A DNA stretch of 64,000 nucleotides, taken from the IMG/VR virus record IMGVR_UViG_3300006931_000029, positions 1 to 64,000 of that record. The stretch is one strand, 5' to 3'. Each line of letters opens with the position of its first letter. Positions within the stretch are counted from its first letter, which is position 1. A program made the position numbers and the translations under genes. Below, in pieces: positions 1 through 64,000 of this stretch. Under the pieces are notes generated by a model. That model was not told the origin of the DNA. It worked only from the letters and a program-made list of their open reading frames with translations, and ran no database searches.

Positions 1-2
1 AA

Positions 3-1715
3 CTGATTTCGATTGGTTGCAATCCTAGCGATCCTTTCCCATTTACTCCGGACTGGAACACGCTCGTCAACGAGGAAGACTACGATCCTTTCAACGACCC
101 CCGTTACGTCGGAACCGACTATACCAGTCCTCTCGGACCCTCAGCTTCTCGGCAATCCGGTCCTGCAAATCCAAATTGGACTATGTGTCCAGACGTGGAC
201 TACTGCGACGGTCCAAACGACTTGGACGTTGTTCAGCTTGATCGCTTCAGTCGCCGCTGGAAAGTTCGACTAGTAAGTGGCAAGGTCACTTTTGGACAGG
301 TTGACGTTGCACTGATCGACGCTCCGGAAGACATGTTTCCACCTAGCTTGAGCATGGCAAACACAACGTATATCACGTTGTCGTTTGATTCTCGCTCAGC
401 GCCATACTTTGCCTACCAGGTGGGAACCAACCAAATTCGAGTTCACTTCAGACTCAATGGCGTTCCGCTGAAAGTTCAGTTTACGGGTGAAGCTCCCCGT
501 CTTTTTTCAGAAGTCATCATCAATCCGATTGCCGAGCTGTGCGACGTGGTGCTTTTCTATGTCAGAGCCGGTAAAATGTACGTTCGGTTCCAAAGAGAGA
601 ATTTTGCCATCGAGCGTTTCGTCTGCGAGCCGACAATCTACGGCGAAGAGTTGGCTGTGTTCACAAAGATCGATGCCAATCGAGACGAACAAAGAATCTA
701 TCTCTACGGCAAAACTCTAGGAGGAAAGAGGCTCCTGTTTAGGTCCGGTCTCTACCCGGGATTCCCTGATCCTAATCCTATCCACGTCGACGTCGATCCC
801 GAGTTTGGCAAAAATGCTATCACGCTCGCGTCCGGATCGTACGAACGCATCGACACTGTCGAGTTCACGGACATGGACATCACCCTGTCGTCCATCGATC
901 ATTCTCGGCAACAGGAAGACGGCGCCCATTTCGTCACGATTCTCGATGGCACGACAGCACCTGTTGCGGAGAAAGGATCGACTTCAACGTCTATCTTAGA
1001 TGGATCGACGGACAGAATCTCCGAGGCTGGAGTCGTAGCCACCGTGATCGTTGATGGAACGACCGCCAACAACACAGCTCACATTCTCAACGATGTCACG
1101 ATCGCTGGAGGCACGTATGGAAACATCGGTGAGAGAGGCACCAACGCTATTACTCTTGAAAGCATCTCTAGCTTGAAAGGTGAGGACGCCTCAAGCTCTC
1201 TTATCGCGCTGGAAAATGGAACGCACGCCGAAGGCCAGTGGAGAGCGTTGAATGACATCACGCTTAAAAGGGTCGACCACATTTTCGGAGAGCACCGATC
1301 AACCAACCAGGAAACTCTAGCTGCCGTCTTTCATCGGTCAGGAAGTCACTCGATCAACGCCCACGAGACACTCAGTTCGATTAGGCATATCCACGGACAA
1401 CACGATGTCACCCAAGCAGAGACGCTTAAGTCTGGAGCCCATGTCGTCCGCCAGTTCAAGGCCTCCAATCGGTTGACATTGGTTTCTCTCAGTCACAAGA
1501 GTGGAACTGACAAAGGGCTTATCGCTTCAACCGTCAAAAACGGCATCATGTCTAAGGGTGACATTGGACGAGCCCGTTTGTCGGATACTTTCATTGGAGG
1601 CGAATATGCGTTCGGACTCCTCACATTCGACAATACCGATAGCGATCATTTCGATTCTACCAAATTTACGTGGGACCTAAACGTCTCACCAGACGACGAG
1701 GAAATCCCACCGTGA
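3..1715 (+). CDS. Probable virion structural protein (5'-partial)
   Basis: Frame of ORF 183..1715 stays open back to the window edge (LISIGCNPSDPFPF...). Repetitive beta-rich C-terminal half. Stop overlaps the start of the gp9/10-like gene (GTGA). Confidence 0.6.
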   Translation: MISIGCNPSDPFPFTPDWNTLVNEEDYDPFNDPRYVGTDYTSPLGPSASRQSGPANPNWTMCPDVDYCDGPNDLDVVQLDRFSRRWKVRLVSGKVTFGQVDVALIDAPEDMFPPSLSMANTTYITLSFDSRSAPYFAYQVGTNQIRVHFRLNGVPLKVQFTGEAPRLFSEVIINPIAELCDVVLFYVRAGKMYVRFQRENFAIERFVCEPTIYGEELAVFTKIDANRDEQRIYLYGKTLGGKRLLFRSGLYPGFPDPNPIHVDVDPEFGKNAITLASGSYERIDTVEFTDMDITLSSIDHSRQQEDGAHFVTILDGTTAPVAEKGSTSTSILDGSTDRISEAGVVATVIVDGTTANNTAHILNDVTIAGGTYGNIGERGTNAITLESISSLKGEDASSSLIALENGTHAEGQWRALNDITLKRVDHIFGEHRSTNQETLAAVFHRSGSHSINAHETLSSIRHIHGQHDVTQAETLKSGAHVVRQFKASNRLTLVSLSHKSGTDKGLIASTVKNGIMSKGDIGRARLSDTFIGGEYAFGLLTFDNTDSDHFDSTKFTWDLNVSPDDEEIPP

Positions 1716-2332
1716 ACATTCAACTACTGAACTTAGGCACAGTCGCCAACGACCGGACAGGCGATACCATCCGAGGCGGCGGCTCTAAGATCAACAGCAA
1801 CTTTCAAGAGCTGTTTTTCTTCGGCCCAGCTCGCCATCGCCAGTGCGCTCTCGTCTATAAAACAACAGGAGGCCTAGCCGATTTCCTTGCGTTCTCTGTG
1901 TTGAACGTCACCATCACGGGACCTTTTCTTGGAGCTATCGCCGGCAAGAACGATGACCGAGGTGAACGCAATCTCTCCGTCTATATTCCTGGCGTCGTTT
2001 CAAACGCGTGGACTGCCCAAGCCAACGGCGACACCTGGTTGTTCGTCTCCAGCACGCCGAACAGCGGAGGTTATGGTTTTGGCACAACCACGTTGGAACC
2101 AGCAAATCAGCAGTCCGCGCCTACGCCGGCAGCAGGCCAATACTGGTACGACACGCTCGAAGGTTCAGTCAAGACGTGGAATGGATCGGCGTGGGTTCAG
2201 GTCTACGCGCTCTTCATTGCAAAGGTTACGGCTGCAGCTGGAACCATCACGTCTTTGACTTACTTGCTGGACAACGACGAACTTATCGCGGCTAGGGCAG
2301 AGGCGGTCAAGGCGGCGATCGTGCTCGGTTGA
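1712..2332 (+). CDS. Baseplate/tail-fibre connector with T4 gp9/gp10-like N-terminus
   Basis: GTG start gives NIQLLNLGTVANDRTGDTIRGGGSKINSNFQEL, the gp9/gp10 N-terminal signature. Confidence 0.75.
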   Translation: MNIQLLNLGTVANDRTGDTIRGGGSKINSNFQELFFFGPARHRQCALVYKTTGGLADFLAFSVLNVTITGPFLGAIAGKNDDRGERNLSVYIPGVVSNAWTAQANGDTWLFVSSTPNSGGYGFGTTTLEPANQQSAPTPAAGQYWYDTLEGSVKTWNGSAWVQVYALFIAKVTAAAGTITSLTYLLDNDELIAARAEAVKAAIVLG

Positions 2333-2378
2333 TTTCTGGATTTACGGCTTGTGTTCTTGGGTGTAAACATCCACCCAC

Positions 2379-4739
2379 ATGGCCAAATCAGAACGGGCTG
2401 TCCCGCGCTTTCTCCTTCCTCCAACTTACCTTGGCAGCGTCAGCAAGGTCCTCGAGACGAATGTTGATGCCAAAATCGGTATCGACTCCCTGACGGGGGC
2501 CATCACGCAAAAGCCATGGTCTCACAAAGGAGCGTGGTCTCGCCTATTGCTGTGCGCTCTCCGTGGCTTGGGTCTACCGAACGTGAAAGTTCTCGGCAAA
2601 GGAGAAAAATGGGCCGATTTCGACATCATCATCCTCGAGCATGGCATGGAATTCGACGGGACATTCAACGTCTACGGTGGCGCCAACGATGAGTTGTCCG
2701 AGCGAGTTGAACAGTTTCTGAACTACGCAGGCGAGATTCTTTCCTACGAAGTTCCGATGCCAGACATCGGGGAGTTCGTCAATTCTCGATCTTCGTCTTG
2801 CTCGGCGAGGTTCGCAACGATGGTAGCGGCTAACTCGGCTTTGACAGAAAAATGTAAAGCCATCAAGTTTTTCGATCAAGTCGATCCTCACGGTCACCTA
2901 GTCATTGGAGATTCCCACGCCCTGTCGGCGTGGACGCCGTTGAATGAGATTCGCCGCCATGATGGGAAGACTCTGTATGGCGTCCTGAAAGAAGGGCTGA
3001 TCAACTTAATCGGCGCTCCGAAGAATTATTCCAAGATAACGGTCTACTTCGGCAACATCGACGTTCGCCATCATCTTTGCCGCCAACCGAATCCAACACA
3101 GGCTGCTGAGAATCTCGCAGCTCAGTACGCAGCTCAGCTTCGACAACTGAGCGAAATGGGAATCGAGGTAGAGGCTATTTCTCTTCTTCCGATTGAGGAT
3201 GAAAGCCGAAAGCTTCCGAAGACCGGATACTACAAGGGTGAACCGTTTCACGGGTCTTGGACTGACCGAGCTGGAGTCCGGGTGCTCTTCAACTCGCTGC
3301 TCAAACAGCTGTCGGTGGACGGTGACAAGAAGATTTTCTCGGTCTATGAGTGGCCTAGCTGCTTTGTGGACGACGGCAAGTTGAGTTTCGACGTCATGGA
3401 GCGGCCAAAGTCTGTTCATATTTCTCCAGAGTGGTACCGCACCGACCTTGACACCGGTGAAGTCCGGGTATGGCCAGCGGTTCGTCCTCCTCGCAAGAAG
3501 GTAGATGACACAGACGACGAGGAACCCTCGACACCTGCGAGCACAGAACCACCGTTGCCTGGTGCAATTCCACCAAAGGTCAAACGGGAACCGAAGACCA
3601 GGACGGCGGCATTCGGCAAAACGCCGTACTATTTCGACTTGGTTGACTACTACAAGAAAGCTCTCAACCTTCAACGGCGAAACTTGGGTCTTTCGTTCGC
3701 GCCGGTCGACGACGACCTGATGAATGCCGTGTCGATCTACGACACCGTGAACCGTCGCTATGCCGGCTTCTCAAAGGTTCTGGAGGACCTTCACTACGGT
3801 CCTGAACCGATCAAGTATCGACAGGCGTTGACGAAGAAGGCCTACTCCTTCTCCCACGTCCAATGGCAGTACATCCATCTCGTTCATCGCATCACCGGTT
3901 CTGGCGCTTCGTTTGAGAAGGACCACGGTTACCGCAACACGATCGTCTTCGAGGTGGCAGACGCCATAGAGCAAGGAGGCATTGACTTAGCAAAAGAAGT
4001 GGTGCTAAAGTGGGACCACAAAGGCAAAGCAATGTTCACCTCCATCGGCAATCAGATTCCTCCGTTCAACAAGCCCACTCCGCCATTCACTCGCGGTGGT
4101 ATTGAGTATTTGGTGAACTTCGCCCCGAGGATCGCAAACGACTACGCGTCATGGTTGGTAGACCAAGCTCGAGCGGGCAATTACGTTGGCATCCGAGAAG
4201 CCGTCGATTACGTTCTCGACCTTCAGTCAAAGCTCGGCCTGAAGAGGTACGCGTTCGTCCTCACAGCATTCGTGATGGATTCAGCCGAGTATTTCCCCTA
4301 CCTGGTTGATCCGTCGTCTCACTGCTACTACGGCAAAAATTGCACCGAGTGTCTCGACCTGATCGGCGACATTGATGGTAAGAAAGAGATTGGTTATGAC
4401 CTGATCATGGAGTCTCTCTGTGCCGACTGCGAGGAAGTTCAAGCTCAGTTCGTCGCCGATCGGAAGGCGGCGGGTCAGCCCACGCCAGAGTTACTCGCGC
4501 CAGTTGTCGATGTTCCGATCAGACCCGGATCGTCCAAGCTTGCCCGGCCATACGACGTCGAAGACGTTGCGTGCGACTACATTCGTTTCATCGAGAACTA
4601 TGTGCCGGACAACAAGCTCGGCAGTTACCGCCATCTCGACTTGAAGACGCTGTTCCACAACAGTTCCGTCACTAACCATCCGAAAGGACGGCAGCGTTGG
4701 ATGATGGAAGGCGTTAAGCCGGAACCAGCAACGACCTAG
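2379..4739 (+). CDS. Two-domain fusion: SGNH-like domain plus helical domain resembling phage amino-acid:DNA-transferase (aGPT-Pplase-like) proteins
   Basis: N-half IGDSH, YFGNIDVRHH, SVH; Pro/acidic linker; C-half DDDLM..YDTVNR and DVEDVACDYIRF. Family assignment is from motif memory. Confidence 0.5.
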   Translation: MAKSERAVPRFLLPPTYLGSVSKVLETNVDAKIGIDSLTGAITQKPWSHKGAWSRLLLCALRGLGLPNVKVLGKGEKWADFDIIILEHGMEFDGTFNVYGGANDELSERVEQFLNYAGEILSYEVPMPDIGEFVNSRSSSCSARFATMVAANSALTEKCKAIKFFDQVDPHGHLVIGDSHALSAWTPLNEIRRHDGKTLYGVLKEGLINLIGAPKNYSKITVYFGNIDVRHHLCRQPNPTQAAENLAAQYAAQLRQLSEMGIEVEAISLLPIEDESRKLPKTGYYKGEPFHGSWTDRAGVRVLFNSLLKQLSVDGDKKIFSVYEWPSCFVDDGKLSFDVMERPKSVHISPEWYRTDLDTGEVRVWPAVRPPRKKVDDTDDEEPSTPASTEPPLPGAIPPKVKREPKTRTAAFGKTPYYFDLVDYYKKALNLQRRNLGLSFAPVDDDLMNAVSIYDTVNRRYAGFSKVLEDLHYGPEPIKYRQALTKKAYSFSHVQWQYIHLVHRITGSGASFEKDHGYRNTIVFEVADAIEQGGIDLAKEVVLKWDHKGKAMFTSIGNQIPPFNKPTPPFTRGGIEYLVNFAPRIANDYASWLVDQARAGNYVGIREAVDYVLDLQSKLGLKRYAFVLTAFVMDSAEYFPYLVDPSSHCYYGKNCTECLDLIGDIDGKKEIGYDLIMESLCADCEEVQAQFVADRKAAGQPTPELLAPVVDVPIRPGSSKLARPYDVEDVACDYIRFIENYVPDNKLGSYRHLDLKTLFHNSSVTNHPKGRQRWMMEGVKPEPATT

Positions 4740-5022
4740 TCAATCTGTCGTATTCAGAAGCGAGCATCGCGCCAGCCCGCCGAAGATTCACAAGCGGATC
4801 GGCTGACGGTTTCCATGATTCGGCCTCGAACGGCCAGCACGGAAGAAGGAGTGTCTTCACCTCATCGATTGTGTGATGTTTCGCAAGCAGCTGGTTCGCC
4901 ATGGCGTAGCAGCAAGCGCCTGCCCCGATCTCGGCGTTCGAGTGAGAATCGTCATGACTCTCGGTGAACCCGTGTTGTCGCTGATTCCCCTGTTCAGTTG
5001 CAAAAGCTTCAATTCCGCTCAT
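4714..5022 (-). CDS. Conserved phage hypothetical protein
   Basis: HDD.H...WPF...WKP...AGA.LASE.DRL pattern typical of a small phage family. Confidence 0.7.
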   Translation of the reverse strand: MSGIEAFATEQGNQRQHGFTESHDDSHSNAEIGAGACCYAMANQLLAKHHTIDEVKTLLLPCWPFEAESWKPSADPLVNLRRAGAMLASEYDRLTRSLLVPA

Positions 5023-5064
5023 GCAATTAAGAATTGCACTAAGCCGAAATTTTTGTAAATCTCC

Positions 5065-5325
5065 TCAAGCCGAAGCCTGACGCGGTTTGTGATCGCGACC
5101 GTACATCTTGTTCAGTTGCAGACGGATTTTTTCCATCTCGCGCACGTGACACTCTGGACAAATGCCGTGAGAAATGTGACCGTCTTGCTCGGGCTCGCAG
5201 GGTTTGTCTTTGAAATGGTTTCCGCAGTTTTGACAAACGACCTTCAACCTGCCGGTGAAAGCAGGATTGTTCCTATCAGCGATGTCGGCCGCCGATTCCA
5301 TCTCGACTAGCTGCCGGCAGTTCAT
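5065..5325 (-). CDS. Small Zn-binding hypothetical protein
   Basis: CQNC and SHGICPEC motifs; ATGA overlap with the upstream gene. Confidence 0.65.
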   Translation of the reverse strand: MNCRQLVEMESAADIADRNNPAFTGRLKVVCQNCGNHFKDKPCEPEQDGHISHGICPECHVREMEKIRLQLNKMYGRDHKPRQASA

Positions 5326-5846
5326 GCTGGACCTGCGTCCGGAGGCGGAACTTCACCGGATGCCGGAGGTGCGGCTTCAGCGGCGCCTTCGCCACCTTCA
5401 GCACCAGGAGCAGGCGGGGCTTTCTTCGCGCCGAAGGAACTTGGACCTGCCGATTTGCGGCGACGAGGTTGAGCCTGAACATCGCCGGCAAGAGGCATCT
5501 CTTCCATCGAAGCGATCAACTTGCGCAACTGGTCACGTAGATTGGAAAAGTAGTTGGCAAGACGCCATGGGTCAACCGCCAGTTGTTCGGCAGATGCTTC
5601 CAGAACCTCGATCGTCTCACGGTTGATAGAACCAGTGATCTCGTTGTCCCGCCATGTCTGGAGGAAGGTATGAATCTTCGTGGCGTACGGTTCATTGCGG
5701 GCCGACTTGTACGTCGACTCCATAGACACGAGCTGACGCTCGATGCTCCCATACCACGAAACAGCGGACACGCCTGAGTATGCCTCAAGCAGATCGCAGT
5801 CGGTTGGGTGTTGAAACCGACCCCATGATTCGTAATCGTCGAACAT
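5322..5846 (-). CDS. Hypothetical protein with Pro/Ala/Glu-rich tail
   Basis: 174-aa ORF packed in a minus-strand operon. Confidence 0.65.
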   Translation of the reverse strand: MFDDYESWGRFQHPTDCDLLEAYSGVSAVSWYGSIERQLVSMESTYKSARNEPYATKIHTFLQTWRDNEITGSINRETIEVLEASAEQLAVDPWRLANYFSNLRDQLRKLIASMEEMPLAGDVQAQPRRRKSAGPSSFGAKKAPPAPGAEGGEGAAEAAPPASGEVPPPDAGPA

Positions 5847-5855
5847 AGTGGCTTT

Positions 5856-6626
5856 TTACTCCTCTTCGAGAGGAGCTGACTTCGCGATCTCGTCCCAATT
5901 GCCGTATTCGCGGAAGAGGCGGACGATCGAGTGGTTGACGTCTGACGTGCCAATCTCGCTGAAACCGCTCTCTCGCAGCGTGTCGACGGCCGCCCGGCGA
6001 ATACGCTGCATGATGGCAGGGTCAAGCGACTGATACTCCGCCATGACGTTCTCGAACGACTGCTCAAAAAGTTGGGCTTCCTCGACGGAATCTTTGATGG
6101 CGGACTTGACTTTCGGCGCAGCAGGAACTTTCGTGCCTTTGTCGTCGGTCGCCGGAGCTTTCAGGTCTGACCCAATTCCCTCAGGACCATCGTCGTTGCC
6201 ATCGTTCATGTCCTTGACCAATTGCTCAAGGTCCGGCACCTTGTCGGAATCCGACGGTTCGATCTCAGAGACGTCGACAAAATTGATGATGAAGCACGCA
6301 GGATCGTTGTTTGAGTTGACGTCGTTGGCGAATGCTGCCACCCAACCCAGCTCGGCGAGTTTGACGATGTTCTCTGCTTCTTTGAGCTTCGACGCAACTT
6401 CTTGGTACTTGCAGCCGTCTTCAACGCGAACAAACGCGCCGTTGACGTCGAGCTCGATCTTCAACTCGATGTTTAAGCCAAGGTCTTTCAAGGCTTTCTC
6501 GAGGGGTTTCTTCTTGACCTCGAGGCCCTCCACTTCAGCCATGTGTTCCATCACGTCAGCAATGGCCTCGTCCGTGTCCGGTTTGAACGACTCGGCGAAG
6601 AGGAAGTTGAGAAGATTTTTGGGCAT
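5856..6626 (-). CDS. Acidic hypothetical protein (possibly virion)
   Basis: 256-aa ORF preceded by a TAGTTA late-type motif. Confidence 0.7.
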   Translation of the reverse strand: MPKNLLNFLFAESFKPDTDEAIADVMEHMAEVEGLEVKKKPLEKALKDLGLNIELKIELDVNGAFVRVEDGCKYQEVASKLKEAENIVKLAELGWVAAFANDVNSNNDPACFIINFVDVSEIEPSDSDKVPDLEQLVKDMNDGNDDGPEGIGSDLKAPATDDKGTKVPAAPKVKSAIKDSVEEAQLFEQSFENVMAEYQSLDPAIMQRIRRAAVDTLRESGFSEIGTSDVNHSIVRLFREYGNWDEIAKSAPLEEE

Positions 6627-6720
6627 GGCAGGTGTGTCTTAACTATGCGGTTCTTGCTACTGAACCGGCCAGCTAAGAATTTGATTCTGTCTGTGTTCTT
6701 GGATACGTAAACAAAAATTG

Positions 6721-8328
6721 ATGAGCAGCATCCTGGATTACTTCCCTCTTACGCGAATTCGCCCGAGCCAGGAGAAGAGTTTGCTCTTCATCGAGAAAAA
6801 CATTCTCAACGGTTTTCGCGACATCATCGTTCAGGCTCCCACTGGTTCTGGCAAGAGTGCCATCCTCATAGCCATCTGCAACTGGATTAAGACGAGAGAA
6901 GACATCGCCGGCGTAAAGGGCGGTTACTACCTCACCGCACAAAAACTTCTGCAAACCCAGCTGGAGAACGATCAGCCGATTCTCAAGGAAGGTCTCAACA
7001 ATCTCCGCTCGATCAAATCGTCAGTGGAATACCCGTGCCCCGTCCACAAGAACTGCGGGTTCGGCACCAGAGCAAAGGACAAATGCCCGTGTGAAGGGAT
7101 GGAATGTGCCTACAAGGCGGCTAAAGGCAGGTTCCTCGCTTCAACGATCGCCGTCACCAACTACGCTTACTTTTTCGCCGAAAGGAGATATGCTGGCAAG
7201 CTGGAGAAGCGTCAACTATTGGCGTTGGACGAATGTCACAACGTTGAGCGTCAAGTTATTCGCTTTGTTGACCTGAAAATTTCGGAATCTCAACTAGAGA
7301 AATTTGCGCCAACAATCATGGGCAACGTTCCGCCGATCGATAGTCTCGAGGAACTGCTAAGTTGGGTTGAGAACGTGTATGTCAAGGAAGCCGTGTCTCG
7401 GTTGGAAGCGCTGCTTGAACTCGCGCAGGACAACAACTCGGGAGACCAATTCGCCCGTGATGCGTTTGATTTGGATCAACACATTTGCAAAACGAACCGA
7501 GCTATCAAGGACGCGAAGGAGAGTCCTAAACAGTGGATTTTCTGGACTGAGAAAGATGCAGAAGGAAAGCAAGAGTTCATCGCTCGGCCATTGCATGCAG
7601 CTCCGTTCATGGAGGAAATGGTGAACAAAGGCGCAACAGTTCGCGTCTACACATCGGCGTATCCCGGTGAGAAAAAGATCTTTTGCCGGTCGCTAGGATT
7701 GGACCCAGAAGAGACACCGATGTGCAAATTGAAGAGTGACTTCGACCCAAAGAATCGGCGTGTAATCGTTTTTGGCGTCGGCCCGATGGGCAAGAAAAAT
7801 CAGGAACAGACGATGCCAGCCCTTTTGAAAGCGGTGAGCAAGATCGTTGACAAGCACAAGACCGAGAGAGGCATCATCCACGGTCACAGCTATGACATCT
7901 GCAACAAGATCAACAACCATCTGCTCGAAGGACCACACGGGCAGCGTGTGATTTTTCCAACCAAAGCAGACCAGCGAGAAGAAGCATTTCGGCGGCATGG
8001 CGAATTTGAAGGATCGATTCTTATCACGCCATCGATGACGGAGGGTTTCGACTTCAAGGACGATCTTGCCCGGTGGCAAATCATGCCGAAAATACCGTGG
8101 CCTTCTCTTGGCGACAGGCAGGTTAAGGCAAAAGCAGATATGGACCCAGATTGGTACAGCTGCGAAACGGTGAAGGCGGTCATTCAAACCTGCGGGCGTA
8201 TCTGCCGCAACATCAACGACTACGGCATGACGTACATCTTAGACGACGATTTTTGGTATCTCCATCGCAAGGCCGAACACATGTTTCCGAAGTGGTTCTT
8301 GGAATCTGTATCGAACCATAGAAAGTAG
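6721..8328 (+). CDS. DinG/XPD-family SF2 helicase
   Basis: APTGSGKS, Cys cluster for Fe-S, DECH, EGFDF, K.PWP, QTCGR..R. Confidence 0.9.
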   Translation: MSSILDYFPLTRIRPSQEKSLLFIEKNILNGFRDIIVQAPTGSGKSAILIAICNWIKTREDIAGVKGGYYLTAQKLLQTQLENDQPILKEGLNNLRSIKSSVEYPCPVHKNCGFGTRAKDKCPCEGMECAYKAAKGRFLASTIAVTNYAYFFAERRYAGKLEKRQLLALDECHNVERQVIRFVDLKISESQLEKFAPTIMGNVPPIDSLEELLSWVENVYVKEAVSRLEALLELAQDNNSGDQFARDAFDLDQHICKTNRAIKDAKESPKQWIFWTEKDAEGKQEFIARPLHAAPFMEEMVNKGATVRVYTSAYPGEKKIFCRSLGLDPEETPMCKLKSDFDPKNRRVIVFGVGPMGKKNQEQTMPALLKAVSKIVDKHKTERGIIHGHSYDICNKINNHLLEGPHGQRVIFPTKADQREEAFRRHGEFEGSILITPSMTEGFDFKDDLARWQIMPKIPWPSLGDRQVKAKADMDPDWYSCETVKAVIQTCGRICRNINDYGMTYILDDDFWYLHRKAEHMFPKWFLESVSNHRK

Positions 8329-8351
8329 CCAGACTATGTTCTCCAGATAAG

Positions 8352-8672
8352 ATGCTACGTCTAAGCAATTTGGACCTAACAATTGCGTACTCGGTAATTC
8401 GATCTGCCGCTGATCGAACTGTTGAACTTATTCATGGCGAAGACATTTCTCGGTTTTGGGAAACGTCCGATCGAATACAAAAATTCTGGCTATTCTCGGT
8501 TTTTCCCTATGCTCCTGGCTACGAGCAGGTGCAGGTTTCCGATGACAAATTTATTCTTTTGCGTCCCGTTCCTGGGGTCGAAGTCAAGAAAACCACGGTG
8601 GAAACTTCCATCGCTGTATTTGGAAATGTTCTCGACTTCACACCTCTCATTGAATGGCTAAGCGCAATGTAA
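8352..8672 (+). CDS. Hypothetical protein
   Basis: ORF in tight + strand operon. Confidence 0.55.
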   Translation: MLRLSNLDLTIAYSVIRSAADRTVELIHGEDISRFWETSDRIQKFWLFSVFPYAPGYEQVQVSDDKFILLRPVPGVEVKKTTVETSIAVFGNVLDFTPLIEWLSAM

Positions 8673-8962
8673 ACAAGTTCCTCGAAGAGTGCATCGAATT
8701 ATGTTGGGTGTCTCAACGCACCCTGATCGACGACACTTGCGAGGAATACAAAATTCTCAGCGCTAAAGTGGAAGCTTTTCAAGAGGTTTACGCCCACTTG
8801 AACGATGGCGAAGAATACGACGGTGGTTCGGAGGTTCTTGATGATGACCGCCCAAGCCTCGACGAAGTCATAGACGGTAAGGCAAAAACAGCCCCAGTTC
8901 CGGTCGTTGACGACGAAGAAGAGGAAGAAGACGGCGAATCAGAAACCGACGAAGATGAGTAG
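8654..8962 (+). CDS. Acidic hypothetical protein
   Basis: ORF with D/E-rich tail overlapping its neighbours. Confidence 0.6.
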   Translation: MAKRNVNKFLEECIELCWVSQRTLIDDTCEEYKILSAKVEAFQEVYAHLNDGEEYDGGSEVLDDDRPSLDEVIDGKAKTAPVPVVDDEEEEEDGESETDEDE

Positions 8963-9245
8963 CGTAGTACCATTCACCAAAGCGTCAGAAAAAGATCGAA
9001 TCAAAGTCACAGTCTCGCTCAAAGAACTTGAGCCGGTTTTTCGTAGTGTGAACTACAAAAACCTAGCCGAGATTGTGAGAGGAACGCCGATCATCATCGA
9101 GCTTCCTGGACCTCGCAAAGTTCTCTTTGAAGTGAACCGAGAAGGAAAGACGGCTGCAACGAACGCTTGGCCTTTGATTCAACCTCAAGTCGGCAAACCG
9201 ATTCGCTACCACGTTATGCGCGTAACGGTTGCCAATTACGAGTAA
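8955..9245 (+). CDS. Hypothetical protein
   Basis: ATG at 8955 overlaps the previous gene end. Confidence 0.55.
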   Translation: MSSVVPFTKASEKDRIKVTVSLKELEPVFRSVNYKNLAEIVRGTPIIIELPGPRKVLFEVNREGKTAATNAWPLIQPQVGKPIRYHVMRVTVANYE

Positions 9246-9496
9246 TGGCAACCAGAAAAGCCACGCAAGAGGTTGTCATCGAACTTTCGAATGGCGTCAA
9301 AGGTGTGTTTAGCGGGCGAGCGATTGCTTGGCCCGGCCAGTCAGAAGGCGTGAGCGTCGTCGGCGTAAAATTCTTTGCCCCGAAGGTGAAAGAAAAGAAG
9401 GCCGAAACGCCAACCGAACCACCAAAACCGCCGGTCCCGCCAGTACCGACTAGTCAATCTGCAGGGGCGCAAACTCCTGCGCCGCCTTCAAAGTAG
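9245..9496 (+). CDS. Hypothetical protein
   Basis: TAATG coupling at 9243-9247. Confidence 0.55.
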   Translation: MATRKATQEVVIELSNGVKGVFSGRAIAWPGQSEGVSVVGVKFFAPKVKEKKAETPTEPPKPPVPPVPTSQSAGAQTPAPPSK

Positions 9497-10202
9497 TCTC
9501 GAGCTTCTCAATCTCGGCTTCGGCTTTTTCGCGTTTCGATTGATCGAGCTGAAGGTCTTTCACCGGACCAGGAAGAGCTCCGCTGAACTTAGCCAAGATT
9601 TCGCCGTAGGTGTACTTCGCCTTTGCCAGGGCGTACTTCTTGACCCAGTCAGCACCGTACACAGGTAGGCGTTCGAGAGGCCACATGGCGTATGCCAGAA
9701 TGCCACAGTGATAGCGTGCAACTGGATTATGGATGTAGAGACACGAATTGATTTCGTCCCACAGCCAGTCGGGTTGAACCGACGTCACGCGAGCCCATGT
9801 TTTTCTCCACCGCAAGAAGGTGTCGTACTCGTCGACGCCTGTTCTGAACAAAGGAGCCGGATCAATGAGATTGCCGTAGAAAATTTCTGTCGGAACTGGA
9901 TTTGGCTCAACGAACCAGACGTTGACCACGCCGAGACCCGGCATTCCACCAAAGCCCAAGTCAACCCCTTGAAGGTATTTGTTGACGTTTGTACTGAGCT
10001 TGATCGCTCCGTACCGCAGAGCTGGACGCCAGATGGAATAATAGCCGATGGCGTCTTGGATCGCGTCGAGAACGTGCTGTGTCGTCAACTCAATCTCCCA
10101 CACAGGAGCGCCAAGTTGGCGCAAAATGTAGTCTTTCAGCTGGTCGTGCGTGTAGCCGATCAGCGGCAGCGTGTCTCGAGATTGGGCAGAAGTCGTCGCC
10201 AT
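9450..10202 (-). CDS. Neck protein, T4 gp13-like
   Basis: LKDYILRQLGAPVWEIEL..AIQDA and WVKKYALAKAK...GEILAKF...LPG signature. Confidence 0.88.
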   Translation of the reverse strand: MATTSAQSRDTLPLIGYTHDQLKDYILRQLGAPVWEIELTTQHVLDAIQDAIGYYSIWRPALRYGAIKLSTNVNKYLQGVDLGFGGMPGLGVVNVWFVEPNPVPTEIFYGNLIDPAPLFRTGVDEYDTFLRWRKTWARVTSVQPDWLWDEINSCLYIHNPVARYHCGILAYAMWPLERLPVYGADWVKKYALAKAKYTYGEILAKFSGALPGPVKDLQLDQSKREKAEAEIEKLETTLKAAQEFAPLQID

Positions 10203-10221
10203 GCCCTAATTACTCGGTCGC

Positions 10222-11136
10222 TTACTCGTCAGCTTCGTTAGCGTATGGAGCCATCAGCTCCTTTTCACGAGCGGGAAAGTGTTTCTTGACATGGTTCAAG
10301 AGGTAACCTTTACGCTTGAACGAACGTCCGTCGGCTTCGCAAACGAACTTGTCAGGACGGTTGACAGGCGCTTTTGGTGCTGCCGGTTGAGGTGCTGCCG
10401 GAGGTTGAACTGGCGGAGTTGGTGTGTCCAATTCGGCGTTCAACTTCTTGAGGTGCGCCCCGACGTCAAGTACTCCGGTGTCGCCACCAACGTCAACTTC
10501 CTCCTGAGATTCGTCTGTCGGCACGATAGGGACTTGTTCCTTCTTCACCTCGACAGGTGACTCAACTCGAACAATTCCCGCTTTCGCCAACTTTCTGGCT
10601 TCGCCAGGCGTGGCATCTCTCGCGTTCATAATCGGTGGCAAATTGTCACCGCGAACTGGTTGACCATCCGTTTCCTTCGGAGCGTTTGAATCGTCCGGAA
10701 TAATGACTGGACGAAAGATGTTCCTCTTGACTGCTTCTTCGACAGTGTAGGTGGCAACTGCGTGCGACGGCGCTGTGACTCCTGTTGGAACTCCCGTGTA
10801 ACGAGAATGGACGCCGTCGAAACTGGCATCCTGCACAATTCCTCGGCTGTCCTTGACGACCTCGCTAGAGGACGACACGCCATTGTGATGAGCACTGCTG
10901 ACGAGCACCTCTGGGCGTGGAAATAAGTTGAGCTCGACTTCAGTTTTCGACGTCTCCCTGGCGAGCATGTCTGCGCCAACGAATTTCTCAAGAAGAGGAT
11001 CGTTTACTTTTTTGCCCGATCGATCGAGCACGTAACCCTTCGGAGAAACTGTTGCGCTGACGCCCACTGCCGAGATGTTGATGATGACAGGCCAGCGGTT
11101 CGGGTTGAAGTAGCCTACGGTCTTGGTTGAGCTCAT
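10222..11136 (-). CDS. Hypothetical protein with C-terminal C2H2-like finger
   Basis: FVCEADGRSFKRKGYLLNHVKKH. Confidence 0.65.
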   Translation of the reverse strand: MSSTKTVGYFNPNRWPVIINISAVGVSATVSPKGYVLDRSGKKVNDPLLEKFVGADMLARETSKTEVELNLFPRPEVLVSSAHHNGVSSSSEVVKDSRGIVQDASFDGVHSRYTGVPTGVTAPSHAVATYTVEEAVKRNIFRPVIIPDDSNAPKETDGQPVRGDNLPPIMNARDATPGEARKLAKAGIVRVESPVEVKKEQVPIVPTDESQEEVDVGGDTGVLDVGAHLKKLNAELDTPTPPVQPPAAPQPAAPKAPVNRPDKFVCEADGRSFKRKGYLLNHVKKHFPAREKELMAPYANEADE

Positions 11137-11172
11137 GTGCGTATGCGGAAAAAGAACACATTCTCTACTGAT

Positions 11173-11820
11173 ATGATTCTTCCCGGCTCTTCGACTTTTT
11201 ACGTGATGGGCATCGACCAGTCGTTAAACAGCACGGGGGTTTCGGTTGTGAGGGCAATCAACGGCTTGACCGAACCGATCATCAAGGAGACAATCGGCGT
11301 TTTCGGCAAAACGGGCATGGAGCGCTTAGACATCATCGTAAACCGAATTTTAGACCTGGCAGGACTGCACGCTCCTAACCTGATTTGCATGGAGGATGTC
11401 ACCAGAATGGCGTCGTCGGCCAGCATCATTCCTCTCACAGAGCTCTACGCTGTGATCAAATTCGAGCTCTGGAAAAGGAAGCTTCCATTGCGAGTTCAAA
11501 ACCAGTCCCAGATGAAGAAATTCAATTTCGGACAAGGTGATGTCTCGAAAGACTCGAACTACATGCTTAAGGTTTTCGACGCCACCGGCGAACGATTTGT
11601 TGACGATAACCAAGCGGACGCCTTCATGCACGCTAAGCTCGGCGTCGAAGTAATCAGATTTCTCCAGAAACAAAAAACCCTGAGCGACTACGAAGCTCCC
11701 CAGCAGGAAGTCCTGTTAGCTTCAGCGATGAAAGCTTCAGGACTGACCCAGGGTAAATTCAAAAAACTTACCGAGGAAGAGAAGATGAAGCTCGTGCTTC
11801 AATCGACTCTGTTATCGTAA
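11173..11820 (+). CDS. RuvC-like Holliday junction resolvase
   Basis: GIDQS..STG, ICMED and DNQADA catalytic motifs. Confidence 0.82.
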   Translation: MILPGSSTFYVMGIDQSLNSTGVSVVRAINGLTEPIIKETIGVFGKTGMERLDIIVNRILDLAGLHAPNLICMEDVTRMASSASIIPLTELYAVIKFELWKRKLPLRVQNQSQMKKFNFGQGDVSKDSNYMLKVFDATGERFVDDNQADAFMHAKLGVEVIRFLQKQKTLSDYEAPQQEVLLASAMKASGLTQGKFKKLTEEEKMKLVLQSTLLS

Positions 11821-12075
11821 GTCCACGGCTGCAACGTGCAGTTGGACAAGATTATCGTTTACGAAAATCCCCAGCCTGGTTCCGTCGCCAGGTTTGACAG
11901 ATTCCGAAGCGTCAAACTCGGCGACACGGACAGGGATTCCGCGTAGAGCGGAAATCTTGAAGTCTCGTCCGGCGGCTAAGGCAACAGTCGCAGCAGGAGT
12001 AATGACGACTTCGGTTGGTGGCCGTCCGTCATGGAGAGCTGAGAACTTGTCAAGAGCCGTTTCGATTGCCAGCAT
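11812..12075 (-). CDS. Hypothetical protein
   Basis: 87-aa ORF with TATTTA upstream. Confidence 0.55.
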   Translation of the reverse strand: MLAIETALDKFSALHDGRPPTEVVITPAATVALAAGRDFKISALRGIPVRVAEFDASESVKPGDGTRLGIFVNDNLVQLHVAAVDLR

Positions 12076-12200
12076 TTGGGGTAAATACCCGACCGGCTAG
12101 CTCCCTGATCAAAACCTGTTGCTCCTGGACGACTCTGTTGAGCTGGGCAACCAAACTAGCATCGTTTTCAGATTGCTGAACCCAGGCGCGAAGAGACGCA

Positions 12201-12704
12201 TTACTGTGCCCCTGCGCTAAGCTCTCGATGGATAGCCCCGAGGACTTCGAACCTTGCTGCGTCGAGGGCGACTTGCCTTGCTTCGATTCCTCGTCTGGCA
12301 AAGATTTCAAGGGAAGAGGAGTCTCGGTGGTAGGGTTTTCCATAAAGAATGAGTTTCACGCCATGGTCAATAACGGCTTCCGCACAGGCGGGACACGGAA
12401 GCGTTGTGACAGCTAACGTGCGAATCTCACCTGGAGAACAAAGACTCAGTGCGTTTCGCTCTGCGTGAATGACGTGCTGAAGTCTTCCCTCTCTATCCAT
12501 CCATTGAGCGTCGGTCAACGTTTGACCCGGTTTGAGACCGTTGTAACCCGTCGCAATGACTCTGTTCGAGTGGTTTAGCGCCACGCATCCAACCCGATGA
12601 AAAGGGTCCTCGCTACGCAACGAGGCTACCCACGCCAGACACATGGCATAGAGTTCTACCGAAATCCGGTAGTCCTTCGGAAAAGTCTGGGCGGACTGGG
12701 ACAT
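12201..12704 (-). CDS. dCMP deaminase
   Basis: SEDP...VGC, TGYNG, HAERNA and PCPAC zinc motifs. Confidence 0.9.
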   Translation of the reverse strand: MSQSAQTFPKDYRISVELYAMCLAWVASLRSEDPFHRVGCVALNHSNRVIATGYNGLKPGQTLTDAQWMDREGRLQHVIHAERNALSLCSPGEIRTLAVTTLPCPACAEAVIDHGVKLILYGKPYHRDSSSLEIFARRGIEARQVALDAARFEVLGAIHRELSAGAQ

Positions 12705-13077
12705 ACTTTGGGCCGATCGTCAATGAGTTTGGTTTGCGGATGCGGATCAGTTTCCCCTCTTTGCAGAGACGAGTAGCCAAGGGCATCAGTTTCTGGCGTT
12801 GAGAACGGCTCTGGTATTTGTGTGGGCCCGCCAGCTTTCCCATCCGATTCAAAAGGTCCCAAAGCTTGATCGGCTGACTAGCGGCCACAAGCTGAAGCAT
12901 GGCGATCTCTTCTTCGACCATGTCAACGGTGTCGCACGGTTTCAGCTTGCGTTGGAATCCCCACGGATTTAGTCCCTTGCCTAGGTCGACCTCGTGCGGA
13001 AGGGGCATCGTAGGTTTTGGACCACGCCCGGAATTGCTGGTGATCCTGTCGGTGTCCGGTCTTTTTCGCTTGCTCAC
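12613..13077 (-). CDS. Hypothetical protein (possible winged helix)
   Basis: 154-aa basic ORF in operon. Confidence 0.5.
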   Translation of the reverse strand: MSKRKRPDTDRITSNSGRGPKPTMPLPHEVDLGKGLNPWGFQRKLKPCDTVDMVEEEIAMLQLVAASQPIKLWDLLNRMGKLAGPHKYQSRSQRQKLMPLATRLCKEGKLIRIRKPNSLTIGPKYVPVRPDFSEGLPDFGRTLCHVSGVGSLVA

Positions 13078-13436
13078 CTTGGCATTTGGCTAGACGGCAG
13101 AAAGACCCGCCTTGGAGCTTGGCTAGACGGGGCTCGTGTTGGCACTCGGCTTGTTGGAGGAACGAACGGTCCTTGAACCAACTTGTGAATCATCTTGTCG
13201 GCTTGTTCTTCGGTCACCTCGACCTCAACTTCGGCAGACACGACCTTTTTGACGATCTTTTTGCGTTCCGGAATCGGCAACTTGGCGTAGATTTTGTCGA
13301 CTTCTTTCGGGTCAAATGGCATGCTGGCAGGAGGAATTCCTTCGCGTAACATACGGCGAATCCTTCTCGAGTCTTTTCCAGAAGGTTTTGGTTTTTCGGC
13401 CCCGAAGGCCATTTGCCTGAATGTTGCCTCGTTCAT
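13074..13436 (-). CDS. Hypothetical protein
   Basis: ATGA overlap with the glycosyltransferase stop. Confidence 0.55.
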   Translation of the reverse strand: MNEATFRQMAFGAEKPKPSGKDSRRIRRMLREGIPPASMPFDPKEVDKIYAKLPIPERKKIVKKVVSAEVEVEVTEEQADKMIHKLVQGPFVPPTSRVPTRAPSSQAPRRVFLPSSQMPR

Positions 13437-14971
13437 TTGATTGCAAGAAATTTGTGGAGGGACTCTGGCACTTCGTCCATCTCGTCCAACGACCACTCTC
13501 TAACCAATTTCCATGGGTTATAGGGAATGTACATGTGAACGTTTTTCATGCCGGGTTTGATGTGCGGCAGGACGTTTTTGATCCAACCTTCGAAATCGTA
13601 GTTCGGATCGTCGTAGTGACCGGACTCGCGGTTTTTCTGGATGATCTCCTCCATTGTCTTTCTGGTGGCGGTGAAATGGAAAATCTTGTGGCCTTTAAGT
13701 TCGCACTTGTTGCCAAACGTTCCTCGACACTCCTGAAACTTAGCTTCGTGGTTGACGTAGATGGACGCCTTGTCGACAGCACCTTCGATTGGAAAACCAG
13801 GAAGTCCGACCACTGGAACCATGCCTGTGTAGACACACAGCGGTTTGAAGTCGTTGATGATGTCGAGAAGTTCAGCCAGTAATCCCTTGCGCCACAGTTC
13901 GTCGCCGTCGGCGATGATGATGTGCTTGAAATCATAGCTACGAACCCACTCAAGCGCTTCGTTTCTTGCGAATGTTTCGACTTGAATTCTCGAGCGTCCT
14001 GGAGCTCGATGAGGCTTGATGTCAAAGATTCTGTTGTGAACTTCGATGTCTGCGTAAGTGTTTTTAAGGCGAAACGCGACCTCCACGACCTGATCCGATT
14101 CCTCTTTTGGGACTATCCGACCTGACCAATACTCGTTCGGAATATAGAAAAAGAAAACTCTGACGCCTTCTTCGTAGAGACGTTGACAAACCTCGAACAG
14201 ACAAAAGTCGTCCTTGGTCGCCTGAATGTAGACGGCAAGGTCTTTTGGAGTCACGACTGCGCTGTCAAACATGGGCCCGGCATCAACAGGAAATCCCATT
14301 GACTGCCGATACTTGAACAACATTTCGCCGGCTATGTAGCGTTGCTTCGACGAGTGGTTCAAATCGATGTCGTCTCGCTGCCTCTTTCCGCAGTCAGGGT
14401 GTAGGTGCTCGAACGTAATGTGAGTTGCCTGAATTACAGCATTCTCCTGGTGGGCGACAAACGTGAACTCCGTGTCGCAAAACATCGACTCGTAACCAGG
14501 ATAGAAAATGTAGCCGAATCGGTTGAACCTCTTCTTCGTTAGAATAGCTAACGTGAAGATGTCGCCATTGTAGCCATCGGCCACGTGAACCGCTTTGTCT
14601 TGCAACCACCACTCTGCTTCGGACACCGTGAGAAGCTGGTCGTCCCATGCCTGTGGAGGATCGAAGTCGTCGGCGACGGCAATAATGATGTCGCCAAGGT
14701 CCGACGCGTCTTGCACAATCTGAGCGGCTAGATTCCACCCTTTAACACAGGTGCCCGGAAGGTCCGTGACCACAGCCGTGCCAACTTCGACCTTCATGCC
14801 TACGGCAACTTTCTCGATCTCGGCGTGGACGTCGGGTCGGTTTGCGTCGGTAGTGATCGCCCAGCTAATCAGCTTTGGGCGAGACGCTCGAGTCATCCAC
14901 TTGTCTACTACGGTTTGAACGTATGCCGCTCGGACCGTCGTGTAGCAGAGAGTAAATTTTGGCAGTTGCAT
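13433..14971 (-). CDS. Tandem GT-A (GT2-like) glycosyltransferase
   Basis: Two DxD-type sites (AVADDF, IADGDE), FCDTE, HLH; TGATG coupling to the ThyA-like gene. Confidence 0.75.
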   Translation of the reverse strand: MQLPKFTLCYTTVRAAYVQTVVDKWMTRASRPKLISWAITTDANRPDVHAEIEKVAVGMKVEVGTAVVTDLPGTCVKGWNLAAQIVQDASDLGDIIIAVADDFDPPQAWDDQLLTVSEAEWWLQDKAVHVADGYNGDIFTLAILTKKRFNRFGYIFYPGYESMFCDTEFTFVAHQENAVIQATHITFEHLHPDCGKRQRDDIDLNHSSKQRYIAGEMLFKYRQSMGFPVDAGPMFDSAVVTPKDLAVYIQATKDDFCLFEVCQRLYEEGVRVFFFYIPNEYWSGRIVPKEESDQVVEVAFRLKNTYADIEVHNRIFDIKPHRAPGRSRIQVETFARNEALEWVRSYDFKHIIIADGDELWRKGLLAELLDIINDFKPLCVYTGMVPVVGLPGFPIEGAVDKASIYVNHEAKFQECRGTFGNKCELKGHKIFHFTATRKTMEEIIQKNRESGHYDDPNYDFEGWIKNVLPHIKPGMKNVHMYIPYNPWKLVREWSLDEMDEVPESLHKFLAIK

Positions 14972-15714
14972 CAGGAAGTCATTGCTAAAGCTTTGTCGGC
15001 ATCCGTGTCGTAGACATGAAACGAATCGGCGATGTGCGTATAGCTTCCAACCTTCAGGTTGGGATATTTCTGTCTCAGCTCCGACACCATGCGCTCGATC
15101 AAATAGCAGAACCACGGCATGTCGTAGACGAGTCCTTTGACAACGTCATTCGACCGCATGTGGACGATGAGGTGCAATCGATCTTCGCGCAACAGAAAAT
15201 TGCCGTAAACCGTGCACGTCTGATCTTTGTTGCCAACCCAGAGATGCTCGTGCTTATGGAATTTGATGATCGCCTGGCGTGTGTCGGGATCGTTGAGGAG
15301 AGACAAGCGAGCCCATTCCCATGGAGTCCTCATTACCGGATTACCGCCTTCCGACTCGTATCTCGGTTCACCACACGACTTGGAAAAGAAGATGAGATGG
15401 CCGTAGGACGAGTTTATAGTACCGTCTGGATTTCCGAGCTGGAGCCAGAATTTACTGATCTTGCCGAAGTCGTCGACTGAGGTTAATCCTTTGGCGTAAA
15501 CGTCAAATTCAGCTTTCGTGTATCGAGCAATGACCTCATTCCTTTCCGGGCTTCGCGTAACAATAGGCTCAGAGCTTGGGTTCTCTACCGTGAACTGGTA
15601 GTGAAGCTTCTCTCGGATAGCCTTACCTCGTGGGGAAGACCTGAAGTCCGCATTGGTCAGGACGTCCCGCAAGACTTCCAGATATGCTTCGCTTGTGTTA
15701 GAAAATCTGCGCAT
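14971..15714 (-). CDS. Thymidylate-synthase-family enzyme (dCMP/dUMP methylase or hydroxymethylase)
   Basis: DTRQA, catalytic Cys in DQTCT, MRSND..GLVYD, SFHVY. Confidence 0.88.
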   Translation of the reverse strand: MRRFSNTSEAYLEVLRDVLTNADFRSSPRGKAIREKLHYQFTVENPSSEPIVTRSPERNEVIARYTKAEFDVYAKGLTSVDDFGKISKFWLQLGNPDGTINSSYGHLIFFSKSCGEPRYESEGGNPVMRTPWEWARLSLLNDPDTRQAIIKFHKHEHLWVGNKDQTCTVYGNFLLREDRLHLIVHMRSNDVVKGLVYDMPWFCYLIERMVSELRQKYPNLKVGSYTHIADSFHVYDTDADKALAMTS

Positions 15715-15754
15715 CGTGTTCTACTTACGCTGAAGAACTACCCAACCAGAAATC

Positions 15755-16345
15755 ATGTATAGCCAAAACGACGAAGAACGGGTCATCCTTGAACTGTTCG
15801 CCAATCAACCAAAAGGGCATCTCCTAGACATCGGTGCCTTTGACGGCAAAACTTTTTCGAACAGTTTAGCTCTGATTGAGCGTGGCTGGTCGGGAGTTCT
15901 GGTTGAGCCGAATCCGACGTCGCTGTGCGCGTTGATCAATCAACACGGAAAGAATCCCGACGTCCAGATCATCGGCGGGCTTATCACGCCAGACACTGGG
16001 TTGAAGAAATTTTTCACTTGCAACGATGCTGTGTCTACGACAGACGAAAGCTTTACCGAGATTTGGAAACAGGCTGGCGTGAAGTTTCAGCCTATCTGGT
16101 TGCCTCCTGTGCACCCGGCCGCAGTGTGCTACGGCCACAAGTTCGACTTTATCACGATTGACGTCGAAGACGGCACACTTCAGATCGTTCAAGCGATGCT
16201 GGGAGCGTTCGTTCAAGCCAAGGTGGTGTGCGTTGAACACAGCGTTGGTCACCACACGATCCGTGACGAGCTGCAGGAAATCTTTTTGTCTCTCGACTAC
16301 AGACTGGTTCACACAACCGGAGAAAATTACATTTTCGCGAAGTAG
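15755..16345 (+). CDS. FkbM-family methyltransferase
   Basis: YSQ, LDIGAFDG..SNS, GVLVEP, IDVE. Confidence 0.85.
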   Translation: MYSQNDEERVILELFANQPKGHLLDIGAFDGKTFSNSLALIERGWSGVLVEPNPTSLCALINQHGKNPDVQIIGGLITPDTGLKKFFTCNDAVSTTDESFTEIWKQAGVKFQPIWLPPVHPAAVCYGHKFDFITIDVEDGTLQIVQAMLGAFVQAKVVCVEHSVGHHTIRDELQEIFLSLDYRLVHTTGENYIFAK

Positions 16346-16358
16346 TAGATAGCTTCGC

Positions 16359-16646
16359 ATGAGAACCGATTCCGAGACTGACCGTCTCGTTCGCGACAAA
16401 ATTCGTATGTCGTGGTTGAACCTACACGCTCGAGAGGTGTTGATTCAACCGCTTAACGGCTCTTGCGTCGCACTGACGTTCAGAGACCTTCGGTTTGAAG
16501 GCACAGACCTTAAGGACTGTGTGGATCAGGCGCTAGAAAAGTTGGATGGAACTGAGCAATCGCGTTTCGGAGCGCGTCACGATACAGTTTCCCATCCGCC
16601 GCAAACCGTCGTCCCCACTGGGGATGCGGGACAATCGCAGGCTTAA
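16359..16646 (+). CDS. Hypothetical protein
   Basis: Short ORF, 3' end overlaps the convergent kinase. Confidence 0.45.
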   Translation: MRTDSETDRLVRDKIRMSWLNLHAREVLIQPLNGSCVALTFRDLRFEGTDLKDCVDQALEKLDGTEQSRFGARHDTVSHPPQTVVPTGDAGQSQA

Positions 16647-17586
16647 GTCCGAACGACTTGACTCTGTCAGCCGCGCTCTGACCCAGAGCGACAACCTGGA
16701 TTTTGCCCATGAGAGGACCTTGCTCAACCATCAGTTGAGCTAGCGTGTCGTGTTCTCGATCGTTGACGTTAGTCCAAATCGCAACTGTTTCGTCGAATAG
16801 AATGCGATGAAGTTGCTCTGTGAGCCACAGAGACGAATGAGCGTATTCGAAAAACGGCCACGTCCATCGGTGCTTCGGTTTAGGAGCATCGCCAGTAATC
16901 AAGATACTAGTTCTCGGTCTGATCATACCAAGAAAGTTGTCGTTGTCTAACGCGCCAAGCAGTTGAGTCGATTGGAGTTCAACTAGTCGTTTCTCGACTA
17001 AGTCACAAGTTAATTCAGTTCCGTTAGGACGGATAGTGTGTTCGATTACGTCTTGGCGGCTTCGACGATTTGCCAACTCAGCCATGTCGTCGAGATAGGT
17101 TTTGCGAGGGACCTCTGGAGGAGGGTTGTCAAAGTTGGGATTCCGACCAAGAGTTTTCAGATAGAGGTCGTTGACGTCTGCGTTTCTCACCGCATCGACA
17201 TCGGTTCGGTTAGCTCGAGTCTTTCGATACCGCTCAATGAGTACTTCCCGATCCCGCTCAACAGAGACGATTTGAACGGCACACGCTTTTAGCAGGACGC
17301 GATCGACCATTCGACCTTGATGCGGCCAAGGGGTTCCATTCCGATAGATTTGAGCGTAGATGACTTCCGACATCCAAAGGCGATCGAGAATCACCAGCCG
17401 AGTTTTGGCTAGTTCCAACGCACGGCGGAGTACGGCGGCATGGTAGGCGAAGATGTTTCTTGTAAACCTGTAGGTCTGGTGTAGAATAACAGCGTCGTGG
17501 CGCTTCTTAAGCTCTTCGGCGAGCGTTGTTTTACCGGTGGCATTCGCGCCATCGATGCAAATAACACCAGTCAATTTTCTTTCCAT
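16510..17586 (-). CDS. dNMP kinase fused to a UDG-like C-terminal domain
   Basis: DGANATGKTT P-loop, LDR...SE; C-terminal VALG..A and PHPQ. Confidence 0.75.
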   Translation of the reverse strand: MERKLTGVICIDGANATGKTTLAEELKKRHDAVILHQTYRFTRNIFAYHAAVLRRALELAKTRLVILDRLWMSEVIYAQIYRNGTPWPHQGRMVDRVLLKACAVQIVSVERDREVLIERYRKTRANRTDVDAVRNADVNDLYLKTLGRNPNFDNPPPEVPRKTYLDDMAELANRRSRQDVIEHTIRPNGTELTCDLVEKRLVELQSTQLLGALDNDNFLGMIRPRTSILITGDAPKPKHRWTWPFFEYAHSSLWLTEQLHRILFDETVAIWTNVNDREHDTLAQLMVEQGPLMGKIQVVALGQSAADRVKSFGLKPAIVPHPQWGRRFAADGKLYRDALRNAIAQFHPTFLAPDPHSP

Positions 17587-17664
17587 TGGAGGTTAAGAAC
17601 AGGCAAGGTTGGCCCAAATCTAGGTAGAGGACACTCGACCAGAGTTCAGTGGTTCTTATCCTCG

Positions 17665-18375
17665 ATGAAGGATGCAATTGTGAGTTTTGCCCGTAAGGGC
17701 CGCGAAAACTATCCGAGCGCGTTTCCGCGCCTTATTTCCAGCGCGCGTGCTGCCGGGTTCACCGGTGATTTCATCATGTGTGCTCCAGAACTACCCGGTA
17801 CCGAGATTATCGAAGGGGTGCTGAATCAGCCAGACCTTTCCATTCCGTCGCACCAGGAGGTGCCGTATGGCTTCAAACCAGCGTTGATGGGTATAGCTAG
17901 GGACCGAGGTTACCAGCGGGTTCTTTGGTGCGACTCGACGATCGATTTTGTGAGAGATGTCCCCGGCATTTTCGACACAATCACATGGAAAGGACTGATG
18001 TTGTTTGACAACCCCGGTTGTCCGGAGAATCACTGGACAAGCGACGATTGCCTGGCTAAGATGGGTTGCTCCTACGAAGAATCGTGCACCATCACTCAAG
18101 CAATGGCGTGTGCGATGGGATTTGATTTTGAGAATCCAGTCGCTAGCGGAATCTTCAACGAATGGATGGAATATGGCAAGGACGGCGTCTGTTTCCAAGG
18201 GAAGTCAGGATCAAGCCGCCCCGACTTCCGAGCTCACCGGCACGACCAAAGTGTCATCAGCTACCTCGCCCACAAGCACAAAATCGAGAAGATTCCGTAC
18301 GGTGTCTTGTCGTACTGGAACGACAGGGCCCAATTCAATTCTCACCTGTGCAACCGAGGTATCGGCCAACCATAA
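17665..18375 (+). CDS. Nucleotide-diphospho-sugar transferase-like protein
   Basis: YGFKP, VLWCDS, HRHDQSV.S motifs. Confidence 0.7.
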   Translation: MKDAIVSFARKGRENYPSAFPRLISSARAAGFTGDFIMCAPELPGTEIIEGVLNQPDLSIPSHQEVPYGFKPALMGIARDRGYQRVLWCDSTIDFVRDVPGIFDTITWKGLMLFDNPGCPENHWTSDDCLAKMGCSYEESCTITQAMACAMGFDFENPVASGIFNEWMEYGKDGVCFQGKSGSSRPDFRAHRHDQSVISYLAHKHKIEKIPYGVLSYWNDRAQFNSHLCNRGIGQP

Positions 18376-18377
18376 CC

Positions 18378-19643
18378 ATGTCCGTTTCAGACGTCACCAT
18401 CAAGCTTCCAAAACCCGAGTGGGTCATCGTATCGTTCAAAGAGCCCGTCCTGTGGGATCGTTCTGAAAATGAGACGTGGATGTTCAATCCGAACCGTCGC
18501 TATATCATCAACAAAGGGCAGGTTGAGAGCGTAGCCGAGAAGATCGACACGATCTCGGAGCTCAAAGGAAGCCGTCTGCACAATCCGCTGCTGGCGAATC
18601 GAAACTTAGCGAACTCCAACATCCTCGTCGAGCGACATCGTGATCGCGGATTCGGTGACTATCTCTTCCTCACCGGTCCGATGAACTACATCAAGCATGT
18701 CTCTGGTGGGAGTGCGAACATCGACGTTTACGCGTTAGCGGATAAGGGAAAGATTCTGGACCACCATCCTGCTCTTCGTTATTCATCGACGCTGTCCGGT
18801 CCAATTGAGTACGACAGCCTGCATCTTTATCACTATCACTGGTTCATCGATACGGTTACGGAGTACGACTCTGAGCCGGACCAGTTGAACGTCTATGACG
18901 CGCTTTACAAGCAGCTCGGCATCGAACACCAGTCTGTCGATCCTCGGTTCAAGCGTCCATCGATGACGTTGTCCAACCAAGACTACAAAGACCTGGACTC
19001 TCTTTACTACTTCATCTACCTGCAGAAGAAGATTGATCTTCGGCGCGTCGGCTATTATGTGGTCGCTCCAACGGCAATGGCGAATCTCCGGTCAGCCAAC
19101 TACCAGTTGTGGCTGACGACGATCATGAACATGGCGAAAGCCCGTCCAGTTGTCGTGCTAGGGTATAGCAACAACTCTCGAGCACCGGCGACCGACATGG
19201 CCTACGGTACGTTCATGCAGCATCTCGACAATCTTGGACCGAACGTAATCAATCTCACAGGCGCAACTCCAATCCGAGTCGCATGCGGTTTGATGTCTCG
19301 AGCCGTCTGTGCCGTGACTCTTGATTCCGGCCTGCTTTACGTGGCGCAGGCGTTCAGAGTTCCTGCCATCTCCATCTGGGGACCTGTGTCGCCGTGGTCT
19401 CGTATCGGCTATGACAAGGATTACATGGAGCTTGCCATCTGGAACAAGGAATCGTGTCGGTTCGCCAGTTGCCAAGCTCATGCCGATTTCCCTCGAAACA
19501 AGTGTCCTCGCGGCGAGAGTCAAGTTGTCTGCGAGCCGATTGGCACCGTAACGCCGGATCAGATCGTTGACAAGATCAGAAAGGTTGAGGCGTCGTTGAA
19601 CGGCACCAAGCCTGTCGAGCCTGATCCGCGGCGTCAAGCGTGA
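18378..19643 (+). CDS. GT9 (heptosyltransferase-like) glycosyltransferase
   Basis: RGFGD, INLTG, DSGL..VAQA..VP.I.IWGP, Cys-rich C-terminus. Confidence 0.82.
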   Translation: MSVSDVTIKLPKPEWVIVSFKEPVLWDRSENETWMFNPNRRYIINKGQVESVAEKIDTISELKGSRLHNPLLANRNLANSNILVERHRDRGFGDYLFLTGPMNYIKHVSGGSANIDVYALADKGKILDHHPALRYSSTLSGPIEYDSLHLYHYHWFIDTVTEYDSEPDQLNVYDALYKQLGIEHQSVDPRFKRPSMTLSNQDYKDLDSLYYFIYLQKKIDLRRVGYYVVAPTAMANLRSANYQLWLTTIMNMAKARPVVVLGYSNNSRAPATDMAYGTFMQHLDNLGPNVINLTGATPIRVACGLMSRAVCAVTLDSGLLYVAQAFRVPAISIWGPVSPWSRIGYDKDYMELAIWNKESCRFASCQAHADFPRNKCPRGESQVVCEPIGTVTPDQIVDKIRKVEASLNGTKPVEPDPRRQA

Positions 19644-20140
19644 CCGCTTTCGATAGAATCCTGATTGCCGACTACAATGAACGCAATCCGTTCAGGTCGA
19701 TTTTCGCCGAAGAGCAGAGACATACAACGTTCGTCAACGCCCCGCTAGGAACCGCTCCAACCGTGGGAATGGCATCGCCAACTGGAGACACAGACAACGA
19801 CACGTCCACAATTGTCTACACGATTCGTCCGCAGAGAATAACGTACGCCTACACGGAGGTTTTTTCTAATTGCACTTCGTGGACGGGCGGGTGGTACACA
19901 GACAATCGCACCGAGGCGGAAAAAAGAAAAGCGTGGCAGAAGTACTGGCAAGGGCTTTATCGCAAGCCGAGAATTGCCTACGTCAAACTTCAGGATTCCA
20001 GGTTCTTTTCGTCAGTCCGTAGCGTAACGAAAATTCCAGGGATTGTTGAATCCAGAAAGAAAGCTCTCAGTCCTGCCATGCACTCCCATCGGAGATTCAT
20101 GGCAAAGATGATGAAGCCGGTCAGTCAGAGATGTTGTTGA
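19640..20140 (+). CDS. Hypothetical protein
   Basis: GTGA overlap with the GT9 stop. Confidence 0.5.
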   Translation: MTAFDRILIADYNERNPFRSIFAEEQRHTTFVNAPLGTAPTVGMASPTGDTDNDTSTIVYTIRPQRITYAYTEVFSNCTSWTGGWYTDNRTEAEKRKAWQKYWQGLYRKPRIAYVKLQDSRFFSSVRSVTKIPGIVESRKKALSPAMHSHRRFMAKMMKPVSQRCC

Positions 20141-22433
20141 GGTAGATGTTGTCGAACCTTGCGAGTTCGAACTGGTCGAGGTCGATTCGAGGAGACGGGT
20201 TTGATGCCGTTTCGAATGACACGCGAGTCACCTCTACAACTCCGTTGACGTTCAACACTACATCTGTGACGTTGGAATTAGACGCTGCCACATTTGCCTG
20301 AGCTGCGGCAAAGATCGAAGCACCCGGAGGGAATCCTGAAATCCACGCGCGAAGAGCTGAACGAATTTCTCGACGCTTGAGCTGAGAGTCGCCGTCTGCG
20401 CGATAGCCGACGTAGATCGAAATGGTGCGTTCACGGGCGTAACCGGTCGCAGGATTCAGTTTCATCGTCAACGTTCCGGGAACTCCATCAACAGCAAACG
20501 TTCCGGTACCGGCAAGAAGGTTGACTTTCGACTTGATAGTCTGGGAAAGATTACCTCCCGAGATAAGCGCAAAACCTGGGACGGCGTCCGGCAGCACTTC
20601 AAGTTTCGAACCGCCCAGGAACAATTGAAAGGCCCACGGCGTTAACGGAGACACCGGGAACGACGCAGAGTAGGCATTGTCCGTCGTGTTCGACGATTGA
20701 AGAGCCAACGAGTAGACGAACTCAGGGTCGGGCGCGGTGAACAATTCGTCTTGGGTGGACGGATAAAGGTCGGCGATTGGGGTCGCGATGTTGAGCGAAT
20801 CGATACCGGGCACCTCGTCCAACGCACGAATGAAGTCGGAGAAGATAACGCCGTTGCCAGGACGCAGCTGAGCAACGATGATTTGCATCTGAGCCAACAA
20901 GCTGTCTGTCGCGTCGTTGACATCGGTACCGGCGAGAACCTTGAAGCGAATACTGACAGGCAGAGGACGCGTTGAACCGTCTGACAGAACTACGTAGTCG
21001 GTTCCCACAGCTTTCCGCTGGAGATAGTCAAGCAGCGCGGCTTTGAGCGAGCCACGGACTGGCGCTAGTGATCCATTGACACCTGATGTCCATGCGCTCA
21101 CGACAACGATATTGCGCTCAAGGAAATCGTTTTCGGCTCGAGTGAATGCCAACGCATAGCGAATCTGACCGAACTTGGGATCGGAAAATCCGGAAGCCAA
21201 CGCTTGGTAGTCGTCTAGCGTCACAGCTCGTCCACCGGCTCTGGTGAATGCAGGAATGTTGGCCCGGGCTTCTTCCAACGTTTCAGCGTCTAGACCGCCG
21301 AAGCCGGGACGAGAGTTAGAGACGTTGACGTTGATCGGATTCGAAAGAGAAGGAATTAGACCGACCAGCGTAGTGTTGATTGCGCCAGAAGCGATGTTGC
21401 CAGCGACTCCGCCACCGACTCGGTACGTCACCACTAGCGTGGCTTCGGTTGGAATTGATTGGCCGAACGTGTCGTCGCCGAATTCCACGATCGTTGACCC
21501 TGACGGAAGTGTGGTGACTTCGAAGATTTGGTCAACCGATTGGCCAGCGTACAACGAATCAACTTGATCCCACGTGTCGCCATTCACCGTCACCGTCACT
21601 GAGTTGTCGATGACAGGTGTGCGACCAAGTTTCACCATGTAATTCTTGATCGACGTCGAAGACGTGACGAACTGTTCGGTGATAGTTTGACCTTGAATCA
21701 ACGAGATGGACCGGTCGATGATTTCGGCGGTGATGACGGCGTCTGCCCCGACCCAAGGCGACGAGAAGAGGATGCGATTTTTTGCCGTCGCGTTTGGACC
21801 TGAGGTAAAGTCAGAGATTTGGTACTCTGTCACACTTGTTGGATTCGTCTTGCGAAAGAGCTGGCCGACTTCGGCGTAATCGTTAACGCTAATCGTCGTG
21901 TCGAGAAGGTCAGCGTAGGCTTTTCCGGAATACACCTGCACGAGAGTTTGTAGGATACTCGTACCGGTTTGGTTCGGATTGAATTGGATGACCGTTCGAA
22001 TCGGGGTCACCTGACCCGTCGAAATCGTGTAGTCCCTGCTAACTTCAAAAGACTGAAGGTTGTCAGCCGTTCGAACTGGAGTCCCTTTGGCAACGAGTAC
22101 GTCCGCGGCCGCGGCAGAGAACAGAGACGTATCGCACGCCACGTTCGCAGGCGCCGGGCCGCGGAGCTTATACCCGACCAACGACCCGACTCGAACTGCC
22201 GACTCGCGCAGTGTCATAGTCGAGATGAAATTCTCCGACGCGGCTCGGTTGACCAGAAAGGCCGTGGATGCCGTTGAGAAAGCGATGGTGTCTAGCAAAA
22301 GTCGACCAAAGTTTCCTGTTTGGAAGTCATTCCAAACACCGGGATAACGAGCCCGGATGCGCTGAATGACAGCGTCCAAGTGGCTATCATAGTCGAACTT
22401 GACGTAGCGTAGTGTGTCGTCGGATGAGGCCAT
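20121..22433 (-). CDS. Baseplate wedge subunit, T4 gp6/baseplate J-like
   Basis: WNDF...NFG, VEFGD..FG..P, YRVGGG..GN, GG.D.ETLEE.R, RAVT..DY. Confidence 0.88.
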   Translation of the reverse strand: MASSDDTLRYVKFDYDSHLDAVIQRIRARYPGVWNDFQTGNFGRLLLDTIAFSTASTAFLVNRAASENFISTMTLRESAVRVGSLVGYKLRGPAPANVACDTSLFSAAAADVLVAKGTPVRTADNLQSFEVSRDYTISTGQVTPIRTVIQFNPNQTGTSILQTLVQVYSGKAYADLLDTTISVNDYAEVGQLFRKTNPTSVTEYQISDFTSGPNATAKNRILFSSPWVGADAVITAEIIDRSISLIQGQTITEQFVTSSTSIKNYMVKLGRTPVIDNSVTVTVNGDTWDQVDSLYAGQSVDQIFEVTTLPSGSTIVEFGDDTFGQSIPTEATLVVTYRVGGGVAGNIASGAINTTLVGLIPSLSNPINVNVSNSRPGFGGLDAETLEEARANIPAFTRAGGRAVTLDDYQALASGFSDPKFGQIRYALAFTRAENDFLERNIVVVSAWTSGVNGSLAPVRGSLKAALLDYLQRKAVGTDYVVLSDGSTRPLPVSIRFKVLAGTDVNDATDSLLAQMQIIVAQLRPGNGVIFSDFIRALDEVPGIDSLNIATPIADLYPSTQDELFTAPDPEFVYSLALQSSNTTDNAYSASFPVSPLTPWAFQLFLGGSKLEVLPDAVPGFALISGGNLSQTIKSKVNLLAGTGTFAVDGVPGTLTMKLNPATGYARERTISIYVGYRADGDSQLKRREIRSALRAWISGFPPGASIFAAAQANVAASNSNVTDVVLNVNGVVEVTRVSFETASNPSPRIDLDQFELARFDNIYLNNISD

Positions 22434-22472
22434 GGGCGTCTTCCATACCTACATCCGACGACACGGGACCCG

Positions 22473-23504
22473 TTAACGCTTCTTCTTCGTTTTGCTGGCC
22501 GGCTTGGTTGCCGCGACTGGAGGAACAACCGGCTCGCCGGCGTACTCAAAAGTCGGAGGTTGACAGAATCCGGTTCCGGTCAATCCGGTTGGAAACGAGG
22601 AGGTTTTCGGCGTGGCCGGGGCTTTGGAAACGTCGATGCCAAGTTTCTTCAGGCCCTTGGTGTCGGTGTAGTAGAGCTCCATGACGACGAGTTGCACCCC
22701 GTCTTGCCACGCGACCTCAGCCACGGAATCCTGCTGGGTAGCTCCCCAACCGGTACCGAGATTCATGATCGAAACTTCGCCGCCTCCAACAGACATCGAC
22801 GCAGTGATTGTGGTTTCGCCCGCTTCTGCGCCTTGGCTGACGAAGTTGCACGCAGACAAAAGTTGTCCGTCGGCTTTAGGTCCGGCGGCCGACCGCATCA
22901 TGTTACCTCCGAGATTCGCTGAAAACGAGTAGCTCGGTCCACCGACGCCAGCCGACGCCTCACCTGTCATGGAACTGCCCGCGGCACCTGTCGTGGTGCA
23001 GTAAATCCCAGGAGGATAGTAGTACGGGCGAGGACGCCTGTACGGCCATGGCCATGTGTCGTACCATTCGTCGTAGTGATGGTGGTCGTGATGGATGTGT
23101 TTTTCGATGATCTGCGGAGGCTGAGGTTTGACCTTCTCCGCGTGAGCGATCAGCGAGATGACACCGCACTGGGCATCTGATCCTTTAACGGCTTTCGTGT
23201 ACGATTTATCCTTCGTTTCGAACACGAAAGACGCGACATCGTTCAACGATTTTCTCCAGCCTTTTACTTCGTAGGAACTGTAGGCCTCGAGGATGTATCC
23301 TCGCAAGTCCTTCTCATTTCCTGAAACGACCCCGACGCCATCTACCAGCACCGAGACGTGAACTTTTGTCGGATGATTATTCCGAACCTTGATGGTGAAG
23401 GAAACGCCTTTTCGGCCTTCCACGATGGTTCGGCCTTCTGCGCCGAACTCACGAACTGGTCTACCTTCGACGCAGACCTGCATGTCGATTCCGTTCTGAT
23501 TCAT
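22473..23504 (-). CDS. Conserved hypothetical protein
   Basis: VDG..V.SG, GWR, GVI, LGTGWG segments around a low-complexity His/Pro/Gly centre. Confidence 0.7.
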   Translation of the reverse strand: MNQNGIDMQVCVEGRPVREFGAEGRTIVEGRKGVSFTIKVRNNHPTKVHVSVLVDGVGVVSGNEKDLRGYILEAYSSYEVKGWRKSLNDVASFVFETKDKSYTKAVKGSDAQCGVISLIAHAEKVKPQPPQIIEKHIHHDHHHYDEWYDTWPWPYRRPRPYYYPPGIYCTTTGAAGSSMTGEASAGVGGPSYSFSANLGGNMMRSAAGPKADGQLLSACNFVSQGAEAGETTITASMSVGGGEVSIMNLGTGWGATQQDSVAEVAWQDGVQLVVMELYYTDTKGLKKLGIDVSKAPATPKTSSFPTGLTGTGFCQPPTFEYAGEPVVPPVAATKPASKTKKKR

Positions 23505-23578
23505 TGTTGTTTGCCACCGAGGTGGACTTTTAGTGACGAGAGGTAATTCCCTCGTCGTCGCTAAGAACAACGCTGACC

Positions 23579-24460
23579 TTACGACGTCGCGGTCAACAGC
23601 ACTTGAACCCAGTCTGAAATCACCACGTCGCCGCTATCGATGTCGGTAATCGTTACGTTCACGGCGACAAGAACCGTCTCGTTAAGGCTAAGTCCAGCCG
23701 CGGAAATTGTAGTAGAATCCTGAGTAGGATTGTCAATGGAAACCCGCACGTCGTCCGACATGAGATTCCACTGGTAGGAGAAGTTTCCGCTTCCTCCAGT
23801 GATCGTTGTCGCGACCGAGTCGGTCTCGACCAGCGTTGTTGATCCTGTTGCGATTAGCTGCTGTGTGCTGAGCTCGATGTAGAACGCGTCGAATGACGCC
23901 GTGAGAAAGACCATCACCGAGGATGATGTCACGATAGTTCCATCCGCGTCTGTCACTTTGCACACCACCCGAATCCACGACGTGAATCCAGTGGATGGCG
24001 ATTCAAGTTGAGCCGAGAAAGACGTGGCAGCGCCAGTCGGGCTGCTAGGCCAGATTCCAGCGGTTGCGAAGCTGAAACCGGTGTCTGCTTCCCACGAATA
24101 CGAGTAAGGGGCGACTCCTCCGGTAGCGATTGCAGCGACTGGAGTATCGGTAACGACATCGAGTCCATAGTCCGGTCCGTATTCCGTGCCAAAAAGCCAC
24201 GGAGAGCTCAAAGAAACCGCTAAGGCTGAGGGGGACGGCGCGTTTGTAACATGAAGCGTCTTTGAGACAGAGCTCGTCCTGGAGCCGCAGGTTGTGGTCA
24301 AAACCACGGTGTAGGTTCCTGGCGTAGAGTATGTGTGGACCGGTTCACGAATGGTGGACGTTGCGGCATCGCCGAAGTTCCAGGCCCACGTCGAAGCCAC
24401 GAACGTTGTGCGGTCGAAAAACTTAACGTCAAGGCCACTGATCTCGAAGTCAAACGCCAT
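23579..24460 (-). CDS. PKD/Ig-domain virion protein
   Basis: WAWNFGD...P.HTY..PGTYTVVL PKD motif plus GG..PYSYSW repeats. Confidence 0.8.
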   Translation of the reverse strand: MAFDFEISGLDVKFFDRTTFVASTWAWNFGDAATSTIREPVHTYSTPGTYTVVLTTTCGSRTSSVSKTLHVTNAPSPSALAVSLSSPWLFGTEYGPDYGLDVVTDTPVAAIATGGVAPYSYSWEADTGFSFATAGIWPSSPTGAATSFSAQLESPSTGFTSWIRVVCKVTDADGTIVTSSSVMVFLTASFDAFYIELSTQQLIATGSTTLVETDSVATTITGGSGNFSYQWNLMSDDVRVSIDNPTQDSTTISAAGLSLNETVLVAVNVTITDIDSGDVVISDWVQVLLTATS

Positions 24461-24983
24461 GATAAGCAGAATCGAGAGAGATGATGTAGCGCTGAGTCGC
24501 CGCGGCCGTTGAGTAGATCGCCACGTTGAACGTGAACTCTCGACCGAAGAATTGCGGGCTATCGTTCAATTCGGGATAGAGCCCTTTCTTCACGTAAGCC
24601 AAAGTCATGTGAGGATGGTAGTCCGGGTAGTTGTTCGTCACTCGACCGGCAAAAGCTTCAACTAGTTTGGCGTTAAGTTCGAAAATCGATCCCCCTTCGA
24701 CGTCGATCTTCAGGACGTCATGTTTTTCCGACTCGAAACGAGTGATAGCACCAAGCTCAATCGTCACATCACCGAAGTTTTTGACGACGTCTTCGATCTC
24801 GGTAGGTTGGACGTCGGGATGGAATCCGTATAGGACAGTGACGTGAGGTTCCTGCTCGTAGCCGTCCTCGGCAAGGTCCTGTGCGTCAATCGTCTGCCGA
24901 CTCCACTGCAGGATTTCCTCCGAAGGTGTAACGCTCAACATGAGCATCAGACATCCGAACTTGGGAGATTCTTGCAGGAGCAT
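24450..24983 (-). CDS. 2H phosphoesterase (T4 57B/Acb1- or ThpR-like)
   Basis: Two HxT motifs, PHVTVLY and PHMTLAY. Confidence 0.82.
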   Translation of the reverse strand: MLLQESPKFGCLMLMLSVTPSEEILQWSRQTIDAQDLAEDGYEQEPHVTVLYGFHPDVQPTEIEDVVKNFGDVTIELGAITRFESEKHDVLKIDVEGGSIFELNAKLVEAFAGRVTNNYPDYHPHMTLAYVKKGLYPELNDSPQFFGREFTFNVAIYSTAAATQRYIISLDSAYHGV

Positions 24984-25004
24984 GTCCTACCTACTAGTTA
25001 GGCC

Positions 25005-25358
25005 GTGGCAGACATTATTCGAAATCCGGACATCACCGAGGAGATGACCCAGACTTTGGCAGGTCGGGCGTGGTTTGTCTTTTCGATTAACCCAGGCGAC
25101 CGCACCGGAGTCGAGGGAATCGAAGGAAACGACTACGACGTTGCCGGAGAGGGAGTTGACGTCATGGACGAAATTCTGGCCAAGATGGCGAACTATCCGA
25201 GAGGACGTTGGCAGCTAGACTACGGCGGGATCATTCAAGACGTTCGCGAAATCGGCTCAGACAACCTTCGAGACCTGAAAACGGCCTTCATCAACATCTA
25301 CGGCACGGTGAATCGGCCAGATGTCTGGGGAAAACCAGACCAGTGGTGGTTAGGATAA
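25005..25358 (+). CDS. Hypothetical protein
   Basis: GTG start with TAGTTA upstream. Confidence 0.6.
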   Translation: MADIIRNPDITEEMTQTLAGRAWFVFSINPGDRTGVEGIEGNDYDVAGEGVDVMDEILAKMANYPRGRWQLDYGGIIQDVREIGSDNLRDLKTAFINIYGTVNRPDVWGKPDQWWLG

Positions 25359-25781
25359 GTCTCTAATTCGGCGAACCAAGGCGCTCGTTGACGGACCGTG
25401 TTCCGGCCGTGCCAGAAACGCTAGTTCGATTCCGTACCGCTCGATGACTTCCATCTCAACGGGCGGCAAAGAATTTTGCCACTCTGACCCTTTGACGTGG
25501 ATGTGTTTCCAACCCGGCGGCCGACGTTTGGCTACTGACTCAAGCCAAAGATAAGTTTCCTCCATCAGTTCGACACCGTCGACACACGACAGGTTTTCCA
25601 GCAGCTCTTTGCGTTCGGCTTCGACTACGATAGGGCGACCTGGCTTGTAGGCGGCCACGCTTTTGTCGTTGTTGAGCCCGACGAGAAGAAGAGTGCCAAG
25701 CGCCTTGGCTTCTCTCAAACCTCTGACGTGACCAACATGAAGAAGGTCGAAACAACCGTTTGTTGTGACTAGAATGCTCAC
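25350..25781 (-). CDS. Sugar-phosphate nucleotidyltransferase, RfaE/HldE domain II-like
   Basis: NGCFDLLHVGH, VGLN.D.SV, K..RP, KG, STS. Confidence 0.88.
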   Translation of the reverse strand: MSILVTTNGCFDLLHVGHVRGLREAKALGTLLLVGLNNDKSVAAYKPGRPIVVEAERKELLENLSCVDGVELMEETYLWLESVAKRRPPGWKHIHVKGSEWQNSLPPVEMEVIERYGIELAFLARPEHGPSTSALVRRIRDLS

Positions 25782-26140
25782 CGGAATCTCATCCTCTTTT
25801 CAACTCGAACTTGGGCTTGGATAGAGAACCGTGCCGTAGGGAATGCCTCCAACCTTTCAGTCGAGATTGGCTGATTGGTTAATTCACAGATGCCGTAGGT
25901 TCCGCGTTGGATGCGCGTAAGCGCTGCGTCTATGTCTGCCAGTTCGGCGAACATCTTCGCCATGATAGATGACCGGCAATTCTGCTCTGTGACGACCGAA
26001 GCCTTATCGCCAAGGTCGCCGGGGTCATCAACTTCAACCGGCTCTGGTTTTACCGACATCGCCTCCCGGAGTTCGATCATCCGGTTCACGAGAGCAAATC
26101 TTTGCTTCTCGATAAATTCAGGCGTGAAAGGGGAATACAC
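25778..26140 (-). CDS. DksA/TraR-family regulator
   Basis: DLGDKA coiled-coil tip; AL.RI..GTYGICE....I...RLEA.P.A. Confidence 0.88.
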   Translation of the reverse strand: MYSPFTPEFIEKQRFALVNRMIELREAMSVKPEPVEVDDPGDLGDKASVVTEQNCRSSIMAKMFAELADIDAALTRIQRGTYGICELTNQPISTERLEAFPTARFSIQAQVRVEKRMRFR

Positions 26141-26159
26141 GCCCTAAATACGGCGAGAC

Positions 26160-26366
26160 TTACGATTCCTTGATCAGTCTAAACTCCTCACCTCGAAGCT
26201 CATCACTCAAAGGGTACGGGAAATCTTTTAAGCATTCTCCTGAGGAGATGAATCGGATCGCTGAGTGAATTGAGTCCGCACGAACTTCGACGTGCAGCAT
26301 GTTCAGCTCTCCTACCGAGAAAAGATACGTTTTCAGCCCTGTCCCAATCGTTACGGCAGCGCTCAT
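26160..26366 (-). CDS. Hypothetical protein
   Basis: Short ORF in operon. Confidence 0.5.
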   Translation of the reverse strand: MSAAVTIGTGLKTYLFSVGELNMLHVEVRADSIHSAIRFISSGECLKDFPYPLSDELRGEEFRLIKES

Positions 26367-26376
26367 AGGCGGCTAA

Positions 26377-26787
26377 CTATCTCAAGCTGCCGTAAATGTT
26401 TTCGGCTCGCTGCGCGTAATCTTTTTTGCCTGCGTTTAGCTTTCCAAGTCTCACATTTTCAAAACCTGCGCACCAAACCAAAGCGATGAAATAAGGTGTC
26501 TCAGCTGCTCCAATTTTAGGAAGCTGCTTGCGAATCCAGTTAACGTGAGCCGAAGCGACACGTCTCTGTTCAGCAACGCATTCGGGTCTTTTACTAGACG
26601 CCCACGAGATGTGTTCTCGTGAGTATTGACGCCAAACCGATGGTAGAATTTGCCACGGTCCTTGCTCCCCAGCCTTGCCGGTAGTCGAAGAGTTTTCGAC
26701 TACCCTGATCGTCTCGACCATCTTGGCCAAGTCGACTGAAGCGAAGGCTGAAGAGCAGAGGAACGCAAGGATAAAAACTAGCCGCAT
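26377..26787 (-). CDS. Secreted lysozyme-fold (lytic transglycosylase-like) protein
   Basis: Signal peptide MRLVFILAFLCSSAFA; VE catalytic Glu; G.WQI motif. Confidence 0.65.
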   Translation of the reverse strand: MRLVFILAFLCSSAFASVDLAKMVETIRVVENSSTTGKAGEQGPWQILPSVWRQYSREHISWASSKRPECVAEQRRVASAHVNWIRKQLPKIGAAETPYFIALVWCAGFENVRLGKLNAGKKDYAQRAENIYGSLR

Positions 26788-27527
26788 CACTTCACCGTTG
26801 CGACCGGCGTGAGAGTGACGGTGTTGGAGACAACCTCGAAGATTTGCTCCTGAGCAACGACGCTCGGGAACTTGGTCCAACGCTCGGCGTGGAAGTTGGT
26901 GAGAGGAAGGACCTTCTTCGTAACGGCGAGAGGCGTTTTGGTGCCCTCGGGCAGCATTTTCTTCGCGACCAACTCGGCGGTCACCTTTTCAATGGCCTTC
27001 GCGTACGCGTCGAACACCTTCTGGTTGAACTCGCCATTCTCGCCGGTTTGAAAGATTTTGCTGTTGAAACCAGCCGTGACGGTTTCCTGCATGAAGTTGT
27101 TGATCGACAGGCGGTCGGCTTTGGCCTTGTCGGCATTTGTCGGACGCAGCAGGTCTTCGAAGAGACTGTCGGCTGTGCTTGCATCGCACGCGGAATAGCG
27201 ATCCTGGAACGTGAGGCGTACGACTTCGCCGTCGCCAGCCATTGCGTCCTTGTCTTCGCCGGCCTCATCTTTGCCCTGATCTTGGAGCAACTGGATCGAC
27301 GTGGCGGGATTGGTCGGGTTCGCGATATTGAACGTGAAGAGCTCGGCGATACCCTTTTGCAGTAACTTGGCTCGTTCTTCTTTCTGGATCGCCTCTTGAC
27401 GTTTCAACTCCGCGGTAGCCTCGATGAACCGAGCGACCGAACGGCCTGAGATTTTGACGACCGGCGTATCTCCGCTCTTGGTAACCGGAGCCGTTTCAGC
27501 GATAGTGGATAAGCGTTTGAGTGCCAT
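26787..27527 (-). CDS. Hypothetical early protein
   Basis: Follows a TTGTTTAC promoter-like motif; strong codon bias. Confidence 0.7.
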   Translation of the reverse strand: MALKRLSTIAETAPVTKSGDTPVVKISGRSVARFIEATAELKRQEAIQKEERAKLLQKGIAELFTFNIANPTNPATSIQLLQDQGKDEAGEDKDAMAGDGEVVRLTFQDRYSACDASTADSLFEDLLRPTNADKAKADRLSINNFMQETVTAGFNSKIFQTGENGEFNQKVFDAYAKAIEKVTAELVAKKMLPEGTKTPLAVTKKVLPLTNFHAERWTKFPSVVAQEQIFEVVSNTVTLTPVATVK

Positions 27528-27592
27528 AGTGGGAGTTACAATGTGCTTGGGTTGAAAAATGTAAACAAAAAAGTGTAGGAAAAGCGCACTTT

Positions 27593-28177
27593 TTACAAGG
27601 CCCATTTCCGCTTAATCCACGCGTTGGATTCGCGGCCGGCTGAGCCAAGTGGGACGTACCGTGAACCGAGAAGCTTTCCCACAACTCCCTCGTACGGCGA
27701 AGAACGGAGTTCGAGGATAAAAGGCGAGGCTTCCTGCTTGAGAGTATCCTTCGAACCGTACATCCACGCGACTTTGAGCATCTTACAAACGCTCCTGGCG
27801 TGCTCCGCCCGAACAGACGGACACTTGTCGGTGAGCGATCCTTCGGGACTTTCGATCAGTTCGAATGGAAAGAATTCCTTCTTGTAGACTTCACCGTCGA
27901 ACAACCACGATCCTTTTAATTTCGACGCAAACGTCGGAGCATTTGCAACGTTGAACTTGAACCATGACCCGTGGCGGTTGGCAAAGTAAACCTGCTTGTC
28001 GACGACGCCCATGAGAGCACGATCGCCGTTTAATTTCAGCGACCAGTGATACTCAGGGTCGAGCGAGTCCATGTCCTCCAGTTTTGCGATGATCGTGCCG
28101 AGACGCGGACGCATCGGAAAAAACGGCAACGAAAATCGGTTCGAGATTTGAACCGTCTGGACAGCGGCATCACTCAT
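27593..28177 (-). CDS. Minimal ATP-dependent polynucleotide ligase (adenylation domain only)
   Basis: KLNGDR, NRHG, FDGE, EGVV, WIKRK; no OB domain. Confidence 0.78.
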   Translation of the reverse strand: MSDAAVQTVQISNRFSLPFFPMRPRLGTIIAKLEDMDSLDPEYHWSLKLNGDRALMGVVDKQVYFANRHGSWFKFNVANAPTFASKLKGSWLFDGEVYKKEFFPFELIESPEGSLTDKCPSVRAEHARSVCKMLKVAWMYGSKDTLKQEASPFILELRSSPYEGVVGKLLGSRYVPLGSAGRESNAWIKRKWAL

Positions 28178-28222
28178 ACCAACCCACGCTAACAGCGGGT
28201 TGGTATTTGTAAACAAAAAAGA

Positions 28223-31200
28223 TTAGATCGGATTTTTGAGCTTCACGAACGGATAAACCGCCGTTGCCACTGACCTCGAAGACGTTTGTCCGGGAGGAGG
28301 CAGCGGGGCGAACGGCTGTGACGCTTCGTCCAGCAAACTAACCTCTGGAACTGCCGTTTGAGGAGACACTGAAATCGATCCATCGTCGCCTGGAATGTTA
28401 GCTCCAGACGCTGTCGAAATCGTCGTGTCACCGGACGACTGAACTTTCACGACCGCCGTTGTCGAAGCAGAAGAGCCAGAACCAACCGTCGGATCGGTTG
28501 CTGTTCCAACGCTGTTCGGATCGTAGAACGTGTAGCTCGCGGTGATCAACTCGCTAGGAGCATAGCTCGTCTTGAAGCCACGAACCTTCAGCACGACGAC
28601 GCCAGTATTTCCTTCAGGCGGCGAAATCAGGAATGGCCCGAGGTATTCCAAACCGTCGGTCGGATTGAAGACGTCCGTTCCGTCCAACGTGTATCGAATT
28701 GAAACCTCGGTATCTTGCGACGTAATTTCCTGAACAAATCCACTTTGGTAGAAACCAGGAGCAACCGAGAGTGTGATCGGCTTCAGGAACGAAGACGCGA
28801 CCGTCACGACAGGAAGAGGAGCCGTGGTCGATCCGCCGTTTCCGTCGTTCACGGTGAGCGTACCTTCGATGGTCAAACCGATGTCGCCCGCCTCTGTCTG
28901 ATATTTCACGTTGCCGCCCAGGAGTTGAGCGACTCGAGGAGAGGTGAAATTCCACACGTAGGAAACTTGGTCCAAGTCAACGTCCTGGACTTGAGCGGAG
29001 TACGGCACCAACGTTCCAGCCAAAGCTCCGGTCGCTGGCGTTGTGATTGCCACGATCGTCGGAGGAGTATTTTGGACGAGCGTAATGGTCGTTTGAACCA
29101 GCGTCGAGAATCCGTCAAGGTCCGTGACGACAACTTGCACGAGCTTCTCACCGGGTGTGCTTCCGGAAAGAGACTTGGTCGCTTGGTTGAAGTAGACGTT
29201 GCTGTTCGTGACGTGAGTTGTGACGCCGTTCGTTGCGAACGTACCGGAAATCGACTGAACGTTTAAGTATGAAGGGCCGCTTACGAGATTGACCACCCGG
29301 AAGACCAACGTGTTTTCGCCGATGACAAACGTCGTGTTTGACGGATTGATCGCGAAAGTTTTCGTCAGGCCGAAGTCAAAGCCGTGGGAAATAGCAAACA
29401 CGCCGTTTGTGTAGATGTCCGCGTACGATGACGCTTGACCTGTCACGTTCAGCGAAACCGTGCTTAGGTCTGTGCCCGCAGGAATCACGAACGACAGCTT
29501 GAAGTCGTAGAAACCAGCAGGGCGGATCGAGCTGCTGCCGTTAATGCCGGTCGCAGGAGACACAATCAATCCAGGCGAGCCTGAAAGCGTGTAGGCATCT
29601 CCGCTGTAGAGAGGGTTGACCGAGTTGCCGATGACCTCGTAGTGGAAATCCTTCACGTTGTCACCTAGAGCCGTGCCGACGTCAGTAATGCCGGTGCGGT
29701 AGAGCGACGGGATGGAGCTGTTCCAGAAAGTCCATTTGAACGTCATCAACCCGCCGGTGTTCGGGTTCAACCCGTAGACGGCGAAATCCATCTCGTTCGA
29801 TACCGAGATTCTGCCAAGGTCTGAACGAATGATCGGTGAGACGATAGGCGCTTGGCGAGGATTTCCAGAGAAGGAAACTCGGGAGTCAGTCACACCTCCA
29901 CGAGAGTCCGTAGCGCGCCCGATGAGAGTGATTTGCTCGTTCGCTTGGTAATTCAGGTTGAGACCCGTGGCAATTTGGGTACCGTTCTCGATCCACTTCA
30001 TTGCCACGCTGTCACCGTCCGGATCGGAAACCGTCGCGACGATCGAACCAAAGTACGGAAAGATGCCGACGTTTTGGGTGACTGCAAGAGAAACAACTGG
30101 AGGATGATTGATCGGGACGACTGCTGACTTTGCCGACGAGTTGCCGACTCTGTCCACGACAGTCATGGCAACAGTGCCGTTGGCAATTCCAGGTGGAGGA
30201 GTCACAACCTTTTCGATCGTGGTTCCCAAAGTGGTTTCAACTGAGTTGTCCCAGAAGCGCCAAACGTACGCCTGAGCGTTGGAGCCGTTGGAGACCGAAC
30301 CTGTGATTCGAACCGTGTCGCCGATGTTGTAGTAAGGTTTGTTGGTCCCGACAAGCTTGTCAACGAATGTCACAGCGGTGACAGTTGGCAACGTGGCGAT
30401 AGCCGGGTCCGGTTCGACCTTCGGGTTCACGACGCGAAGGTTTTGGCGGCGCATCCACGACGACGTTGTGAGAAGGTTGGAGAGCGGCCAATCAGACAGC
30501 TCAGGGAATTGGAGAGCTTCGTGGTCGATTCTAGCGATCGTGCCGTAGCTGTTGATCTTGGCGATCAATCCACCAGCGCGAACCGCGGTCGTGTCTGAGA
30601 TGTTGACCGCCGTCATGGTCAACGGATTCAGAGCGACCTGGTAGAGAGCAGGAGAGATGAGGCGGAACTCGTAGCCATAGATCGCCATCTGGCGTTTTTG
30701 TCCTTTGCGAGGAACAGCCAGGGCGTTATTCCATTCAACGGTCAGGAGCCAAGGCCCGTTGATGACCTCGTCGATGTCGAGGTTAAACGAGACTTTCGCT
30801 CGAGGATTCTCGCCTTCACCATCAACCAAGAGCACTTGAGATTCTTGGGCCACGACAGAGCCAGACCCGTTGATCAAGCTGACGATGGTTGAGAAACCCG
30901 AGAAGTTATCGTCAACGGTGCCGATATTGCCGACGTCGACCGTCATCTGGAACGTGCCGATCGGCAGAGTCTCGGGGTTCGTGAACTCCAACTCGCCGTC
31001 GCCGCTCAGTGCTGCGATGCCTAATCCTTGGCCGAACGTGTTGGGATTCGCCCAACGGCCGAATGCACTCGACAACGCGTCAACGTAGACTTTCGTCTGA
31101 CGGTACAGGTAGAGAGGAGGAGTCGTCCACGTTTGACCGGCGTCGTTCGCTTCGTAGACTTGGTAGTTCGTGCCGCTGACACTGACTGAGAGCCGCTTGC

Positions 31201-34200
31201 CGATTACCGCCAGAACCGAGTGTGCGTCGGTTGGTTGATCGACCGCAGCTTCAACGCCGCCTTCGCGGTAGCGAAGCACGCGATCCGCTTTAAGGATCGG
31301 ACCAGCTCCGATGTCGTCAGCCCAAATCTTGTAGACGTAACCGTCGTCACCTTTGATGTAGGCGCGGTCCTGAGCCGGATTGCTGAGCGTGTTGTTCGGC
31401 CATGGAGACGCGACGGTAGTCGGCGTGGTCGTAACGCCACCGTTGGTTGTGAACGGAGCCGTGACTCTGACAATCCTACCTGGAATTGTTCCCCATGCCT
31501 CGGTGTATCCAGGCAGAGGAGGATACGACCCAGAAATCAGTGTGCGACCGAATCCTTCGATGTAGGGGCCACGGAATCCAAGAGGATAAGCCGGTTGGAC
31601 TGGCGATCCTTCACCGATGCCCACATTTTTGAACCTCGGATCGCCTTCGTAAAGACCGAAGCCGTCATAGCGCTGAGCGTACGCAGGAACGTCTCGAACA
31701 GACCGAAGGTCGGATTTAGCCGGGTAAGCAAACCCGGAATCGGTCATGTTGAAGATGTAGCGGTTGTCGCGAGACAGAGATTCAACCCACGTGCTCGGGT
31801 ACGCCACAGAAGACTTGACAGGAGTTGGGTTGCGAACCAACTCAAAATCAGCGTCGGACTTTCTGGACGTCCACGCGGTAAAATCGTGAATGCCGTACGA
31901 CCGAGCACCACAAGAGAAAGTTAGCTTCGAGAGCGTCACCTCGTCTAGGTCTGTCAACGTGAAATTCTGCCACGTGATAGAGCTGACTTCCGTTCCGATG
32001 CCGAACGAGAATGATGTACCGTCGCGCCGGACGGCGATAAACTGCCAATCGTTGTCTAGAGCGAAAACGCCGATCGAAGTCAGAACGCCGGAGCGCATCG
32101 CCTTCAGGCGGATAAACGTCTGAGAAACGGAGGCGTTGTCCGTGATTTCAATGGACAAGAAACCACCAACGTCAAGAATCTGTGTGTAGGCACTTCCGGA
32201 AATCGGAGACGCAGCCGGGTTCAACCAGAAAGCCAACGAGAACAGCGTGCCGAGTCCAGTCGGGCTGTCGATCTCGACCGAGTTTCCACTGTCCATCTTC
32301 AGGTACCAGCCTCGGCCAGCGTCCCATAGGCGATTAGCGTGGTTGACTTCAGCCTCGACGCTCGACGCGTAGCGAGCGTAAGGTTCGACGTCGTCGAGCG
32401 GATGCTCGTTGAATGGAACCCATTGAATGATGTCAGACCGTTTCGCAGGCGACCAGTACTGAGTCGACACGATTGCCTTGTCGATCAGCAAGACGTGGTA
32501 CTGAAATGCGTCGTCATCTTCTGCCAACAGCAGGCGGTCGTAGGTTGTGGCTGTTGGGTCACCCGTGATCGGATCAATCTCCTGGTTTTGGATGATCTTG
32601 AACCGGAATGGCTGGATTTTCTGGACGGCGTCGAGAACTGCCACTTCGTATTGACGGCCTGAAAGCGCGAGAACTCGGTACGGGACAACGGCCTGCTTGT
32701 AGTCAAGGTCGGGAACCGCAGGAACGTAGAAATCGTCGTCGACGTGGTGACCGGCGATGAGTTGATCTCGGCGCCACGGCATCTCGTCCCAGAAACTGAC
32801 GTTGCTTCCGCTGAAGCTGCCTTGGTCTTCTGGGTTGTGGCCGTACGCAACAGTGCCATCGGCTTTCGACCGGAAGGTTGGTTCGGCACGGACGTTCGTG
32901 CCTTGGAGAGCGGTGAACGTGGCCATCATTCGACCACCGCTTGAGAAAGGACCAGGGAAAACGGCGATGCTGTAGTGGTCGTCAGCTAGGCGATAGGTGC
33001 CGTAGAAATCTCCACCTGTGATCGCAACCGTGCCTTCGGCGATCAAATCGACGTACGTCGTGGCTTCAAAATCACCGACCAGCGCTTGGAAGGAAACGGT
33101 CTTTGGACCGTCTGGAGCTTTGCCTGTCGCGTAGCCAGCGTAAGTTCCGGTAGCATTTGCTGTGAAGAGCAACGCTTGGGATGGGTAGGCCGCAAACTTG
33201 GCGTCGTCTCGAACAGAAAGTCCAACGCCTCGGGAGTGAATTCTGCGAGTGGCCGCTCGCATCGAGTCCAAGTTGTTCGAGGCGCTGAGAGCAGCGTCGA
33301 ACTCTTGGCGACTCATCTGCACCGAATTGCCAGCCGCCTGAGAACGTGCGACAACGATCGTGCTATTTCCAACGTCGACAGTTGGGTAGACGTCAACGCT
33401 TTGAGCCGTTGAACCACCAACCCACGGACGGAATGGCACGAGTGCTGTTCCATCCGGATCAAGCGATGGATTCAGCTCAAGGTCGGGCGACGACTGGATA
33501 GACTCTGTGCCGACAGAACGGATCGTCGCTTTCAGGTCGAAGTAACTCGAACGGAATTTGATGGCAGAAAGCTTCGCTGTGATTTCCAGTCCGACCGCGG
33601 TACCAGAAAAGTCAATCACGTTCAGCTTCATCCCGTTCATGGACAAGCCGGCGGCCAAACCGTCGGCGCGCAGATTGCTGACGATGCTTCCTTGGTTGAG
33701 AAGAACCGAAGGTGTGACGTTCGACTCGCCGCCGGTCAAAACGTACCGTCCGATTGCCGGGCGAACCACGTCGCCAAGCTGGATCAACTTCACGAATGGG
33801 TTGCGGTTGTTGACTGCGATCGGCCAGAAGTTTGCCGAACCGGGGTCCTCGGACATCGGTCCGGAGTTGTAAGTGTAAAACTCGCCGTCCTTGAAATCGA
33901 TCGGGTCGTACCTCTGGTCGGGCAGCGTGGCCGACGGGGTTTGCTCAGGACGCGCGTTGAAATCTTCGGCATTGACATCGTTGCCCGGATCGTTCGGCAA
34001 CCGTGGAACGAGTCTGGACCATAGTGGCGTCATTGCCACGGTGTCGAATCCGAGGACGCGGCCGAGCAGTTCGAAGCTATCGGCCGTGCCCTTGATCCTC
34101 AACCTAGGAAAGTGGGATTCGAGTAGCTGTTGGCGAGTGCGGCGAGCTGCGTCGGCCGATTCGTCATCGTTGATGCCAGGGTAGAGAATCGCGCCAACAT

Positions 34201-34615
34201 TTCCAGCGAGAAGGCTGATGGAATCAATGTCGACCAGACGCAGGACGTCTGTCCCAGCCACGGCGCTTCTCAGCTTTTCTGAGTCGTCAAGCTGAAGTTC
34301 GTTCGCCGCCCAGTTTTTTAGAGCGGTCGTATCATCAAGGCTAGGTGTGCTGTCGTTGATGTCCAGCGAACGAGTGATAACCTGGCCAACGGGACCTTCG
34401 AAGGTTGCCAGGACGACGTTGAAGCCCGACTGCGGCAGTTGAGCATCGGGCTTGACCAACTCGTTGAGGTTGCTAGCATAGCTGCGCAGGTCGCAAATGC
34501 GATCCTGGTAGCCGCCCACAACGGCCTCGATCATCTTCCGCGTGTCGAGGTTGACTACGCCTTGCGGAAGAAGGTGATAAAGGAACTGCTCTGGAATGTT
34601 CTGGGCCGGTAACAC
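28223..34615 (-). CDS. 2130-aa virion/baseplate protein with LamG-like, PKD/Ig-like and FN3-associated domains
   Basis: RIKGT..S wedge-like N-terminus; FSLAFWLNP and WQFIAV; DPDGD; IRYTLDGTD. Confidence 0.75.
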   Translation of the reverse strand: MLPAQNIPEQFLYHLLPQGVVNLDTRKMIEAVVGGYQDRICDLRSYASNLNELVKPDAQLPQSGFNVVLATFEGPVGQVITRSLDINDSTPSLDDTTALKNWAANELQLDDSEKLRSAVAGTDVLRLVDIDSISLLAGNVGAILYPGINDDESADAARRTRQQLLESHFPRLRIKGTADSFELLGRVLGFDTVAMTPLWSRLVPRLPNDPGNDVNAEDFNARPEQTPSATLPDQRYDPIDFKDGEFYTYNSGPMSEDPGSANFWPIAVNNRNPFVKLIQLGDVVRPAIGRYVLTGGESNVTPSVLLNQGSIVSNLRADGLAAGLSMNGMKLNVIDFSGTAVGLEITAKLSAIKFRSSYFDLKATIRSVGTESIQSSPDLELNPSLDPDGTALVPFRPWVGGSTAQSVDVYPTVDVGNSTIVVARSQAAGNSVQMSRQEFDAALSASNNLDSMRAATRRIHSRGVGLSVRDDAKFAAYPSQALLFTANATGTYAGYATGKAPDGPKTVSFQALVGDFEATTYVDLIAEGTVAITGGDFYGTYRLADDHYSIAVFPGPFSSGGRMMATFTALQGTNVRAEPTFRSKADGTVAYGHNPEDQGSFSGSNVSFWDEMPWRRDQLIAGHHVDDDFYVPAVPDLDYKQAVVPYRVLALSGRQYEVAVLDAVQKIQPFRFKIIQNQEIDPITGDPTATTYDRLLLAEDDDAFQYHVLLIDKAIVSTQYWSPAKRSDIIQWVPFNEHPLDDVEPYARYASSVEAEVNHANRLWDAGRGWYLKMDSGNSVEIDSPTGLGTLFSLAFWLNPAASPISGSAYTQILDVGGFLSIEITDNASVSQTFIRLKAMRSGVLTSIGVFALDNDWQFIAVRRDGTSFSFGIGTEVSSITWQNFTLTDLDEVTLSKLTFSCGARSYGIHDFTAWTSRKSDADFELVRNPTPVKSSVAYPSTWVESLSRDNRYIFNMTDSGFAYPAKSDLRSVRDVPAYAQRYDGFGLYEGDPRFKNVGIGEGSPVQPAYPLGFRGPYIEGFGRTLISGSYPPLPGYTEAWGTIPGRIVRVTAPFTTNGGVTTTPTTVASPWPNNTLSNPAQDRAYIKGDDGYVYKIWADDIGAGPILKADRVLRYREGGVEAAVDQPTDAHSVLAVIGKRLSVSVSGTNYQVYEANDAGQTWTTPPLYLYRQTKVYVDALSSAFGRWANPNTFGQGLGIAALSGDGELEFTNPETLPIGTFQMTVDVGNIGTVDDNFSGFSTIVSLINGSGSVVAQESQVLLVDGEGENPRAKVSFNLDIDEVINGPWLLTVEWNNALAVPRKGQKRQMAIYGYEFRLISPALYQVALNPLTMTAVNISDTTAVRAGGLIAKINSYGTIARIDHEALQFPELSDWPLSNLLTTSSWMRRQNLRVVNPKVEPDPAIATLPTVTAVTFVDKLVGTNKPYYNIGDTVRITGSVSNGSNAQAYVWRFWDNSVETTLGTTIEKVVTPPPGIANGTVAMTVVDRVGNSSAKSAVVPINHPPVVSLAVTQNVGIFPYFGSIVATVSDPDGDSVAMKWIENGTQIATGLNLNYQANEQITLIGRATDSRGGVTDSRVSFSGNPRQAPIVSPIIRSDLGRISVSNEMDFAVYGLNPNTGGLMTFKWTFWNSSIPSLYRTGITDVGTALGDNVKDFHYEVIGNSVNPLYSGDAYTLSGSPGLIVSPATGINGSSSIRPAGFYDFKLSFVIPAGTDLSTVSLNVTGQASSYADIYTNGVFAISHGFDFGLTKTFAINPSNTTFVIGENTLVFRVVNLVSGPSYLNVQSISGTFATNGVTTHVTNSNVYFNQATKSLSGSTPGEKLVQVVVTDLDGFSTLVQTTITLVQNTPPTIVAITTPATGALAGTLVPYSAQVQDVDLDQVSYVWNFTSPRVAQLLGGNVKYQTEAGDIGLTIEGTLTVNDGNGGSTTAPLPVVTVASSFLKPITLSVAPGFYQSGFVQEITSQDTEVSIRYTLDGTDVFNPTDGLEYLGPFLISPPEGNTGVVVLKVRGFKTSYAPSELITASYTFYDPNSVGTATDPTVGSGSSASTTAVVKVQSSGDTTISTASGANIPGDDGSISVSPQTAVPEVSLLDEASQPFAPLPPPGQTSSRSVATAVYPFVKLKNPI

Positions 34616-34646
34616 GCTCCTAAGTATTCGGAGCGTGGGGAGCGGC

Positions 34647-34955
34647 TCAGAGCACCAAGTCGATAGTCGTCTGCTCGAAGCTGTTGTTGATGTCGAACGT
34701 CGCCGGCATCATTGCCATCACCTTATTCCATTCCTCGTGGTGCTCAGCAATCCAGCGGTAGCGAGGCATGAAATAGTACTCGACCGGCTTCTTGGAACTG
34801 TCGAGAGGTTTGAAGATGAACGAGACGTAGGAGTAGGCAAGCTCCGGGTCAAAGCCCGCGCGAATCATGGGTTTGAACAACACCAGCACTTCGCGAAACG
34901 GTGAGTCCCACAACTCGACTTTCGTCATGAATTGAATTGGGATTTGAGAGTTCAC
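34647..34955 (-). CDS. Hypothetical protein
   Basis: Follows a TTGTTTAC motif. Confidence 0.55.
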   Translation of the reverse strand: MNSQIPIQFMTKVELWDSPFREVLVLFKPMIRAGFDPELAYSYVSFIFKPLDSSKKPVEYYFMPRYRWIAEHHEEWNKVMAMMPATFDINNSFEQTTIDLVL

Positions 34956-35016
34956 AGCGACAACCTTGCATCGCAGTGACCCAACGTAAACAAAAATTTT
35001 GTGAACGTTTACCTTT

Positions 35017-35292
35017 TTAGGCGGGAACTTTTTCCTGAAGTTTCTTCGTCTTGGCTTTGTGTCTGGAGACTGTCGGATAAGCTTTTACTGGCATTCCGTT
35101 TATCACTTCGTCGCCCTTCAGAATGATGCCAGGAAAGGTCTTCTCAACGCAGGCCCTTGCCTGTTCGAATACGGAATGGGGAGGAAAAGAAGAGCCGGGT
35201 TCGTGGTCTTCCCCAATCAAATCCCCAGAACACTTGACCTTGTTACCGCTCGGCAAAATGCCAGAAGCGCTGAAGGTGTAGTGAGCCTTCAC
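35017..35292 (-). CDS. Hypothetical protein
   Basis: GTGA overlap with the vWA gene. Confidence 0.55.
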   Translation of the reverse strand: MKAHYTFSASGILPSGNKVKCSGDLIGEDHEPGSSFPPHSVFEQARACVEKTFPGIILKGDEVINGMPVKAYPTVSRHKAKTKKLQEKVPA

Positions 35293-36299
35293 GGATTTTT
35301 CAGAATGATGAGCGTCGTCCCGCCAATCAGCTTGCGGTTGACGGACGTGGACTGAACGAAGATGTCGAACTTCGCAAGACCTTCAGGCTTGATGCGAGCG
35401 TCCGTATCCGGCAGATTCAAGAGCTTGCGCGCCTTGTCTCCGGAGTAAACGTAGCCAGAAATCTTGTTGCGGATGCAGACCTTCTTGTAGGACTGCACCG
35501 TCTCGGGCTTTGAGAGCTGATAAAACGCGGAGCCTTTGACGTAGTCCTCTCCGGTTGCCCGCTCGACAACGTCGCGAATCGTGCCATCTTTTGTCAGGGC
35601 GACAGCGATGAACTCGTGAGACTTGAGCGAATCAAGTGAGTCGTTGACCTTCTTCGATGAAAGATTCGACGTATCGATCTTGAAGAGTGAGCGCGTGCCG
35701 CGGATACCTTTCGCCCGGTTTTGGAAGAAGGTCTCCGTGGATTCGGTCATCTTCTTTTCCATCTCGACCATGTTGCGGTCTGAGGTGTCCCACACGGCAA
35801 TGTTGTCCGCAGGGAAGCCCGCCCGCTTTGCTTCGTGCACACCAGACGCGTCCGGAACGAGAACCGCGACTGTCCAGTTGTCCGGCAAGCCATTGAGCCT
35901 CCGGGCAAGAGAATTTGCGTTCGCTGCTGAATCGTTTTCCTCCCCGTCTGTGATGGCGTAGAGGAGGAATGCGTGATCGCCGTAAATCTGAGAAGTCGTC
36001 TCGAGGTCGACAACCGCTTTGAGCGTTGCGTCGCGAAGAGCTGTATTGCCGTTCGGGGTGTAAAGGCCTGCCAACGACGGCAGACGCAAGACGTCCTTGT
36101 CGAAGATGACGCAGTGGATGGAATCAGAGTGCGAAAAGAAGTAGACAGAGACGCGCGTCTCCTGATTTACCTCTTTGGACCGGCGAGCGAGATGCTTGAT
36201 CTGAGCATCGAAGAGTTCGACGACTGTCTTGCTCTTATCCGACATCGAAGTTGAAGCGTCGACGACGAATGCGATGTGATTGATGTTGTTTTGGCTCAT
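35289..36299 (-). CDS. vWA-domain protein
   Basis: MIDAS motifs DASTSM, NTAL.DA, ITDGEEN. Confidence 0.85.
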   Translation of the reverse strand: MSQNNINHIAFVVDASTSMSDKSKTVVELFDAQIKHLARRSKEVNQETRVSVYFFSHSDSIHCVIFDKDVLRLPSLAGLYTPNGNTALRDATLKAVVDLETTSQIYGDHAFLLYAITDGEENDSAANANSLARRLNGLPDNWTVAVLVPDASGVHEAKRAGFPADNIAVWDTSDRNMVEMEKKMTESTETFFQNRAKGIRGTRSLFKIDTSNLSSKKVNDSLDSLKSHEFIAVALTKDGTIRDVVERATGEDYVKGSAFYQLSKPETVQSYKKVCIRNKISGYVYSGDKARKLLNLPDTDARIKPEGLAKFDIFVQSTSVNRKLIGGTTLIILKNP

Positions 36300-36595
36300 G
36301 GAAAATAGTCGACGTCTAGGTCTTTACCGCTGCCTCTGCATTCAGGGCAAGGAACAGGATCGCCAGTGGCGTAGCAAGGATGATTCGGTGGCTCCATGTC
36401 TTCTTCGCAAGCGTATCCTTGCGCTCCGCAACGGCGGCAATCGCCTTCAGCAACTGGACCGGAACCTGTAGGATTGTTTTTCGCGATGGCTTCACGCCAC
36501 CAGCAACACACGAAATTGAGGCTTGGAATCCCTGGGTAGTAGTTCTCCCAGGGAGCCAGCCGAAACGGAACAGGATGTTGAAATCCGAATCTCAC
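36296..36595 (-). CDS. Hypothetical protein with DnaJ-like Cys repeats
   Basis: CRRCGAQG and CPECRGSG. Confidence 0.55.
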   Translation of the reverse strand: MRFGFQHPVPFRLAPWENYYPGIPSLNFVCCWWREAIAKNNPTGSGPVAEGDCRRCGAQGYACEEDMEPPNHPCYATGDPVPCPECRGSGKDLDVDYFP

Positions 36596-36825
36596 CCGCT
36601 AGGATCGTTGAGATGGCGGACCAGAGCGACATGATCCGCCCGAGGTAGCGAGTGGCCATACACGAAGCGTTCCCATACTGGGTTTGCAACCTTGATGACG
36701 ACTGTCGGAAACTTTTTGAAGGTTACCTCCAGGTCCGGGTGAGCCGTCGATCCTTTCGGAGTGAGAATCTTCAAAGTCCTCGGACAAAGTTCGTTCGCCC
36801 TAACGCCTGTGATCGTACGAATCAC
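36592..36825 (-). CDS. Hypothetical protein
   Basis: Coupled by 4-nt overlaps on both sides. Confidence 0.55.
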   Translation of the reverse strand: MIRTITGVRANELCPRTLKILTPKGSTAHPDLEVTFKKFPTVVIKVANPVWERFVYGHSLPRADHVALVRHLNDPSG

Positions 36826-37040
36826 GACACTGCAGGTTCGACAGGAGCGCGGCCGGCGTCGACCTGAGCGATGAAGTTAGTGACAGACGCATCGACAGGC
36901 GCGCCGCTCTGGCGGAGCTGCTCCTTTGCCAGGTCGATTACGGTATAGAAGGCTGCTGCGGAATCTCCTTTGACGGAGATGGTAGCGACCTTGGTTTTGG
37001 TGGTAACGGTTTTTTCTTTTGTGGAGAGTTTAAGGCTCAT
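36822..37040 (-). CDS. Hypothetical protein
   Basis: 4-nt overlap with the next gene. Confidence 0.55.
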   Translation of the reverse strand: MSLKLSTKEKTVTTKTKVATISVKGDSAAAFYTVIDLAKEQLRQSGAPVDASVTNFIAQVDAGRAPVEPAVS

Positions 37041-37065
37041 GAGTGGGACAGAACGTAGTCAGACT

Positions 37066-37296
37066 TCAGTATTCGTGATGGTTCGCTTTGTATCTCTGAG
37101 TGGCAGCTCTCCACCGGGCACGACGCTTTTCTACGGGCATCGCCGCATAGTACGCCGTCGTCTTTTGCAAATTGCGCTCGAGATGCTCCAAGCAGTAGAT
37201 GCTGAGACCAGTACCCCGGCGCTTCTTCGCCACCGGCTTGCTGCAAACGATGCAGAGCTTTTTCGCCTTCCTCTTTTGGTACTCTTCCCGGGTCAT
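37066..37296 (-). CDS. Small basic Zn-finger-like protein
   Basis: CIVC...CLEH. Confidence 0.55.
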   Translation of the reverse strand: MTREEYQKRKAKKLCIVCSKPVAKKRRGTGLSIYCLEHLERNLQKTTAYYAAMPVEKRRARWRAATQRYKANHHEY

Positions 37297-37300
37297 GACG

Positions 37301-37528
37301 TCAACCTTCCATCAACTCTTCAAGCTGATCAACCGTCTCCATCACACCGAATCCCGTGGAGTAACCTCGAATGAAGACGAGCGATTTTGCCGGGCTGTGA
37401 GGAGGTCTTCCCGTCGGCTCAGGTGCTGCAGTGATCCACTTGATCGACCACATAGGAAAGAGAGCGACTCTCTTCGAATCCGCCAAGATGACCCTGATGG
37501 AACGCTTGCGCTTCGGTTCGTCAAACAT
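37301..37528 (-). CDS. Hypothetical protein
   Basis: In operon. Confidence 0.5.
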   Translation of the reverse strand: MFDEPKRKRSIRVILADSKRVALFPMWSIKWITAAPEPTGRPPHSPAKSLVFIRGYSTGFGVMETVDQLEELMEG

Positions 37529-37817
37529 GGCTACCCTCTGTTCGAGACATCGGTTCGTTTTTGTAGAGAATCACCAGGCATGTTGGCACAATCACAGTAC
37601 CAAGGGATTCAGACACGCCACTGGAGACGGAACTCGACATGCCGCAAGTGTGCGAAACCATCCAACCTGCTTTGAGCTCCTCGTTCAGTGCATCGACGGT
37701 GGCCGTGGTGACCACAAGTGCTTTCATCATGCAGACCAGAACAACGCCAGACTTCAAAGTGTTTACCTTGCCGAATGACCCTGGTCGTATGACATCTCGG
37801 TGGATGTGGGCGCGCAT
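37521..37817 (-). CDS. Hypothetical protein
   Basis: AAGGGG RBS-like sequence upstream. Confidence 0.5.
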   Translation of the reverse strand: MRAHIHRDVIRPGSFGKVNTLKSGVVLVCMMKALVVTTATVDALNEELKAGWMVSHTCGMSSSVSSGVSESLGTVIVPTCLVILYKNEPMSRTEGSHV

Positions 37818-37829
37818 AGCGGCCCCTTA

Positions 37830-38226
37830 ATCGTGTGTGCGTGAGGGCTCGTGAGAGCGAGGGCGGGACGCACGGTCAGGGACGACCAGGGTCGTGAGGA
37901 CGGCGGGATTAACCATGGCCCGAGTCACGACTCAGCTATGGACGCAATGCATAGCTGCGAGAAGTTTAATTAGACTTCTCGTATGTTGTTGAATGTAAGC
38001 GTCTTTTCGCGGAGCTAAGCTCCGGTGTTCCAAAATGAGCGAGTAGGTTTTTGAGGCCTACTCTAAACGCCCTGAGGCGACGGGTTACTTACCGAGGGTC
38101 TCACCCCGGCGTCGCTTGAGTTGACAGTCAAGCTCGACCTATACCCGATTTGGCTCACACTTTCCACGCCATTCGCCAGGCACACCCTACGACTTAACGG
38201 GTCTCTGGAGATACGCGCTACGACCT
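37830..38226. other. ~400-bp ORF-free, hairpin-dense region (candidate ncRNA or origin)
   Basis: Run of near-perfect inverted repeats at 37922-37933, 37933-37957, 37958-37981, 38010-38024 and 38041-38063. Confidence 0.45.
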
Positions 38227-38237
38227 AAGAACGTGGT

Positions 38238-39962
38238 TCACTCGTGGCCGAACGCTGGCTCGTATTTCAAGGCCAAGTCCTGGCTTCCTGGTTCAATGAC
38301 AGGGTGGTAAAACTCGTAGCCACGAATCTGCTGGAGCTTTCTGAAGAGGTTCATGCAGCCACGGCGGTAGGTGGGAACTTGGCGATCCATCACCCAAACT
38401 ATTTCAGCCGTGTTGTCTTCACCGGGCGGTTTTTTGCGGATGAACCGGCCGATCAACTGGTTGGCGGCGTCTTCAGAACCGATGTAATCGGCGATGATGC
38501 CGGCGTTAAGATGGTTGATCGACACGCCTTCTTTGACGAGTGGCGAGATGAGAACCCCACCTGGAGTGGATCGAATCCAGTCGAACGTGTCGTCACGTTC
38601 CTTCGTGTTATGCTCCGAAAAGAGGATGCGCACGAGGTCTGGATCGATCAGCTTCTCGATGCACGCCTGCAAGATCAAAACGTGGAGAGTTCGTGTAGCT
38701 ACGACTAGCGTCTTTTTCTTGCGACCCGAAAAGTACTGTGCCCACCTCGCAAGTAATTCATTGCGTTCTCGGAACCGAATGATGCCTCTGTCATTCTGCC
38801 GATGTAGCAGACACCACCGGGATTCGACGTCAAGTTCAACCGGCCCGAGTTGGAGACGGTGCATGTTCAACATCGTGACGGGATTGCCACTCTTCGTTTG
38901 GCGTGGGGTTCCGTCTCTGTGACGTTCAACCGCGGGTCCCAAGTAGATTCCCTGCTTCCATTCCGAATTCACGTAGGCCCAGGCCGGAGACTGCTCTTCG
39001 ACTTGCTGAGGAAGATCGGCAAACTTGTTTTGCCACTCGGGATTGTCGATGATGTAGATGGTCGGCTTCGCCAGTTTCTGTTGCTCGATCAACGGACCGG
39101 CCCGCACTTCCGTCAACACCGGACCTAACAGGCCGCGGATTTTGAACCCACGAATAACATCATCCTCCTTTGCGGAATCGGATGCACCAAATTTGAAGAA
39201 AGCGGGAACCGCGGGAATGATCTTCTCCAGAGTCGGCGACGATGCGTGGTGACATTCATCGACCATGAGGATCATGAAAGTCTTCAGCCACGGGAGCAAC
39301 TCGTTGAAATTCTTCCCGACAATGGCGTACGTGGAAACTACCATGTCGGCGCCGGTGTTGTCCCGTTTTCCCCCTCCGAATTGAGTGATGTGCCAATCCG
39401 GCAGGAAAGCCTTCGCGTCTTTGTACGCCTGAGAAACGAGACGTTCGGTGGAGCAAAGGTAGAGAGTGCGGCACTTGGGTGACCGACGCTTGACGACTGC
39501 GGCAGCCATGCAGAAGGTTCTGGTTTTTCCGCCGCTGACTGTGATTTCGTTGATGCCAATTCCAGCTCGCATCCACTGAACCACGGCTTCTACCTGGTGA
39601 GGATATGGCGGGTTCGGATCATTGACGATGTCATGCGGAATATCGTCCGCGACGATATTTGCGTACGGCCGAGGAATGACACCAGACAAATCCAACTCAA
39701 TGTCTAAGTCGGCCGCCTTCATCTTCAAATCTTCCAGATGGCCGCGCATGATGCGACCAACCGTCTTCGACAGAATCTCGAATGGGTACAGATACCCGTC
39801 CCAACCTCTCTCGCCTTCTGTCTGCTTGAAAAGCTGATAACGAGGACTGCGCCAGTAGTCCGGCGGTTGAAGCCGATACGCAAAGCGCAGTTTCTTTATT
39901 GCATCCCAATCCCCTTCGAGGATGAGGTAGCTAGCCGTTTCTTTGACACGGATTTTGGACAC
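38238..39962 (-). CDS. UvsW-like SF2 helicase
   Basis: PYPHQ, SGGKT, DECHH, EGVSI, QLIGR..R. Confidence 0.85.
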   Translation of the reverse strand: MSKIRVKETASYLILEGDWDAIKKLRFAYRLQPPDYWRSPRYQLFKQTEGERGWDGYLYPFEILSKTVGRIMRGHLEDLKMKAADLDIELDLSGVIPRPYANIVADDIPHDIVNDPNPPYPHQVEAVVQWMRAGIGINEITVSGGKTRTFCMAAAVVKRRSPKCRTLYLCSTERLVSQAYKDAKAFLPDWHITQFGGGKRDNTGADMVVSTYAIVGKNFNELLPWLKTFMILMVDECHHASSPTLEKIIPAVPAFFKFGASDSAKEDDVIRGFKIRGLLGPVLTEVRAGPLIEQQKLAKPTIYIIDNPEWQNKFADLPQQVEEQSPAWAYVNSEWKQGIYLGPAVERHRDGTPRQTKSGNPVTMLNMHRLQLGPVELDVESRWCLLHRQNDRGIIRFRERNELLARWAQYFSGRKKKTLVVATRTLHVLILQACIEKLIDPDLVRILFSEHNTKERDDTFDWIRSTPGGVLISPLVKEGVSINHLNAGIIADYIGSEDAANQLIGRFIRKKPPGEDNTAEIVWVMDRQVPTYRRGCMNLFRKLQQIRGYEFYHPVIEPGSQDLALKYEPAFGHE

Positions 39963-40004
39963 CGGACTAGACTACTGACTTAAGGTGGATTTGTAAACAA
40001 AATC

Positions 40005-41129
40005 TTAGAGGAATCTTGATGCCGCTTGGCACACTTCCTCTGGCGTGATTGCACCCAATACCGCGCACTGCTTCCTCACTTCTGTCTCAGGAAGAGGTGG
40101 ACAGTACTTTGGAAAATCGTGCATGGTAGCAAAGCACGGAGAGAACTGACACGCGTTTTGGTGCCAGATCGGCAGGTGGTTTTTGTAGTAAGCAGCTCGG
40201 TTTTTCGGCCGCATCAATCCCCAAAAGCCGATCGACGGCACGTTCAAACAGCCGGCAACGTGAAGCATCATGCTATCGGGACTGACGGACAGGCTCGCCC
40301 TTGCCGCAGTCGCCCAGAGAATCCGAAGTTCAGGGAAGGTCATGACTCGAATGTTTGGCGCAGTCAACTCCTTCGCCAACTTCACCGAGTTTTCCTCTGA
40401 GAAACAATCGTAAATCGCGATCCAAACCGTGTCTTTGAACCGCTCAGCGAGACTCTGCAAAATAGAAACAGACATCTCTGGAAGAAGCGATCGAGTGGGA
40501 CTTGTTGCGGCGAGCTGGTAGATGGCGAACTTCCTGACGTCGCCGATGATTGCGCTTGCCTTGTCCATTTCGCTTTGCGTGAATACAGGTGCGACCTTCT
40601 TCAACGCAGGATCGATCGAATCAGGATCGATGCCGAACCGAATAAGTTCAGCGTCAACAGGGTGTCTTTGATCGGGATGCTCGTCAAAGTTCACCACTGA
40701 GTCCATCAAGATCATGTTTTTCCACATCTCGAGCTGACCCTGAGGAATCGGCATGGTGACGATCGACTTCACCCACGGGAAATTCCACCAGCACATTTCA
40801 AGACCTGGCTCGCAAGCGATGTGAACCTCGAACCCCATCTTGTGCAGAATCTTCGCGCATGGCCACGCCATGATTTGATCGCCGAACCCGCCTGATCCGT
40901 TGAAGTAAAGGACCCGGTCCCCTGGCTTCATGGCATGAACGTGAAACGCAGGAACCCGGTTGGTGTAATCCGTGACCTTGAACAGGAATTTCTGAACGTT
41001 GTCGTAGATTTGCCGGAAATGGGCGTTGCTCAAAACGTATGGCTGGTAGGCCTGAAAGTTCAAGCGGTATTCGCCTGACGACCGCTTGATGCCGAATGAA
41101 ATGGGTTCTTGGAGAGTAAGAAGCTTCAT
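40005..41129 (-). CDS. GT9-like glycosyltransferase (paralogue of 18378..19643)
   Basis: GGFGD, PDS.MLHVAG..VP.IGFWG, same Cys pattern. Confidence 0.82.
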   Translation of the reverse strand: MKLLTLQEPISFGIKRSSGEYRLNFQAYQPYVLSNAHFRQIYDNVQKFLFKVTDYTNRVPAFHVHAMKPGDRVLYFNGSGGFGDQIMAWPCAKILHKMGFEVHIACEPGLEMCWWNFPWVKSIVTMPIPQGQLEMWKNMILMDSVVNFDEHPDQRHPVDAELIRFGIDPDSIDPALKKVAPVFTQSEMDKASAIIGDVRKFAIYQLAATSPTRSLLPEMSVSILQSLAERFKDTVWIAIYDCFSEENSVKLAKELTAPNIRVMTFPELRILWATAARASLSVSPDSMMLHVAGCLNVPSIGFWGLMRPKNRAAYYKNHLPIWHQNACQFSPCFATMHDFPKYCPPLPETEVRKQCAVLGAITPEEVCQAASRFL

Positions 41130-41332
41130 GCTTGGATACCTAGAATGTCCGAACCACGTCGCGTGATTCTGAATGCTAGACCTTTTGCTTCTAGCGCTTT
41201 TGGGTAGGTATCGACCTTCTCGTTTTTCTCGTTGATGATCTCCACGAGACTTCCCAACCTGACAGCATGGCGCAAGGTTCGTTGGTCGATCCTGTCTTCG
41301 TGAATGTTTTTCAGGACTTGAGCGGGTGTCAT
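41126..41332 (-). CDS. Hypothetical protein
   Basis: ATGA overlap with the GT9 start. Confidence 0.5.
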   Translation of the reverse strand: MTPAQVLKNIHEDRIDQRTLRHAVRLGSLVEIINEKNEKVDTYPKALEAKGLAFRITRRGSDILGIQA

Positions 41333-41344
41333 GTATTTAGCCTC

Positions 41345-41740
41345 ATGGAGATTAAAAAGAAGAACGACGACTCCTACGACACCTACACGATGGTCGTAAG
41401 TCACCTCGAGCTCAAGACCTTTGCCGATGCTCTGACGCGCGGCGGTGTCGGTCCTGTCGCCGACGAGATGCGTCGCTCCATCGAGTGGCACATGGACCGT
41501 GTGCCAAAACCTGGTCAGACCAAGGATGAATTTGATGCCGAGAAAGAAGCCCGCAAGGCGATCGGCGAACCGGAAGGCGAAGATGGCGCTGAAGTCGACG
41601 TGAAGATCGATGAACCAGGCGCCAAGCCAGGCGAGGAAATGGTCAACGACGGCGATGCTCCTGCGTCGCCGCCCGCACCAGGACCTGAGCGCACCGACGT
41701 TGACATCGAGGCGGACAAGCTGCTACCTGAGCCAACGTAA
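41345..41740 (+). CDS. Acidic hypothetical protein
   Basis: TATTTA motif just before the ATG. Confidence 0.6.
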   Translation: MEIKKKNDDSYDTYTMVVSHLELKTFADALTRGGVGPVADEMRRSIEWHMDRVPKPGQTKDEFDAEKEARKAIGEPEGEDGAEVDVKIDEPGAKPGEEMVNDGDAPASPPAPGPERTDVDIEADKLLPEPT

Positions 41741-41746
41741 TTTGCC

Positions 41747-42016
41747 GTGGCGGATGCAATCATAACGAAGAGCGTCCAAGAAGCTGCCCCAAACGAAACA
41801 CTGTTCGGAGGAGGACCTACCTCCAAGCGCCCGACAAACCCCGCAAAGTGGTTTCATTACTTTGACACCGACCTTGGATTCACCGTCGTGTGGGATGGAT
41901 TAACTTGGCGAGACGGGGCTCAGGGTCCTCAAGGGGACGCTGCTCAAGGATCGATAGGTAATCAAGGTTTCCGTGGCGTGCAAGGAAGCGCCGGAAACTC
42001 TACCGACGGATTCTAA
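41747..42016 (+). CDS. Small fibre-associated protein
   Basis: GPTS.RP...YFDTDL..V.WDG module plus G-x-Q triplets, paralogous to the next gene. Confidence 0.65.
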   Translation: MADAIITKSVQEAAPNETLFGGGPTSKRPTNPAKWFHYFDTDLGFTVVWDGLTWRDGAQGPQGDAAQGSIGNQGFRGVQGSAGNSTDGF

Positions 42017-42017
42017 C

Positions 42018-42893
42018 ATGGCCACGCCTTCACAAACCAACGTCGCGCTCCTCACACAGGACCCGAACACAAGTAGCAATTCAGCGATCCTGAATCTTGC
42101 TGGCGGTGGTTCGACGTCTCAGCGTCCGACAAATCCTCCGCTGTGGTTCCACTACTATGACCTGGACTTGGGTCGTGACGTCATTTGGAACGGGACAGAC
42201 TGGATTATTACTGTAGGCGGACCTCAAGGATTCCAAGGCGCGCAAGGATCGCAAGGTCCTCAAGGATTTCAGGGCGTGCAAGGGTTTCAAGGTCCGGCAG
42301 GTACAGCCACTCCTATGAACTCAGGTCCCACATCCAGTCGTCCGTCAAGCCCGGGCAACTTCGAACGCTATTTCGACACCGACATCAACGCTCAAATTTG
42401 GTGGGAGCGGAGCGCTTGGCGCACGGTTGAAGGTACTCCTGGCGACGTGAAGTTCGTGCTGAGTGCAAACACTGGAGATGCAATAACTCGCAACCCAGGT
42501 TGGTCCCTTTTGCCAGACGGTTACTACGGCCGGTCGCCGATGTTCGCTGGCGCTGGACCCGGCTTGACAACGAGAGCTCCTGGCGATTCGATCGGAGCCG
42601 AAAGTCACGTGTTGGTCGCCGGAGAGATGCGCAAACACTGTCACGTTTTCGGTCGGGCGATTGTCAACAACAACGACGACTTCTGCTTCCGCATCGGCTC
42701 TGGTCCTACGTTCGGTTCCGGTCAAGCGAGAGAAAGCGATGGCGAAAAGAACGCCGGTGTTTACCGCGATCTCTCTTCGCTTCTCGGCGATTACTTCATG
42801 ACGAATCCGGCTGAAGATACCAGCTCGGCTGCGTCTGACGGTCACAACACGATCCACCCATCGATCGTGATGATTGGCATCAAGAAAGACTGA
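42018..42893 (+). CDS. Collagen-repeat tail fibre with tail-collar-like C-terminus
   Basis: (G-x-Q)n; PGDVK, PGW, G.E.H.L..EM..H.H, HNTI.P. Confidence 0.78.
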   Translation: MATPSQTNVALLTQDPNTSSNSAILNLAGGGSTSQRPTNPPLWFHYYDLDLGRDVIWNGTDWIITVGGPQGFQGAQGSQGPQGFQGVQGFQGPAGTATPMNSGPTSSRPSSPGNFERYFDTDINAQIWWERSAWRTVEGTPGDVKFVLSANTGDAITRNPGWSLLPDGYYGRSPMFAGAGPGLTTRAPGDSIGAESHVLVAGEMRKHCHVFGRAIVNNNDDFCFRIGSGPTFGSGQARESDGEKNAGVYRDLSSLLGDYFMTNPAEDTSSAASDGHNTIHPSIVMIGIKKD

Positions 42894-44513
42894 TCAGGTC
42901 GGCCACATCTTCGTGCCGATCGCAGTGATCTGAACTTGGACTGGAACGTCCGAGTTGCTGATGACAGTGAACGAACTCGTGTCGATCGACTTCACTTCCA
43001 CCGACGGCGTCGTCGTACCTTGAATCGTTCCGTGCTTCTCGATTAGCACCTCGACGTCTTCGCCATTCCATTCACGAAGAGAACCGTCAGCAGGACCAGC
43101 TGGCAAACCAACGATCAGCTCACCTTTGAAGATGGCGCGTTTCGTTCCGCGGAGCGTGCTGACGCCGTTGTAGCTGAAACCGGTAAGATTGCCGTAGGAC
43201 GACGACTCGTTCCAATTCATCGCCGGATAGTTCGATCCTGAAGCGATCGATCCGTACATTGTAGTTGGCGTGCCGGCAACGTAGTCGGCTCCTGTTACGA
43301 GGGCAGAGCGTGCAGTTTTGACGTCGAAGAAAGTGCCGCTACCTGGAGCGAGAAGTTTCTGCCATGGAGCCCCTGGAGGAGGATTGCCAGGACCCGTGTT
43401 TGCGGCAGCGGCGTACGTGATTGCCGTTGTGCCATCGGTGATGGTAACGACGTCGTTCGTGAAATATGCCTGGAACTCTGAGTAAATTCCTGCGAGATTG
43501 AACCCGACGCCGAATTGACCTTGATTTCCTTGCGAACCTTGCGAGCCTTGGAAACCCGTCGTTCCTTGGGCGCCTTGGTTACCCTGCGTTCCCGTCGGTC
43601 CGATGTTTCCTTGGAATCCTTGAAAGCCTTGAACGCCGGTACCACCTGCAGCGCCTTGAGACCCTTGGACACCTTGCGAGCCTTGGCTACCAAGCGCTGC
43701 CACCAAGTCCCACACTCCTGAGATGTCAAACGGCGAAGCAGGCGGAGCGACGTTTGTGTTTGGAGAACGGGCGAACCAGGTGCTTCCACCATACTGGACT
43801 TCGTCGCGGGTAGCGTATCCGGTCACTGACGACCACGATCCACGCCACGTCATTCCAATCGGACCCGCGGGACCTGGCAAACCGGGATTTCCTTGGTCGC
43901 CCTTGTCGCCCTTGTCGCCCTTGTCGCCACGAGGACCGACAGCACCGGGTCCGATGATGCCGCCTTTCTGGGCTGCAACTGGCCGCATTGTGAGCATGAC
44001 AGACGCGGTTGCAGTCGACGTCCTGCCACTGACATTCAATAGCTGAATGACGAACTCACCTGTGCCGTAGAATGACGATCCGGCAGTGGACTCGTCAAAA
44101 GTCGTGATCGGCTGTGTTGAGAAGGTTGTGAGTCCGTACTGGTTAGCGTTGTAGCCGATCGTCAGTTGGATTGCTCCGGAAGGGGACGAAGAAATCTTCG
44201 CGTTAAGAATACGCGCCTCGAAGCCGGGTGGAATGCGATAGTTCGAGATGATCTGCGACGCGCCACCGGGAAGCGTGGTGACCGGCAGCGGAAGATTGAT
44301 GAACTGGTCTTTATTGTTAACGACCTCGACGAGCTCGTTGACCTTCTCGGCTAAGATGACGTCGCGATAGGCAAGTTGCCTTGTCGGACCTGATAGCGAA
44401 TCGCCCTCAATAGCGTCAGCGATCGACGAGACGTGTTTAACGTCACCGCCTGCAAAGTTTTGAGCAGCAGACTGAGGGATCGAAATCGGCTGGATTAGGA
44501 AGATTCCCGACAT
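42894..44513 (-). CDS. Collagen-repeat fibre protein
   Basis: GDKGDKGDKG and (G-x-Q)n blocks separated by WRGSW...Y...D.V modules. Confidence 0.78.
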   Translation of the reverse strand: MSGIFLIQPISIPQSAAQNFAGGDVKHVSSIADAIEGDSLSGPTRQLAYRDVILAEKVNELVEVVNNKDQFINLPLPVTTLPGGASQIISNYRIPPGFEARILNAKISSSPSGAIQLTIGYNANQYGLTTFSTQPITTFDESTAGSSFYGTGEFVIQLLNVSGRTSTATASVMLTMRPVAAQKGGIIGPGAVGPRGDKGDKGDKGDQGNPGLPGPAGPIGMTWRGSWSSVTGYATRDEVQYGGSTWFARSPNTNVAPPASPFDISGVWDLVAALGSQGSQGVQGSQGAAGGTGVQGFQGFQGNIGPTGTQGNQGAQGTTGFQGSQGSQGNQGQFGVGFNLAGIYSEFQAYFTNDVVTITDGTTAITYAAAANTGPGNPPPGAPWQKLLAPGSGTFFDVKTARSALVTGADYVAGTPTTMYGSIASGSNYPAMNWNESSSYGNLTGFSYNGVSTLRGTKRAIFKGELIVGLPAGPADGSLREWNGEDVEVLIEKHGTIQGTTTPSVEVKSIDTSSFTVISNSDVPVQVQITAIGTKMWPT

Positions 44514-44550
44514 GTCCTAATTACAGCGACGCCGGGACGACGCCATTCCT

Positions 44551-44883
44551 CTAGTCAAGCTTCCATGCAAGCGTTTTGTTGGCCATGAAACTCTTGAAGA
44601 GGATGAACTTGTATTTGATCCGACTTCCGAGGTAGTACGTCCTCGGCACTTTCTCAACTTCGTTACCAGCTAGCCGCTTGAATCCCATTTGCTGGATTCG
44701 AGGACCATACTTCACCGGCGAAATAGCTCCAACCCTTGACAGTTGAATCTTGCTTCCTGCACAGATGCCATCTTCGATCGTCTTGATGAAGCTGTCGTAG
44801 GCCGACGCCGCTTGAACGTACGTGAGGCCTTGGGTTTGGACTAGATTTCGAAGAAAATCGGCGCGTGTTACGCAGTCGCTCAT
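44551..44883 (-). CDS. HU/IHF-like DNA-binding protein
   Basis: Helix-helix, G.KIQL..VG, beta-arm, KF..FKS. Confidence 0.7.
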   Translation of the reverse strand: MSDCVTRADFLRNLVQTQGLTYVQAASAYDSFIKTIEDGICAGSKIQLSRVGAISPVKYGPRIQQMGFKRLAGNEVEKVPRTYYLGSRIKYKFILFKSFMANKTLAWKLD

Positions 44884-45617
44884 GAATTGACAAACGTGGT
44901 GGACACCACGAACTGGCGTTGATCGAGTTTGGAAGCCAGACTCACGTTGATCCTTACCTGTTTTTCTCCGATGTGGCTCAGACTGACGGAAGTCACAGCT
45001 AACCTTGGCTCATGTATTGAGAACGCCCTAATGACTTCTTGCGAAACATCGTCTTGAAGCGAAGGTGTCGACGGCGAAAAAATGATGAGTGGCAGCTTAG
45101 TGCCATACTCAAGTTGCATCAATCTTTCACCAACTGTCGTGACCAAAAGCATCCTGGCTGACGACTCCAACAGGACAGAATCTTGCGAAGACTGGAATGC
45201 CCACTCGCTTTGGTTTGGAAATCCTTCGTCTCTTGGCAAGATCGGGCCGTAAATGATCGGTTGAAGGCCCTGTTCGATGAGCGAAGGGACTCGAGGATTT
45301 GGACTCGCGACTCTAACGTCGTGAGAATCCACAGCGATGTCCGCCAGAGGCACCTGGTAATTCTTACCGGTGACCTTGAGAATGTAATTTCCAGGTGTGT
45401 ACGTGTGCTCGAACGTCGCTGAGTACGGCGATGGAGACCGCACGACCGTTTCATTCTGCGAACCATCACCCCACTCGACCACCACGCCGACCGGTTTGTA
45501 GACGACGAACGGGCGCGTATCGATCAACGAAACGGTGAGCGTGACAGACGCTACGCGACCGGTGGTCTTTGTGACGTAGCTCTGCGTGATCGACGTCGAT
45601 AGCGTAAGGTTAGGCAT
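44880..45617 (-). CDS. PKD domain plus gp25-like baseplate protein
   Basis: WGDG..HTY; LL.T..GERLM..EYGT.L, EPRL. Confidence 0.82.
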   Translation of the reverse strand: MPNLTLSTSITQSYVTKTTGRVASVTLTVSLIDTRPFVVYKPVGVVVEWGDGSQNETVVRSPSPYSATFEHTYTPGNYILKVTGKNYQVPLADIAVDSHDVRVASPNPRVPSLIEQGLQPIIYGPILPRDEGFPNQSEWAFQSSQDSVLLESSARMLLVTTVGERLMQLEYGTKLPLIIFSPSTPSLQDDVSQEVIRAFSIHEPRLAVTSVSLSHIGEKQVRINVSLASKLDQRQFVVSTTFVNS

Positions 45618-47448
45618 TTGAGCCAGCGCCAAAGTTGTAGCGGCGGTAGCCAGGAGCGCCTGACGCAGGAACCTTGCGGCCCTCTTCCACCGGACCAAAC
45701 GACGAAACAATGACGTCGTTCGGCTTGATCATCGATTGAGGATTGCGGAGAACGTTCTCGGTCGTGTAACGGAGCTCGCCTGGTTTGCGATCGGGCATCT
45801 TTCCGTCTGAAAGGTCCTGCAGTTCGTTGAGCATTCTCTTAGCACGAGGATGTCCGTCAAGTCGCATCTTCACTTCGTTCAACATGGCCATCGTAGACAT
45901 GGATTTCTTCTTGCTTTCCATCGGCTGTGGCTCGGCTTCTTTCGGCAACGCCGTGACGAACGCGTTAACGATGTCATCCGGCAAATGCATGTACTTTTTG
46001 AAGATAACCTCAACCCACGCTTCGCGAGGAAGAGCGTAGGTCTCCATCACGTCGCCGAGCACTTGAAGCACCTCGGCTTGCGCCTTCAGTGTTTCTAGTT
46101 TGATTTGTTCGTCGAGTTGGCCAATCTCCGACATCTTCGTGCGGACGTTGATGTTGTTGATGTCTTTGCCTTTCAGGAGAAGGTGGAAGTAACCCATCCA
46201 GCGGTAGCCCTGGGTGATTGGCCGGCGTAGCGCCTTGATTTTGCGCAAGAATCTGATGTCCTGGGCGAGCAACGCTTTACCACTGGCCATCGTGTTTTGA
46301 CTGCCTTTGTCGCCGATTCCCAACCATTCCTTCGGCATACCGATAACCGAGAAAAAGAGGTTGGTGAGCATCTCGACGTCGTAGATGTCAGGAACTGATG
46401 GTGTACCGGCAAGTTTCTCGATGGCGTGCGTGAAACCTTTCGGACGCGCAACCCAAAGGACCGAATCAAGACCGAGAGCGTTGTAGAACGACTTGAAATC
46501 GGTTGGGTCTGACATTCCCGCGCCACCACCCGAGCCACCGGAGCCGAACGAAAGCTTTGCCCGCATCGACTGCTTCCAGCGCTGAAGAGTCCGCATTTGC
46601 TCTGCAGGAGGTTGCTCGCCAGTGTCGACGTTGACGACGTACCGGTCCGGTTGAACCTGTGCCCGGTGGACAACCATCTGGTCCAAGGCGATGCGCATCT
46701 TCTTGTAGATCGACTGTGCCTCGTCGAAGATCGGCTCACCGTGTTCGGATTCTCGCATGCGGTACATGCGACGAAAATGCATGAAGTCCCACGGATACCA
46801 GAGTTTGTCCGTTGACTGTCCGACGTCGACACGCTCAATTTTTTGCTGCTGGTTGATCAGCCAGAAATTCTCCTTGTCGGGAGCCTTACCTTTCTCCCAT
46901 CGGAAGCCGACGCATTGACGATTTTTCTGAAGCCAGTAACGACGAATGTCCTGCGGATCAACAAAAGACATGCCGGTCACGCCGTCGCCTCTGGAGTATT
47001 CCAGCTTCTCGAATGCGTTACCCATCGCCGAGAGGAACCAAAACTGGTTAGGAAGAATTTCCTCGATGTTGAGGTTTTCCAACATCGAGTTCAACTCTTC
47101 CTCGATCTTTGGGTCGTCGCACTCGTACCAAATCGAACCTGGATTTAGCTCGTCCCGTTGGATAGCTTCATCGACGACTTGGACAAGGGCAGCTGCGAGC
47201 AGGTCCCATCCAGCCATCTCTCTCCAGGTCTGGAGCATGGCCGAGTAGGTCGTCGGCCTGGTCATCGCCGTGGCGTAATTCGACCAGATTTCCGAATTCG
47301 TTACCTGACCCAGGTCCGTAAACTGGGTCATCGCCAGGTTGTCGGCCGGATTGGGAATTCTTGGAGCGATGCTGCTCGTAGGTAGCGGGGTGCCGGTCAA
47401 ACCCATGAAGTTCAACACACCACCAGCAATAGAATCACGTGTAGCCAT
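45610..47448 (-). CDS. Portal protein, T4 gp20-like
   Basis: HFR..., MVVHR....PDRYV.NVDTG..P, IEKLAG, D...L...FF...MP, DIRF...I..LR. Confidence 0.88.
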   Translation of the reverse strand: MATRDSIAGGVLNFMGLTGTPLPTSSIAPRIPNPADNLAMTQFTDLGQVTNSEIWSNYATAMTRPTTYSAMLQTWREMAGWDLLAAALVQVVDEAIQRDELNPGSIWYECDDPKIEEELNSMLENLNIEEILPNQFWFLSAMGNAFEKLEYSRGDGVTGMSFVDPQDIRRYWLQKNRQCVGFRWEKGKAPDKENFWLINQQQKIERVDVGQSTDKLWYPWDFMHFRRMYRMRESEHGEPIFDEAQSIYKKMRIALDQMVVHRAQVQPDRYVVNVDTGEQPPAEQMRTLQRWKQSMRAKLSFGSGGSGGGAGMSDPTDFKSFYNALGLDSVLWVARPKGFTHAIEKLAGTPSVPDIYDVEMLTNLFFSVIGMPKEWLGIGDKGSQNTMASGKALLAQDIRFLRKIKALRRPITQGYRWMGYFHLLLKGKDINNINVRTKMSEIGQLDEQIKLETLKAQAEVLQVLGDVMETYALPREAWVEVIFKKYMHLPDDIVNAFVTALPKEAEPQPMESKKKSMSTMAMLNEVKMRLDGHPRAKRMLNELQDLSDGKMPDRKPGELRYTTENVLRNPQSMIKPNDVIVSSFGPVEEGRKVPASGAPGYRRYNFGAGSNA

Positions 47449-47512
47449 TTTCTTCTGGTTTCAGTTTTGACCGTTGTTTACAAAATGCAAAAATCTTGTT
47501 CTGTATACTGAC

Positions 47513-47731
47513 ATGCCTAAGGACAACAAAACTAGCCTCGTTGTATTCCGACTACCCGAGAGCCTCGAAGGAAAACTCAACAAAGAGTTCAAGGAGCGAA
47601 GAGTGCTCGACGTAAAGTCGACGCACCAATATGCACGGAAGATCGTCACTGACTATCTATCGGGGCGCCTGATCTATGTCGACGCCGCTTCGGTAGACGG
47701 TAACGTCCTCCTGCAGACTAGGTCGGCGTAA
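47513..47731 (+). CDS. Small ribbon-helix-helix-like DNA-binding protein
   Basis: VVFRLP..L...L followed by two helices. Confidence 0.5.
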   Translation: MPKDNKTSLVVFRLPESLEGKLNKEFKERRVLDVKSTHQYARKIVTDYLSGRLIYVDAASVDGNVLLQTRSA

Positions 47732-48026
47732 CGGCCGAACATTCTCCGGACTTCAAGTCGACCTTGAAGTTCACTTCGGCGTCGAAAAAACGAGGGTTCT
47801 CGTGGTCTTTGACGCGAGTTCTGCACTGGCACAAAGCGTGAGTTTCAGTAACTCCGGTGACGTGCACCAGATCGATCCCTGGCCTCTCAGGAAGTGTTGA
47901 TAGAAAGTCGTCTATCCGATCTTTGAAAGGCCCGGTCTTGAGCTCAGTCTCGACAATTGAAGCGAGCGGGTGAATCGGTGGAGGCGTCTCAACAAACGCT
48001 CCAATCAACTTCTTCACCAGGTTCAC
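47718..48026 (-). CDS. Hypothetical protein
   Basis: GTGA overlap. Confidence 0.5.
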   Translation of the reverse strand: MNLVKKLIGAFVETPPPIHPLASIVETELKTGPFKDRIDDFLSTLPERPGIDLVHVTGVTETHALCQCRTRVKDHENPRFFDAEVNFKVDLKSGECSAVTPT

Positions 48027-48358
48027 AGTTCCTCCAGCGCGGCTTTTTGCGGTTTGCACCGGAAGCCGTGGTAAATGTGGTTGGATTCCTCGTTACGGAA
48101 TGTGAACACCTTCACTTCTTCCGCTCCGATCAACTGAATCACTTTGTCGATGATCTCCGGCGGCAGTTCGTTGAAGACCAGTTCGATCTCGTCATCCTCG
48201 TTGATTTTTGCGTCGAACAGATAAACCATCAGAGACGTCGACGAGTAGATGCGAATCAGCAACCTGTCAAGATAGCTCTCGAGTTCTGAGCCAGAACCTT
48301 CCTTGTTAGTCCTGGTCCGAAAGAGAAGCTTGAGGACTTTGTCTTGAGACGGTTGCAC
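48023..48358 (-). CDS. Hypothetical protein
   Basis: TAATTA upstream. Confidence 0.55.
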   Translation of the reverse strand: MQPSQDKVLKLLFRTRTNKEGSGSELESYLDRLLIRIYSSTSLMVYLFDAKINEDDEIELVFNELPPEIIDKVIQLIGAEEVKVFTFRNEESNHIYHGFRCKPQKAALEEL

Positions 48359-48613
48359 AAGGCTAATTATCGCCCATGGCCAAGGCCACGGAGACGAAGT
48401 ATCTCAGCCAGCAGAGTCCAGCACGAGCCTGAGGAATTACGCCCAGTCCATTGCCCTGAATCTGCACGCGGCAGATTCGTCTCCGGCCATTCCACAGTTG
48501 GTAGTCAAACTTTTTCACAGTCTAAATTTGATCGGGTTGTTGTTTGCAAAGAACGCTCCGTCACGTGCTCACAGGAAGATTGCAGATGAATTCCGCAGTT
48601 CTTGCTGTTTACC

Positions 48614-49123
48614 ATGCCCGAACTGTGGAACACCTTCAAGGAACCCCGCCCCTACGTCACCGTCTCTGGCATTGCCATTGACGACCAAGGCCGTTTTCCT
48701 CTTATCCATCGATCTGAAAACGTCCGCTCGGCTCGCAACTGTTGGAGTCTTCCTTCAGGTTTGCACGAGGTCGGCCTCACCTTGCGAGAACAGTTCGCAA
48801 CCGAGCTGAAAGAGGAGATGGGATTAGATGCGATCCCGGAAAAATCCTCCCTAGTTGGAGCCTATGAAAACATCCGACCTGACGGTCCCGACGTCTTGGG
48901 ATGGCACTGGGTCATCTTCGTCTTGGTAATGCGAGTGAAGACTCTCGATACTCTGGTGAATTCGGAACCAGAGAAACACGACAAGATCGACATCGTGAAT
49001 TTTCGTGGTCCTTGGTTTAACGGCCGAACATGGGCACCGAAGTTGGAAGATTTTCTGCGTGGGCACCACACTCTTCTACAAGGCCAGTGCGAAATGATTT
49101 CGAAAGCGACGATTAACTGGTAA
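48614..49123 (+). CDS. Nudix hydrolase
   Basis: WSLPSG.HE.G.......ELKEEMG Nudix box. Confidence 0.85.
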   Translation: MPELWNTFKEPRPYVTVSGIAIDDQGRFPLIHRSENVRSARNCWSLPSGLHEVGLTLREQFATELKEEMGLDAIPEKSSLVGAYENIRPDGPDVLGWHWVIFVLVMRVKTLDTLVNSEPEKHDKIDIVNFRGPWFNGRTWAPKLEDFLRGHHTLLQGQCEMISKATINW

Positions 49124-50154
49124 TGCGTCTCCTCGTCTACACTGACCTTCAGGCGACTGAAGGAACTGAACGCTGCTTCACAGACCCGTCGCTTCCTCTG
49201 CAACGGTACCGGGTCAAGCGTTTTTACGAAATCCTAGCAAAGGTTTATCACGACGAGCAATGCGATGGCGTTATCGACCTCGGGGACACCACAGACGATC
49301 GATCCTTCATTCCCAGAGCCACGCTGGACACTATGCTTGGTGGATTGTCACAATTCGCCCCAAACTCGCTTGGTGTCAAACTGACCGGCAACCATGAGCA
49401 GCTCCTCAAATACGCGGACGTCAACTCGAAGTTTTTGTTTCAACCGTACTTTGGCGCCATCGACCCAGAGACGTTGAACGTGGACGAAGGCGTGGACGCT
49501 GTTTGCCACGCTTACCACGACAACTACGACGAAGTCAACGCTGCGATTGAAGGTCGGCTGAACCGGTTGAAACCAGGGTCTGTCAAGGTGCTACTTGCTC
49601 ACGGTGATGTCTGTGGTGTTCGCTACGATTCTGGAGAGGCGTGCAAGAAGGGCATTGATCCAAAACTGGTAGATCGGTTTGACCTTGCTCTTTTCGGTCA
49701 CGTTCATCGCCATCAGAAATTTGGCAAGAACGCGTTCTACGTTGGTTCGCCGTTTCAGCAAGACTTCGGCGAAGCGGCGCAGCGGAAGTTCGTCCTGATT
49801 CTCGAGACGCCTTCCATGGAGTTGAAATGGATTCCGATTGAAGGAATGCCGGAGTACCGAGTCGTGAATCTTGAGGATTTCTTTGCAAAAGCAAATCCGG
49901 CCGAAGAGCATCGCTACTGGGTCACGCTAAACTCCATCGAAGAAACCGAGAGATTCTACGCCGATCCACGCTCAATTCTCGGATCGGCAAAGTTAACCTA
50001 CACGGCGCAGCTCGGAGAAGCGACTAAGGCGGAAGCCGAACTACTGAGCGACCGTCAGCTTCTTGAACGCTATGCGTCTACTCGTCCGATTTCTGGCGTT
50101 CCGGAGGACGTGGCTCGAGAATTGGTAGAGATTGGGGAAATGTTGTTGGCATAG
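49123..50154 (+). CDS. Mre11/SbcD/T4 gp47-like nuclease
   Basis: TDLQ, LGD, GNHE, AH, GHVH, YVGSP.Q.DFGE. Confidence 0.88.
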   Translation: MRLLVYTDLQATEGTERCFTDPSLPLQRYRVKRFYEILAKVYHDEQCDGVIDLGDTTDDRSFIPRATLDTMLGGLSQFAPNSLGVKLTGNHEQLLKYADVNSKFLFQPYFGAIDPETLNVDEGVDAVCHAYHDNYDEVNAAIEGRLNRLKPGSVKVLLAHGDVCGVRYDSGEACKKGIDPKLVDRFDLALFGHVHRHQKFGKNAFYVGSPFQQDFGEAAQRKFVLILETPSMELKWIPIEGMPEYRVVNLEDFFAKANPAEEHRYWVTLNSIEETERFYADPRSILGSAKLTYTAQLGEATKAEAELLSDRQLLERYASTRPISGVPEDVARELVEIGEMLLA

Positions 50155-50581
50155 GAATCGAACCAGAGCTCTTGTCCTTCAGCGACTTGACCAGGTCTTT
50201 CACGGTGTATTTGAAGTCGGTGGGTCCTGCTAGGACAACCGATCTCGCCAACTTTTCTTTCTCAGCGGAAATTGCTTCACTGCTTGCCGCAATCTCGGCC
50301 ATGTGGTCCGTGAAGGTTTGACCTAGCTCTCCGAACGGATTTTCGTCGTCGAATGGCACAATCTCCAGACTTTTGGCTTCTTCCATCGAATAAGTCTTGA
50401 ACGAGCCTAGACTTTTGCTCGTGTCGATGGTCACTTTTTTGCCGTCAATTTCCACTTCGTGGAAGCCTGTGACAGAATTAGGATGACGATTGGCTATGAC
50501 GCCAAGCACGGCGTTCTCTGCCATGCGATCAAAGCGGTATGGATTGCCCGAGATAGAGTTGTCGGCAGATGGAATTTCCAT
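50078..50581 (-). CDS. Hypothetical protein
   Basis: 167-aa ORF with a GTTCTT motif upstream. Confidence 0.6.
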   Translation of the reverse strand: MEIPSADNSISGNPYRFDRMAENAVLGVIANRHPNSVTGFHEVEIDGKKVTIDTSKSLGSFKTYSMEEAKSLEIVPFDDENPFGELGQTFTDHMAEIAASSEAISAEKEKLARSVVLAGPTDFKYTVKDLVKSLKDKSSGSIPMPTTFPQSLPILEPRPPERQKSDE

Positions 50582-50709
50582 AAGTAGAAAGAACGCAGGC
50601 CGAAGTCTTGCTCTTTGGGAAATTGCCCGGTGTGCGCTTCTCGCTATTTGCGCAGAATTGAGTTAGCTATTGTGTCTACTCGTTAATCTAAACTCAACCC
50701 GCCCTACGC

Positions 50710-51135
50710 ATGAACCAAGTCTCATCTATCCCGTTCGGCACGGACGCTACCCTCCTTGCAGGTTATGCGTATCGCGCCAATGACCGCCTCGGAAACGTTG
50801 ATCTCGTCCTCGAGAACACCGGTTCCAACTCGCTGTACTTCCAGCTGAAGGAACAGACCAACCCGTCCGGCGCCTTCGTCAATGTCGGCTCCGCTCAGAC
50901 CCTCGTTCCGAAGGGCGTGAAGACGGTTTCCTACAACCTGATCTCGAAGCGCGTCGGTTTCTTCGGCTCTGGCAACACCACGGCCAACGTCTCCTTCGTC
51001 ATCCGCAACAAGGGCAACCTTCGCGGAGCGCAAGTCGACATCGTGGTTACCGGCCGCCGCGGCTGGGGTTACGACGCCGGCTTCAACACGAGCGCGGAAG
51101 TCCCGAACTGGGGCAATCCCGACACCCTGAAGTAA
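50710..51135 (+). CDS. Probable abundant virion protein
   Basis: Strong C-ending codon bias, beta-rich, own terminator. Confidence 0.65.
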   Translation: MNQVSSIPFGTDATLLAGYAYRANDRLGNVDLVLENTGSNSLYFQLKEQTNPSGAFVNVGSAQTLVPKGVKTVSYNLISKRVGFFGSGNTTANVSFVIRNKGNLRGAQVDIVVTGRRGWGYDAGFNTSAEVPNWGNPDTLK

Positions 51136-51160
51136 AATTCAGGTTGAGTCAGAATCTCAA

Positions 51161-51186
51161 GAGCCGGACGAAAGTCCGGCTCTTTT
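51161..51186 (+). terminator. Intrinsic terminator
   Basis: GAGCCGGAC-GAAA-GTCCGGCTC-TTTT. Confidence 0.8.
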
Positions 51187-51198
51187 CGTATGTAGACA

Positions 51199-51486
51199 AT
51201 GAAACCTACGGAACTAGTCAGCGTGCTGTTGGAAGGGCGGCCATTACCACTAACTTGGGAACTTGCTGTTTGGGGACCTGATCTTCCTGGCTACGCCCAA
51301 GTAGACATGGTAGACGCAGAAGGCGTAAATCACGGTTCGACAGATTTCAAGAAGCTAGCGGCACAAGGATACGACATTCCTGACATATCACGATTACCCA
51401 GCGGAAAGTACACCGCCGATCTTAGGCCGATGGTCAAAGTCGACGGATACTATCAACCGGCTCGCAGCGCTGTTCCTGCATCGTAA
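51199..51486 (+). CDS. Hypothetical protein
   Basis: ATG preceded by TATGTA. Confidence 0.55.
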   Translation: MKPTELVSVLLEGRPLPLTWELAVWGPDLPGYAQVDMVDAEGVNHGSTDFKKLAAQGYDIPDISRLPSGKYTADLRPMVKVDGYYQPARSAVPAS

Positions 51487-51733
51487 GCTCTTTGAGGTGT
51501 CGGCGCGGATTTCCGCACATAACACAGGAGCAGGGTTGCCGGTTTTTCCACAGCCGAGAAACCATGCGATGGATTTTTTCCTCTCGTTCGGCGTGGGTTA
51601 GCCGCTTGAGGCCGATGAAATTCTTAAAGTCGAACTCATTCCATAGCCATCGATGGGTTTTGAGCTGACGATAAACCTTCCGCTTGATGCGGTCGGCGTG
51701 ATGCCTTCTGAGGGCTCGCGTATGATTTTCCAA
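51434..51733 (-). CDS. Small basic protein with CSCxMCGNPR motif (start uncertain)
   Basis: RRHH..RIKRK and PCSCVMCGNPRR. Confidence 0.6.
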   Translation of the reverse strand: MENHTRALRRHHADRIKRKVYRQLKTHRWLWNEFDFKNFIGLKRLTHAEREEKIHRMVSRLWKNRQPCSCVMCGNPRRHLKELTMQEQRCEPVDSIRRL

Positions 51734-51805
51734 TGGTTCATGACGATAGCCCGGCGGAATTGCCGGGCTATCGCATGATTTCCATCGGAAGTTGAACGAC
51801 GAATC

Positions 51806-52462
51806 TCACTTTTTCTTCGGGATCAAGAAGTGTCTCCAAGTCGGGTGCTTAATGTCGCGCATCATTGCGCAGCGCGGCACCTTCTTCGGAGCGATCGGTG
51901 TCCTGATAAGCTTTAGACCAACCTCGTGCGGTAGCTTGTTGCTCTTTTCGCTGTTGATCTTCGGCTTGCACCAGACAAGATTCTCGAACGTGTCTTTGCC
52001 ACCCTTGTCGCGTGGAACAACGTGGTCGAGATTTCCAGCAGAACCGATGTATTCACCGGAGTACTGGCAAACGCCGCCGTCACGCTCGCGAATGCTCTTC
52101 GAGTTTGGCCTCGGAGTGTAATCCGGCATGCCAGCGTAGTTGCACGCAACTACGATCGTTGGAACGCGAATGCGTCCACCGTTTGGAGCACCGTCTCGGA
52201 GACTCGTCTGGATGAACAAGTCCCACGGACGAATCGGCAAAGCGATCCAGTCCTCCCACGCAGTCGGGTGGGCTTTGGTCAGCTTGTCCGTCGGCTCACC
52301 GTTCTCGTCGAGAACAAAGTCAAGATCGAGCGCGTAAACCGGCGGCTCGCCGTTCAAACCAGACGTGAGCGACGTGATTGCCTTCTTAACCGTGTAGTGG
52401 TTAATCGGCTGCCAGAGCTTGTTTAGAGCTAGGACGATGGTCTTGTTTAGGACTTCGCTCAT
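51806..52462 (-). CDS. HNH endonuclease
   Basis: VLALN..WQP, RD...CQYSG, NLDHVVP...GG....ENLV, N..K.N. Confidence 0.88.
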   Translation of the reverse strand: MSEVLNKTIVLALNKLWQPINHYTVKKAITSLTSGLNGEPPVYALDLDFVLDENGEPTDKLTKAHPTAWEDWIALPIRPWDLFIQTSLRDGAPNGGRIRVPTIVVACNYAGMPDYTPRPNSKSIRERDGGVCQYSGEYIGSAGNLDHVVPRDKGGKDTFENLVWCKPKINSEKSNKLPHEVGLKLIRTPIAPKKVPRCAMMRDIKHPTWRHFLIPKKK

Positions 52463-52507
52463 GGTGGTATGGGTGAAAGAATATGGTGCGCACCGCCTTT
52501 TGAATAA

Positions 52508-52549
52508 GAATAAAAATAGAAGAGGGCGGTCCGTTTCCAGACCGCCCTC
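52508..52549 (-). terminator. Terminator after the Ro60 gene
   Basis: 10-bp GAGGGCGGTC/GACCGCCCTC stem followed by a T-rich tract on the minus strand. Confidence 0.7.
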
Positions 52550-52565
52550 GAAGTGAACTAGGGCT

Positions 52566-54047
52566 TTACTCAGCCTTCTCGGATCGCTCCGGAAGGGTGA
52601 ACTCAACCTTCTCGATGGTGTGAACCATCGCGTCCTTGTCCTGTTCCAGGAGCGACATCATCTTGAACAGCTTGTCTCCGGCGAAACCAGCGATCGCAGC
52701 CACGCGGTCCTCCGGGAAGGCCATCGTGCCCTGACCGTTTAAGTCGAAGCTGTAGACGAACGGCTTCACGCCGAACTTGCGCGTGTAAGCCGACATTGCC
52801 GAGTTGGCGTTACCTGCTCCCATGCCGCCGACCCACGTCTGCATGTCCGAGAGGATCAGCACGCGCGAGTACTTGCGGTTCATTGCCTGGATTGCTGCTG
52901 GCATGTTCGTGCCACCACCGCTGAACTGGAACCCGCGAGACAGTGACATGGTCGAGTCCTTTCGGTTGTAGTTCACGTAGTGGGCAGAGTCGTCGAAACG
53001 GATCAGGTCCGCATCCCACGCCTTGCAGATAACAGCCGCAAAAATCGATGCGATCTGAGACGGCTTGCCGGCCATCGAACCAGAAACGTCGAGGAACACG
53101 ACAGAGTCGCCCTCTAGCTTCGGAACGTTGCCGCAGGACAGGTCGATTGCGTCGTCCAGCGCACCCATAACCTTTCGGGTAGCAGATGCGTTGAGACCGC
53201 CAACGACCTCGTATGCGGTGTGAATCTGGAACGGGAACACGAGGCTCTTGTGGATGGCGTCCGCGTTGCGAAGCTGGTCGCACACGGCATCGATCAACTC
53301 GCTGTCAGCACCCGCGAGGATGTTGCGCAGATTGCGAATCAATGCCAGATAGCCGAGCTTCTTCTCGCGAATCAGCGCGGCCCATGCGGCGGCCTTCAAC
53401 TCCGCCTTGTTCTCGTCGCTCTCAGCGGCTTGACCGGCCTGCGTGAGCTTGGTCTCCCACGTGTCGGCCGGCTGGAGCTTGCCAGTCATCAACAGCTTCA
53501 ACGCCGGAGTCTCCTTCGGGCGAAGCAAGTTGACTGCGTCGATCAGCTTGAACGGCTGGCCGTCTCGGCGATACTTTGCCAGAGCGTAGGCGTCATAGCG
53601 CTGTAGCGCCGCGCCGAGACCCTTCTTCAGGGAGTTCGGAATCGGCTTGCCGTAGGTCGCCATGTAATACGCGAGAATCTCCACCGGGTCGTCGGCACGA
53701 CGAGAAACACGGTTGAAGAAGTCCTTCGTCCATGCCTCACCCTTGACAGTCTTCGCGATCTCGCCGGCCACGATGTGGCTGATCGAGCGCATGCCGAACT
53801 CGTTACGAGCGAAGACGGCGGCCTTTGCCGCGAAGAGCGGGTCGACCTTCTGGAGGAGTTCCTTGACCCGCACGATTGTGCCGGACTCGGAACGATAAAA
53901 TTGATCCTGAACAAAAGTCGTCAGCAAAATGCTGACAAACTCGAGCTTTGAGGACTGGGAATATCCCGGTCCACCTGCTGCGTTGGTGACAACGGTCCTG
54001 CCTGGGACCTTGCGTGCCACCTTCGCGGATGATGCGAACTTAGCCAT
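52566..54047 (-). CDS. rsr: Ro60/TROVE-domain RNA-binding protein (TROVE + vWA)
   Basis: N.AGG..Y, FY, AR.EFGMR, Y.LAKY, TWE..L, ALIRNLRN, S.V.PF, DVSGSM, GGT, SDMQ; AAGGA RBS. Confidence 0.92.
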   Translation of the reverse strand: MAKFASSAKVARKVPGRTVVTNAAGGPGYSQSSKLEFVSILLTTFVQDQFYRSESGTIVRVKELLQKVDPLFAAKAAVFARNEFGMRSISHIVAGEIAKTVKGEAWTKDFFNRVSRRADDPVEILAYYMATYGKPIPNSLKKGLGAALQRYDAYALAKYRRDGQPFKLIDAVNLLRPKETPALKLLMTGKLQPADTWETKLTQAGQAAESDENKAELKAAAWAALIREKKLGYLALIRNLRNILAGADSELIDAVCDQLRNADAIHKSLVFPFQIHTAYEVVGGLNASATRKVMGALDDAIDLSCGNVPKLEGDSVVFLDVSGSMAGKPSQIASIFAAVICKAWDADLIRFDDSAHYVNYNRKDSTMSLSRGFQFSGGGTNMPAAIQAMNRKYSRVLILSDMQTWVGGMGAGNANSAMSAYTRKFGVKPFVYSFDLNGQGTMAFPEDRVAAIAGFAGDKLFKMMSLLEQDKDAMVHTIEKVEFTLPERSEKAE

Positions 54048-54199
54048 GGTGTTTTTCCTTTGTTTGACTGCCACGCGGAATGCGTGGAGAATAGTTGACG
54101 CTACGGACGTTTTTGAAATTGTAAACAAAAATTTGGCGCTCGAAATGCGTTACAGGCTTCGCAATCCGATTACGGTGCCACACGCCAAACATTGCAAGA

Positions 54200-54275
54200 T
54201 GGAGCCCGCTGCCGGAATTGCACCGGCCATCTCTGGAGTACAAAGCCAGGGTCTCGCTCACTAAACGTAACGGGC
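54200..54275 (-). tRNA. tRNA-Thr(UGU)
   Basis: Hand-folded cloverleaf, encoded CCA, UGC T-loop. Confidence 0.85.
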
Positions 54276-54364
54276 AAATGACATCGCACGCGCATGTTGT
54301 TACAGCAAGCGTACCCACTGCGAAACGGTTTAGCGCTTCGATCTGCATTTCGTGCGAAGATGAT

Positions 54365-54441
54365 TGGTGGACCCAGTGGGATTTGCACCCACGATCAAAG
54401 AATTATGAGTTCTCTGCTTTGGACTGCTAAGCTACAGGTCC
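54365..54441 (-). tRNA. tRNA(CAU), probably Ile2
   Basis: GGACCUG acceptor, CU-CAU-AA loop; Ile2 versus Met inferred from body sequence. Confidence 0.8.
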
Positions 54442-54447
54442 AACAAG

Positions 54448-54804
54448 ATGATTTCTAGCCAAAGAAAAATTGTCAAAGAAAAGTTGATATTTCATCGCGG
54501 TCATAGATGCGAAGGTTGCCAGGGCACTCAATGGCGAGGAAAACCAATCCCTTTGGAACTTCATCATGAGACTGACAGTGACGAAGAAAAGGACCTTCAG
54601 CTTCTGTGTCCTAACTGTCACGCTCAAACCCCGAACTATCGAGGGCGAAACAAGAAAGCTGGAAAGATTTGGAGCAATCTCTGCTCGTGCGGTAATCGAA
54701 AACACGTGTGTTCCCCGAGTTGCAGAAGTTGTGGCGCGAAAAGAAGATGGAATGGTGCCCTTGGAGGGAGTTGCACCCTCACGACATGCGTCACTAAGGT
54801 TTAA
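54448..54804 (+). CDS. HNH (homing-type) endonuclease, antisense within the tRNA array
   Basis: CEGC, LELHH, LLCPNCHAQT. Confidence 0.75.
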   Translation: MISSQRKIVKEKLIFHRGHRCEGCQGTQWRGKPIPLELHHETDSDEEKDLQLLCPNCHAQTPNYRGRNKKAGKIWSNLCSCGNRKHVCSPSCRSCGAKRRWNGALGGSCTLTTCVTKV

Positions 54805-54836
54805 GCAAAGCGCGTCTCCTTTTCCGCCACAAGGGC
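54753..54836 (-). tRNA. tRNA-Leu(UAA)
   Basis: Long variable arm, CCA. Confidence 0.85.
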
Positions 54837-54840
54837 AAGT

Positions 54841-54926
54841 TGGTGCCGGCGACAGGAATCGCACCTGCATGGCCCGAAGACCGCTGGATTTTGAGTTCAG
54901 TGTGTATCCTATTCCACCACGCCGGC
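54841..54926 (-). tRNA. tRNA-Leu(CAA)
   Basis: Long variable arm, CCA. Confidence 0.9.
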
Positions 54927-54931
54927 AAAAT

Positions 54932-55008
54932 TGGTGCCCTCGGCGGGACTCGAACCCGCAACCTCGAGGTTAGAAAGCTCTTGCTCTAGTCCATTGAGCT
55001 ACGAGGAC
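54932..55008 (-). tRNA. tRNA-Arg(UCU)
   Basis: Canonical GG D-loop and UUC T-loop. Confidence 0.9.
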
Positions 55009-55013
55009 AAAAT

Positions 55014-55090
55014 TGGCGCCTCAGACAGGACTCGCACCTGCAACCTGCAGTTTAGGAAACCGCCGCTCTATCTAGTTGAGCTACTGAGAC
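55014..55090 (-). tRNA. tRNA-Arg(CCU)
   Basis: Cloverleaf, CCA. Confidence 0.9.
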
Positions 55091-55094
55091 AAAT

Positions 55095-55180
55095 TGGTGC
55101 CCGCGACAGGAATCGCACCTGCATGGTTTTTCAACCACTAATTTCTAAGACTAGCGTGTCTACTGTTCCACCACGCGGGC
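55095..55180 (-). tRNA. tRNA-Leu(UAG)
   Basis: Long variable arm, CCA. Confidence 0.9.
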
Positions 55181-55185
55181 AAAGA

Positions 55186-55248
55186 TGGAGGGAGCGTCCG
55201 TGCTCGGCACCCTGAGCGCTCAGCCACAACCTCAAGCTGTGGACTCCC
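55186..55248 (-). ncRNA. 63-nt CCA-ended mini-cloverleaf
   Basis: GGGAG.../...CUCCC-U-CCA closing three hairpins; no D/T consensus. Confidence 0.5.
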
Positions 55249-55259
55249 ATTTTCAAAAT

Positions 55260-55333
55260 TGGCTCCCGACCAAGGATTCGCACCTTGGCAAAACGAGTCA
55301 GAGTCGTTTGTGCTACTGTTACACCAGTCGGGA
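55260..55333 (-). tRNA. tRNA-Gln(CUG)
   Basis: U1-A72, G73, CCA. Confidence 0.9.
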
Positions 55334-55334
55334 A

Positions 55335-55429
55335 TGGCGGAGGTGAGCAGGTTCGCACTGCGCCGAGCTTTACCCCGGGCCATGTTTAGCAAACATGTGG
55401 GACTCCTAGTTGTCCACCTTTCTACCTCC
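55335..55429 (-). tRNA. tRNA-Ser(GCU), atypical 8/4 fold
   Basis: 8-bp acceptor with bulged A, 4-bp T stem, long variable arm, G73. Confidence 0.8.
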
Positions 55430-55433
55430 AAAA

Positions 55434-55508
55434 TGGTGCCCGCACCGGGAATCGCACCCGGCTCTCCGCCTTGAGAGGGCGGCGAACTAACTGATATTCG
55501 ATGCGGGC
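55434..55508 (-). tRNA. tRNA-Glu(CUC)
   Basis: Cloverleaf, CCA. Confidence 0.88.
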
Positions 55509-55513
55509 AAAAA

Positions 55514-55598
55514 TGGTCGGCATGACAGGAATCGCACCTGCACGGATTTTATCCAACGCCTTCTGAGGACGCCGTGTCTACTGTTCCACCACATGCCG
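55514..55598 (-). tRNA. tRNA-Leu(CAG)
   Basis: Long variable arm, CCA. Confidence 0.9.
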
Positions 55599-55603
55599 AA
55601 AAA

Positions 55604-55679
55604 TGGTCCTCGCTGTAGGATTCGCACCCACAACTTCCTCCGTGTGAAAGAGGCACTCTAACTGTTGAGTTAAGCGAGG
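55604..55679 (-). tRNA. tRNA-Val(CAC)
   Basis: Cloverleaf, CCA. Confidence 0.9.
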
Positions 55680-55683
55680 AAAA

Positions 55684-55878
55684 TTATTCGACGGCTTCGC
55701 AGATGTCGCGAATGAGGGCAAAGTATGCGATGCATTCACCACCTAGTTTCGTCCCTGGAAGAGCATACTGTCCTGAGCATTGGCGCTCGAGGATAGTCCC
55801 CTTTGGGTAAGCAATGCCGACCTTCAAGTCTAGGTAGTCTTCAGTCAGTTGGACCGTTGCTGGTTTTTGAGTCATCAC
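55684..55878 (-). CDS. Small hypothetical protein inside the tRNA array
   Basis: Fills the gap between RNA genes, same strand. Confidence 0.5.
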   Translation of the reverse strand: MMTQKPATVQLTEDYLDLKVGIAYPKGTILERQCSGQYALPGTKLGGECIAYFALIRDICEAVE

Positions 55879-55892
55879 TTTTAGAATAAATC

Positions 55893-55974
55893 GTGCAGAA
55901 AGCGAAGGGCTGTTCGTTGGTTAGTCGCCGTTGAACAGGTAGCATCGTTGGACCCGGACTAACGGGTTCTGCAC
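55893..55974 (-). ncRNA. Three-way-junction RNA with potential kissing loops
   Basis: 8-bp terminal stem; loops carry GUUAGUC and GACUAAC. Confidence 0.55.
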
Positions 55975-55978
55975 AAAG

Positions 55979-56071
55979 TGGCGGAGAGGTGCAGGTTCGC
56001 ACTGCGCACGATTAAACGTGTCCGAGTTTTCGAGGCTCGTGGGACTCCTGATTGTCCTCCTTACTCTCTCC
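55979..56071 (-). tRNA. tRNA-Ser(CGA), atypical 8/4 fold
   Basis: Same architecture as Ser(GCU). Confidence 0.8.
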
Positions 56072-56072
56072 G

Positions 56073-56162
56073 TGGCGGAAGGTAAAGGAGTTGCACCCTA
56101 GCCGGTTTCCCGACTGATCCGCTTTCCAAGCGGTCCCCACTCTACAGCAGGTCCTACCTTCC
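56073..56162 (-). tRNA. tRNA-Ser(GGA)
   Basis: Long variable arm, G73, irregular D arm. Confidence 0.78.
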
Positions 56163-56166
56163 AAAG

Positions 56167-56244
56167 TGGTGCACGCGGAGGGATTTGAACCCCCAACCCT
56201 TCGTTCCGAAGACGAATGCTCTGGTCCAATTGAGCTACGCGTGC
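56167..56244 (-). tRNA. tRNA-Arg(UCG)
   Basis: Canonical elbow, CCA. Confidence 0.9.
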
Positions 56245-56245
56245 A

Positions 56246-56333
56246 TGGCGGAAGGTGTAGGATTCAAACCCACGGCCGGTTTCCCGACTCCGAGGTTCAA
56301 GCTCGGTGCAATAATTCGCTCTGCCAACCTTCC
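56246..56333 (-). tRNA. tRNA-Ser(UGA)
   Basis: Long variable arm; UUUGAAU T-loop with GA in the D-loop. Confidence 0.88.
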
Positions 56334-56340
56334 AAGTTTT

Positions 56341-56546
56341 CGAACCAGTGTAGCCTGGATTCTGTTTTATCCGCACATTTCTCTAAGCCGCTACCACGAC
56401 GTTTGAACGGGAAGCACTACCCTGACGTCTTAATTTGCGTTGCACCTACCGAGGTCCGCGAGCGTTAACTCTCCCTCGTGCTGCTTTGGTGTCCTAGCTT
56501 CCTCAGGCCGATACACTTTCTCGACCCGCGTGCAGTCCTGTATTCG
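56341..56546 (-). ncRNA. rnpB: Minimal RNase P RNA-like gene
   Basis: Ordered motifs GAGGAAGCUAGGAC, GCAACGCAAAU, UAGAGAAAUG, AAACAGAAUCCAGGCUA; the ends pair as P1. Confidence 0.72.
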
Positions 56547-56961
56547 AAGATGGTTCTTGCGCCAATTTGATGCTAAAAACATCAAAAATGCTGCCGATTG
56601 ATTCAGGCGAAAAGTCTGACGGTTTTCGAATCATGACGGCAAAATCGATCTTGCGCACGGCATCTATCAATTTTTCGTCAATATATCCGGACACAATGCT
56701 GACCGGAGTCATTATTTTGTTGGCTCTCATTTCCCGAAAAACGTCTAAGCCGCTACCATCTGGTAGCTTCATGTCCAACAGCACCACGTGAAACTCTCGC
56801 TGCGCCAGTTGATTGATCGCTTCCTGGCACGTCTTAGCCCAGAACACGTGGCATCTGTAACTCTTTGAGGCGTTAATCAACAACTCCGCCAGTAGCTCAT
56901 CGTCCTCAACGAGAAGCACGTCTTTTATGAGATTCTTAGCGTATTCCGCAAGAGTTTTCAT
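56503..56961 (-). CDS. Single-domain response regulator (REC/CheY-like)
   Basis: VLLVEDD, LLDMKLPDGSG, VSG, KP. Confidence 0.88.
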   Translation of the reverse strand: MKTLAEYAKNLIKDVLLVEDDELLAELLINASKSYRCHVFWAKTCQEAINQLAQREFHVVLLDMKLPDGSGLDVFREMRANKIMTPVSIVSGYIDEKLIDAVRKIDFAVMIRKPSDFSPESIGSIFDVFSIKLAQEPSSNTGLHAGRESVSA

Positions 56962-57006
56962 TAAAACAAATATAGACCATGGAACGACGAACCGTTCCCT
57001 GAGAAG

Positions 57007-57080
57007 TGGCACCCGCGCAAGGATTCGCACCTTGGCAAAGTGAGTCAAAGTCACTTGTGCTACTGTTACACCACACGGGT
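57007..57080 (-). tRNA. tRNA-Gln(UUG)
   Basis: Cloverleaf, CCA. Confidence 0.9.
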
Positions 57081-57275
57081 AAAAACCCCGTCGACGGTCC
57101 GCGATCCATCTGGCAGGCAGGCGCATTACGACTCAGCGACGATCAATCGCCTACCGTGACTCGGTCGACTACGAATCTGCGTCCCCTGAACGGAGACAAA
57201 AGCTTTGCCGGCGGCGATCGCATCCGCAGCTTGGGTTCCTCGAGCTCGCCCAAGACTTGCTACTCATCGGCAAAA

Positions 57276-57351
57276 TGGTCCTCGCGGCAGGATTCGCACC
57301 TGCGACCTCTTCCATGTCAAGGAAGCGCGCTAACTGCTGTGCTACGCGAGG
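57276..57351 (-). tRNA. tRNA-Val(GAC)
   Basis: Cloverleaf, CCA. Confidence 0.9.
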
Positions 57352-57352
57352 A

Positions 57353-57429
57353 TGGCTCCGGCAGAAGGGTTCGCACCTTCATCTTCTCGGTTAACAGCCG
57401 AGCGCTCTACTAAGTTGAGCTACACCGAA
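57353..57429 (-). tRNA. tRNA-Asn(GUU), copy with A18/G55 elbow
   Basis: Cloverleaf, G73, CCA. Confidence 0.88.
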
Positions 57430-57435
57430 ACAAAA

Positions 57436-57512
57436 TGGTCCTCTCAGCCGGAGTCGCACCGACAACCTCGTCCTTCGCAGAGACGCGCTCTATCTAGTTG
57501 AGCTATGAGAGG
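57436..57512 (-). tRNA. tRNA-Arg(GCG)
   Basis: Loop CU-GCG-AA. Confidence 0.88.
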
Positions 57513-57516
57513 AAAT

Positions 57517-57593
57517 TGGGGCGGCTAACGGGATTCGCACCCGCGGTCCTCTGATTCACAATCAGATGCTTTTACTGCTAAGCTATAGCCGCC
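57517..57593 (-). tRNA. tRNA-His(GUG)
   Basis: Encoded G-1 and C73. Confidence 0.9.
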
Positions 57594-57599
57594 ATAAAT

Positions 57600-57684
57600 T
57601 GGTGCGGATAGGGAGAATCGCACTCCCATGGCTGTCAACCGTTACGTTCTCAACGTAGTGTGTCTACTGTTCCACCATATCCGC
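57600..57684 (-). tRNA. tRNA-Leu(GAG)
   Basis: Long variable arm, CCA. Confidence 0.9.
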
Positions 57685-57854
57685 AAGAGCTGGGATTTGC
57701 ACCCTTTACCGCCTCGCTCAGGCGTCTTGTCCGACGATGACTTTTGCTACTCGCAACCATCGTCATTATTTTAGGTTGCTTTGGCGCACCACCGACTGAT
57801 CCTTCGAGAGCTGACGACAGCATTAAGGACCCTCTATGAACAAAATGAACAAAA

Positions 57855-57930
57855 TGGAGCCTAAGAAGGGATTTGCACCCATGACCCACGCTTTACGAAA
57901 GCGTTGCTCTACTAACTGAGCTACTTAGGC
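57855..57930 (-). tRNA. tRNA-Thr(CGU)
   Basis: Cloverleaf, CCA. Confidence 0.9.
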
Positions 57931-57934
57931 AAAG

Positions 57935-58159
57935 TTAAGCTTCACCGCCTCGAGGCGGTGCGGGACGCTTGATCCCAAAGGTTAGGTTCTCGAATGCCCT
58001 ACAGTCGTTCGAGTCAATGGACTTGAACCTGCCGTCATCTAGCTGAACCAAGAAAATTGGATTGTGGTCGATGCCGTAATCGATCATCAGGATTGCGCGT
58101 CCAGGACCGAGAGGTGTCTGCACCCATATCGGCGCTGAGAACTCGTGGGTAATGGTCAT
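57935..58159 (-). CDS. Small conserved phage protein inside the tRNA array
   Basis: 74 aa, TPLG.G.A...IDYG..HN. Confidence 0.6.
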   Translation of the reverse strand: MTITHEFSAPIWVQTPLGPGRAILMIDYGIDHNPIFLVQLDDGRFKSIDSNDCRAFENLTFGIKRPAPPRGGEA

Positions 58160-58179
58160 TCCACTACCAGAACGCAAAA

Positions 58180-58255
58180 TGGAGCTGAACATGGGACTTG
58201 CACCCATCATCACCTGCTTACCAAGCAGGGTCCGCGCTATCTCGGAGTGATCAGC
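58180..58255 (-). tRNA. tRNA-Thr(GGU)
   Basis: Cloverleaf, CCA, atypical D arm. Confidence 0.85.
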
Positions 58256-58257
58256 AA

Positions 58258-58344
58258 TGGTCCGCCTGGAAGGACTTGCACCTACGTAGACCCGAAGGTC
58301 AATGCGTTTACAGCGCATCGCAATTGCTACTCTGCCACAGGCGG
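58258..58344 (-). tRNA. tRNA-Tyr(GUA) with C1-G72
   Basis: Long variable arm, A73. Confidence 0.9.
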
Positions 58345-58349
58345 ATAAA

Positions 58350-58425
58350 TGGAAGCACCGACGGGATTTGCACCCGTGACCTTGGGCTTATGAGTCCCGC
58401 GCTCTACTAACTGAGCTACAGTGCC
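58350..58425 (-). tRNA. tRNA-Met(CAU), elongator-like
   Basis: GGC acceptor start, CU-CAU-AA. Confidence 0.82.
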
Positions 58426-58433
58426 ACTGAGAA

Positions 58434-58523
58434 TGGTGGAACGGGAGGGACTTGCACCCCCGACGGTGGGTTCACCACATGGGCTTAAAAGGCCCGACCA
58501 ATCGCTGCTATGGGGACCGTTCC
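58434..58523 (-). tRNA. tRNA with Lys anticodon (UUU) and a long variable arm
   Basis: CU-UUU-AA loop; GUGG/CCAC variable stem. Confidence 0.8.
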
Positions 58524-58529
58524 AAAAGT

Positions 58530-58604
58530 TGGCTGGGAAGGTTGGGATCGAACCAACGACCATCGAGTTAACAGCTCGCCGCTCTGCCACTGAGCTACAT
58601 CCCA
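58530..58604 (-). tRNA. tRNA-Asn(GUU), canonical-elbow copy
   Basis: GG D-loop, UUC T-loop. Confidence 0.9.
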
Positions 58605-58612
58605 ATGAAAAA

Positions 58613-58798
58613 TTTGCCTTGGCGTGGACCTTCAGCAGTGACCGCAGTCCAACCTCGCTTTTCCCGCTGAGCTTTCTGTTTCGACCGAAGTCTTCCGCCG
58701 CGATGTCTCGAACGACCAGGCCGGTATTAGCGACCCGAAGCGGTATGAACAACCTAGCGCGCCACACTTGAGTCTCCCTCGTAGAGCTCCAAGGCAAA
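58613..58798 (-). ncRNA. ~186-nt structured RNA of unknown family
   Basis: 10-bp terminal pairing UUUGCCUUGG/CCAAGGCAAA, UUCG-capped hairpins, fills the tRNA gap. Confidence 0.55.
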
Positions 58799-58799
58799 A

Positions 58800-58875
58800 T
58801 GGCGGGAATGAAGGGATTCGCACCCTCGGTCTCTTGCGTGACAGGCAAGCGCTTTAACTGCTAAGCTACACCCCC
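58800..58875 (-). tRNA. tRNA-Asp(GUC)
   Basis: G73, CCA. Confidence 0.9.
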
Positions 58876-58882
58876 GTGAAAA

Positions 58883-58990
58883 TGGTTGAGGCCCAGCTTG
58901 TCGTCTGCGCTATGCCCAGCTGGAATCGAACCGAGTCTAGTTAGGGACTTGCACCCCGCTTCGCGACAAGATCGCACCGCACGATCCTCA
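58883..58990 (-). ncRNA. CCA-ended RNA with two T-loop hairpins
   Basis: UGAGG/CCUCA-ACCA, CUUGUCG/CGACAAG, GGG-UGCAAGU-CCC and GG-UUCGAUU-CC. Confidence 0.6.
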
Positions 58991-58994
58991 AAAA

Positions 58995-59071
58995 TGGTCC
59001 GGACGACAGGATTCGCACCTGCGGCCTCTTGATCCCAAATCAAGCGTTCTACTAGGCTGAACTACATCCGG
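58995..59071 (-). tRNA. tRNA-Pro(UGG)
   Basis: C1-G72, A73. Confidence 0.9.
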
Positions 59072-59077
59072 ATAAAT

Positions 59078-59187
59078 TGTGCCGAAGACGTTTCTGCATT
59101 TGTAAGCCACTTGGTTCCCTGCGGGAATTGCTGGTAACAGGGAGACGGTTTCGAACCCGTGTCTTCATGACCCCCATCGCTGACACA
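59078..59187 (-). ncRNA. Circularly permuted tRNA-like RNA on a terminal stem
   Basis: UGUGUC/GGCACA ends, GAAGAC/GUCUUC, T arm first, then UCCCUG..ACCA..CAGGGA. Confidence 0.5.
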
Positions 59188-59191
59188 AAAG

Positions 59192-59270
59192 TGGGAGCAG
59201 GAGTTGGATTTGAACCAACGATTTCGACCTTATGAGGATCGCGAGGACGGCCATGCTCCTCTACCCTGCC
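59192..59270 (-). tRNA. tRNA(CAU), initiator-like body
   Basis: A11-U24 D stem, UUCAAAU; lacks the three G-C anticodon-stem pairs. Confidence 0.75.
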
Positions 59271-59421
59271 ACAAAAAGATTATTGACACGACTCGCACGG
59301 ACCATCGTCTAAGTTGCAAGTTTTTGGCTTCTCGCCTTCAGGCGCAGGAGCATCTTGCACGAACTCGCCGATGTCGTCATCGGGAGACAGAGTCGACGGT
59401 TTTGGATCAGTCATGCGCTAT

Positions 59422-59598
59422 CTACAAGTTCAATCCGTGCAGAACTCCGATTTTGTCCAGCGCATAAACCACGAAGATCAGAGCCAAGATAGCACCGATG
59501 ATTTTCAACGGCGTACCTTGAGCGAACTGACCAGCTACCCAGAAGATCAGGTAGAGCACGAGACCGACTATGAGGATGACGATTAGTGATTCGATCAT
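59422..59598 (-). CDS. 58-aa two-helix membrane protein
   Basis: Two hydrophobic segments; GAGGAGG upstream. Confidence 0.7.
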   Translation of the reverse strand: MIESLIVILIVGLVLYLIFWVAGQFAQGTPLKIIGAILALIFVVYALDKIGVLHGLNL

Positions 59599-59634
59599 GG
59601 TAAACAGACATAGTCTGCCCCTCCTCGTTCCAAA

Positions 59635-59710
59635 TGGTGGGAACAGCTGGAGTTGCACCAGCGACACGCAGATTTTCAGTCTGCTGCTCTACTGACTGAG
59701 CTATGTCCCC
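59635..59710 (-). tRNA. tRNA-Phe(GAA)
   Basis: Cloverleaf, CCA. Confidence 0.92.
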
Positions 59711-59714
59711 AAAG

Positions 59715-59847
59715 TGGTGGGAAGTGCAGGATTCGAACCTACTTGCTTGGCTTTTCAGGGCTTTGCTTTTCCGAAGTAACCCAGTCGGTCACTGCGATCT
59801 TGCGACCGAGAATTAGGTGACTAGGTGTTGTCTTGTTAAGACTTCCC
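59715..59847 (-). ncRNA. tRNA body with Y-like module replacing the anticodon arm (chimera 1)
   Basis: GGGAAGU/ACUUCCC-ACCA, T arm, internal ..UUCUC-GGUC-GCAA-GAUC-GCAGUGA-N9-UUACUUC. Confidence 0.72.
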
Positions 59848-59851
59848 AAAG

Positions 59852-59927
59852 TGGCACGGACGGCAGGAATTGCACCTGCGACCTGGAGATTTGGAGTTTC
59901 CCGCTCTACTAATTGAGCTACGTCCGT
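59852..59927 (-). tRNA. tRNA-Trp(CCA)
   Basis: A1-U72, G73. Confidence 0.9.
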
Positions 59928-59928
59928 A

Positions 59929-60004
59929 TGGAGAGGGATGTCGGAATTGCACCGACGCATGACGCTTTTGCAGAACGTTGCCTTTCTGACTTGGCTAATC
60001 CCTC
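59929..60004 (-). tRNA. tRNA-Cys(GCA)
   Basis: U73, CCA. Confidence 0.88.
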
Positions 60005-60008
60005 AAAG

Positions 60009-60083
60009 TGGTGGAAGCAGTGGGACTTGCACCCACAACCCTTCGCTTAAGAGGCGAGAGCTCTACTATTGAGCTATACTTCC
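60009..60083 (-). tRNA. tRNA-Lys(CUU)
   Basis: Cloverleaf, CCA. Confidence 0.9.
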
Positions 60084-60088
60084 AAAAA

Positions 60089-60218
60089 TGGTGCGCGCGC
60101 CTGGATTCGAACCAAGTCTAATCTTTTCGTAGAAGAAGTAACCCAATCGGTCACTGCGTCTTGCGACGAGAATAAGGTGACTGAGATATTTGTTGTGCTA
60201 CCATTACACTACACGCGC
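60089..60218 (-). ncRNA. tRNA body with Y-like module in the anticodon arm (chimera 2)
   Basis: Intact acceptor, D and T arms plus CCA; permuted module closed by a GCAA loop. Confidence 0.75.
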
Positions 60219-60225
60219 AAAAGCT

Positions 60226-60360
60226 TTCCGAGAGAAAAACGAGGACGGTAGAAGACGCGGTGTTAAGTCGCGTTGCCCAACCATTAGGCGTATTCTCCAG
60301 TTTTGGCGGAGGATATTGGATTTGAACCAATGAAGTAACCGTTTCTCTCACTACTCGGAA
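60226..60360 (-). ncRNA. YrlA-like RNA with a permuted tRNA domain
   Basis: UUCCGAG/CUCGGAA ends, UAGUGA..UUACUUC, then T arm, acceptor 3' strand + GCCA, spacer, acceptor 5' strand, D arm. Confidence 0.72.
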
Positions 60361-60362
60361 AA

Positions 60363-60490
60363 TGGTGGACTGCACGAGATTCGAACTCGGACGCTCGCCC
60401 CCGTAGGGCCGCGAGCGGTTCTACCTGCCGTGGCGGACGGATTGATTACCGTCGGACTTGATTCGTCGTTACGCGTTGGCGATACAGCCC
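60363..60490 (-). ncRNA. 128-nt tRNA-like RNA with Ala identity and no anticodon arm
   Basis: GGGCUGU/GCAGUCC-ACCA (G3-U70, A73), UUCGAAU T arm. Confidence 0.65.
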
Positions 60491-60494
60491 GAAA

Positions 60495-60572
60495 TGGTCG
60501 GTCTGGCCGGATTCGCACCGGCGATCTTTCCGCCCCGAACGGAACGCGATAACTAGGCTACGCTACAGACCG
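60495..60572 (-). tRNA. tRNA-Pro(CGG)
   Basis: C1-G72, A73. Confidence 0.9.
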
Positions 60573-60576
60573 AAAA

Positions 60577-60652
60577 TGGTCCTCCCGATAGGATTCGCAC
60601 CTACGACCCCACGCTTATCAAGCGCGTGCTCTAACTGCTGAGCTACGAGAGG
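60577..60652 (-). tRNA. tRNA-Ile(GAU)
   Basis: Cloverleaf, CCA. Confidence 0.9.
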
Positions 60653-60656
60653 AAAA

Positions 60657-60792
60657 TGGTGCAGCGTGTAGGATTCGAACCCACGTAAGCGGTTTGGATT
60701 TGAAGTAACTCAATCTTCACTGCGTCTTGCGACGAGAAAAGTCAGACTGAGACTTGTTAGGACCGCTGTCCTGGCCACTAGACGAACGCTGC
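60657..60792 (-). ncRNA. Complete tRNA body with Y-like module inserted in the anticodon loop (chimera 3)
   Basis: Anticodon stem GCGGU/ACCGC intact around the module. Confidence 0.78.
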
Positions 60793-60800
60793 AAATTTTT

Positions 60801-60929
60801 CCGTGAGAACAATGGACTGGGAGGTGAAGACCTTTCGGCCCTCGGGTGGAATTGAACCACCATTGATTCCTTAATAGGGAATTGCTTTACCATTAAGCAA
60901 CGAAGTATCCCATATTCCTCACTGCACGG
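60801..60929 (-). ncRNA. Y-like RNA enclosing an unpermuted D/anticodon/T cloverleaf
   Basis: CCGUG/CACGG ends, CAGUGA..AUACUUC, then D arm, AUUCC-CUAUUAA-GGAAU and T arm. Confidence 0.7.
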
Positions 60930-60939
60930 AAATTGTAAT

Positions 60940-61001
60940 CGGGAGAAAAGAATGTCGACGGGTGTATTTCCCCAAGAAGTATCCGTAGACGTCACTACCC
61001 G
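60940..61001 (-). ncRNA. Minimal Y-like module
   Basis: CGGG-UAGUGA..AUACUUC..UUUUCU-CCCG. Confidence 0.7.
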
Positions 61002-61010
61002 AAAAAGCTC

Positions 61011-61082
61011 TCTGCGAGAATAAAGTGGACTCGGTGTTTTTCGATGTTGATGTTGAAGTAACCGAACCCGTCACTGCGCAGA
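61011..61082 (-). ncRNA. Minimal Y-like module
   Basis: UCUGCG-CAGUGA..UUACUUC..UAUUCU-CGCAGA. Confidence 0.7.
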
Positions 61083-61085
61083 AAT

Positions 61086-61162
61086 TGGTGGACCGGATGG
61101 GAGTTGCACCCACCACACGGTGCTTGCAAAGCACTGTCGCCGCTAACGGTACATGCCGGCCC
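61086..61162 (-). tRNA. tRNA-Ala(UGC)
   Basis: G3-U70, irregular D arm. Confidence 0.85.
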
Positions 61163-61169
61163 AATAAAG

Positions 61170-61247
61170 TGGTGCGTCAAGAGGGAATTGCACCCACGAC
61201 ATCCTCTTTGGAAGAGAGGTGCTCTAAACTAACTGAGCTATTGACGC
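61170..61247 (-). tRNA. tRNA-Gly(UCC), A73
   Basis: GCG acceptor start, CU-UCC-AA. Confidence 0.9.
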
Positions 61248-61251
61248 GAAA

Positions 61252-61311
61252 CGGGAGAAAAGTCGACAAGGTGTTTTTCATACAAAGAAGTAACCCTGTC
61301 ATCACTGCCCG
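61252..61311 (-). ncRNA. Minimal Y-like module
   Basis: CGGG-CAGUGA-UGACAGGG-UUACUUC..ACCUUGUCG-ACUUUUCU-CCCG. Confidence 0.7.
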
Positions 61312-61315
61312 AAGA

Positions 61316-61394
61316 TGGTGCGTGTGGCGGGATTCGCACCCACGAAATCCTCGTTGGCAACGAGGCGCTGTAGACTAGGCTGAGCCACACACGC
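61316..61394 (-). tRNA. tRNA-Gly(GCC), A73
   Basis: Cloverleaf, CCA. Confidence 0.9.
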
Positions 61395-61398
61395 AAAT

Positions 61399-61474
61399 TG
61401 GTGCCCGCGACGAGATTCGCACTCGTGTTCTCGCCTTGAAAGGGCGGCGTCCTGGTCTCCTAGACGACGCGGGC
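61399..61474 (-). tRNA. tRNA-Glu(UUC)
   Basis: Cloverleaf, CCA. Confidence 0.9.
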
Positions 61475-61475
61475 A

Positions 61476-61549
61476 TGGCGCACGAGGATGGAATTGAACC
61501 ACCGACCAACCAGTGGAAACCGGCTGCTCTTTCTCTGAGCTACTCGTGC
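61476..61549 (-). tRNA. tRNA-like gene with 6-nt anticodon loop (undetermined)
   Basis: GCCGG-UUUCCA-CUGGU; other arms intact. Confidence 0.65.
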
Positions 61550-61785
61550 AAAATTGTTCGGGCAGAGGCTGTCAAAGCATTTAACGCATCGCGCACCTCT
61601 GCCCTAGTTTTCTATATTCAAAAGAACGATACACACCTTCGACAACTCTTAGTTGAGTCTATTGGTGACCGTGTTGGCCCCGATAGCTATTCCCATCGTT
61701 TGTCTGGCCTAGATGGGTTGCCAGGAGGGATTTTACCCTCAGAGTTGACCGGCTTGCGCCGGAAAGTTGTTTGAATTCAGATACG

Positions 61786-61817
61786 AAAAAACCCGACCTC
61801 TTGCGAGAGTCGGGCTC
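61786..61817 (-). terminator. Intrinsic terminator (attenuator) upstream of the tRNA array
   Basis: GAGCCCGACUCUC-GCAA-GAGGUCGGG-UUUUUU. Confidence 0.85.
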
Positions 61818-61847
61818 AACTAAACCTAAGGTTCCTTTTCTGGCTAC

Positions 61848-61994
61848 CTAGGCGGTTGAACCCTCCTCGATGGGCAAATTATGCCCTTGGGTCGTCTTCG
61901 CGCTACGGCTTTCATATCCGGCCGACAGCACGACGCCGCAATCCTGGTTAAACCAGGTTTTTGGCTGTATCGATACTGTTGATCTTAAGGACAT
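61848..61994 (-). CDS. 48-aa leader peptide (pan-codon attenuator uORF)
   Basis: MSLRSTVSIQPKTWFNQDCGVVLSAGYESRSAKTTQGHNLPIEEGSTA*; its last codons are complementary to the terminator 5' arm. Confidence 0.7.
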   Translation of the reverse strand: MSLRSTVSIQPKTWFNQDCGVVLSAGYESRSAKTTQGHNLPIEEGSTA

Positions 61995-62123
61995 GGAAAG
62001 TGAAGATTGGTTGGTTGAAAATTTGGTGCGAGCTGATTTATCTACTCGCGTCGTGTGAAACTGGAAGAACTTAGACTCTTAGGACCAAGATTTGGTCCAG
62101 GCTGACAAGGTTAATTTGGAAAT

Positions 62124-62209
62124 TGGTGGCGAAAGAAGGGATCGAACCTCCGACCTGGTCGTCCATTTTTAAGGTGGCCGTCCATGCTCTACCGCTAAGC
62201 TATTTCGCC
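62124..62209 (-). ncRNA. tRNA-like RNA with extended anticodon arm
   Basis: Perfect acceptor, D and T arms plus CCA; ~29-nt anticodon arm. Confidence 0.65.
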
Positions 62210-62212
62210 GAC

Positions 62213-62282
62213 TTTCAAGAGAACACCGAGGAAACAGGAACAATCCAGATTACTACGGCCAAAACCTGGCGTTCTCTTGAAA
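62213..62282 (-). ncRNA. Long-stem RNA (15-bp terminal helix)
   Basis: UUUCAAGAGAACGCC/GGUGUUCUCUUGAAA. Confidence 0.45.
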
Positions 62283-62283
62283 T

Positions 62284-62357
62284 TGGAGCCGACCGGGGAT
62301 TAAGAAACACCCCTCTTCCGTCCCATGGGACGGCGTGCGCGGTTACACTATGACGGC
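62284..62357 (-). ncRNA. Degenerate tRNA-like RNA with collapsed anticodon loop
   Basis: CCGUCCC-AU-GGGACGG, 11-nt T-loop, CCA. Confidence 0.55.
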
Positions 62358-62363
62358 ATAAAG

Positions 62364-62469
62364 TGGTGCCAAGGCCGACATCGCTGCCGGCGGCGAAACC
62401 CTGCCCGCTGCATTAGTCGCGTCCGAAGACACGTCGAGAGCAGTGGCGTTTGATTCCACGGGGCTTGGC
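62364..62469 (-). ncRNA. 106-nt CCA-ended tRNA-like RNA with a long central arm
   Basis: GCCAAG/CUUGGC-ACCA; central helix capped by CUUCGG. Confidence 0.55.
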
Positions 62470-62475
62470 ATAAAT

Positions 62476-62830
62476 TGGTGGAGATGGCGGGAGTTGAACC
62501 CGCGTGCTAAAAGAGAACCGAATCTGAGTCTACGCGCGTGTCCTATTTTAATGTCCAGGCGGACCTATCTTTGGCTGAGTTTTTGAGTTCCGCCTCAGCC
62601 GGCAGCGAAATCAGTAGCGTAGTTTTTACGCAGCACGATCTACCCCGCTCATCTTAATCGTGCCACGCGCAGCCTAATTAGGCCGCGAGACGGAGCTCGT
62701 TGGAACGAGCGAACGCCTTGACAATGGTGTTGCCATTTGTGGTTTGCCAAGTCTTGTTATGGAGGTCGACCTAGCAGTCTCCAGCGCGCATCAGGTATCT
62801 GTCTCCTAAAGTAGAATCCAGAACATCCCC
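62476..62830 (-). ncRNA. ssrA: tmRNA, tag (A)GNTIVKAFARSNELRLAA
   Basis: GGGGAUG/CAUCUCC-ACCA with G3-U70, GGAUUC 5' motif, T arm, tag ORF 62678..62734 ending LAA-TAA. Confidence 0.93.
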
Positions 62831-62883
62831 AGTGCTATGTCAAAAGAACTTATCGACGACCGAAGTCACCGACAACGTCGCAG

Positions 62884-62914
62884 AGTTTACTGCTCAATGA
62901 GTCAATGTAAACAA
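62884..62914 (-). promoter_or_regulatory. Sigma70-like early promoter heading the RNA island
   Basis: TTGTTTAC-N17-TAAACT; the same motif recurs at other operon starts. Confidence 0.6.
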
Positions 62915-62927
62915 AAAAGATGCGTTC

Positions 62928-63563
62928 TCACGCATTTTGTTCAACTGGCCGAACGCCGTGAATTCCCTGCTTCAGGACATACCAGTAGAGTTTTCCTTCG
63001 AGTCGAATCTGGTTGGCGCGGCTCTTGTCGACGTAAATTTTGTCGCCGATCTTGATTTGGGCGAGCACCGGGTCTTCGCTCGATGGCAGAAGATTTCCGA
63101 TTTGCACGACCTCAAACTCTGGAGGTGGAATGGCCGAATCCGGCAGATAGAGACCGCCGATCATGTCGATCTTGATGTCACGAACGAGCACCCAGTCGCC
63201 GAGCACATGAAAATTTTCAAGCGTGATCTGCGGAGAATCCAGCTTCGCGAATGCGTCTCCTTGATGCATGATCATCACGGGCTGACGACGGTCACCTTCA
63301 CCGACAAAATGGGTCACGCCCATTTCGAACATCTTGTTGCATTGGTAGATGACGATGTCGCCGACCTTGACGGCAATTTCGACCGTGTCTCCGATGGACG
63401 CAACTCGGCCAAGCCGATGGACTTGGTTGGCATTGGAGGGCATCAGGATGATGCCAGTCGCTTCTTCCTGCACAGCGGTGAGAGCGACTCGGTGTTTGAC
63501 TGGACGCACGCAGCTTCTCAGGTCAATCTCTGCGGGTTTGAAAGGGACGACGTTGGAACTCAT
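62928..63563 (-). CDS. Tandem GroES-like co-chaperonin
   Basis: Two repeats: RP..HRV..GIILMP..V.SIG..VKVGD and LGDWVLV..GGLYLP..VVQIG..IKIGD. Confidence 0.8.
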   Translation of the reverse strand: MSSNVVPFKPAEIDLRSCVRPVKHRVALTAVQEEATGIILMPSNANQVHRLGRVASIGDTVEIAVKVGDIVIYQCNKMFEMGVTHFVGEGDRRQPVMIMHQGDAFAKLDSPQITLENFHVLGDWVLVRDIKIDMIGGLYLPDSAIPPPEFEVVQIGNLLPSSEDPVLAQIKIGDKIYVDKSRANQIRLEGKLYWYVLKQGIHGVRPVEQNA

Positions 63564-63589
63564 TCTGAACCTGAGAACGTATTTACTAC

Positions 63590-63916
63590 ATGCCGCACAG
63601 TATCGTCAAGAAACTTCTTGGGGAAGCAAGTCAAGATGCGCGATTCGACGTCAACGCTCGAATCGAAATCTGGGTCACTATTTCGGACCTCGAGTACGAT
63701 CGGCGGATTCAGGCCCTTCAGCAAGACCCGCGTCCAGTGGAGGCTAAAATCGTTGACGCAAAGAAGATTGCCCTGCAGGTCGCTCACGACAAGGTCAATG
63801 AGAAATCTACGGGAGACTTTGACATCACAGCTGACATCAGCATGGAGTCGATGAATGTCAATCGGATCGATTGGGTCGCGCTGGTCAGTCCTCCTCCGCC
63901 TGAGGACGAGGGTTAA
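63590..63916 (+). CDS. Hypothetical protein
   Basis: TATTTA just upstream of the ATG. Confidence 0.55.
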   Translation: MPHSIVKKLLGEASQDARFDVNARIEIWVTISDLEYDRRIQALQQDPRPVEAKIVDAKKIALQVAHDKVNEKSTGDFDITADISMESMNVNRIDWVALVSPPPPEDEG

Positions 63917-64000
63917 AGTCCGTCTAGCAATCGCTCCAGCGAGTTAATTGAGCTGAACGGCTTTCGCTGTTCGAACGTCTTTACGGCTGCTTTTGCGTCG

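What the first reader, a model, noticed from the sequence alone, without database searches (positions are those of the whole stretch)
59715..61311. Eight Y-RNA-like modules in four architectures, three grafted into the anticodon arm of CCA-ended tRNA bodies
Seen: the minus-strand motif stem-(C/U)AGUGA-N8-10-(U/A)UACUUC...stem-UUnUUCU-stem occurs eight times, with differing but compensating stems. (a) Minimal hairpins: 60940-61001, 61011-61082, 61252-61311. (b) Carrying a permuted tRNA domain: 60226-60360. (c) Enclosing an unpermuted cloverleaf: 60801-60929. (d) Itself circularly permuted, closed by a GCAA tetraloop and placed in the anticodon arm of normal tRNA bodies ending in ACCA: 59715-59847, 60089-60218, 60657-60792. 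Established: bacterial YrlA RNAs lie next to Ro60 genes and consist of a Ro-binding stem carrying a permuted tRNA-like domain with a closed acceptor, i.e. form (b). Inference: the module is the binding site for the Ro60 encoded at 52566..54047. Form (d) would be an inside-out Y RNA with a free, potentially chargeable CCA end that could tether Ro60 to RNase P, synthetases or EF-Tu, or decoy tRNases. The classical GNCGA Ro motif is not present verbatim.
Basis: partly seen in the sequence, partly recalled or inferred. Interest (0 to 1): 0.9.

Follow-up and report, generated by a model that had tools for sequence, protein, structure and literature searches.

The report
Phage Y RNAs, three tRNA-shaped
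Eight small RNA genes inside a giant phage's tRNA cluster carry what looks like the docking site for the phage's own Ro60 protein, and three of them are built like tRNAs with that site where the anticodon should be, a wiring I did not find described in the papers I could search.

Summary
The motif AGUGA-N7-11-UACUUC occurs eight times, all on the minus strand at 59.7-61.3 kb, against 0.13 expected by chance. Each copy has two covarying helices around conserved loops.

The module has the same layout as the Ro60-binding stem of bacterial YrlA Y RNAs, with AGUGA where YrlA has GNCGAA. Rfam's YrlA model does not reach its threshold on any copy here or on the relatives tested.

Searching public data by RNA pattern alone returned Ro60 (TROVE) genes next to module arrays in 19 viral and 25 of 33 "bacterial" loci. 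So these are Y RNAs of a large unmodelled class, and Ro60 binding is strongly inferred, not shown.

- **Forms a, b and c** (hairpin, permuted tRNA domain, enclosed cloverleaf) recur in phages and in bacterial-genome contigs.
- **Form d** has a 7-bp acceptor stem, an NCCA end and a T arm, and the module is circularly permuted and closed by a GNRA loop in the anticodon position. I found it only in phages: this jumbo-phage lineage and crAss001-like gut phages. Compensatory changes support its acceptor stems.
- One of the three form-d copies lacks a D arm.

Verdict: a new variant of a known kind. Chargeability and any decoy role remain untested.

The parts
61252..61311 (-). Form a1: minimal hairpin Y RNA. 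Stem 1 61308-61311 with 61252-61255. 5' loop CAGUGA 61302-61307. Stem 2 61293-61301 with 61264-61272. UACUUC 61287-61292. 3' loop ACUUUUCU.
   Evidence: Model R1, 69 bits, E 2e-16. Motif match. Helix coordinates.
61011..61082 (-). Form a2: minimal hairpin Y RNA. Stem 2 61061-61069 with 61027-61035. 3' loop ends UUUAUUCU.
   Evidence: R1, 53.5 bits, E 4e-12..
60940..61001 (-). Form a3: minimal hairpin Y RNA. 5' loop UAGUGA, then AUACUUC. Stem 2 is 8 bp with one mismatch.
   Evidence: R1, 36.2 bits, E 2e-7. Sequence read.
60801..60929 (-). Form c: module whose apical domain is an unpermuted tRNA-like cloverleaf at 60837-60907. It has D, anticodon (AUU) and T arms, a 5-bp acceptor-like helix that uses the CUUC of UACUUC, and no CCA. 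A GAAA-capped hairpin follows.
   Evidence: R1, 26.1 bits, E 1e-4, not in the seed. ARAGORN calls tRNA-Asn(att). Rfam tRNA, 49.9 bits, model positions 3-68.
60657..60792 (-). Form d3: tRNA body with a 7-bp acceptor, a tRNA-Glu-like D arm, a 5-bp anticodon stem, a T arm with UUCGAAU, and discriminator A plus CCA. The permuted module is at 60699-60754 and stem 1 is closed by GCAA.
   Evidence: R2, 66 bits. Sequence. D arm like the window's tRNA-Glu(UUC). The L170 relative keeps stem 1 through a U-A to C-G change with a GAAA loop.
60226..60360 (-). Form b: YrlA-type. The module carries a permuted tRNA domain (T arm, closed acceptor, D arm) plus an extra anticodon-arm-like hairpin.
   Evidence: R1, 31.5 bits, E 3e-6, not in the seed. 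Sequence. An orthologous element is in L041.
60089..60218 (-). Form d2: tRNA body (7-bp acceptor, D arm, T arm, A plus CCA) with the permuted module at 60132-60188.
   Evidence: R2, 66.3 bits. Rfam tRNA, 37.1 bits, above the gathering score of 29. Acceptor pairs 3 and 4 change on both sides across three lineages.
59715..59847 (-). Form d1: 7-bp acceptor, T arm and A plus CCA, no D arm. The permuted module is at 59770-59828.
   Evidence: R2, 65.7 bits. Four compensatory acceptor pairs and one T-stem pair against the L041 orthologue.
52566..54047 (-). Ro60 (TROVE plus vWA) gene, the presumed protein partner.
   Evidence: Pfam TROVE, 3.7e-16, plus a VWA domain. Full-length match to Thermus phage phiLo Ro60 (9KOP/9L5Y, E 7e-22) and to D. 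radiodurans Rsr (2NVO). Start codon.
51806..52606 (-). HNH_4 nuclease ORF directly after Ro60. The homology begins at residue 43, so the real start is probably near 52459. It is a possible effector of the cassette.
   Evidence: Pfam HNH_4. 50% identity over the whole length to the ORF that follows Ro60 in Opitutaceae loci.
54203..62830 (-). Context: a dense minus-strand array of about 40 tRNA genes plus a tmRNA, in which the eight elements are embedded. There is no terminator-like site on this strand between 62140 and 54000.

Best explanation
**What they are.** The eight elements are Y RNAs, the non-coding partners of the phage's Ro60 protein. They belong to a large sequence class of the YrlA/YrlB superfamily that current models do not cover.

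**The shared module.** Each copy has these parts in order:
- stem 1
- an asymmetric internal loop, with 5' strand (C/U)AGUGA and 3' strand ending UUUUCU
- stem 2 of 8-10 bp
- a junction formed by UACUUC and ACAC

Ro60 is inferred to dock on this module, mainly on the 5' strand of the loop, as in known Y RNAs.

**Making the RNAs (inferred).** The RNAs are transcribed with the tRNA array and cut out by the tRNA-processing enzymes.

**The other end is a variable effector domain.**
- nothing (form a, YrlB-like)
- a permuted tRNA domain (form b, YrlA-like)
- an enclosed cloverleaf (form c)
- a tRNA body whose ends are at the acceptor stem (form d)

**Form d.** It is the circular permutation of YrlA, with the same L-shape and the Ro60 site at the anticodon end. 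The Ro stem is closed by a GNRA loop and the acceptor stem is open with an encoded NCCA. It would therefore mature and be stabilised exactly like a tRNA, through RNase P at the 5' end and a CCA 3' end. It cannot decode.

**Likely role (inferred).** The RNAs would tether or gate Ro60, and perhaps the co-conserved HNH nuclease, on tRNA-handling or structured-RNA targets early in infection.

**Shown versus inferred.** Shown are the anatomy, the covariation, the coupling to TROVE genes and the conservation of form d. Inferred are Ro60 binding, processing and function.
For: **Real and non-random.**
- 8 matches against 0.13 expected.
- Linear forms: 88% of cells paired and 16 of 17 pairs changed on both sides. 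Slid controls give 44-55%.
- Permuted forms: 91% paired and 8 of 12 pairs changed on both sides. Slid controls give 29-45%.

**Same layout as the YrlA terminal stem.** See the Rfam YrlA alignment on L010, 52.7 bits, E 3e-11. AGUGA falls where the GNCGAA-containing loop lies, and UUAC falls where the conserved CUAC (YUAY) lies (Chen 2014, PMC4201824).

**Coupling to Ro60 in viral contigs.**
- Loci were fetched by a 15-base RNA pattern only.
- 18 of 26 model-positive loci carry a TROVE ORF in the DNA held. Among model-negative loci it is 1 of 91. Fisher p = 4e-14.
- Those Ro60 proteins are only 28-63% identical to the window's.

**Coupling to Ro60 in genome contigs.**
- 25 of 33 loci have TROVE immediately downstream on the same strand.
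- The arrays hold up to 8 modules, and R1 gives 82 hits.

**Variant classes next to Ro60 in GenBank phages.** They keep (U/A)UACUUC but have other 5' loops. Examples are phage G, Atuin, RHph_Y65, csAssE-Sib and crAss001.

**Form d is under selection.**
- Compensatory acceptor and T-stem changes occur between the window, L170 and L041 lineages.
- Stem 1 changes U-A to C-G and keeps a GNRA loop.
- Independent occurrence in crAss001, cr106_1 and cr112_1. RNAalifold recovers acceptor, D, T, stem 2 and stem 1 there.

**The protein is a real Ro60**.

**Literature context.**
- M. smegmatis YrlA is cut by RNase P and gains CCA (PMC4201824).
- Phage phiLo Ro60 binds phage-encoded Y-like RNAs (PMC12135203).
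- The crAss001 TROVE gene is an early gene (PMC8375218).
Against: - No binding, expression or end-mapping data exist for any member of this class.
- The Ro60-contact motif of characterised Y RNAs (GNCGAA, GGUCCGA) is not present.
- Rfam YrlA gives no hit on any of the eight copies, even at E <= 10.
- In the window the modules lie 5.6-7.2 kb from the Ro60 gene.
- The invariance of AGUGA and UACUUC in my alignments is partly ascertainment, because loci were fetched with those letters.
- The Ro60 tree does not show clean co-evolution of protein clade and loop class. It needs 7 changes of the AGUGA label.
- AGUGA and UUACU are complementary, so an alternative local hairpin exists. RNAalifold prefers it for d2.
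- Stem 2 of b and c is imperfect.
Confidence: 0.8

Rival explanations
1. The module is the binding site of a different protein, for example the HNH_4 nuclease that follows Ro60. Ro60 would be only a frequent neighbour.
For: - The HNH ORF after Ro60 is conserved at 36-67% identity over its whole length between this phage, L002 and seven Verrucomicrobiota loci.
- No binding data discriminate between the two proteins.
Against: - TROVE is found next to the module in 44 loci. The HNH homologue is found in only about 10 of them, and it is absent from the L041 and crAss001 loci that have form d.
- The module layout matches the Ro60-binding stem of YrlA.
Confidence: 0.07
2. Forms c and d are precursors of real decoding tRNAs. 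In form d the module would be an intron-like insert. In form c the module would be a leader-trailer helix. Either would be removed during maturation.
For: - The c cloverleaf is called a tRNA by ARAGORN and Rfam.
- GenBank annotates two form-c elements of csAssE-Sib as tRNA-Tyr and tRNA-Lys.
- d2 passes the Rfam tRNA gathering score.
Against: - Removing the module from d1-d3 leaves no 7-nt anticodon loop.
- The insert is the complete conserved Y module in permuted order and is capped by a GNRA loop.
- It has no group I intron features, and no Rfam intron hit covers it.
- d1 has no D arm.
- The c cloverleaf has a 5-bp acceptor, an A34 anticodon and no CCA, while every neighbouring tRNA gene encodes CCA.
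- One csAssE-Sib element has G33 in its anticodon loop.
Confidence: 0.05
3. The modules are cis-acting processing or punctuation signals of long tRNA transcripts, such as RNase E or RNase III sites, with no dedicated protein partner.
For: - In the window they sit between tRNA genes with 4-20-nt spacers.
- The array has no internal terminators.
Against: - The same module stands directly upstream of TROVE genes in loci without any tRNA array, for example Lewinella cohaerens L133 and L034/L035.
- About 30 other tRNA junctions in the window lack it.
- Loop letters are conserved across phyla while the stems covary.
Confidence: 0.05
4. The copies are a selfish or recently duplicated DNA repeat with no RNA function.
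For: Eight copies lie within 1.6 kb on one strand.
Against: - Copies share only the loop letters. The helices differ and compensate.
- The family spans Ro60 proteins as low as 28% identical.
Confidence: 0.01

Closest known systems
YrlA (Rfam RF02553; Salmonella, Mycobacterium and 22 phages in Chen et al. 2014, PMC4201824; structure preprint 10.1101/312249)
   Same: - It is encoded on the same strand near Ro60.
- The terminal stem has an asymmetric loop, a second helix of about 7-9 bp, then a YUAY element leading into a tRNA-like domain.
- Form b has the same permuted order: T arm, closed acceptor, D arm.
   Different: - The loop reads (C/U)AGUGA with UUUUCU instead of GNCGAA-N-G.
- UACUUC is fixed.
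- No copy here, or in the relatives tested, reaches the Rfam gathering score. The best is 52.7 bits against 69.
[quoted passage not shown] Forms c and d use other topologies.
[quoted passage not shown]
   Same: It is a Y RNA whose tRNA-like domain has a 7-bp acceptor stem, is a tRNase P substrate and ends in CCA.
   Different: - There the RNA becomes two pieces, because the Ro stem stays open.
- In form d the gene itself is permuted, the Ro stem is closed by a GNRA loop and the CCA is encoded. A single-chain tRNA-shaped RNA results.
YrlB / Yrn2-type hairpin Y RNAs
   Same: Forms a1-a3 are short hairpins. They have the Ro module and a small apical loop, and they are encoded in tandem with the tRNA-like Y RNAs.
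   Different: They differ in sequence class. Here there are three per genome, and they keep the UACUUC and ACAC junction even without a tRNA domain.
Thermus phage phiLo Yrl1/Yrl2 with phiRo60 (PMC12135203; PDB 9KOP, 9L5Y)
   Same: Phage-encoded Ro60 with phage-encoded Y-like RNAs beside it. The window's Ro60 matches phiRo60 over its full length (E 7e-22).
   Different: The phiLo RNAs were picked by a CGAA motif and have no tRNA bodies. Binding is shown there, not here.
tmRNA and viral tRNA-like structures (TYMV)
   Same: These are tRNA-shaped RNAs with a free CCA end and no decoding anticodon loop. Permuted two-piece tmRNAs show that such RNAs tolerate circular permutation.
   Different: They are aminoacylated and act in translation or replication. 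Nothing here shows charging, and the non-tRNA part is a protein-docking module.
Circularly permuted tRNA genes of red algae and archaea
   Same: The same L-shaped RNA is encoded in alternative circular permutations.
   Different: Those are processed back into normal decoding tRNAs through a circular intermediate. Here both permutations seem to be end products.

Membership tests
Bacterial/phage Y RNA (YrlA/YrlB superfamily) | Encoded close to, and on the same strand as, a Ro60 (TROVE) gene | tested here: met
   - Window: same strand, 5.6-7.2 kb upstream, in one tRNA array.
- Family: TROVE ORF next to the modules in 19 viral and 25 of 33 genome loci fetched by RNA pattern alone. Fisher p = 4e-14.
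Bacterial/phage Y RNA (YrlA/YrlB superfamily) | Terminal stem with an internal loop and a second helix that forms the Ro60-binding module | tested here: met
   Two covarying helices flank conserved loops. The layout is column-for-column equivalent to the Rfam YrlA consensus.
Bacterial/phage Y RNA (YrlA/YrlB superfamily) | GNCGAA-N0-1-G (or GGUCCGA) letters in the 5' strand | tested here: not met
   All eight copies read (C/U)AGUGA. Related classes read GCGGNA, GCGCUGA, GGUGA, AGUGUA and UGCGA.
Bacterial/phage Y RNA (YrlA/YrlB superfamily) | Physical association with Ro60 | not testable with these tools
   This needs a gel shift or immunoprecipitation.
YrlA (Rfam RF02553) | Score at or above the curated gathering score (69 bits) | tested here: not met
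   No hit on any of the eight copies at E <= 10. Relatives with a permuted tRNA domain score 33-53 bits.
YrlA (Rfam RF02553) | Permuted tRNA-like domain: T arm, closed acceptor stem-loop, D arm | tested here: met
   Met by form b only (60226-60360). Forms a lack it. Form c has an unpermuted cloverleaf. Form d has an open acceptor.
tRNA (for form d) | 7-bp acceptor stem, discriminator and CCA, and a T arm with a UUCGAAU-type loop | tested here: met
   d1-d3. The acceptor and T stems keep pairing through changes on both sides in orthologues.
tRNA (for form d) | D arm with a GG loop | tested here: inconclusive
   Present in d2 and d3, absent in d1.
tRNA (for form d) | Anticodon stem closed by a 7-nt loop with an anticodon | tested here: not met
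   A 55-65-nt module replaces the loop, and no anticodon can be reconstituted.
tRNA (for form d) | Rfam tRNA gathering score (29 bits) | tested here: inconclusive
   d2 scores 37.1 bits. d1 and d3 are not reported. crAss001 dA scores 46.6 bits.
Self-cleaving ribozymes, tRNA introns and other Rfam families | Match to any curated model over the module | tested here: not met
   No Rfam family other than tRNA touches the eight elements at E <= 10.

The most novel reading that the evidence does not exclude
Form d defines a functional class of its own: tRNA-shaped, CCA-ended Y RNAs. They would pass through the whole tRNA pathway (RNase P, CCA enzyme, modification, perhaps a synthetase and EF-Tu). 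They would thereby bring Ro60, and in some phages an HNH nuclease, to the translation or tRNA-repair machinery. Alternatively they would act as uncleavable tRNA decoys or sensors against host anticodon nucleases. The class would have arisen independently, or been retained, in jumbo phages of Verrucomicrobiota and in crAss-like gut phages.
Probability: 0.15. Interest if true: 0.85.

Novelty: new variant of a known kind. Interest (0 to 1): 0.68.

Why it matters
**1. Annotation.**
- The finding gives a sequence-and-structure definition of a large Y RNA class that Rfam's YrlA model misses. The class occurs in jumbo phages, crAss-like phages, prophage-like tRNA islands of Verrucomicrobiota, and Saprospiraceae.
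- Ro60 loci can now be annotated properly. Some 'tRNA genes' in phage genomes are Y RNAs, for example two in phage csAssE-Sib.

**2. What selection keeps.**
- This says selection acts on the two modules and their geometry, not on one transcript layout.

**3. An open question becomes testable.**
- What the tRNA-like half of bacterial Y RNAs is for has been open since 2014.
- A version with a free, encoded CCA end makes it testable.
- crAss001 carries two such genes next to its early TROVE gene and grows on a laboratory Bacteroides strain.

**4. Links to phage-host conflict.**
- The finding ties phage Ro60 to tRNA arrays.
- In one preprint (PMC11482910) a phage Ro60-like protein counters a host defence.

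Tried and rejected
- **Rfam on the region.** At E <= 10 there is no YrlA, Y_RNA, ribozyme or intron hit on the modules. The passing likeness of CAGUGA and UUAC to hammerhead, hairpin or box C/D motifs therefore leads nowhere.
- **GenBank phages by DNA.** There is no close relative, only tRNA-level matches.
- **AGUGA pairing with UUACU as a local hairpin.**
  - RNAalifold prefers this fold for d2.
  - I rejected it as the main fold because the enclosed 8-10 nt covary with the distal strand.
  - The base before UACUUC also switches U to A together with its stem-2 partner.
- **Module as a tRNA intron.** Rejected; see the rival explanations.
- **Co-evolution of Ro60 clade with loop letters.** The tree gives no clean signal. 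The AGUGA label needs 7 changes, and sampling was biased by the search pattern.
- **Looking for more form-d lineages.**
  - A viral scan and the single metagenome scan with form-d patterns returned only the window lineage and the L041 lineage.
  - Weak R2 hits elsewhere are junctions between tandem linear copies.
Absence of form d from bacteria is therefore not established.
- **Literature access.**
  - The supplements of Chen 2014 and the 2018/2020 Wolin reviews are not held.
  - I therefore cannot exclude that some AGUGA-class loci were in their tables.
- **tRNA identity of the form-d bodies.** Only the D arm of d3 clearly resembles a window tRNA (Glu-UUC).
Full report
**1. What is in the window**

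The window is part of a 225-kb viral contig, IMGVR_UViG_3300006931_000029. It carries a T4-like portal and a gp25 baseplate gene.

Its minus strand between 54.2 and 62.8 kb is a dense array of about 40 tRNA genes plus a tmRNA. No terminator-like site lies on that strand between 62140 and 54000.

Just downstream of the array lies a Ro60 gene:
- It has Pfam TROVE (3.7e-16) plus a vWA domain.
- It matches the solved Ro60 of Thermus phage phiLo over its full length (E 7e-22), and D. radiodurans Rsr.

**2. Check of the observation**

- AGTGA-N7-11-TACTTC matches eight times, all on the minus strand between 59773 and 61306. Chance expectation is 0.13.
- TACTTC occurs nowhere else on that strand of the array.
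- Reading the copies shows that the 'N8-10' is the 5' strand of a helix.

The common anatomy, in order:
- stem 1
- (C/U)AGUGA
- stem 2
- (U/A)UACUUC
- a variable apical part
- ACAC
- stem 2'
- N-A-UUUUCU
- stem 1'

In the three CCA-ended elements the same pieces appear in circularly permuted order. Stem 1 is capped by GCAA and stem 2 opens towards a tRNA body.

**3. Structure statistics**

*Linear forms.*
- I aligned 18 minimal hairpins, three from the window and 15 from other contigs.
- 88% of cells pair and 16 of 17 pairs show changes on both sides. Partners slid by 1-3 columns give 44-55%.
- A covariance model from this alignment (R1), run over the whole window with filters off, recovers a1, a2 and a3.
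- It also recovers b (E 3e-6) and c (E 1e-4), which were not in the seed, and nothing else.

*Permuted forms.*
- I aligned eight sequences.
- 91% of cells pair and 8 of 12 pairs change on both sides. Slid controls give 29-45%.
- The model R2 finds d1-d3 at about 66 bits; as three of its eight seeds they match it by construction.

**4. What the module is**

Rfam's YrlA model does not touch any of the eight copies, even at E <= 10.

Relatives that carry a permuted tRNA domain score 33-53 bits on YrlA. That is significant but below the gathering score of 69.

The full-length alignment on L010 shows the correspondence:

| Rfam YrlA consensus | Module here |
|---|---|
| stem | stem 1 |
| AUGCu loop | AGUGA loop |
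| 7-bp helix | stem 2 |
| CUAc | UUAC |
| tRNA-like domain | variable apical part |
| return strands | stem 2' and stem 1' |

In YrlA that loop region holds the GNCGAA-N-G motif thought to contact Ro60, and CUAc is the conserved YUAY (PMC4201824). The module is therefore the YrlA Ro-binding stem with different loop letters.

**5. Association with Ro60**

*Viral contigs.*
- A scan of IMG/VR with a 15-base pattern taken from the RNA only returned 118 loci.
- 26 loci have R1 hits with E < 1e-4, typically 2-5 tandem copies.
- 18 of those 26 carry a TROVE ORF in the few kb held. Among the other 91 loci it is 1. Fisher p = 4e-14.
- The Ro60 proteins are only 28-63% identical to the window's.
- Several modules end a few bases before an ORF that starts MAKFN, MSKFN or MARFN.

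*Species genomes.*
- A scan of 185,579 species genomes with the linear pattern returned 33 loci. About 6 would be expected by chance, by my estimate.
- 25 have TROVE directly downstream on the same strand.
- Most of the rest are cut at the relevant end.
- Arrays reach 8 copies, and R1 gives 82 hits.
- The taxa are Verrucomicrobiota (Opitutaceae, Chthoniobacteraceae), Saprospiraceae/Lewinella, Chitinophagales and one Clostridium.
- Several Verrucomicrobiota loci also hold long tRNA arrays, and one holds a GOLLD RNA. They are probably prophages or phage contigs binned with MAGs.
- Lewinella cohaerens looks cellular.

*Host inference.* In a Ro60 tree the window's protein sits inside a well-supported clade with Verrucomicrobiota sequences, next to Opitutaceae. 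This suggests the host.

**6. Other classes beside Ro60**

Of 13 Ro60 neighbourhoods taken from GenBank phages by protein similarity:
- Eight carry stem-loop modules ending in (U/A)UACUUC, with other 5' loops:
  - phage G: GCGGNA
  - Atuin: GCGCUGA or GUGCAG
  - RHph_Y65: GUUGCGA
  - csAssE-Sib: UGGUGA
  - crAss001, cr106_1 and cr112_1: UAGUGUA
  - LR745206: AGUAA
- Three have more canonical YrlA hits: Tenjo, Neville and CcrColossus.
- In two I found nothing.

The window's class is therefore one branch of a broader family in which UACUUC is the most constant element.

**7. The four architectures**

| Form | Apical or body domain | Where else seen |
|---|---|---|
| a | hairpin, YrlB-like | common everywhere |
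| b | permuted tRNA domain, YrlA-like | common everywhere |
| c | enclosed, unpermuted cloverleaf | viral L048; csAssE-Sib, where GenBank calls two of them tRNA-Tyr and tRNA-Lys; a 1.85-Mb bacterial contig, L152 |
| d | tRNA body with open acceptor | only two phage groups |

*Form d, group 1: this jumbo-phage group.*
- It comprises the window, its relative L170, and a second lineage seen in L041, L131, L108/L111 and L167 whose Ro60 is 55% identical.
- Between these lineages, acceptor pairs 3 and 4 of d2 change on both sides.
- Four acceptor pairs and one T-stem pair of d1 change on both sides.
- Stem 1 of d3 changes U-A to C-G, and its loop changes GCAA to GAAA.
- The L041 lineage has a further kind, with a 7-bp acceptor plus UCCA and no T arm.

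*Form d, group 2: crAss-like phages of Asinivirinae.*
- These are crAss001, cr106_1 and cr112_1.
- One or two such genes (two in crAss001 and cr112_1, one found in cr106_1) follow the TROVE gene. They have standard D and T arms, and the module is closed by GUAA, GAAG or similar loops.
- RNAalifold recovers all helices on its own.
- CCA is not encoded there.

*Window details.*
- The neighbouring tRNA genes and the three form-d genes all encode CCA.
- d3's D arm resembles the window's tRNA-Glu(UUC).
- None of d1-d3 has G3:U70 or an anticodon.

**8. Mechanism**

*Shown:* a conserved two-helix module, tightly linked to Ro60 genes across deep divergence, wired to tRNA-like domains in several topologies.

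*Inferred:*
- Ro60 binds the module.
- The RNAs are released from the tRNA transcript by tRNA-processing enzymes.
- Form d matures like a tRNA and carries Ro60 at its anticodon end.

*Precedents:*
- M. smegmatis YrlA is cut by RNase P and receives CCA (PMC4201824).
[quoted passage not shown] It speculates that some YrlAs might be processed to resemble tRNAs more closely (10.1101/312249).
- phiLo Ro60 binds phage Y-like RNAs and host PNPase (PMC12135203).
- A Ro60-like protein of phage Bas63 counters the ppl defence, and the authors guess that neighbouring 'tRNA genes' may be Y RNAs (PMC11482910).
- The crAss001 TROVE gene is an early gene (PMC8375218).

*Possible extra partner:* an HNH_4 nuclease follows Ro60 in the window, in L002 and in seven Verrucomicrobiota loci. 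Identity is 36-67% over the full length. In one of those loci, sigma-70 and RtcB genes follow it.

**9. Novelty**

Already known:
- Y RNAs next to phage Ro60 genes
- tRNA-like Y RNAs
- tandem Y RNA genes

Apparently not described in the literature I could search:
- the AGUGA/UACUUC class as such
- the enclosed-cloverleaf form
- above all, the inside-out, CCA-ended form

**10. Limits**
- There are no expression or binding data.
- The ascertainment pattern inflates the apparent invariance of the loop letters.
- Form d was not searched for in bacterial genomes.

Noticed in passing
window 56340-56547 (-): A roughly 210-nt RNase P RNA-like element sits inside the tRNA array.
- Rfam RNaseP_bact_a gives 46.9 bits (E 3e-12) across the whole model. 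RNaseP_arch gives 24.7 bits.
- The P4 strands GAGGAA and ACAGAA are kept, and the specificity domain seems to be missing.
- A 75%-identical copy exists in the other form-d phage lineage (L041, L108).
- A quick literature search found no report of phage-encoded RNase P RNA.
   Followed up: partly
window 51806-52606 (-); L141 4094-4786; also L002, L134, L139, L140, L144, L151, L152: - An HNH_4 nuclease ORF immediately follows Ro60. It is conserved at 36-67% identity over its whole length between this phage, L002 and seven Verrucomicrobiota loci.
- In L141 the cassette continues with a sigma-70 factor and RtcB.
- This suggests a Y RNA array / Ro60 / HNH unit that moves as one piece.
   Followed up: partly
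L134, L141, L147, L156 (genome contigs, Verrucomicrobiota): The 'bacterial' Ro60 loci of Opitutaceae carry long tRNA arrays next to the Y RNA arrays. L156 has a GOLLD RNA (134 bits, gathering score 150). They look like prophages or phage contigs inside MAGs, related to this phage.
   Followed up: no
window 61089-61165 (-): A tRNA-Ala(UGC)-like gene with G3:U70, a normal T arm and CCA, but an aberrant D arm. Neither ARAGORN nor Rfam calls it.
   Followed up: partly
window 60362-60491 (-): A 130-nt CCA-ended tRNA-like RNA with a 7-bp acceptor stem, a T arm and several extra hairpins. It is not called by any tool and has no Y module. Its identity is unknown.
   Followed up: partly
window 58436-58526 (-): A type-II-like tRNA with a long variable arm. 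It scores 28.7 bits on Rfam tRNA-Sec, below the gathering score. ARAGORN does not call it.
   Followed up: no
L130 (OR575929, phage csAssE-Sib) 3675-3800 and 3818-3950: Two genes annotated in GenBank as tRNA-Tyr and tRNA-Lys are enclosed by a complete Y-type module (UGGUGA ... UUACUUC ... return strands), just upstream of the phage's Ro60 gene. They are probably form-c Y RNAs, not decoding tRNAs.
   Followed up: partly
L128 (Bacillus phage G) 3480-3960: Four tandem hairpin modules with a GCGG(N)A loop and UUACUUC lie upstream of the TROVE gene gp540. They are unannotated in the record. The only Rfam YrlA hit in that locus lies 2 kb further upstream.
   Followed up: no
window 56503-57126 (-) and 62928-63563 (-): A response-regulator receiver-domain ORF sits inside the tRNA array, and a Cpn10 (GroES)-like ORF sits upstream of the tmRNA.
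   Followed up: no

What the first reader, a model, noticed from the sequence alone, without database searches (positions are those of the whole stretch)
60226..60360. YrlA-like RNA that preserves a tRNA-tRNA junction (internal CCA plus spacer)
Seen: inside the Y stem the order is T arm, AUCCUCC-GCCA, spacer AAACU, GGAGAAU, D arm, hairpin. This is the 3' half of one tRNA gene, an array-like spacer and the 5' half of the next. Inference: a snapshot of how permuted YrlA RNAs could arise from tandem chimera-type genes. The internal CCA may be cut by RNase P/Z to give a two-piece RNA.
Basis: partly seen in the sequence, partly recalled or inferred. Interest (0 to 1): 0.6.

Follow-up and report, generated by a model that had tools for sequence, protein, structure and literature searches.

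The report
Phage Y RNA with built-in CCA
A jumbo phage encodes, inside its tRNA gene array and upstream of its Ro60-like gene, a Y RNA shaped like a circularly permuted tRNA; the loop closing its acceptor-like stem carries a conserved, genome-encoded CCA, which most likely marks it for cutting into a two-piece RNA and is probably not a fossil of two fused tRNA genes.

Summary
On the minus strand, 60362..60219 reads: terminal stem, T arm, acceptor 3' strand, G-CCA, AAACU, acceptor 5' strand, D arm, hairpin, terminal stem. A covariance model built only from other phages scores it at 57.8 bits. The same model scores the published mycobacteriophage ET08 YrlA at 58.3 bits. The window is part of a 225-kb phage, and its TROVE/Ro60 gene follows the tRNA array on the same strand. 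So this is a YrlA-type Y RNA.

Among 86 distinct acceptor loops of the family, CCA sits exactly at tRNA positions 74-76 in 12, and at most once at any other offset (P about 1e-9). Two close relatives keep the loop letter for letter while the surrounding stems changed by compensatory substitutions. The CCA therefore looks functional.

The "snapshot of origin from tandem genes" idea is not supported:
- A more distant syntenic orthologue has a GAAA-capped stem instead.
- CCA-type loops also occur in phages whose tRNA genes encode no CCA.
- The spacer is unlike this array's junctions.
- Neither half has a tRNA paralogue in the window.

RNase P cleavage into two pieces has a precedent in M. smegmatis YrlA. 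It is inferred here, not shown. New variant of a known kind.

The parts
60219..60362 (-). Whole predicted Y RNA ('B'). It is bounded upstream by the CCA of the preceding tRNA-like gene (CCA at 60365-60363) and downstream by the G+1 of the next CCA-ended gene (60218).
60348..60358 (-). 5' strand of the terminal (Ro60/Rsr-binding type) stem: stem 1 (CCGAG) plus the family motif UAGUGA.
   Evidence: Motif found 8 times in the window against 0.01 expected. Nearly invariant in the 33 homologues of alignment A2. Stem 1 shows a compensatory change in L267.
60332..60347 (-). Stem-2 5' strand and the UUACUUC motif. UUAC matches the YUAY element of YrlA RNAs.
   Evidence: PMC4201824
60315..60331 (-). 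T arm: 5-bp stem and loop UUCAAAU.
   Evidence: Compensatory changes in L267 and L146.
60308..60314 (-). Acceptor-like stem, 3' strand (AUCCUCC).
   Evidence: The 7-bp helix is supported by compensatory changes at all 7 pairs in 98 homologues. C-G changes to U-A in L267.
60304..60307 (-). Encoded discriminator G73 and CCA.
   Evidence: 12 of 86 loops; P about 1e-9; invariant in L266 and L267.
60299..60303 (-). 5-nt linker AAACU. RNase P cleavage is predicted at its 3' side, between 60299 and 60298.
   Evidence: Position inferred from tRNA rules and from the M. smegmatis precedent (PMC4201824). Sequence invariant in L266 and L267.
60292..60298 (-). Acceptor-like stem, 5' strand (GGAGAAU).
60275..60291 (-). 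AC dinucleotide (in place of the usual UA) and the D arm with a GG-containing loop.
60255..60273 (-). Anticodon-arm-like hairpin: 5 bp with a 9-nt loop whose core is CUUAACA. It is absent from canonical YrlA but kept, with changed stems, in L266, L267 and L146.
60224..60248 (-). 3' strand of the terminal stem, including the family U-tract (UUUUUCU) and stem 1 (CUCGG).
52566..54128 (-). Rsr (Ro60 orthologue; TROVE plus VWA domains), the expected protein partner. It is on the same strand, directly after the tRNA array.

Best explanation
The element is a genuine phage YrlA-type Y RNA.

Its 5' and 3' ends pair into a long bulged stem that carries the motif pair shared by 8 paralogues in this array and by about 100 phage homologues. 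That stem is presumed to be the docking site for the phage's own Ro60/Rsr protein. Between the strands lies a circularly permuted tRNA body: T arm, 7-bp acceptor-like stem, D arm and an anticodon-arm-like hairpin.

The loop closing the acceptor-like stem encodes G73-CCA and a 5-nt A-rich linker. This is a maintained, functional feature and not debris.

The most likely mechanism has three steps:
1. The RNA is released from the polycistronic array transcript by maturation of its CCA-ended neighbours.
2. Host RNase P recognises the T arm, acceptor stack and CCA, and cuts 5' of G+1 (between 60299 and 60298).
3. Exonucleases trim AAACU back to CCA.

The resulting pieces of about 59 nt and about 80 nt would stay together through the terminal stem and the acceptor stem. 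The product would be a Ro60-bound tRNA mimic with a free CCA end. That is the same overall shape as the neighbouring 'chimera-type' genes (tRNA ends with a capped Y hairpin) and as processed M. smegmatis YrlA.

Shown here: the anatomy, family membership, Rsr linkage, non-random CCA placement, and conservation in relatives.
Inferred: Rsr binding, RNase P cleavage, trimming, and any downstream role such as tethering PNPase or another tRNA-binding factor.
For: - Family membership. Model R1, built from 33 homologues in other phages, scores the element 57.8 bits over its full length as the best hit in the window. It scores the published ET08 YrlA, 160 nt upstream of Ro-like gp220, at 58.3 bits.
- Structure. 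On 98 distinct homologues, 97.3% of cells are paired against 41-51% in slid controls. The covariation score is 0.85 against 0.09-0.18.
- Rsr linkage. A TROVE+VWA ORF lies on the same strand after the array. 54 of 73 homologue loci carry an Rsr homologue, almost all on the same strand.
- CCA placement is not random. It falls at offset 1 in 12 of 86 loops and at other offsets 0 or 1 times, binomial P about 1e-9. Linkers are A/U-rich, whereas many CCA-less loops are GNRA or UNCG caps.
- Conservation. The orthologues in L266 and L267 are 87.5% and 83% identical, the loop is invariant, and compensatory changes occur in the acceptor stem, T stem, stem 1 and the hairpin.
- Stability of the two pieces. 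Cofold energy is -43.3 kcal/mol against -7.1 and -19.8 for the pieces alone.
- Precedent. M. smegmatis YrlA has a 7-bp acceptor stem, is cut by RNase P in vivo and by M1 RNA in vitro, and its 5' piece ends in CCA (PMC4201824; bioRxiv 10.1101/312249).
- Phage context. Phage Ro60 binds phage Y-like RNAs and forms a complex with host PNPase (PMC12135203).
Against:
- The acceptor stem has one A.C mismatch.
- Positions 8-9 are AC, not the UA conserved in YrlA and tRNA. This could weaken the tRNA-like core.
- The literal published motif GNCGAAN0-1G is absent.
- The element lies 6.1 kb from rsr, beyond the 4-kb rule used by Chen et al.
- The invariance of a 9-nt loop at 83-88% overall identity is not significant on its own.
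- Most family members have 7-bp stems without CCA, so CCA is not required for the family's basic function.
Confidence: 0.6

Rival explanations
1. The CCA and spacer are a passive relic of a junction between two tandem tRNA-type ('chimera-type') genes, so the element is a snapshot of how permuted YrlA RNAs are born.
For: - The order acceptor 3' strand, N73, CCA, short linker, acceptor 5' strand is exactly that of a junction in a CCA-encoding array.
- Chimera-type genes with the same Y motif lie in the same array; one sits immediately downstream at 60218-60092.
- A chimera followed by the next tRNA scores as a pseudo-YrlA with model R1. This shows that such a path is geometrically possible.
- The dimeric-tRNA origin model is published (bioRxiv 10.1101/312249, citing Sim and Wolin 2018).
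- CCA at the exact position recurs in 8 contigs.
Against: - The element and its loop are conserved in two related phages with compensatory stem changes.
- The syntenic orthologue L146 has a GAAA-capped stem, and L146 also has the downstream chimera. Both architectures therefore predate the split.
- The other short-V subtype members found outside this phage clade lack CCA.
- CCA-type loops occur where the phage's tRNA genes lack CCA: L173 1/24, L154 1/20, L139 2/12.
- The linker AAACU is unlike the NUUU junctions of this array.
- Neither half has a tRNA paralogue in the window.
- The T loop is UUC, whereas 29 of 36 array tRNAs have UGC.
Confidence: 0.15
2. The RNA stays in one piece. The CCA-containing 9-nt loop is a closed loop, either selected for another reason (for example a protein contact or a decoy for CCA-recognising enzymes) or lineage-specific drift.
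For: - Most YrlA RNAs are thought to keep a closed acceptor loop (bioRxiv 10.1101/312249).
- S. Typhimurium YrlA and D. radiodurans Yrn1 are not cut (PMC4201824).
- The nearest outgroup differs from CCA by a single base at position 75 (CGA against CCA) and has a sealed loop.
- The A.C mismatch and AC at positions 8-9 may make it a poorer RNase P substrate.
Against: - Pure drift does not explain CCA at exactly positions 74-76 in 12 of 86 loops and almost never at other offsets.
- CCA-type loops are longer and A/U-rich, unlike the tetraloop caps of the others.
- The 7-bp stem is the feature that Chen et al. link to RNase P cleavage (PMC4201824).
Confidence: 0.2
3. An artefact: two neighbouring partial or whole tRNA genes read as one YrlA. 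This is the 'dimeric tRNA' false positive that Chen et al. warn about.
For: - The element lies in a dense tRNA array.
- Model R1 does give such pseudo-hits for a chimera plus the next tRNA.
Against: - The two acceptor strands pair with each other (6 of 7), and the outer strands form a 19-bp terminal stem.
- There is no acceptor 5' strand or D arm upstream of the T arm, and no T arm after the hairpin. Neither half is a gene on its own.
- Pseudo-hits show unpaired acceptor columns and no 3' strand motif.
Confidence: 0.03
4. A circularly permuted tRNA gene whose transcript is ligated at the terminal stem and opened at the acceptor to give a working (class-II-like) tRNA, as in Cyanidioschyzon merolae.
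For: - All four tRNA arms are present in permuted order.
- The terminal stem occupies the variable-arm position.
- The hairpin loop core CUUAACA could be read as an anticodon loop.
- The possibility is raised for YrlA in bioRxiv 10.1101/312249.
Against: - The loop is 9 nt, not 7.
- The linkers around the terminal stem are 6-7 nt.
- The phage has no RtcB ligase.
- The terminal stem carries the Ro60-type motif shared with stand-alone Y RNAs.
- The loop core is not constant in L267.
Confidence: 0.02

Closest known systems
YrlA RNAs (Y RNA-like A) of bacteria and mycobacteriophages (Chen et al. 2014, PMC4201824; structure in bioRxiv 10.1101/312249)
   Same: - Encoded on the same strand as, and close to, an Ro60/Rsr gene.
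- The ends form a long stem.
- A YUAY element follows the stem.
- The interior is a permuted tRNA body in the order T arm, acceptor-like stem-loop, D arm.
- The same covariance model hits this element and ET08 YrlA with equal scores.
   Different: - There is no V hairpin before the T arm. An anticodon-arm-like hairpin follows the D arm instead, so the terminal stem sits at the variable-arm position and not at the anticodon-stem position.
- The stem motif is G(C/U)AGUGA, not the literal GNCGAAN0-1G.
- AC replaces UA at positions 8-9.
- The acceptor loop encodes N73-CCA.
- It is embedded in a tRNA array 6.1 kb from rsr.
Processed, two-piece YrlA of Mycobacterium smegmatis (PMC4201824)
   Same: - A 7-bp acceptor-like stem.
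- The predicted RNase P site is at the 5' strand of that stem.
- The 5' piece is expected to end in CCA, with both pieces held by Rsr and base pairing.
   Different: In M. smegmatis the CA is added after cleavage and nibbling. Here the whole CCA is in the genome. Cleavage is shown there and only inferred here.
Two-piece (circularly permuted) tmRNA genes of alpha-proteobacteria and cyanobacteria (Rfam RF04321; knowledge of the family)
   Same: The gene order is the acceptor 3' strand with encoded CCA, then an intervening segment, then the acceptor 5' strand. The precursor is cut into two base-paired pieces that expose a CCA end.
   Different: A different RNA family and function. There was no significant match: RF04321 gave only E of 2 or more in neighbouring tRNAs.
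Circularly permuted tRNA genes of Cyanidioschyzon merolae, and dimeric tRNA precursors
   Same: The 3' half lies upstream of the 5' half, with the acceptor closed by a short linker. The dimeric-tRNA model predicts such an ancestor for YrlA.
   Different: No evidence for ligation into a working tRNA, and no tRNA paralogues of the halves in the window. The terminal stem is a Y-RNA module.

Membership tests
YrlA-type Y RNA | Encoded near an Ro60/Rsr (TROVE) gene on the same strand (Chen et al. used 4 kb or less) | tested here: met
   The TROVE+VWA ORF 54128..52566 is on the same strand. The distance is 6.1 kb, over the 4-kb rule, but the element lies in one continuous RNA-gene array that ends just upstream of rsr. 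54 of 73 homologue loci carry Rsr.
YrlA-type Y RNA | Sequence and structure similarity to accepted members | tested here: met
   Model R1, which contains no window sequence, scores the element 57.8 bits and the published ET08 YrlA next to Ro-like gp220 58.3 bits.
YrlA-type Y RNA | T-arm-like and D-arm-like stem-loops with tRNA consensus nucleotides, T before D | tested here: met
   GGUUCAAAUCC T arm and a GG-containing D loop. The helices covary in the family.
YrlA-type Y RNA | [quoted passage not shown] | tested here: met
   6 of 7 pairs here. All 7 pairs show compensatory changes in 98 homologues.
YrlA-type Y RNA | 5' strand motif GNCGAAN0-1G in the terminal stem (putative Ro60 site) | tested here: not met
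   A regular-expression search finds no literal match. The homologous place holds the phage-family motif G(C/U)AGUGA; ET08 has GCCGAGAG there. The motif looks loose, so this does not exclude membership.
YrlA-type Y RNA | YUAY after the terminal stem | tested here: met
   UUAC at 60338-60335.
YrlA-type Y RNA | UA dinucleotide joining the acceptor-like stem and the D arm (tRNA U8, A9) | tested here: not met
   AC at 60291-60290, also AC in L146, L145, L266 and L267. This is a subtype trait.
YrlA-type Y RNA | Bound by Rsr in vivo | not testable with these tools
   Needs immunoprecipitation.
Relic of a tRNA-tRNA gene junction | N73-CCA directly after a 7-nt acceptor 3' strand, then a short spacer, then an acceptor 5' strand | tested here: met
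Relic of a tRNA-tRNA gene junction | Spacer like the array's own junctions | tested here: not met
   Array junctions are CCA plus (A/C/U)UUU, and the short ones span 1-7 nt. The spacer here is AAACU, so only the length fits.
Relic of a tRNA-tRNA gene junction | Halves traceable to resident tRNA genes | tested here: not met
   Only a 15-nt T-loop match. The T loop is UUC, against UGC in 29 of 36 resident tRNAs.
Relic of a tRNA-tRNA gene junction | CCA-type loops found only where the phage's tRNA genes encode CCA | tested here: not met
   L173, L154 and L139 have CCA-type YrlA RNAs but CCA-less tRNA genes. Mann-Whitney P = 0.35.
Two-piece processed YrlA (M. smegmatis type) | 7-bp acceptor-like stem stacked on a T arm | tested here: met
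Two-piece processed YrlA (M. smegmatis type) | RNase P cleavage and a CCA 3' end in vivo | not testable with these tools
Circularly permuted tRNA gene giving a working tRNA | 7-nt anticodon loop, and ends that can be ligated | tested here: not met
   9-nt loop. No RtcB in the phage.

The most novel reading that the evidence does not exclude
A sizeable minority of phage YrlA-type RNAs (about one in seven, in 8 of 55 contigs) are 'pre-split' by design. A genome-encoded N73-CCA in the acceptor loop directs RNase P to open them. The result is Ro60-bound tRNA mimics with a real CCA end, the same shape this phage also makes directly from its chimera-type genes. Such CCA-ended mimics could be charged, or could act as decoys or adaptors for tRNA-directed host enzymes during infection. 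The several permutations of one tRNA/Y-RNA chimera in a single array would be living intermediates of the tRNA-to-Y-RNA transition.
Probability: 0.2. Interest if true: 0.8.

Novelty: new variant of a known kind. Interest (0 to 1): 0.55.

Why it matters
Y RNAs and Ro60 are conserved from bacteria to humans, yet the role of the tRNA-like domain of bacterial and phage Y RNAs is unknown.

Only one processed, CCA-ended YrlA (M. smegmatis) has been described, and it has been treated as an exception. This element and its 11 counterparts show that an encoded CCA at the exact tRNA position recurs in phage Y RNAs and is conserved among relatives. That points to a free CCA end as a selected property in some lineages. 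It also gives a simple, testable handle: cleavage by RNase P, dependence on the CCA, and possible charging.

The finding also supplies concrete sequences that bear on the published dimeric-tRNA origin model, although they do not prove it. For phage biology, it adds to the picture of jumbo phages carrying Ro60, a family of Y RNAs, a tmRNA and a near-complete tRNA set in one transcription unit.

Tried and rejected
- Rfam. No YrlA or Y RNA family match at E up to 10 in 60000-60600. There were only tRNA hits and a spurious tRNA-Sec hit spanning two elements.
- Phage nucleotide search (megablast) of 59000-63000: no match.
- Exact 25-nt T-arm/CCA pattern in viral contigs: no match.
- Relatives through Rsr. 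Contigs L002, L005, L007 and L008 stop before the element, and the 635-kb phage LR745206 has no tRNAs near its Rsr.
- Relatives through the Cpn10-like protein in viral contigs: none. The protein word search then gave L266 and L267.
- M. smegmatis YrlA could not be fetched. Two primer-derived patterns gave no hit and then only chance hits in genome contigs. Membership was tested on phage ET08 instead.
- Supplementary tables of Chen et al., Sim and Wolin 2018, and the 2020 review are not held.
No reads were laid, so there is no evidence on expression or RNA ends, and I did not try another route.
- Idea that the halves come from resident tRNAs (for example tRNA-Leu UAA): rejected, no paralogue.
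- Idea that the phage supplies an RtcB ligase to rejoin the ends: no RtcB found.
- Polarity of CCA gain or loss could not be settled. Only one outgroup lineage (L146, with identical copies in L171 and L176) is alignable across the loop.

Full report
CONTEXT

The window is the first 64 kb of a 224,954-bp phage record with direct terminal repeats. It encodes a T4-type portal among other proteins.

On the minus strand, from 62830 down to 54203, lies one dense RNA-gene array: a tmRNA and 36 ARAGORN tRNAs (37 Rfam tRNA hits). All but one of these tRNAs have an encoded CCA. Where neighbouring genes lie close together the spacers are 1-7 nt and U-rich. Directly after the array, on the same strand, is a 520-aa ORF (54128..52566) with TROVE and VWA domains. 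This is an Ro60/Rsr orthologue.

THE OBSERVATION

Between tRNA-Pro (60572-60495) and tRNA-Lys (60083-60009) there are three unannotated elements. The middle one is the finding. The coordinates, verified base by base, are listed under 'parts'.

The MFE fold reproduces the following (z = -3.1, 0 of 200 shuffles as stable):
- a 19-bp bulged terminal stem
- the T arm
- the acceptor-like stem
- the D arm
- the extra hairpin

The preceding gene ends in CCA at 60365-60363 and the next gene starts at 60218. The RNA is therefore probably 60362..60219.

IT BELONGS TO A LARGE FAMILY LINKED TO Rsr

The 5' strand motif AGUGA-N7-11-G(U/A)UACUUC occurs eight times in the window, against 0.01 expected. All eight are on the minus strand between 59773 and 61306, and there are none elsewhere in the genome.

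Adding a T-loop to the pattern found 73 stretches in IMG/VR. Most have this layout:
- terminal stem
- V hairpin
- T arm
- 7-nt acceptor 3' strand
- short loop
- 7-nt acceptor 5' strand
- UA
- D arm
- terminal stem

54 of the 73 loci carry an Rsr homologue within the fetched stretch. It is almost always on the same strand, and the RNA usually lies within a few hundred nt upstream.

An alignment of 33 such RNAs, none from the window, gave a consensus with many compensatory pairs in the T arm, the 7-bp acceptor stem and the D arm. Covariance model R1 was built from this alignment.
- The element is R1's best hit in the window: 57.8 bits, full length.
- R1 finds the published mycobacteriophage ET08 YrlA with 58.3 bits. 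That RNA lies 160 nt upstream of the annotated Ro-like gp220.

On 98 distinct homologues, 97.3% of the cells of the model structure are paired, against 41-51% when partners are slid. The covariation score is 0.85 against 0.09-0.18. That alignment is fitted to the model, so these counts lean towards it, but the slid controls share the bias.

The element is therefore a YrlA-type Y RNA.

It belongs to a subtype without the V hairpin. An anticodon-arm-like hairpin follows the D arm instead, which puts the terminal stem at the variable-arm position. The subtype also has AC in place of UA at positions 8-9.

THE INTERNAL CCA

I extracted the acceptor loops of the 100 best family members.
- Among 86 distinct loops of 4 nt or more, CCA starts at the second loop position (tRNA 74-76) in 12.
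- At each of the other five offsets tested it occurs 0 or 1 times.
- The binomial P is about 1e-9 with the loop composition, and about 1e-8 with p = 1/64.
- The 12 lie in 8 of 55 contigs.
- Their linkers are 1-17 nt and A/U-rich.
- Many CCA-less loops are GNRA or UNCG caps.

IS IT A FOSSIL JUNCTION?

Several tests say probably not.

(i) Conservation. Two close relatives were found through the neighbouring Cpn10-like protein: L266 (a 229-kb contig) and L267. Their orthologues are 87.5% and 83% identical to the element. The loop GCCAAAACU is unchanged. The acceptor stem (C-G to U-A), the T stem, stem 1 and the hairpin stem changed by compensatory substitutions. This is a maintained gene.

(ii) A CCA-less orthologue. 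A more distant relative, L146 (Rsr 55% identical), has the same gene in the same place. It is preceded by a CCA-ended tRNA-like gene and followed by an orthologue of the downstream chimera-type gene. Its homologous loop reads CCGAAAGG, which is two extra pairs capped by GAAA, with no CCA. The other short-V members found outside this clade also lack CCA. The polarity cannot be fixed with one outgroup, but both architectures predate the split of these phages.

(iii) CCA-less arrays. CCA-type loops also occur in phages whose tRNA genes encode no CCA: L173 1/24, L154 1/20, L139 2/12. There is no association overall (P = 0.35).

(iv) Spacer. In this array and in L266 and L267 the true junctions read CCA followed by (A/C/U)UUU. 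AAACU does not fit.

(v) No donor genes. Neither half has a paralogue among the resident tRNAs. In addition, 29 of 36 resident tRNAs carry UGC at T-loop positions 54-56, whereas the element has the family-wide UUC.

The general model that YrlA arose from dimeric tRNA transcripts is already in the literature (bioRxiv 10.1101/312249, citing Sim and Wolin 2018). These data neither prove nor exclude it as a deep origin.

MECHANISM

The best-supported reading is that the encoded CCA plus an unstructured linker make the acceptor-like stem a processing site.

Chen et al. showed the following for M. smegmatis YrlA, the one studied YrlA with a 7-bp stem (PMC4201824):
- It is cut by RNase P in vivo and by M1 RNA in vitro.
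- The 5' piece ends in CCA.
- Both pieces stay with Rsr.

Bacterial RNase P is known to use the 3' CCA of its substrates, and an encoded CCA blocks RNase Z (established knowledge). RNase P, not RNase Z, is therefore the expected enzyme. The cut would fall between 60299 and 60298, followed by exonucleolytic trimming of AAACU.

The two pieces are predicted to stay paired: -43.3 kcal/mol against -7.1 and -19.8 apart.

The product would have the same overall shape as the chimera-type genes of the same array. Those have tRNA ends with CCA and a Y hairpin capped by GCAA at or in the anticodon arm.

Binding to Rsr and any effector role are inferred by analogy. One example is recruitment of PNPase, as shown for Thermus phage phiLo Ro60 and its Y-like RNAs (PMC12135203).

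No expression data could be obtained.

VERDICT

- The identification as YrlA-like is right.
- The processing idea is plausible but already has a precedent.
- The 'snapshot of origin' inference is not supported.

What is new is the recurrent, conserved, genome-encoded CCA in phage YrlA acceptor loops, together with the short-V, hairpin-bearing subtype. This is a new variant of a known kind and of moderate interest.

Noticed in passing
window 59773-61306, minus strand: Eight paralogous Y-RNA modules lie in 1.6 kb. Their shared motifs are G(C/U)AGUGA ... G(U/A)UACUUC on the 5' strand and a U-tract such as UUUUCUC on the 3' strand. Three are short stand-alone Y hairpins (about 61314-61248, 61083-61011, 61004-60938). 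Model R1 hits them at 31-34 bits.
   Followed up: partly
window 60793-60657, 60218-60092, 59847-59715, minus strand; L146 4543-4414: 'Chimera-type' genes. They have a tRNA-shaped acceptor stem with encoded CCA and a T arm (two of the three also have a D arm). The Y module forms a hairpin capped by GCAA, placed inside or in place of the anticodon arm. The one directly downstream of the finding has an orthologue in the distant relative L146. With model R1 they give 'dimeric' pseudo-hits together with the next tRNA.
   Followed up: partly
window 60936-60790, minus strand (includes ARAGORN 'tRNA-Asn att' 60907-60837): A Y stem encloses a tRNA-like body in the order D arm, anticodon-like arm, T arm, followed by a 7-bp GAAA-capped hairpin. 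There is no CCA. This is yet another arrangement of the same parts (fold z = -3.4).
   Followed up: no
window 54365-61549, minus strand (the 36 ARAGORN tRNAs): 29 of 36 tRNAs have UGC, not UUC, at T-loop positions 54-56. That puts G where U55 (pseudouridine) is almost universal. The Y-RNA-linked tRNA-like domains keep UUC. The same habit is visible in the relative L146.
   Followed up: no
window 60490-60363, minus strand: A 128-nt CCA-ended tRNA-like gene has a paired acceptor stem, a T arm and a large structured insert, including a long GC-rich arm. It has no Y motif, and neither ARAGORN nor Rfam calls it. A counterpart ending in CCA precedes the orthologue in L146.
   Followed up: no
window 55429-55335, 56162-56070, 56069-55980, 58990-58885, 58525-58432, 61165-61087, minus strand: The long 'gaps' of the array hold further uncalled RNAs of 90-110 nt. 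They have complementary ends followed by NCCA and the usual U-rich spacer, so the array holds many more tRNA-like genes than the 36 that were called.
   Followed up: no
L177 (1.3 kb), L154, L173, L159, L188: Other phages carry tandem runs of up to seven YrlA-type genes, some with and some without the internal CCA, interleaved with tRNA genes. In such runs the functional register (Y-ended or CCA-ended units) is ambiguous.
   Followed up: no
window 62476-62830, minus strand: A phage-encoded tmRNA (Rfam 95 bits), with a tag peptide ending in ...ELRLAA, heads the same RNA-gene array.
   Followed up: no

Follow-up and report, generated by a model that had tools for sequence, protein, structure and literature searches.

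We found that a 48-codon reading frame encoding all 20 amino acids, followed by a hairpin and an intrinsic terminator, is conserved in a large soil phage and in all five further sequences in which we could recover the locus, and that it may let the progress of a ribosome decide whether the roughly 37 tRNA genes downstream are transcribed. This reading rests on sequence alone, and we hold it tentatively, at somewhat less than even confidence. The stretch analysed (the window) comprises 64,000 nucleotides, positions 1 to 64,000 of the 225-kb IMG/VR contig IMGVR_UViG_3300006931_000029, a T4-like-portal myovirus from rhizosphere soil with no close cultured relative (among phages in GenBank, portal identity is at most 25%).

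A preliminary description of the region had proposed a pan-codon leader-peptide attenuator gating a phage tRNA array, and we first re-examined the features on which it was based. The observation itself was confirmed, with every listed sequence feature found to be correct. The ORF at 61994..61848 on the minus strand has an ATG start, 48 sense codons and a TAG stop, with 40 distinct codons, none used more than three times, and the Ser, Thr, Val, Gly, Gln, Lys and Glu codon sets that had been listed as systematically sampled are as given. Its last codons, GGGUUCAAC (61863-61855), pair with GUUGAGCCC (61820-61812) through 8 Watson-Crick pairs and 1 G-U pair, and the inner helix contains the UAG stop (61850-61848). 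The last three bases of this hairpin (61863-61812), CCC 61814-61812, are also the first three bases of a strong terminator (described as spanning 61817..61786; stem and U-tract at 61814..61786), CCCGAC-U-CUC/GCAA/GAG-GUCGGG followed by U6, which has a 9-bp stem with one bulged U, a GCAA loop and a folding energy of -13 to -15 kcal/mol. The 121-nt stretch folds far better than shuffled sequence (z = -5.5).

We next asked how often such an ORF would arise by chance. For 48 uniform draws the expectation is 33.4 +/- 2.3 distinct codons, in agreement with the earlier estimate of about 33, and the probability of at least 40 is 0.003, or about 5e-4 jointly with all 20 amino acids. Against the coding sequence of the phage itself the ORF is more extreme: in 1299 48-codon windows of real genes the mean is 29.9 distinct codons and the maximum 39, and P is 4e-5 for draws from the phage's codon usage. 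It is the only one of 246 ORFs of 40-60 codons in the window with both properties, so that about 0.1 such ORF is expected per window. The codon statistics alone are therefore only suggestive, whereas conservation of the ORF, hairpin and terminator in five further sequences shows that the element is not chance.

The genomic context, in contrast, required correction. The preliminary description placed the element before 41 tRNAs, but ARAGORN finds 36 tRNA genes after it (54203..61549, minus strand) and Rfam adds 2-3 more, with no standard tRNA-Ala called, and the element lies inside the RNA cluster rather than at its head. Upstream on the same strand are a sigma-70-like promoter, TTTACA-16-TAAACT (62884..62911), which is the likely start of the transcript reaching the element, a tmRNA (62476..62830; ARAGORN, and 95 bits in Rfam), two CCA-ending tRNA-like RNAs, and, directly before the ORF-bearing RNA, a tRNA (62127..62209; Rfam tRNA, 48 bits) with normal acceptor, D and T arms and an encoded CCA but an oversized, insert-bearing anticodon arm of 23 nt where 11 are expected, which is conserved in the homologs. 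Downstream, a 240-nt structured leader separates the terminator from the first array tRNA. The order of ORF and tRNAs on one strand is conserved in the window and in the homologous sequences L002, L003 and L009.

The existence of homologous loci lacking the ORF and its complementarity had been named in advance as an outcome that would refute the attenuator idea, and we searched for relatives. Using the neighbouring double-Cpn10 (GroES-like) gene and a conserved DNA word, we recovered the homologous region from L002 and L003 (neighbouring protein 90% and 88% identical to that of the window) and from L004 and L009 (65%), while L015 was found through the peptide itself; the five represent four more lineages. 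All six sequences keep the same AUG, the same stop position (UAG in five, UAA in L003), the hairpin and the terminator, and all have 47-51 codons, 39-41 distinct codons and all 20 amino acids. The element is present wherever the RNA cluster is present; more distant relatives (GroES-like protein 45-49% identical) have no RNA cluster beside that gene. The family is small: three exact-pattern scans returned only the same phage or the known lineages, no member was found in IMG/VR beyond this contig or in GTDB genomes, and the window holds no paralog.

The evolution of the ORF gave two kinds of evidence pointing in opposite directions. On the one hand, the reading frame is under selection: between invariant anchors, the five length-variable segments inside the ORF differ only by 3 or 6 nt, corresponding to at least six events, all multiples of 3, whereas in the rest of the same RNA and in the downstream leader only 4 of about 20 indels are (hypergeometric P about 9e-4 by our calculation), and no in-frame stop has arisen despite 20-27% nucleotide divergence over the 577-nt element (16-24% within the ORF). 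On the other hand, the ORF does not evolve like an ordinary protein-coding gene of this phage. Variable columns are 18/16/18 at codon positions 1/2/3, pN/pS is 0.42-0.89 against 0.13-0.39 in the neighbouring GroES-like gene, and synonymous sites change 2-3 times more slowly than in that gene (pS 0.18-0.37 against 0.53-0.75). The codon adaptation index is 0.56-0.61, the same as for random codons (0.564) and below the 1st percentile of real-gene windows (0.747 +/- 0.055). A frame that must stay open, a weakly constrained peptide and dominant RNA-level constraint are what a regulatory leader ORF overlapping alternative RNA structures should look like.

Evidence that the ORF is translated is indirect only, since no expression or translation data of any kind exist, and the conserved frame, start and stop leave this question undecided. 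The absence of a clear Shine-Dalgarno sequence, previously given as a caveat, is uninformative because only 3 of 37 phage genes have one, and a position weight matrix of start-site context gave no signal even for real genes. The 45 nt before the AUG (61995..62039) contain only 1-3 G in all six homologs (P(<=3 G) 0.001 for 45-mers of the window), although their sequence is poorly conserved and rich in indels. This tract fits a single-stranded candidate ribosome landing region free of other start codons, although a Rho-loading site is an alternative reading. The antisense frame is open in 5 of 6 sequences, but it has no conserved start, is broken in L003 and contains a terminator-like hairpin on the plus strand, so that we judged it an unlikely cause of the 3n indels.

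Folding the region with and without the ribosome-covered segment had been proposed beforehand as a check of the switch, and we performed it by partition-function folding of each homolog up to the 3' arm of the terminator. Without a ribosome, the shared CCC pairs with the hairpin GGG with probability 0.82-1.0 in five sequences and 0.35 in L003, in which the terminator already dominates (P 0.65), leaving a 6-bp stub of -3 to -5 kcal/mol set back 3 nt from the U-tract. Masking stop-12 to stop+14, an assumed ribosome footprint, gives the full terminator with probability 0.88-0.99 in all six. In these models, the antiterminator is thus mutually exclusive with the terminator and masked by a ribosome at the end of the ORF. 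The toggle nonetheless involves just 3 of 9 terminator pairs; there are only six sequences, and the nucleotides of the toggle are invariant in them, so covariation cannot test the alternative pairing. Only 3 compensatory pairs occur in the whole ORF-bearing RNA, one of them a G-C to A-U change in the candidate antiterminator hairpin (61812..61863), whose apical mini-helix varies between CC/GG and GC/GC (read by eye from the alignment). The terminator is nearly invariant in the six sequences: the CCCGA, GAGGUCGGG and U6 parts are identical, while the inner 5' arm and the loop vary.

Whether the terminator gates the array was examined from its surroundings. It is the only canonical U6 terminator in the 8.7-kb RNA cluster, and the only sigma-70-like promoter conserved across the window, L002 and L003 is the one before the tmRNA, none lying after the terminator. 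The RNA beginning 16 nt after the U-tract is structured and covaries on the same strand, with 10 compensatory pairs in four sequences and many G-U pairs over the 61550-61790 stretch: 6 in a domain closed by long-range helices (61632..61775) and 4 in a hairpin directly before the first array tRNA (61560..61604). It is therefore transcribed in this direction, most simply by read-through, which probably happens. The earlier caveat that a GTTCTT motif at 61622-61627 could be a bypass promoter nevertheless stands, and dependence of the array on read-through was not settled by these observations. The motif GTTCTTTTGA (61618..61627) is also found just before the tmRNA (62849) and the odd tRNA (62224), and GTTCTYTT is conserved 10 nt before the tmRNA, 6 nt before the odd tRNA and about 70 nt before the array, as well as lying 6 and 14 nt before the start codons of two long ORFs. 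It may be a phage promoter element, which would give the array its own start, or a processing site, and we could not choose between these. GTTCTTT is not enriched as a word (9 occurrences against 13 expected by chance), so that only its positions and conservation stand out.

Taken together, the interpretation offered in the preliminary description is partly supported, and the explanation we favor, tentatively, is a ribosome-dependent transcription attenuator inside one long operon of translation RNAs. In this view, transcription would start upstream of the tmRNA and produce the tmRNA, the two tRNA-like RNAs, the odd tRNA and then the ORF-bearing RNA, on which a ribosome would load at the G-poor tract and translate the ORF. 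A ribosome reaching the UAG would cover the 5' arm of the hairpin (61863-61843), freeing the CCC so that the full terminator forms and transcription ends at 61786. If the ribosome is absent, late, or stalled at any of about the first 40 codons, which by our geometric estimate leave the 5' arm free when they occupy the A site and already include all 20 amino acids, the hairpin would form first and take the CCC, and the polymerase would read on into the structured leader and the array, so that phage tRNA supply would rise when translation falters. Of these steps, our analysis establishes the conserved anatomy and the conservation of the frame, and supports the switch by thermodynamic models only, whereas translation itself, the coupling of ribosome and polymerase, the dependence of the array on read-through and any link to tRNA depletion are inferred.

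Three other explanations were weighed against this one. It is less likely, but possible, that the locus is a small gene or dual-function RNA with an ordinary terminator, the 47-51-residue peptide or the transcript acting in trans, the terminator simply ending a unit made of the tmRNA, the tRNA-like RNAs and this RNA, the array starting near the GTTCTTTTGA motif, and the overlap of hairpin and terminator having no regulatory role. The conserved frame with 24 invariant residues, the calling of the ORF as a gene by two pipelines, and the promoter-like placement of GTTCTYTT before each RNA block and two protein-gene starts would fit, and small ORFs within phage tRNA regions are common. However, the lack of third-position bias, the high pN/pS and the random-like codon usage speak against it, the structured RNA beyond the U-tract needs transcription across or from the terminator, and no conserved sigma-70-like promoter follows it. 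No Pfam family matched the peptide, and a word-indexed search of 5.8 billion proteins and a full HMMER scan of 1.84 billion representatives found only two gene-called members of the same family plus one spurious repeat protein, with no homolog outside this clade.

About as doubtful is an untranslated structured ncRNA, such as a stable sRNA or a processing or assembly element of the RNA operon, with an incidental frame and a terminator that marks its 3' end or is leaky. Constraint at all codon positions, the fold z-score and conserved hairpins, the random-like codon usage, a neighbourhood consisting only of structured RNAs and the largely open antisense frame agree with this, and the strong nucleotide conservation together with a long, nearly invariant hairpin inside the first half of the ORF (codons 6-23; 61925..61979) would also fit a trans-acting RNA. 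The 3n indels, the absence of in-frame stops, the conserved AUG and stop position and the G-poor tract conserved in composition only argue the other way, and no family of Rfam 15 matched in 61550-62126 apart from noise at E>1, whether searched at E<=1 over 11 kb or at E<=10 over the element. The role of the long hairpin is unknown, a possible RNA polymerase pause hairpin being inference only. Least likely is that only the hairpin and terminator matter, as a protein- or processing-dependent signal such as a binding site for a phage antiterminator or an RNase, without any part for translation. The hairpin has a conserved A-rich apical loop and a conserved GGAGGG, and the cluster encodes a Ro60-like protein and an RNase P RNA-like element, so RNA-processing factors are present, but this does not explain frame conservation over the 140 nt upstream, and no candidate binding protein was identified.

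The proposal that the leader senses the whole tRNA pool was considered separately. The accompanying prediction that codon diversity and pairing, but not the peptide, would be conserved in relatives was not borne out as stated, since both peptide and nucleotide sequence are conserved (67-73% amino-acid identity). Retention of all 20 amino acids is explained by sequence conservation, because 18 of them sit in invariant columns and Ala and Val are common, and was rejected as independent evidence of selection. Distinct codons number 39-41 where 36-38 would be expected after the observed 21-33 substitutions, a consistent but weak trend (P 0.01-0.4 per pair, the pairs not being independent). A general sensor of decoding capacity, in which shortage or cleavage of almost any tRNA, for example by host anticodon nucleases, delays the ribosome, suppresses termination at 61786 and switches on the phage's own set of about 37 tRNAs, is thus neither excluded nor shown, and we regard it as unlikely on present evidence. 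It would constitute a feedback loop in which tRNA genes are regulated by translation of a pan-codon test ORF; the link to anticodon-nuclease defence is pure inference.

Among described systems, the leader-peptide attenuators of the trp, his, phe, thr and ilv operons (PMC1183508) share a short leader ORF followed by an intrinsic terminator, an alternative hairpin sharing nucleotides with the terminator whose 5' arm is covered by a ribosome reaching the end of the ORF, and RNA constraint overlapping the ORF. Here, however, there is no run of regulatory codons for one amino acid, codon diversity being instead close to maximal, the leader has 48 codons against 14-32, the cargo is tRNA genes rather than biosynthetic enzymes, the predicted state without translation is read-through, unlike the trp leader, no 1:2 protector pairing was found, and the element is phage-encoded and lies about 0.9 kb into an operon after other RNA genes. 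As it lacks the defining codon run and would regulate a different cargo, we treat it as a departure from that family rather than a member. The E. coli pyrBI attenuator has a similarly long leader (44 codons) without an amino-acid-specific run and an output that depends on how closely the ribosome follows the polymerase, but its ORF runs through the terminator and a closely following ribosome prevents termination, whereas here the ORF stops 34 nt before the terminator stem and an arriving ribosome is predicted to promote termination. T-box riboswitches would likewise couple a terminator/antiterminator choice to the tRNA pool and act on genes of the translation apparatus, but they bind one uncharged tRNA directly and have no ORF; a T-box was rejected here, as no RF00230 match appeared at E<=10 and the position corresponding to the UGGN bulge reads UUCA, so that the tRNA 3'-end pairing site is absent. 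In the attenuator-derived dual-function RNAs rnTrpL/peTrpL of Sinorhizobium (PMC6614838, PMC7298713), the terminated leader and its peptide may themselves act in trans, which would fit the strong conservation seen here, although there is no sequence similarity and no target or function is known for this RNA or peptide.

Phage tRNA arrays are now seen as replacement parts against host tRNA-targeting defences and host shut-off (PMC10264068), while how their expression is controlled is essentially unknown, and full-text searches of the library available found no paper linking phage tRNA genes with leader-peptide attenuation. If the model holds, this would be the first attenuator that regulates tRNA genes and the first whose leader reads the whole codon table rather than one amino acid, which would give a compact, transferable sensor of global decoding capacity and a direct way to test whether phages meter their own tRNA supply. 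Even if the attenuator model fails, the region is worth attention as a tmRNA-to-tRNA operon with at least five unclassified conserved structured RNAs, an RNase P RNA-like element and a Ro60 gene, in a phage lineage without cultured relatives. At the 5' end of the ORF-bearing RNA, the consensus fold also contains a conserved hairpin, GGACCAA/UUGGUCC (62082..62098, minus strand), with one compensatory C-G to U-A change.

Other features of the RNA cluster and its surroundings were also noted. Between the tmRNA and the leader ORF, two RNAs on the minus strand, at window 62364-62469 and 62284-62357, were found to end in CCA and to have covarying acceptor-like stems (GCCAAG/CUUGGC against GCCGAG/CUCGGC in relatives), although neither ARAGORN nor Rfam recognises them as tRNAs. 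They are followed by a tRNA (window 62127-62209, minus strand) with canonical acceptor, D and T arms and an encoded CCA, but with 23 nt where the 11 central anticodon-arm positions should be (loop CCUUAAAAA). ARAGORN assigns different anticodons to its homologs (Phe-aaa, Ala-tgc, and Leu-tag).

Between the terminator and the first tRNA lie two unclassified structured RNA domains (window 61632-61775 and 61560-61604, minus strand), which together have 10 compensatory pairs in four sequences. The first of these contains a possible pseudoknot (CCCAUC/GAUGGG, covarying with CCCAC/GUGGG). The motif GTTCTYTT(GA) is conserved in all lineages directly before the tmRNA (62840-62849), the odd tRNA (62215-62224), and the array leader (61618-61627), all on the minus strand, and was also found 6 and 14 nt before two protein-gene start codons (50588-50594 and 11151-11157, minus strand). 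It is either a promoter element or a processing site; before the tmRNA, it follows a hairpin whose sequence covaries between lineages.

Within the array itself, the first tRNA (window 61476-61549, minus strand) has a 6-nt anticodon loop and was reported by ARAGORN as 'tRNA-???' with the anticodon 'tc'. This tRNA is conserved in L003, one of the homologous regions recovered from relatives (9605-9676). A tRNA with an insert of about 55 nt (window 60092-60218, minus strand; Rfam 37 bits) and a weak tRNA-Sec-like hit, below threshold (58438-58523, minus strand; 28.7 bits), were also detected. In addition, a match to the bacterial class A RNase P RNA, squeezed into about 214-238 nt, lies inside the tRNA array at window 56335-56548 (minus strand) and at L003 13997-14234 (plus strand). 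With scores of 46.9 and 43.3 bits (E 4e-12 and 2e-10), below the gathering score of 100, it may be a minimal phage-encoded RNase P RNA. In the window, it overlaps the 3' end of a receiver-domain ORF (56503-57126).

Directly after the tRNA array, a Ro60-like protein composed of TROVE plus VWA domains is encoded (window 52566-54128, minus strand), and the gene is conserved in L002, a further homologous region, and in L003. A weak tRNA-like hit (54203-54275, minus strand; 35 bits) lies next to it and is a candidate Y RNA. Across the whole window, only 3 of 37 long ORFs have a Shine-Dalgarno-like sequence, which suggests a host, itself not known, with SD-independent initiation or many leaderless mRNAs. 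The 211-residue protein encoded at window 62928-63563 (minus strand), which is made of two Cpn10 (GroES) domains in tandem, is conserved in all relatives and served as the anchor for finding them.
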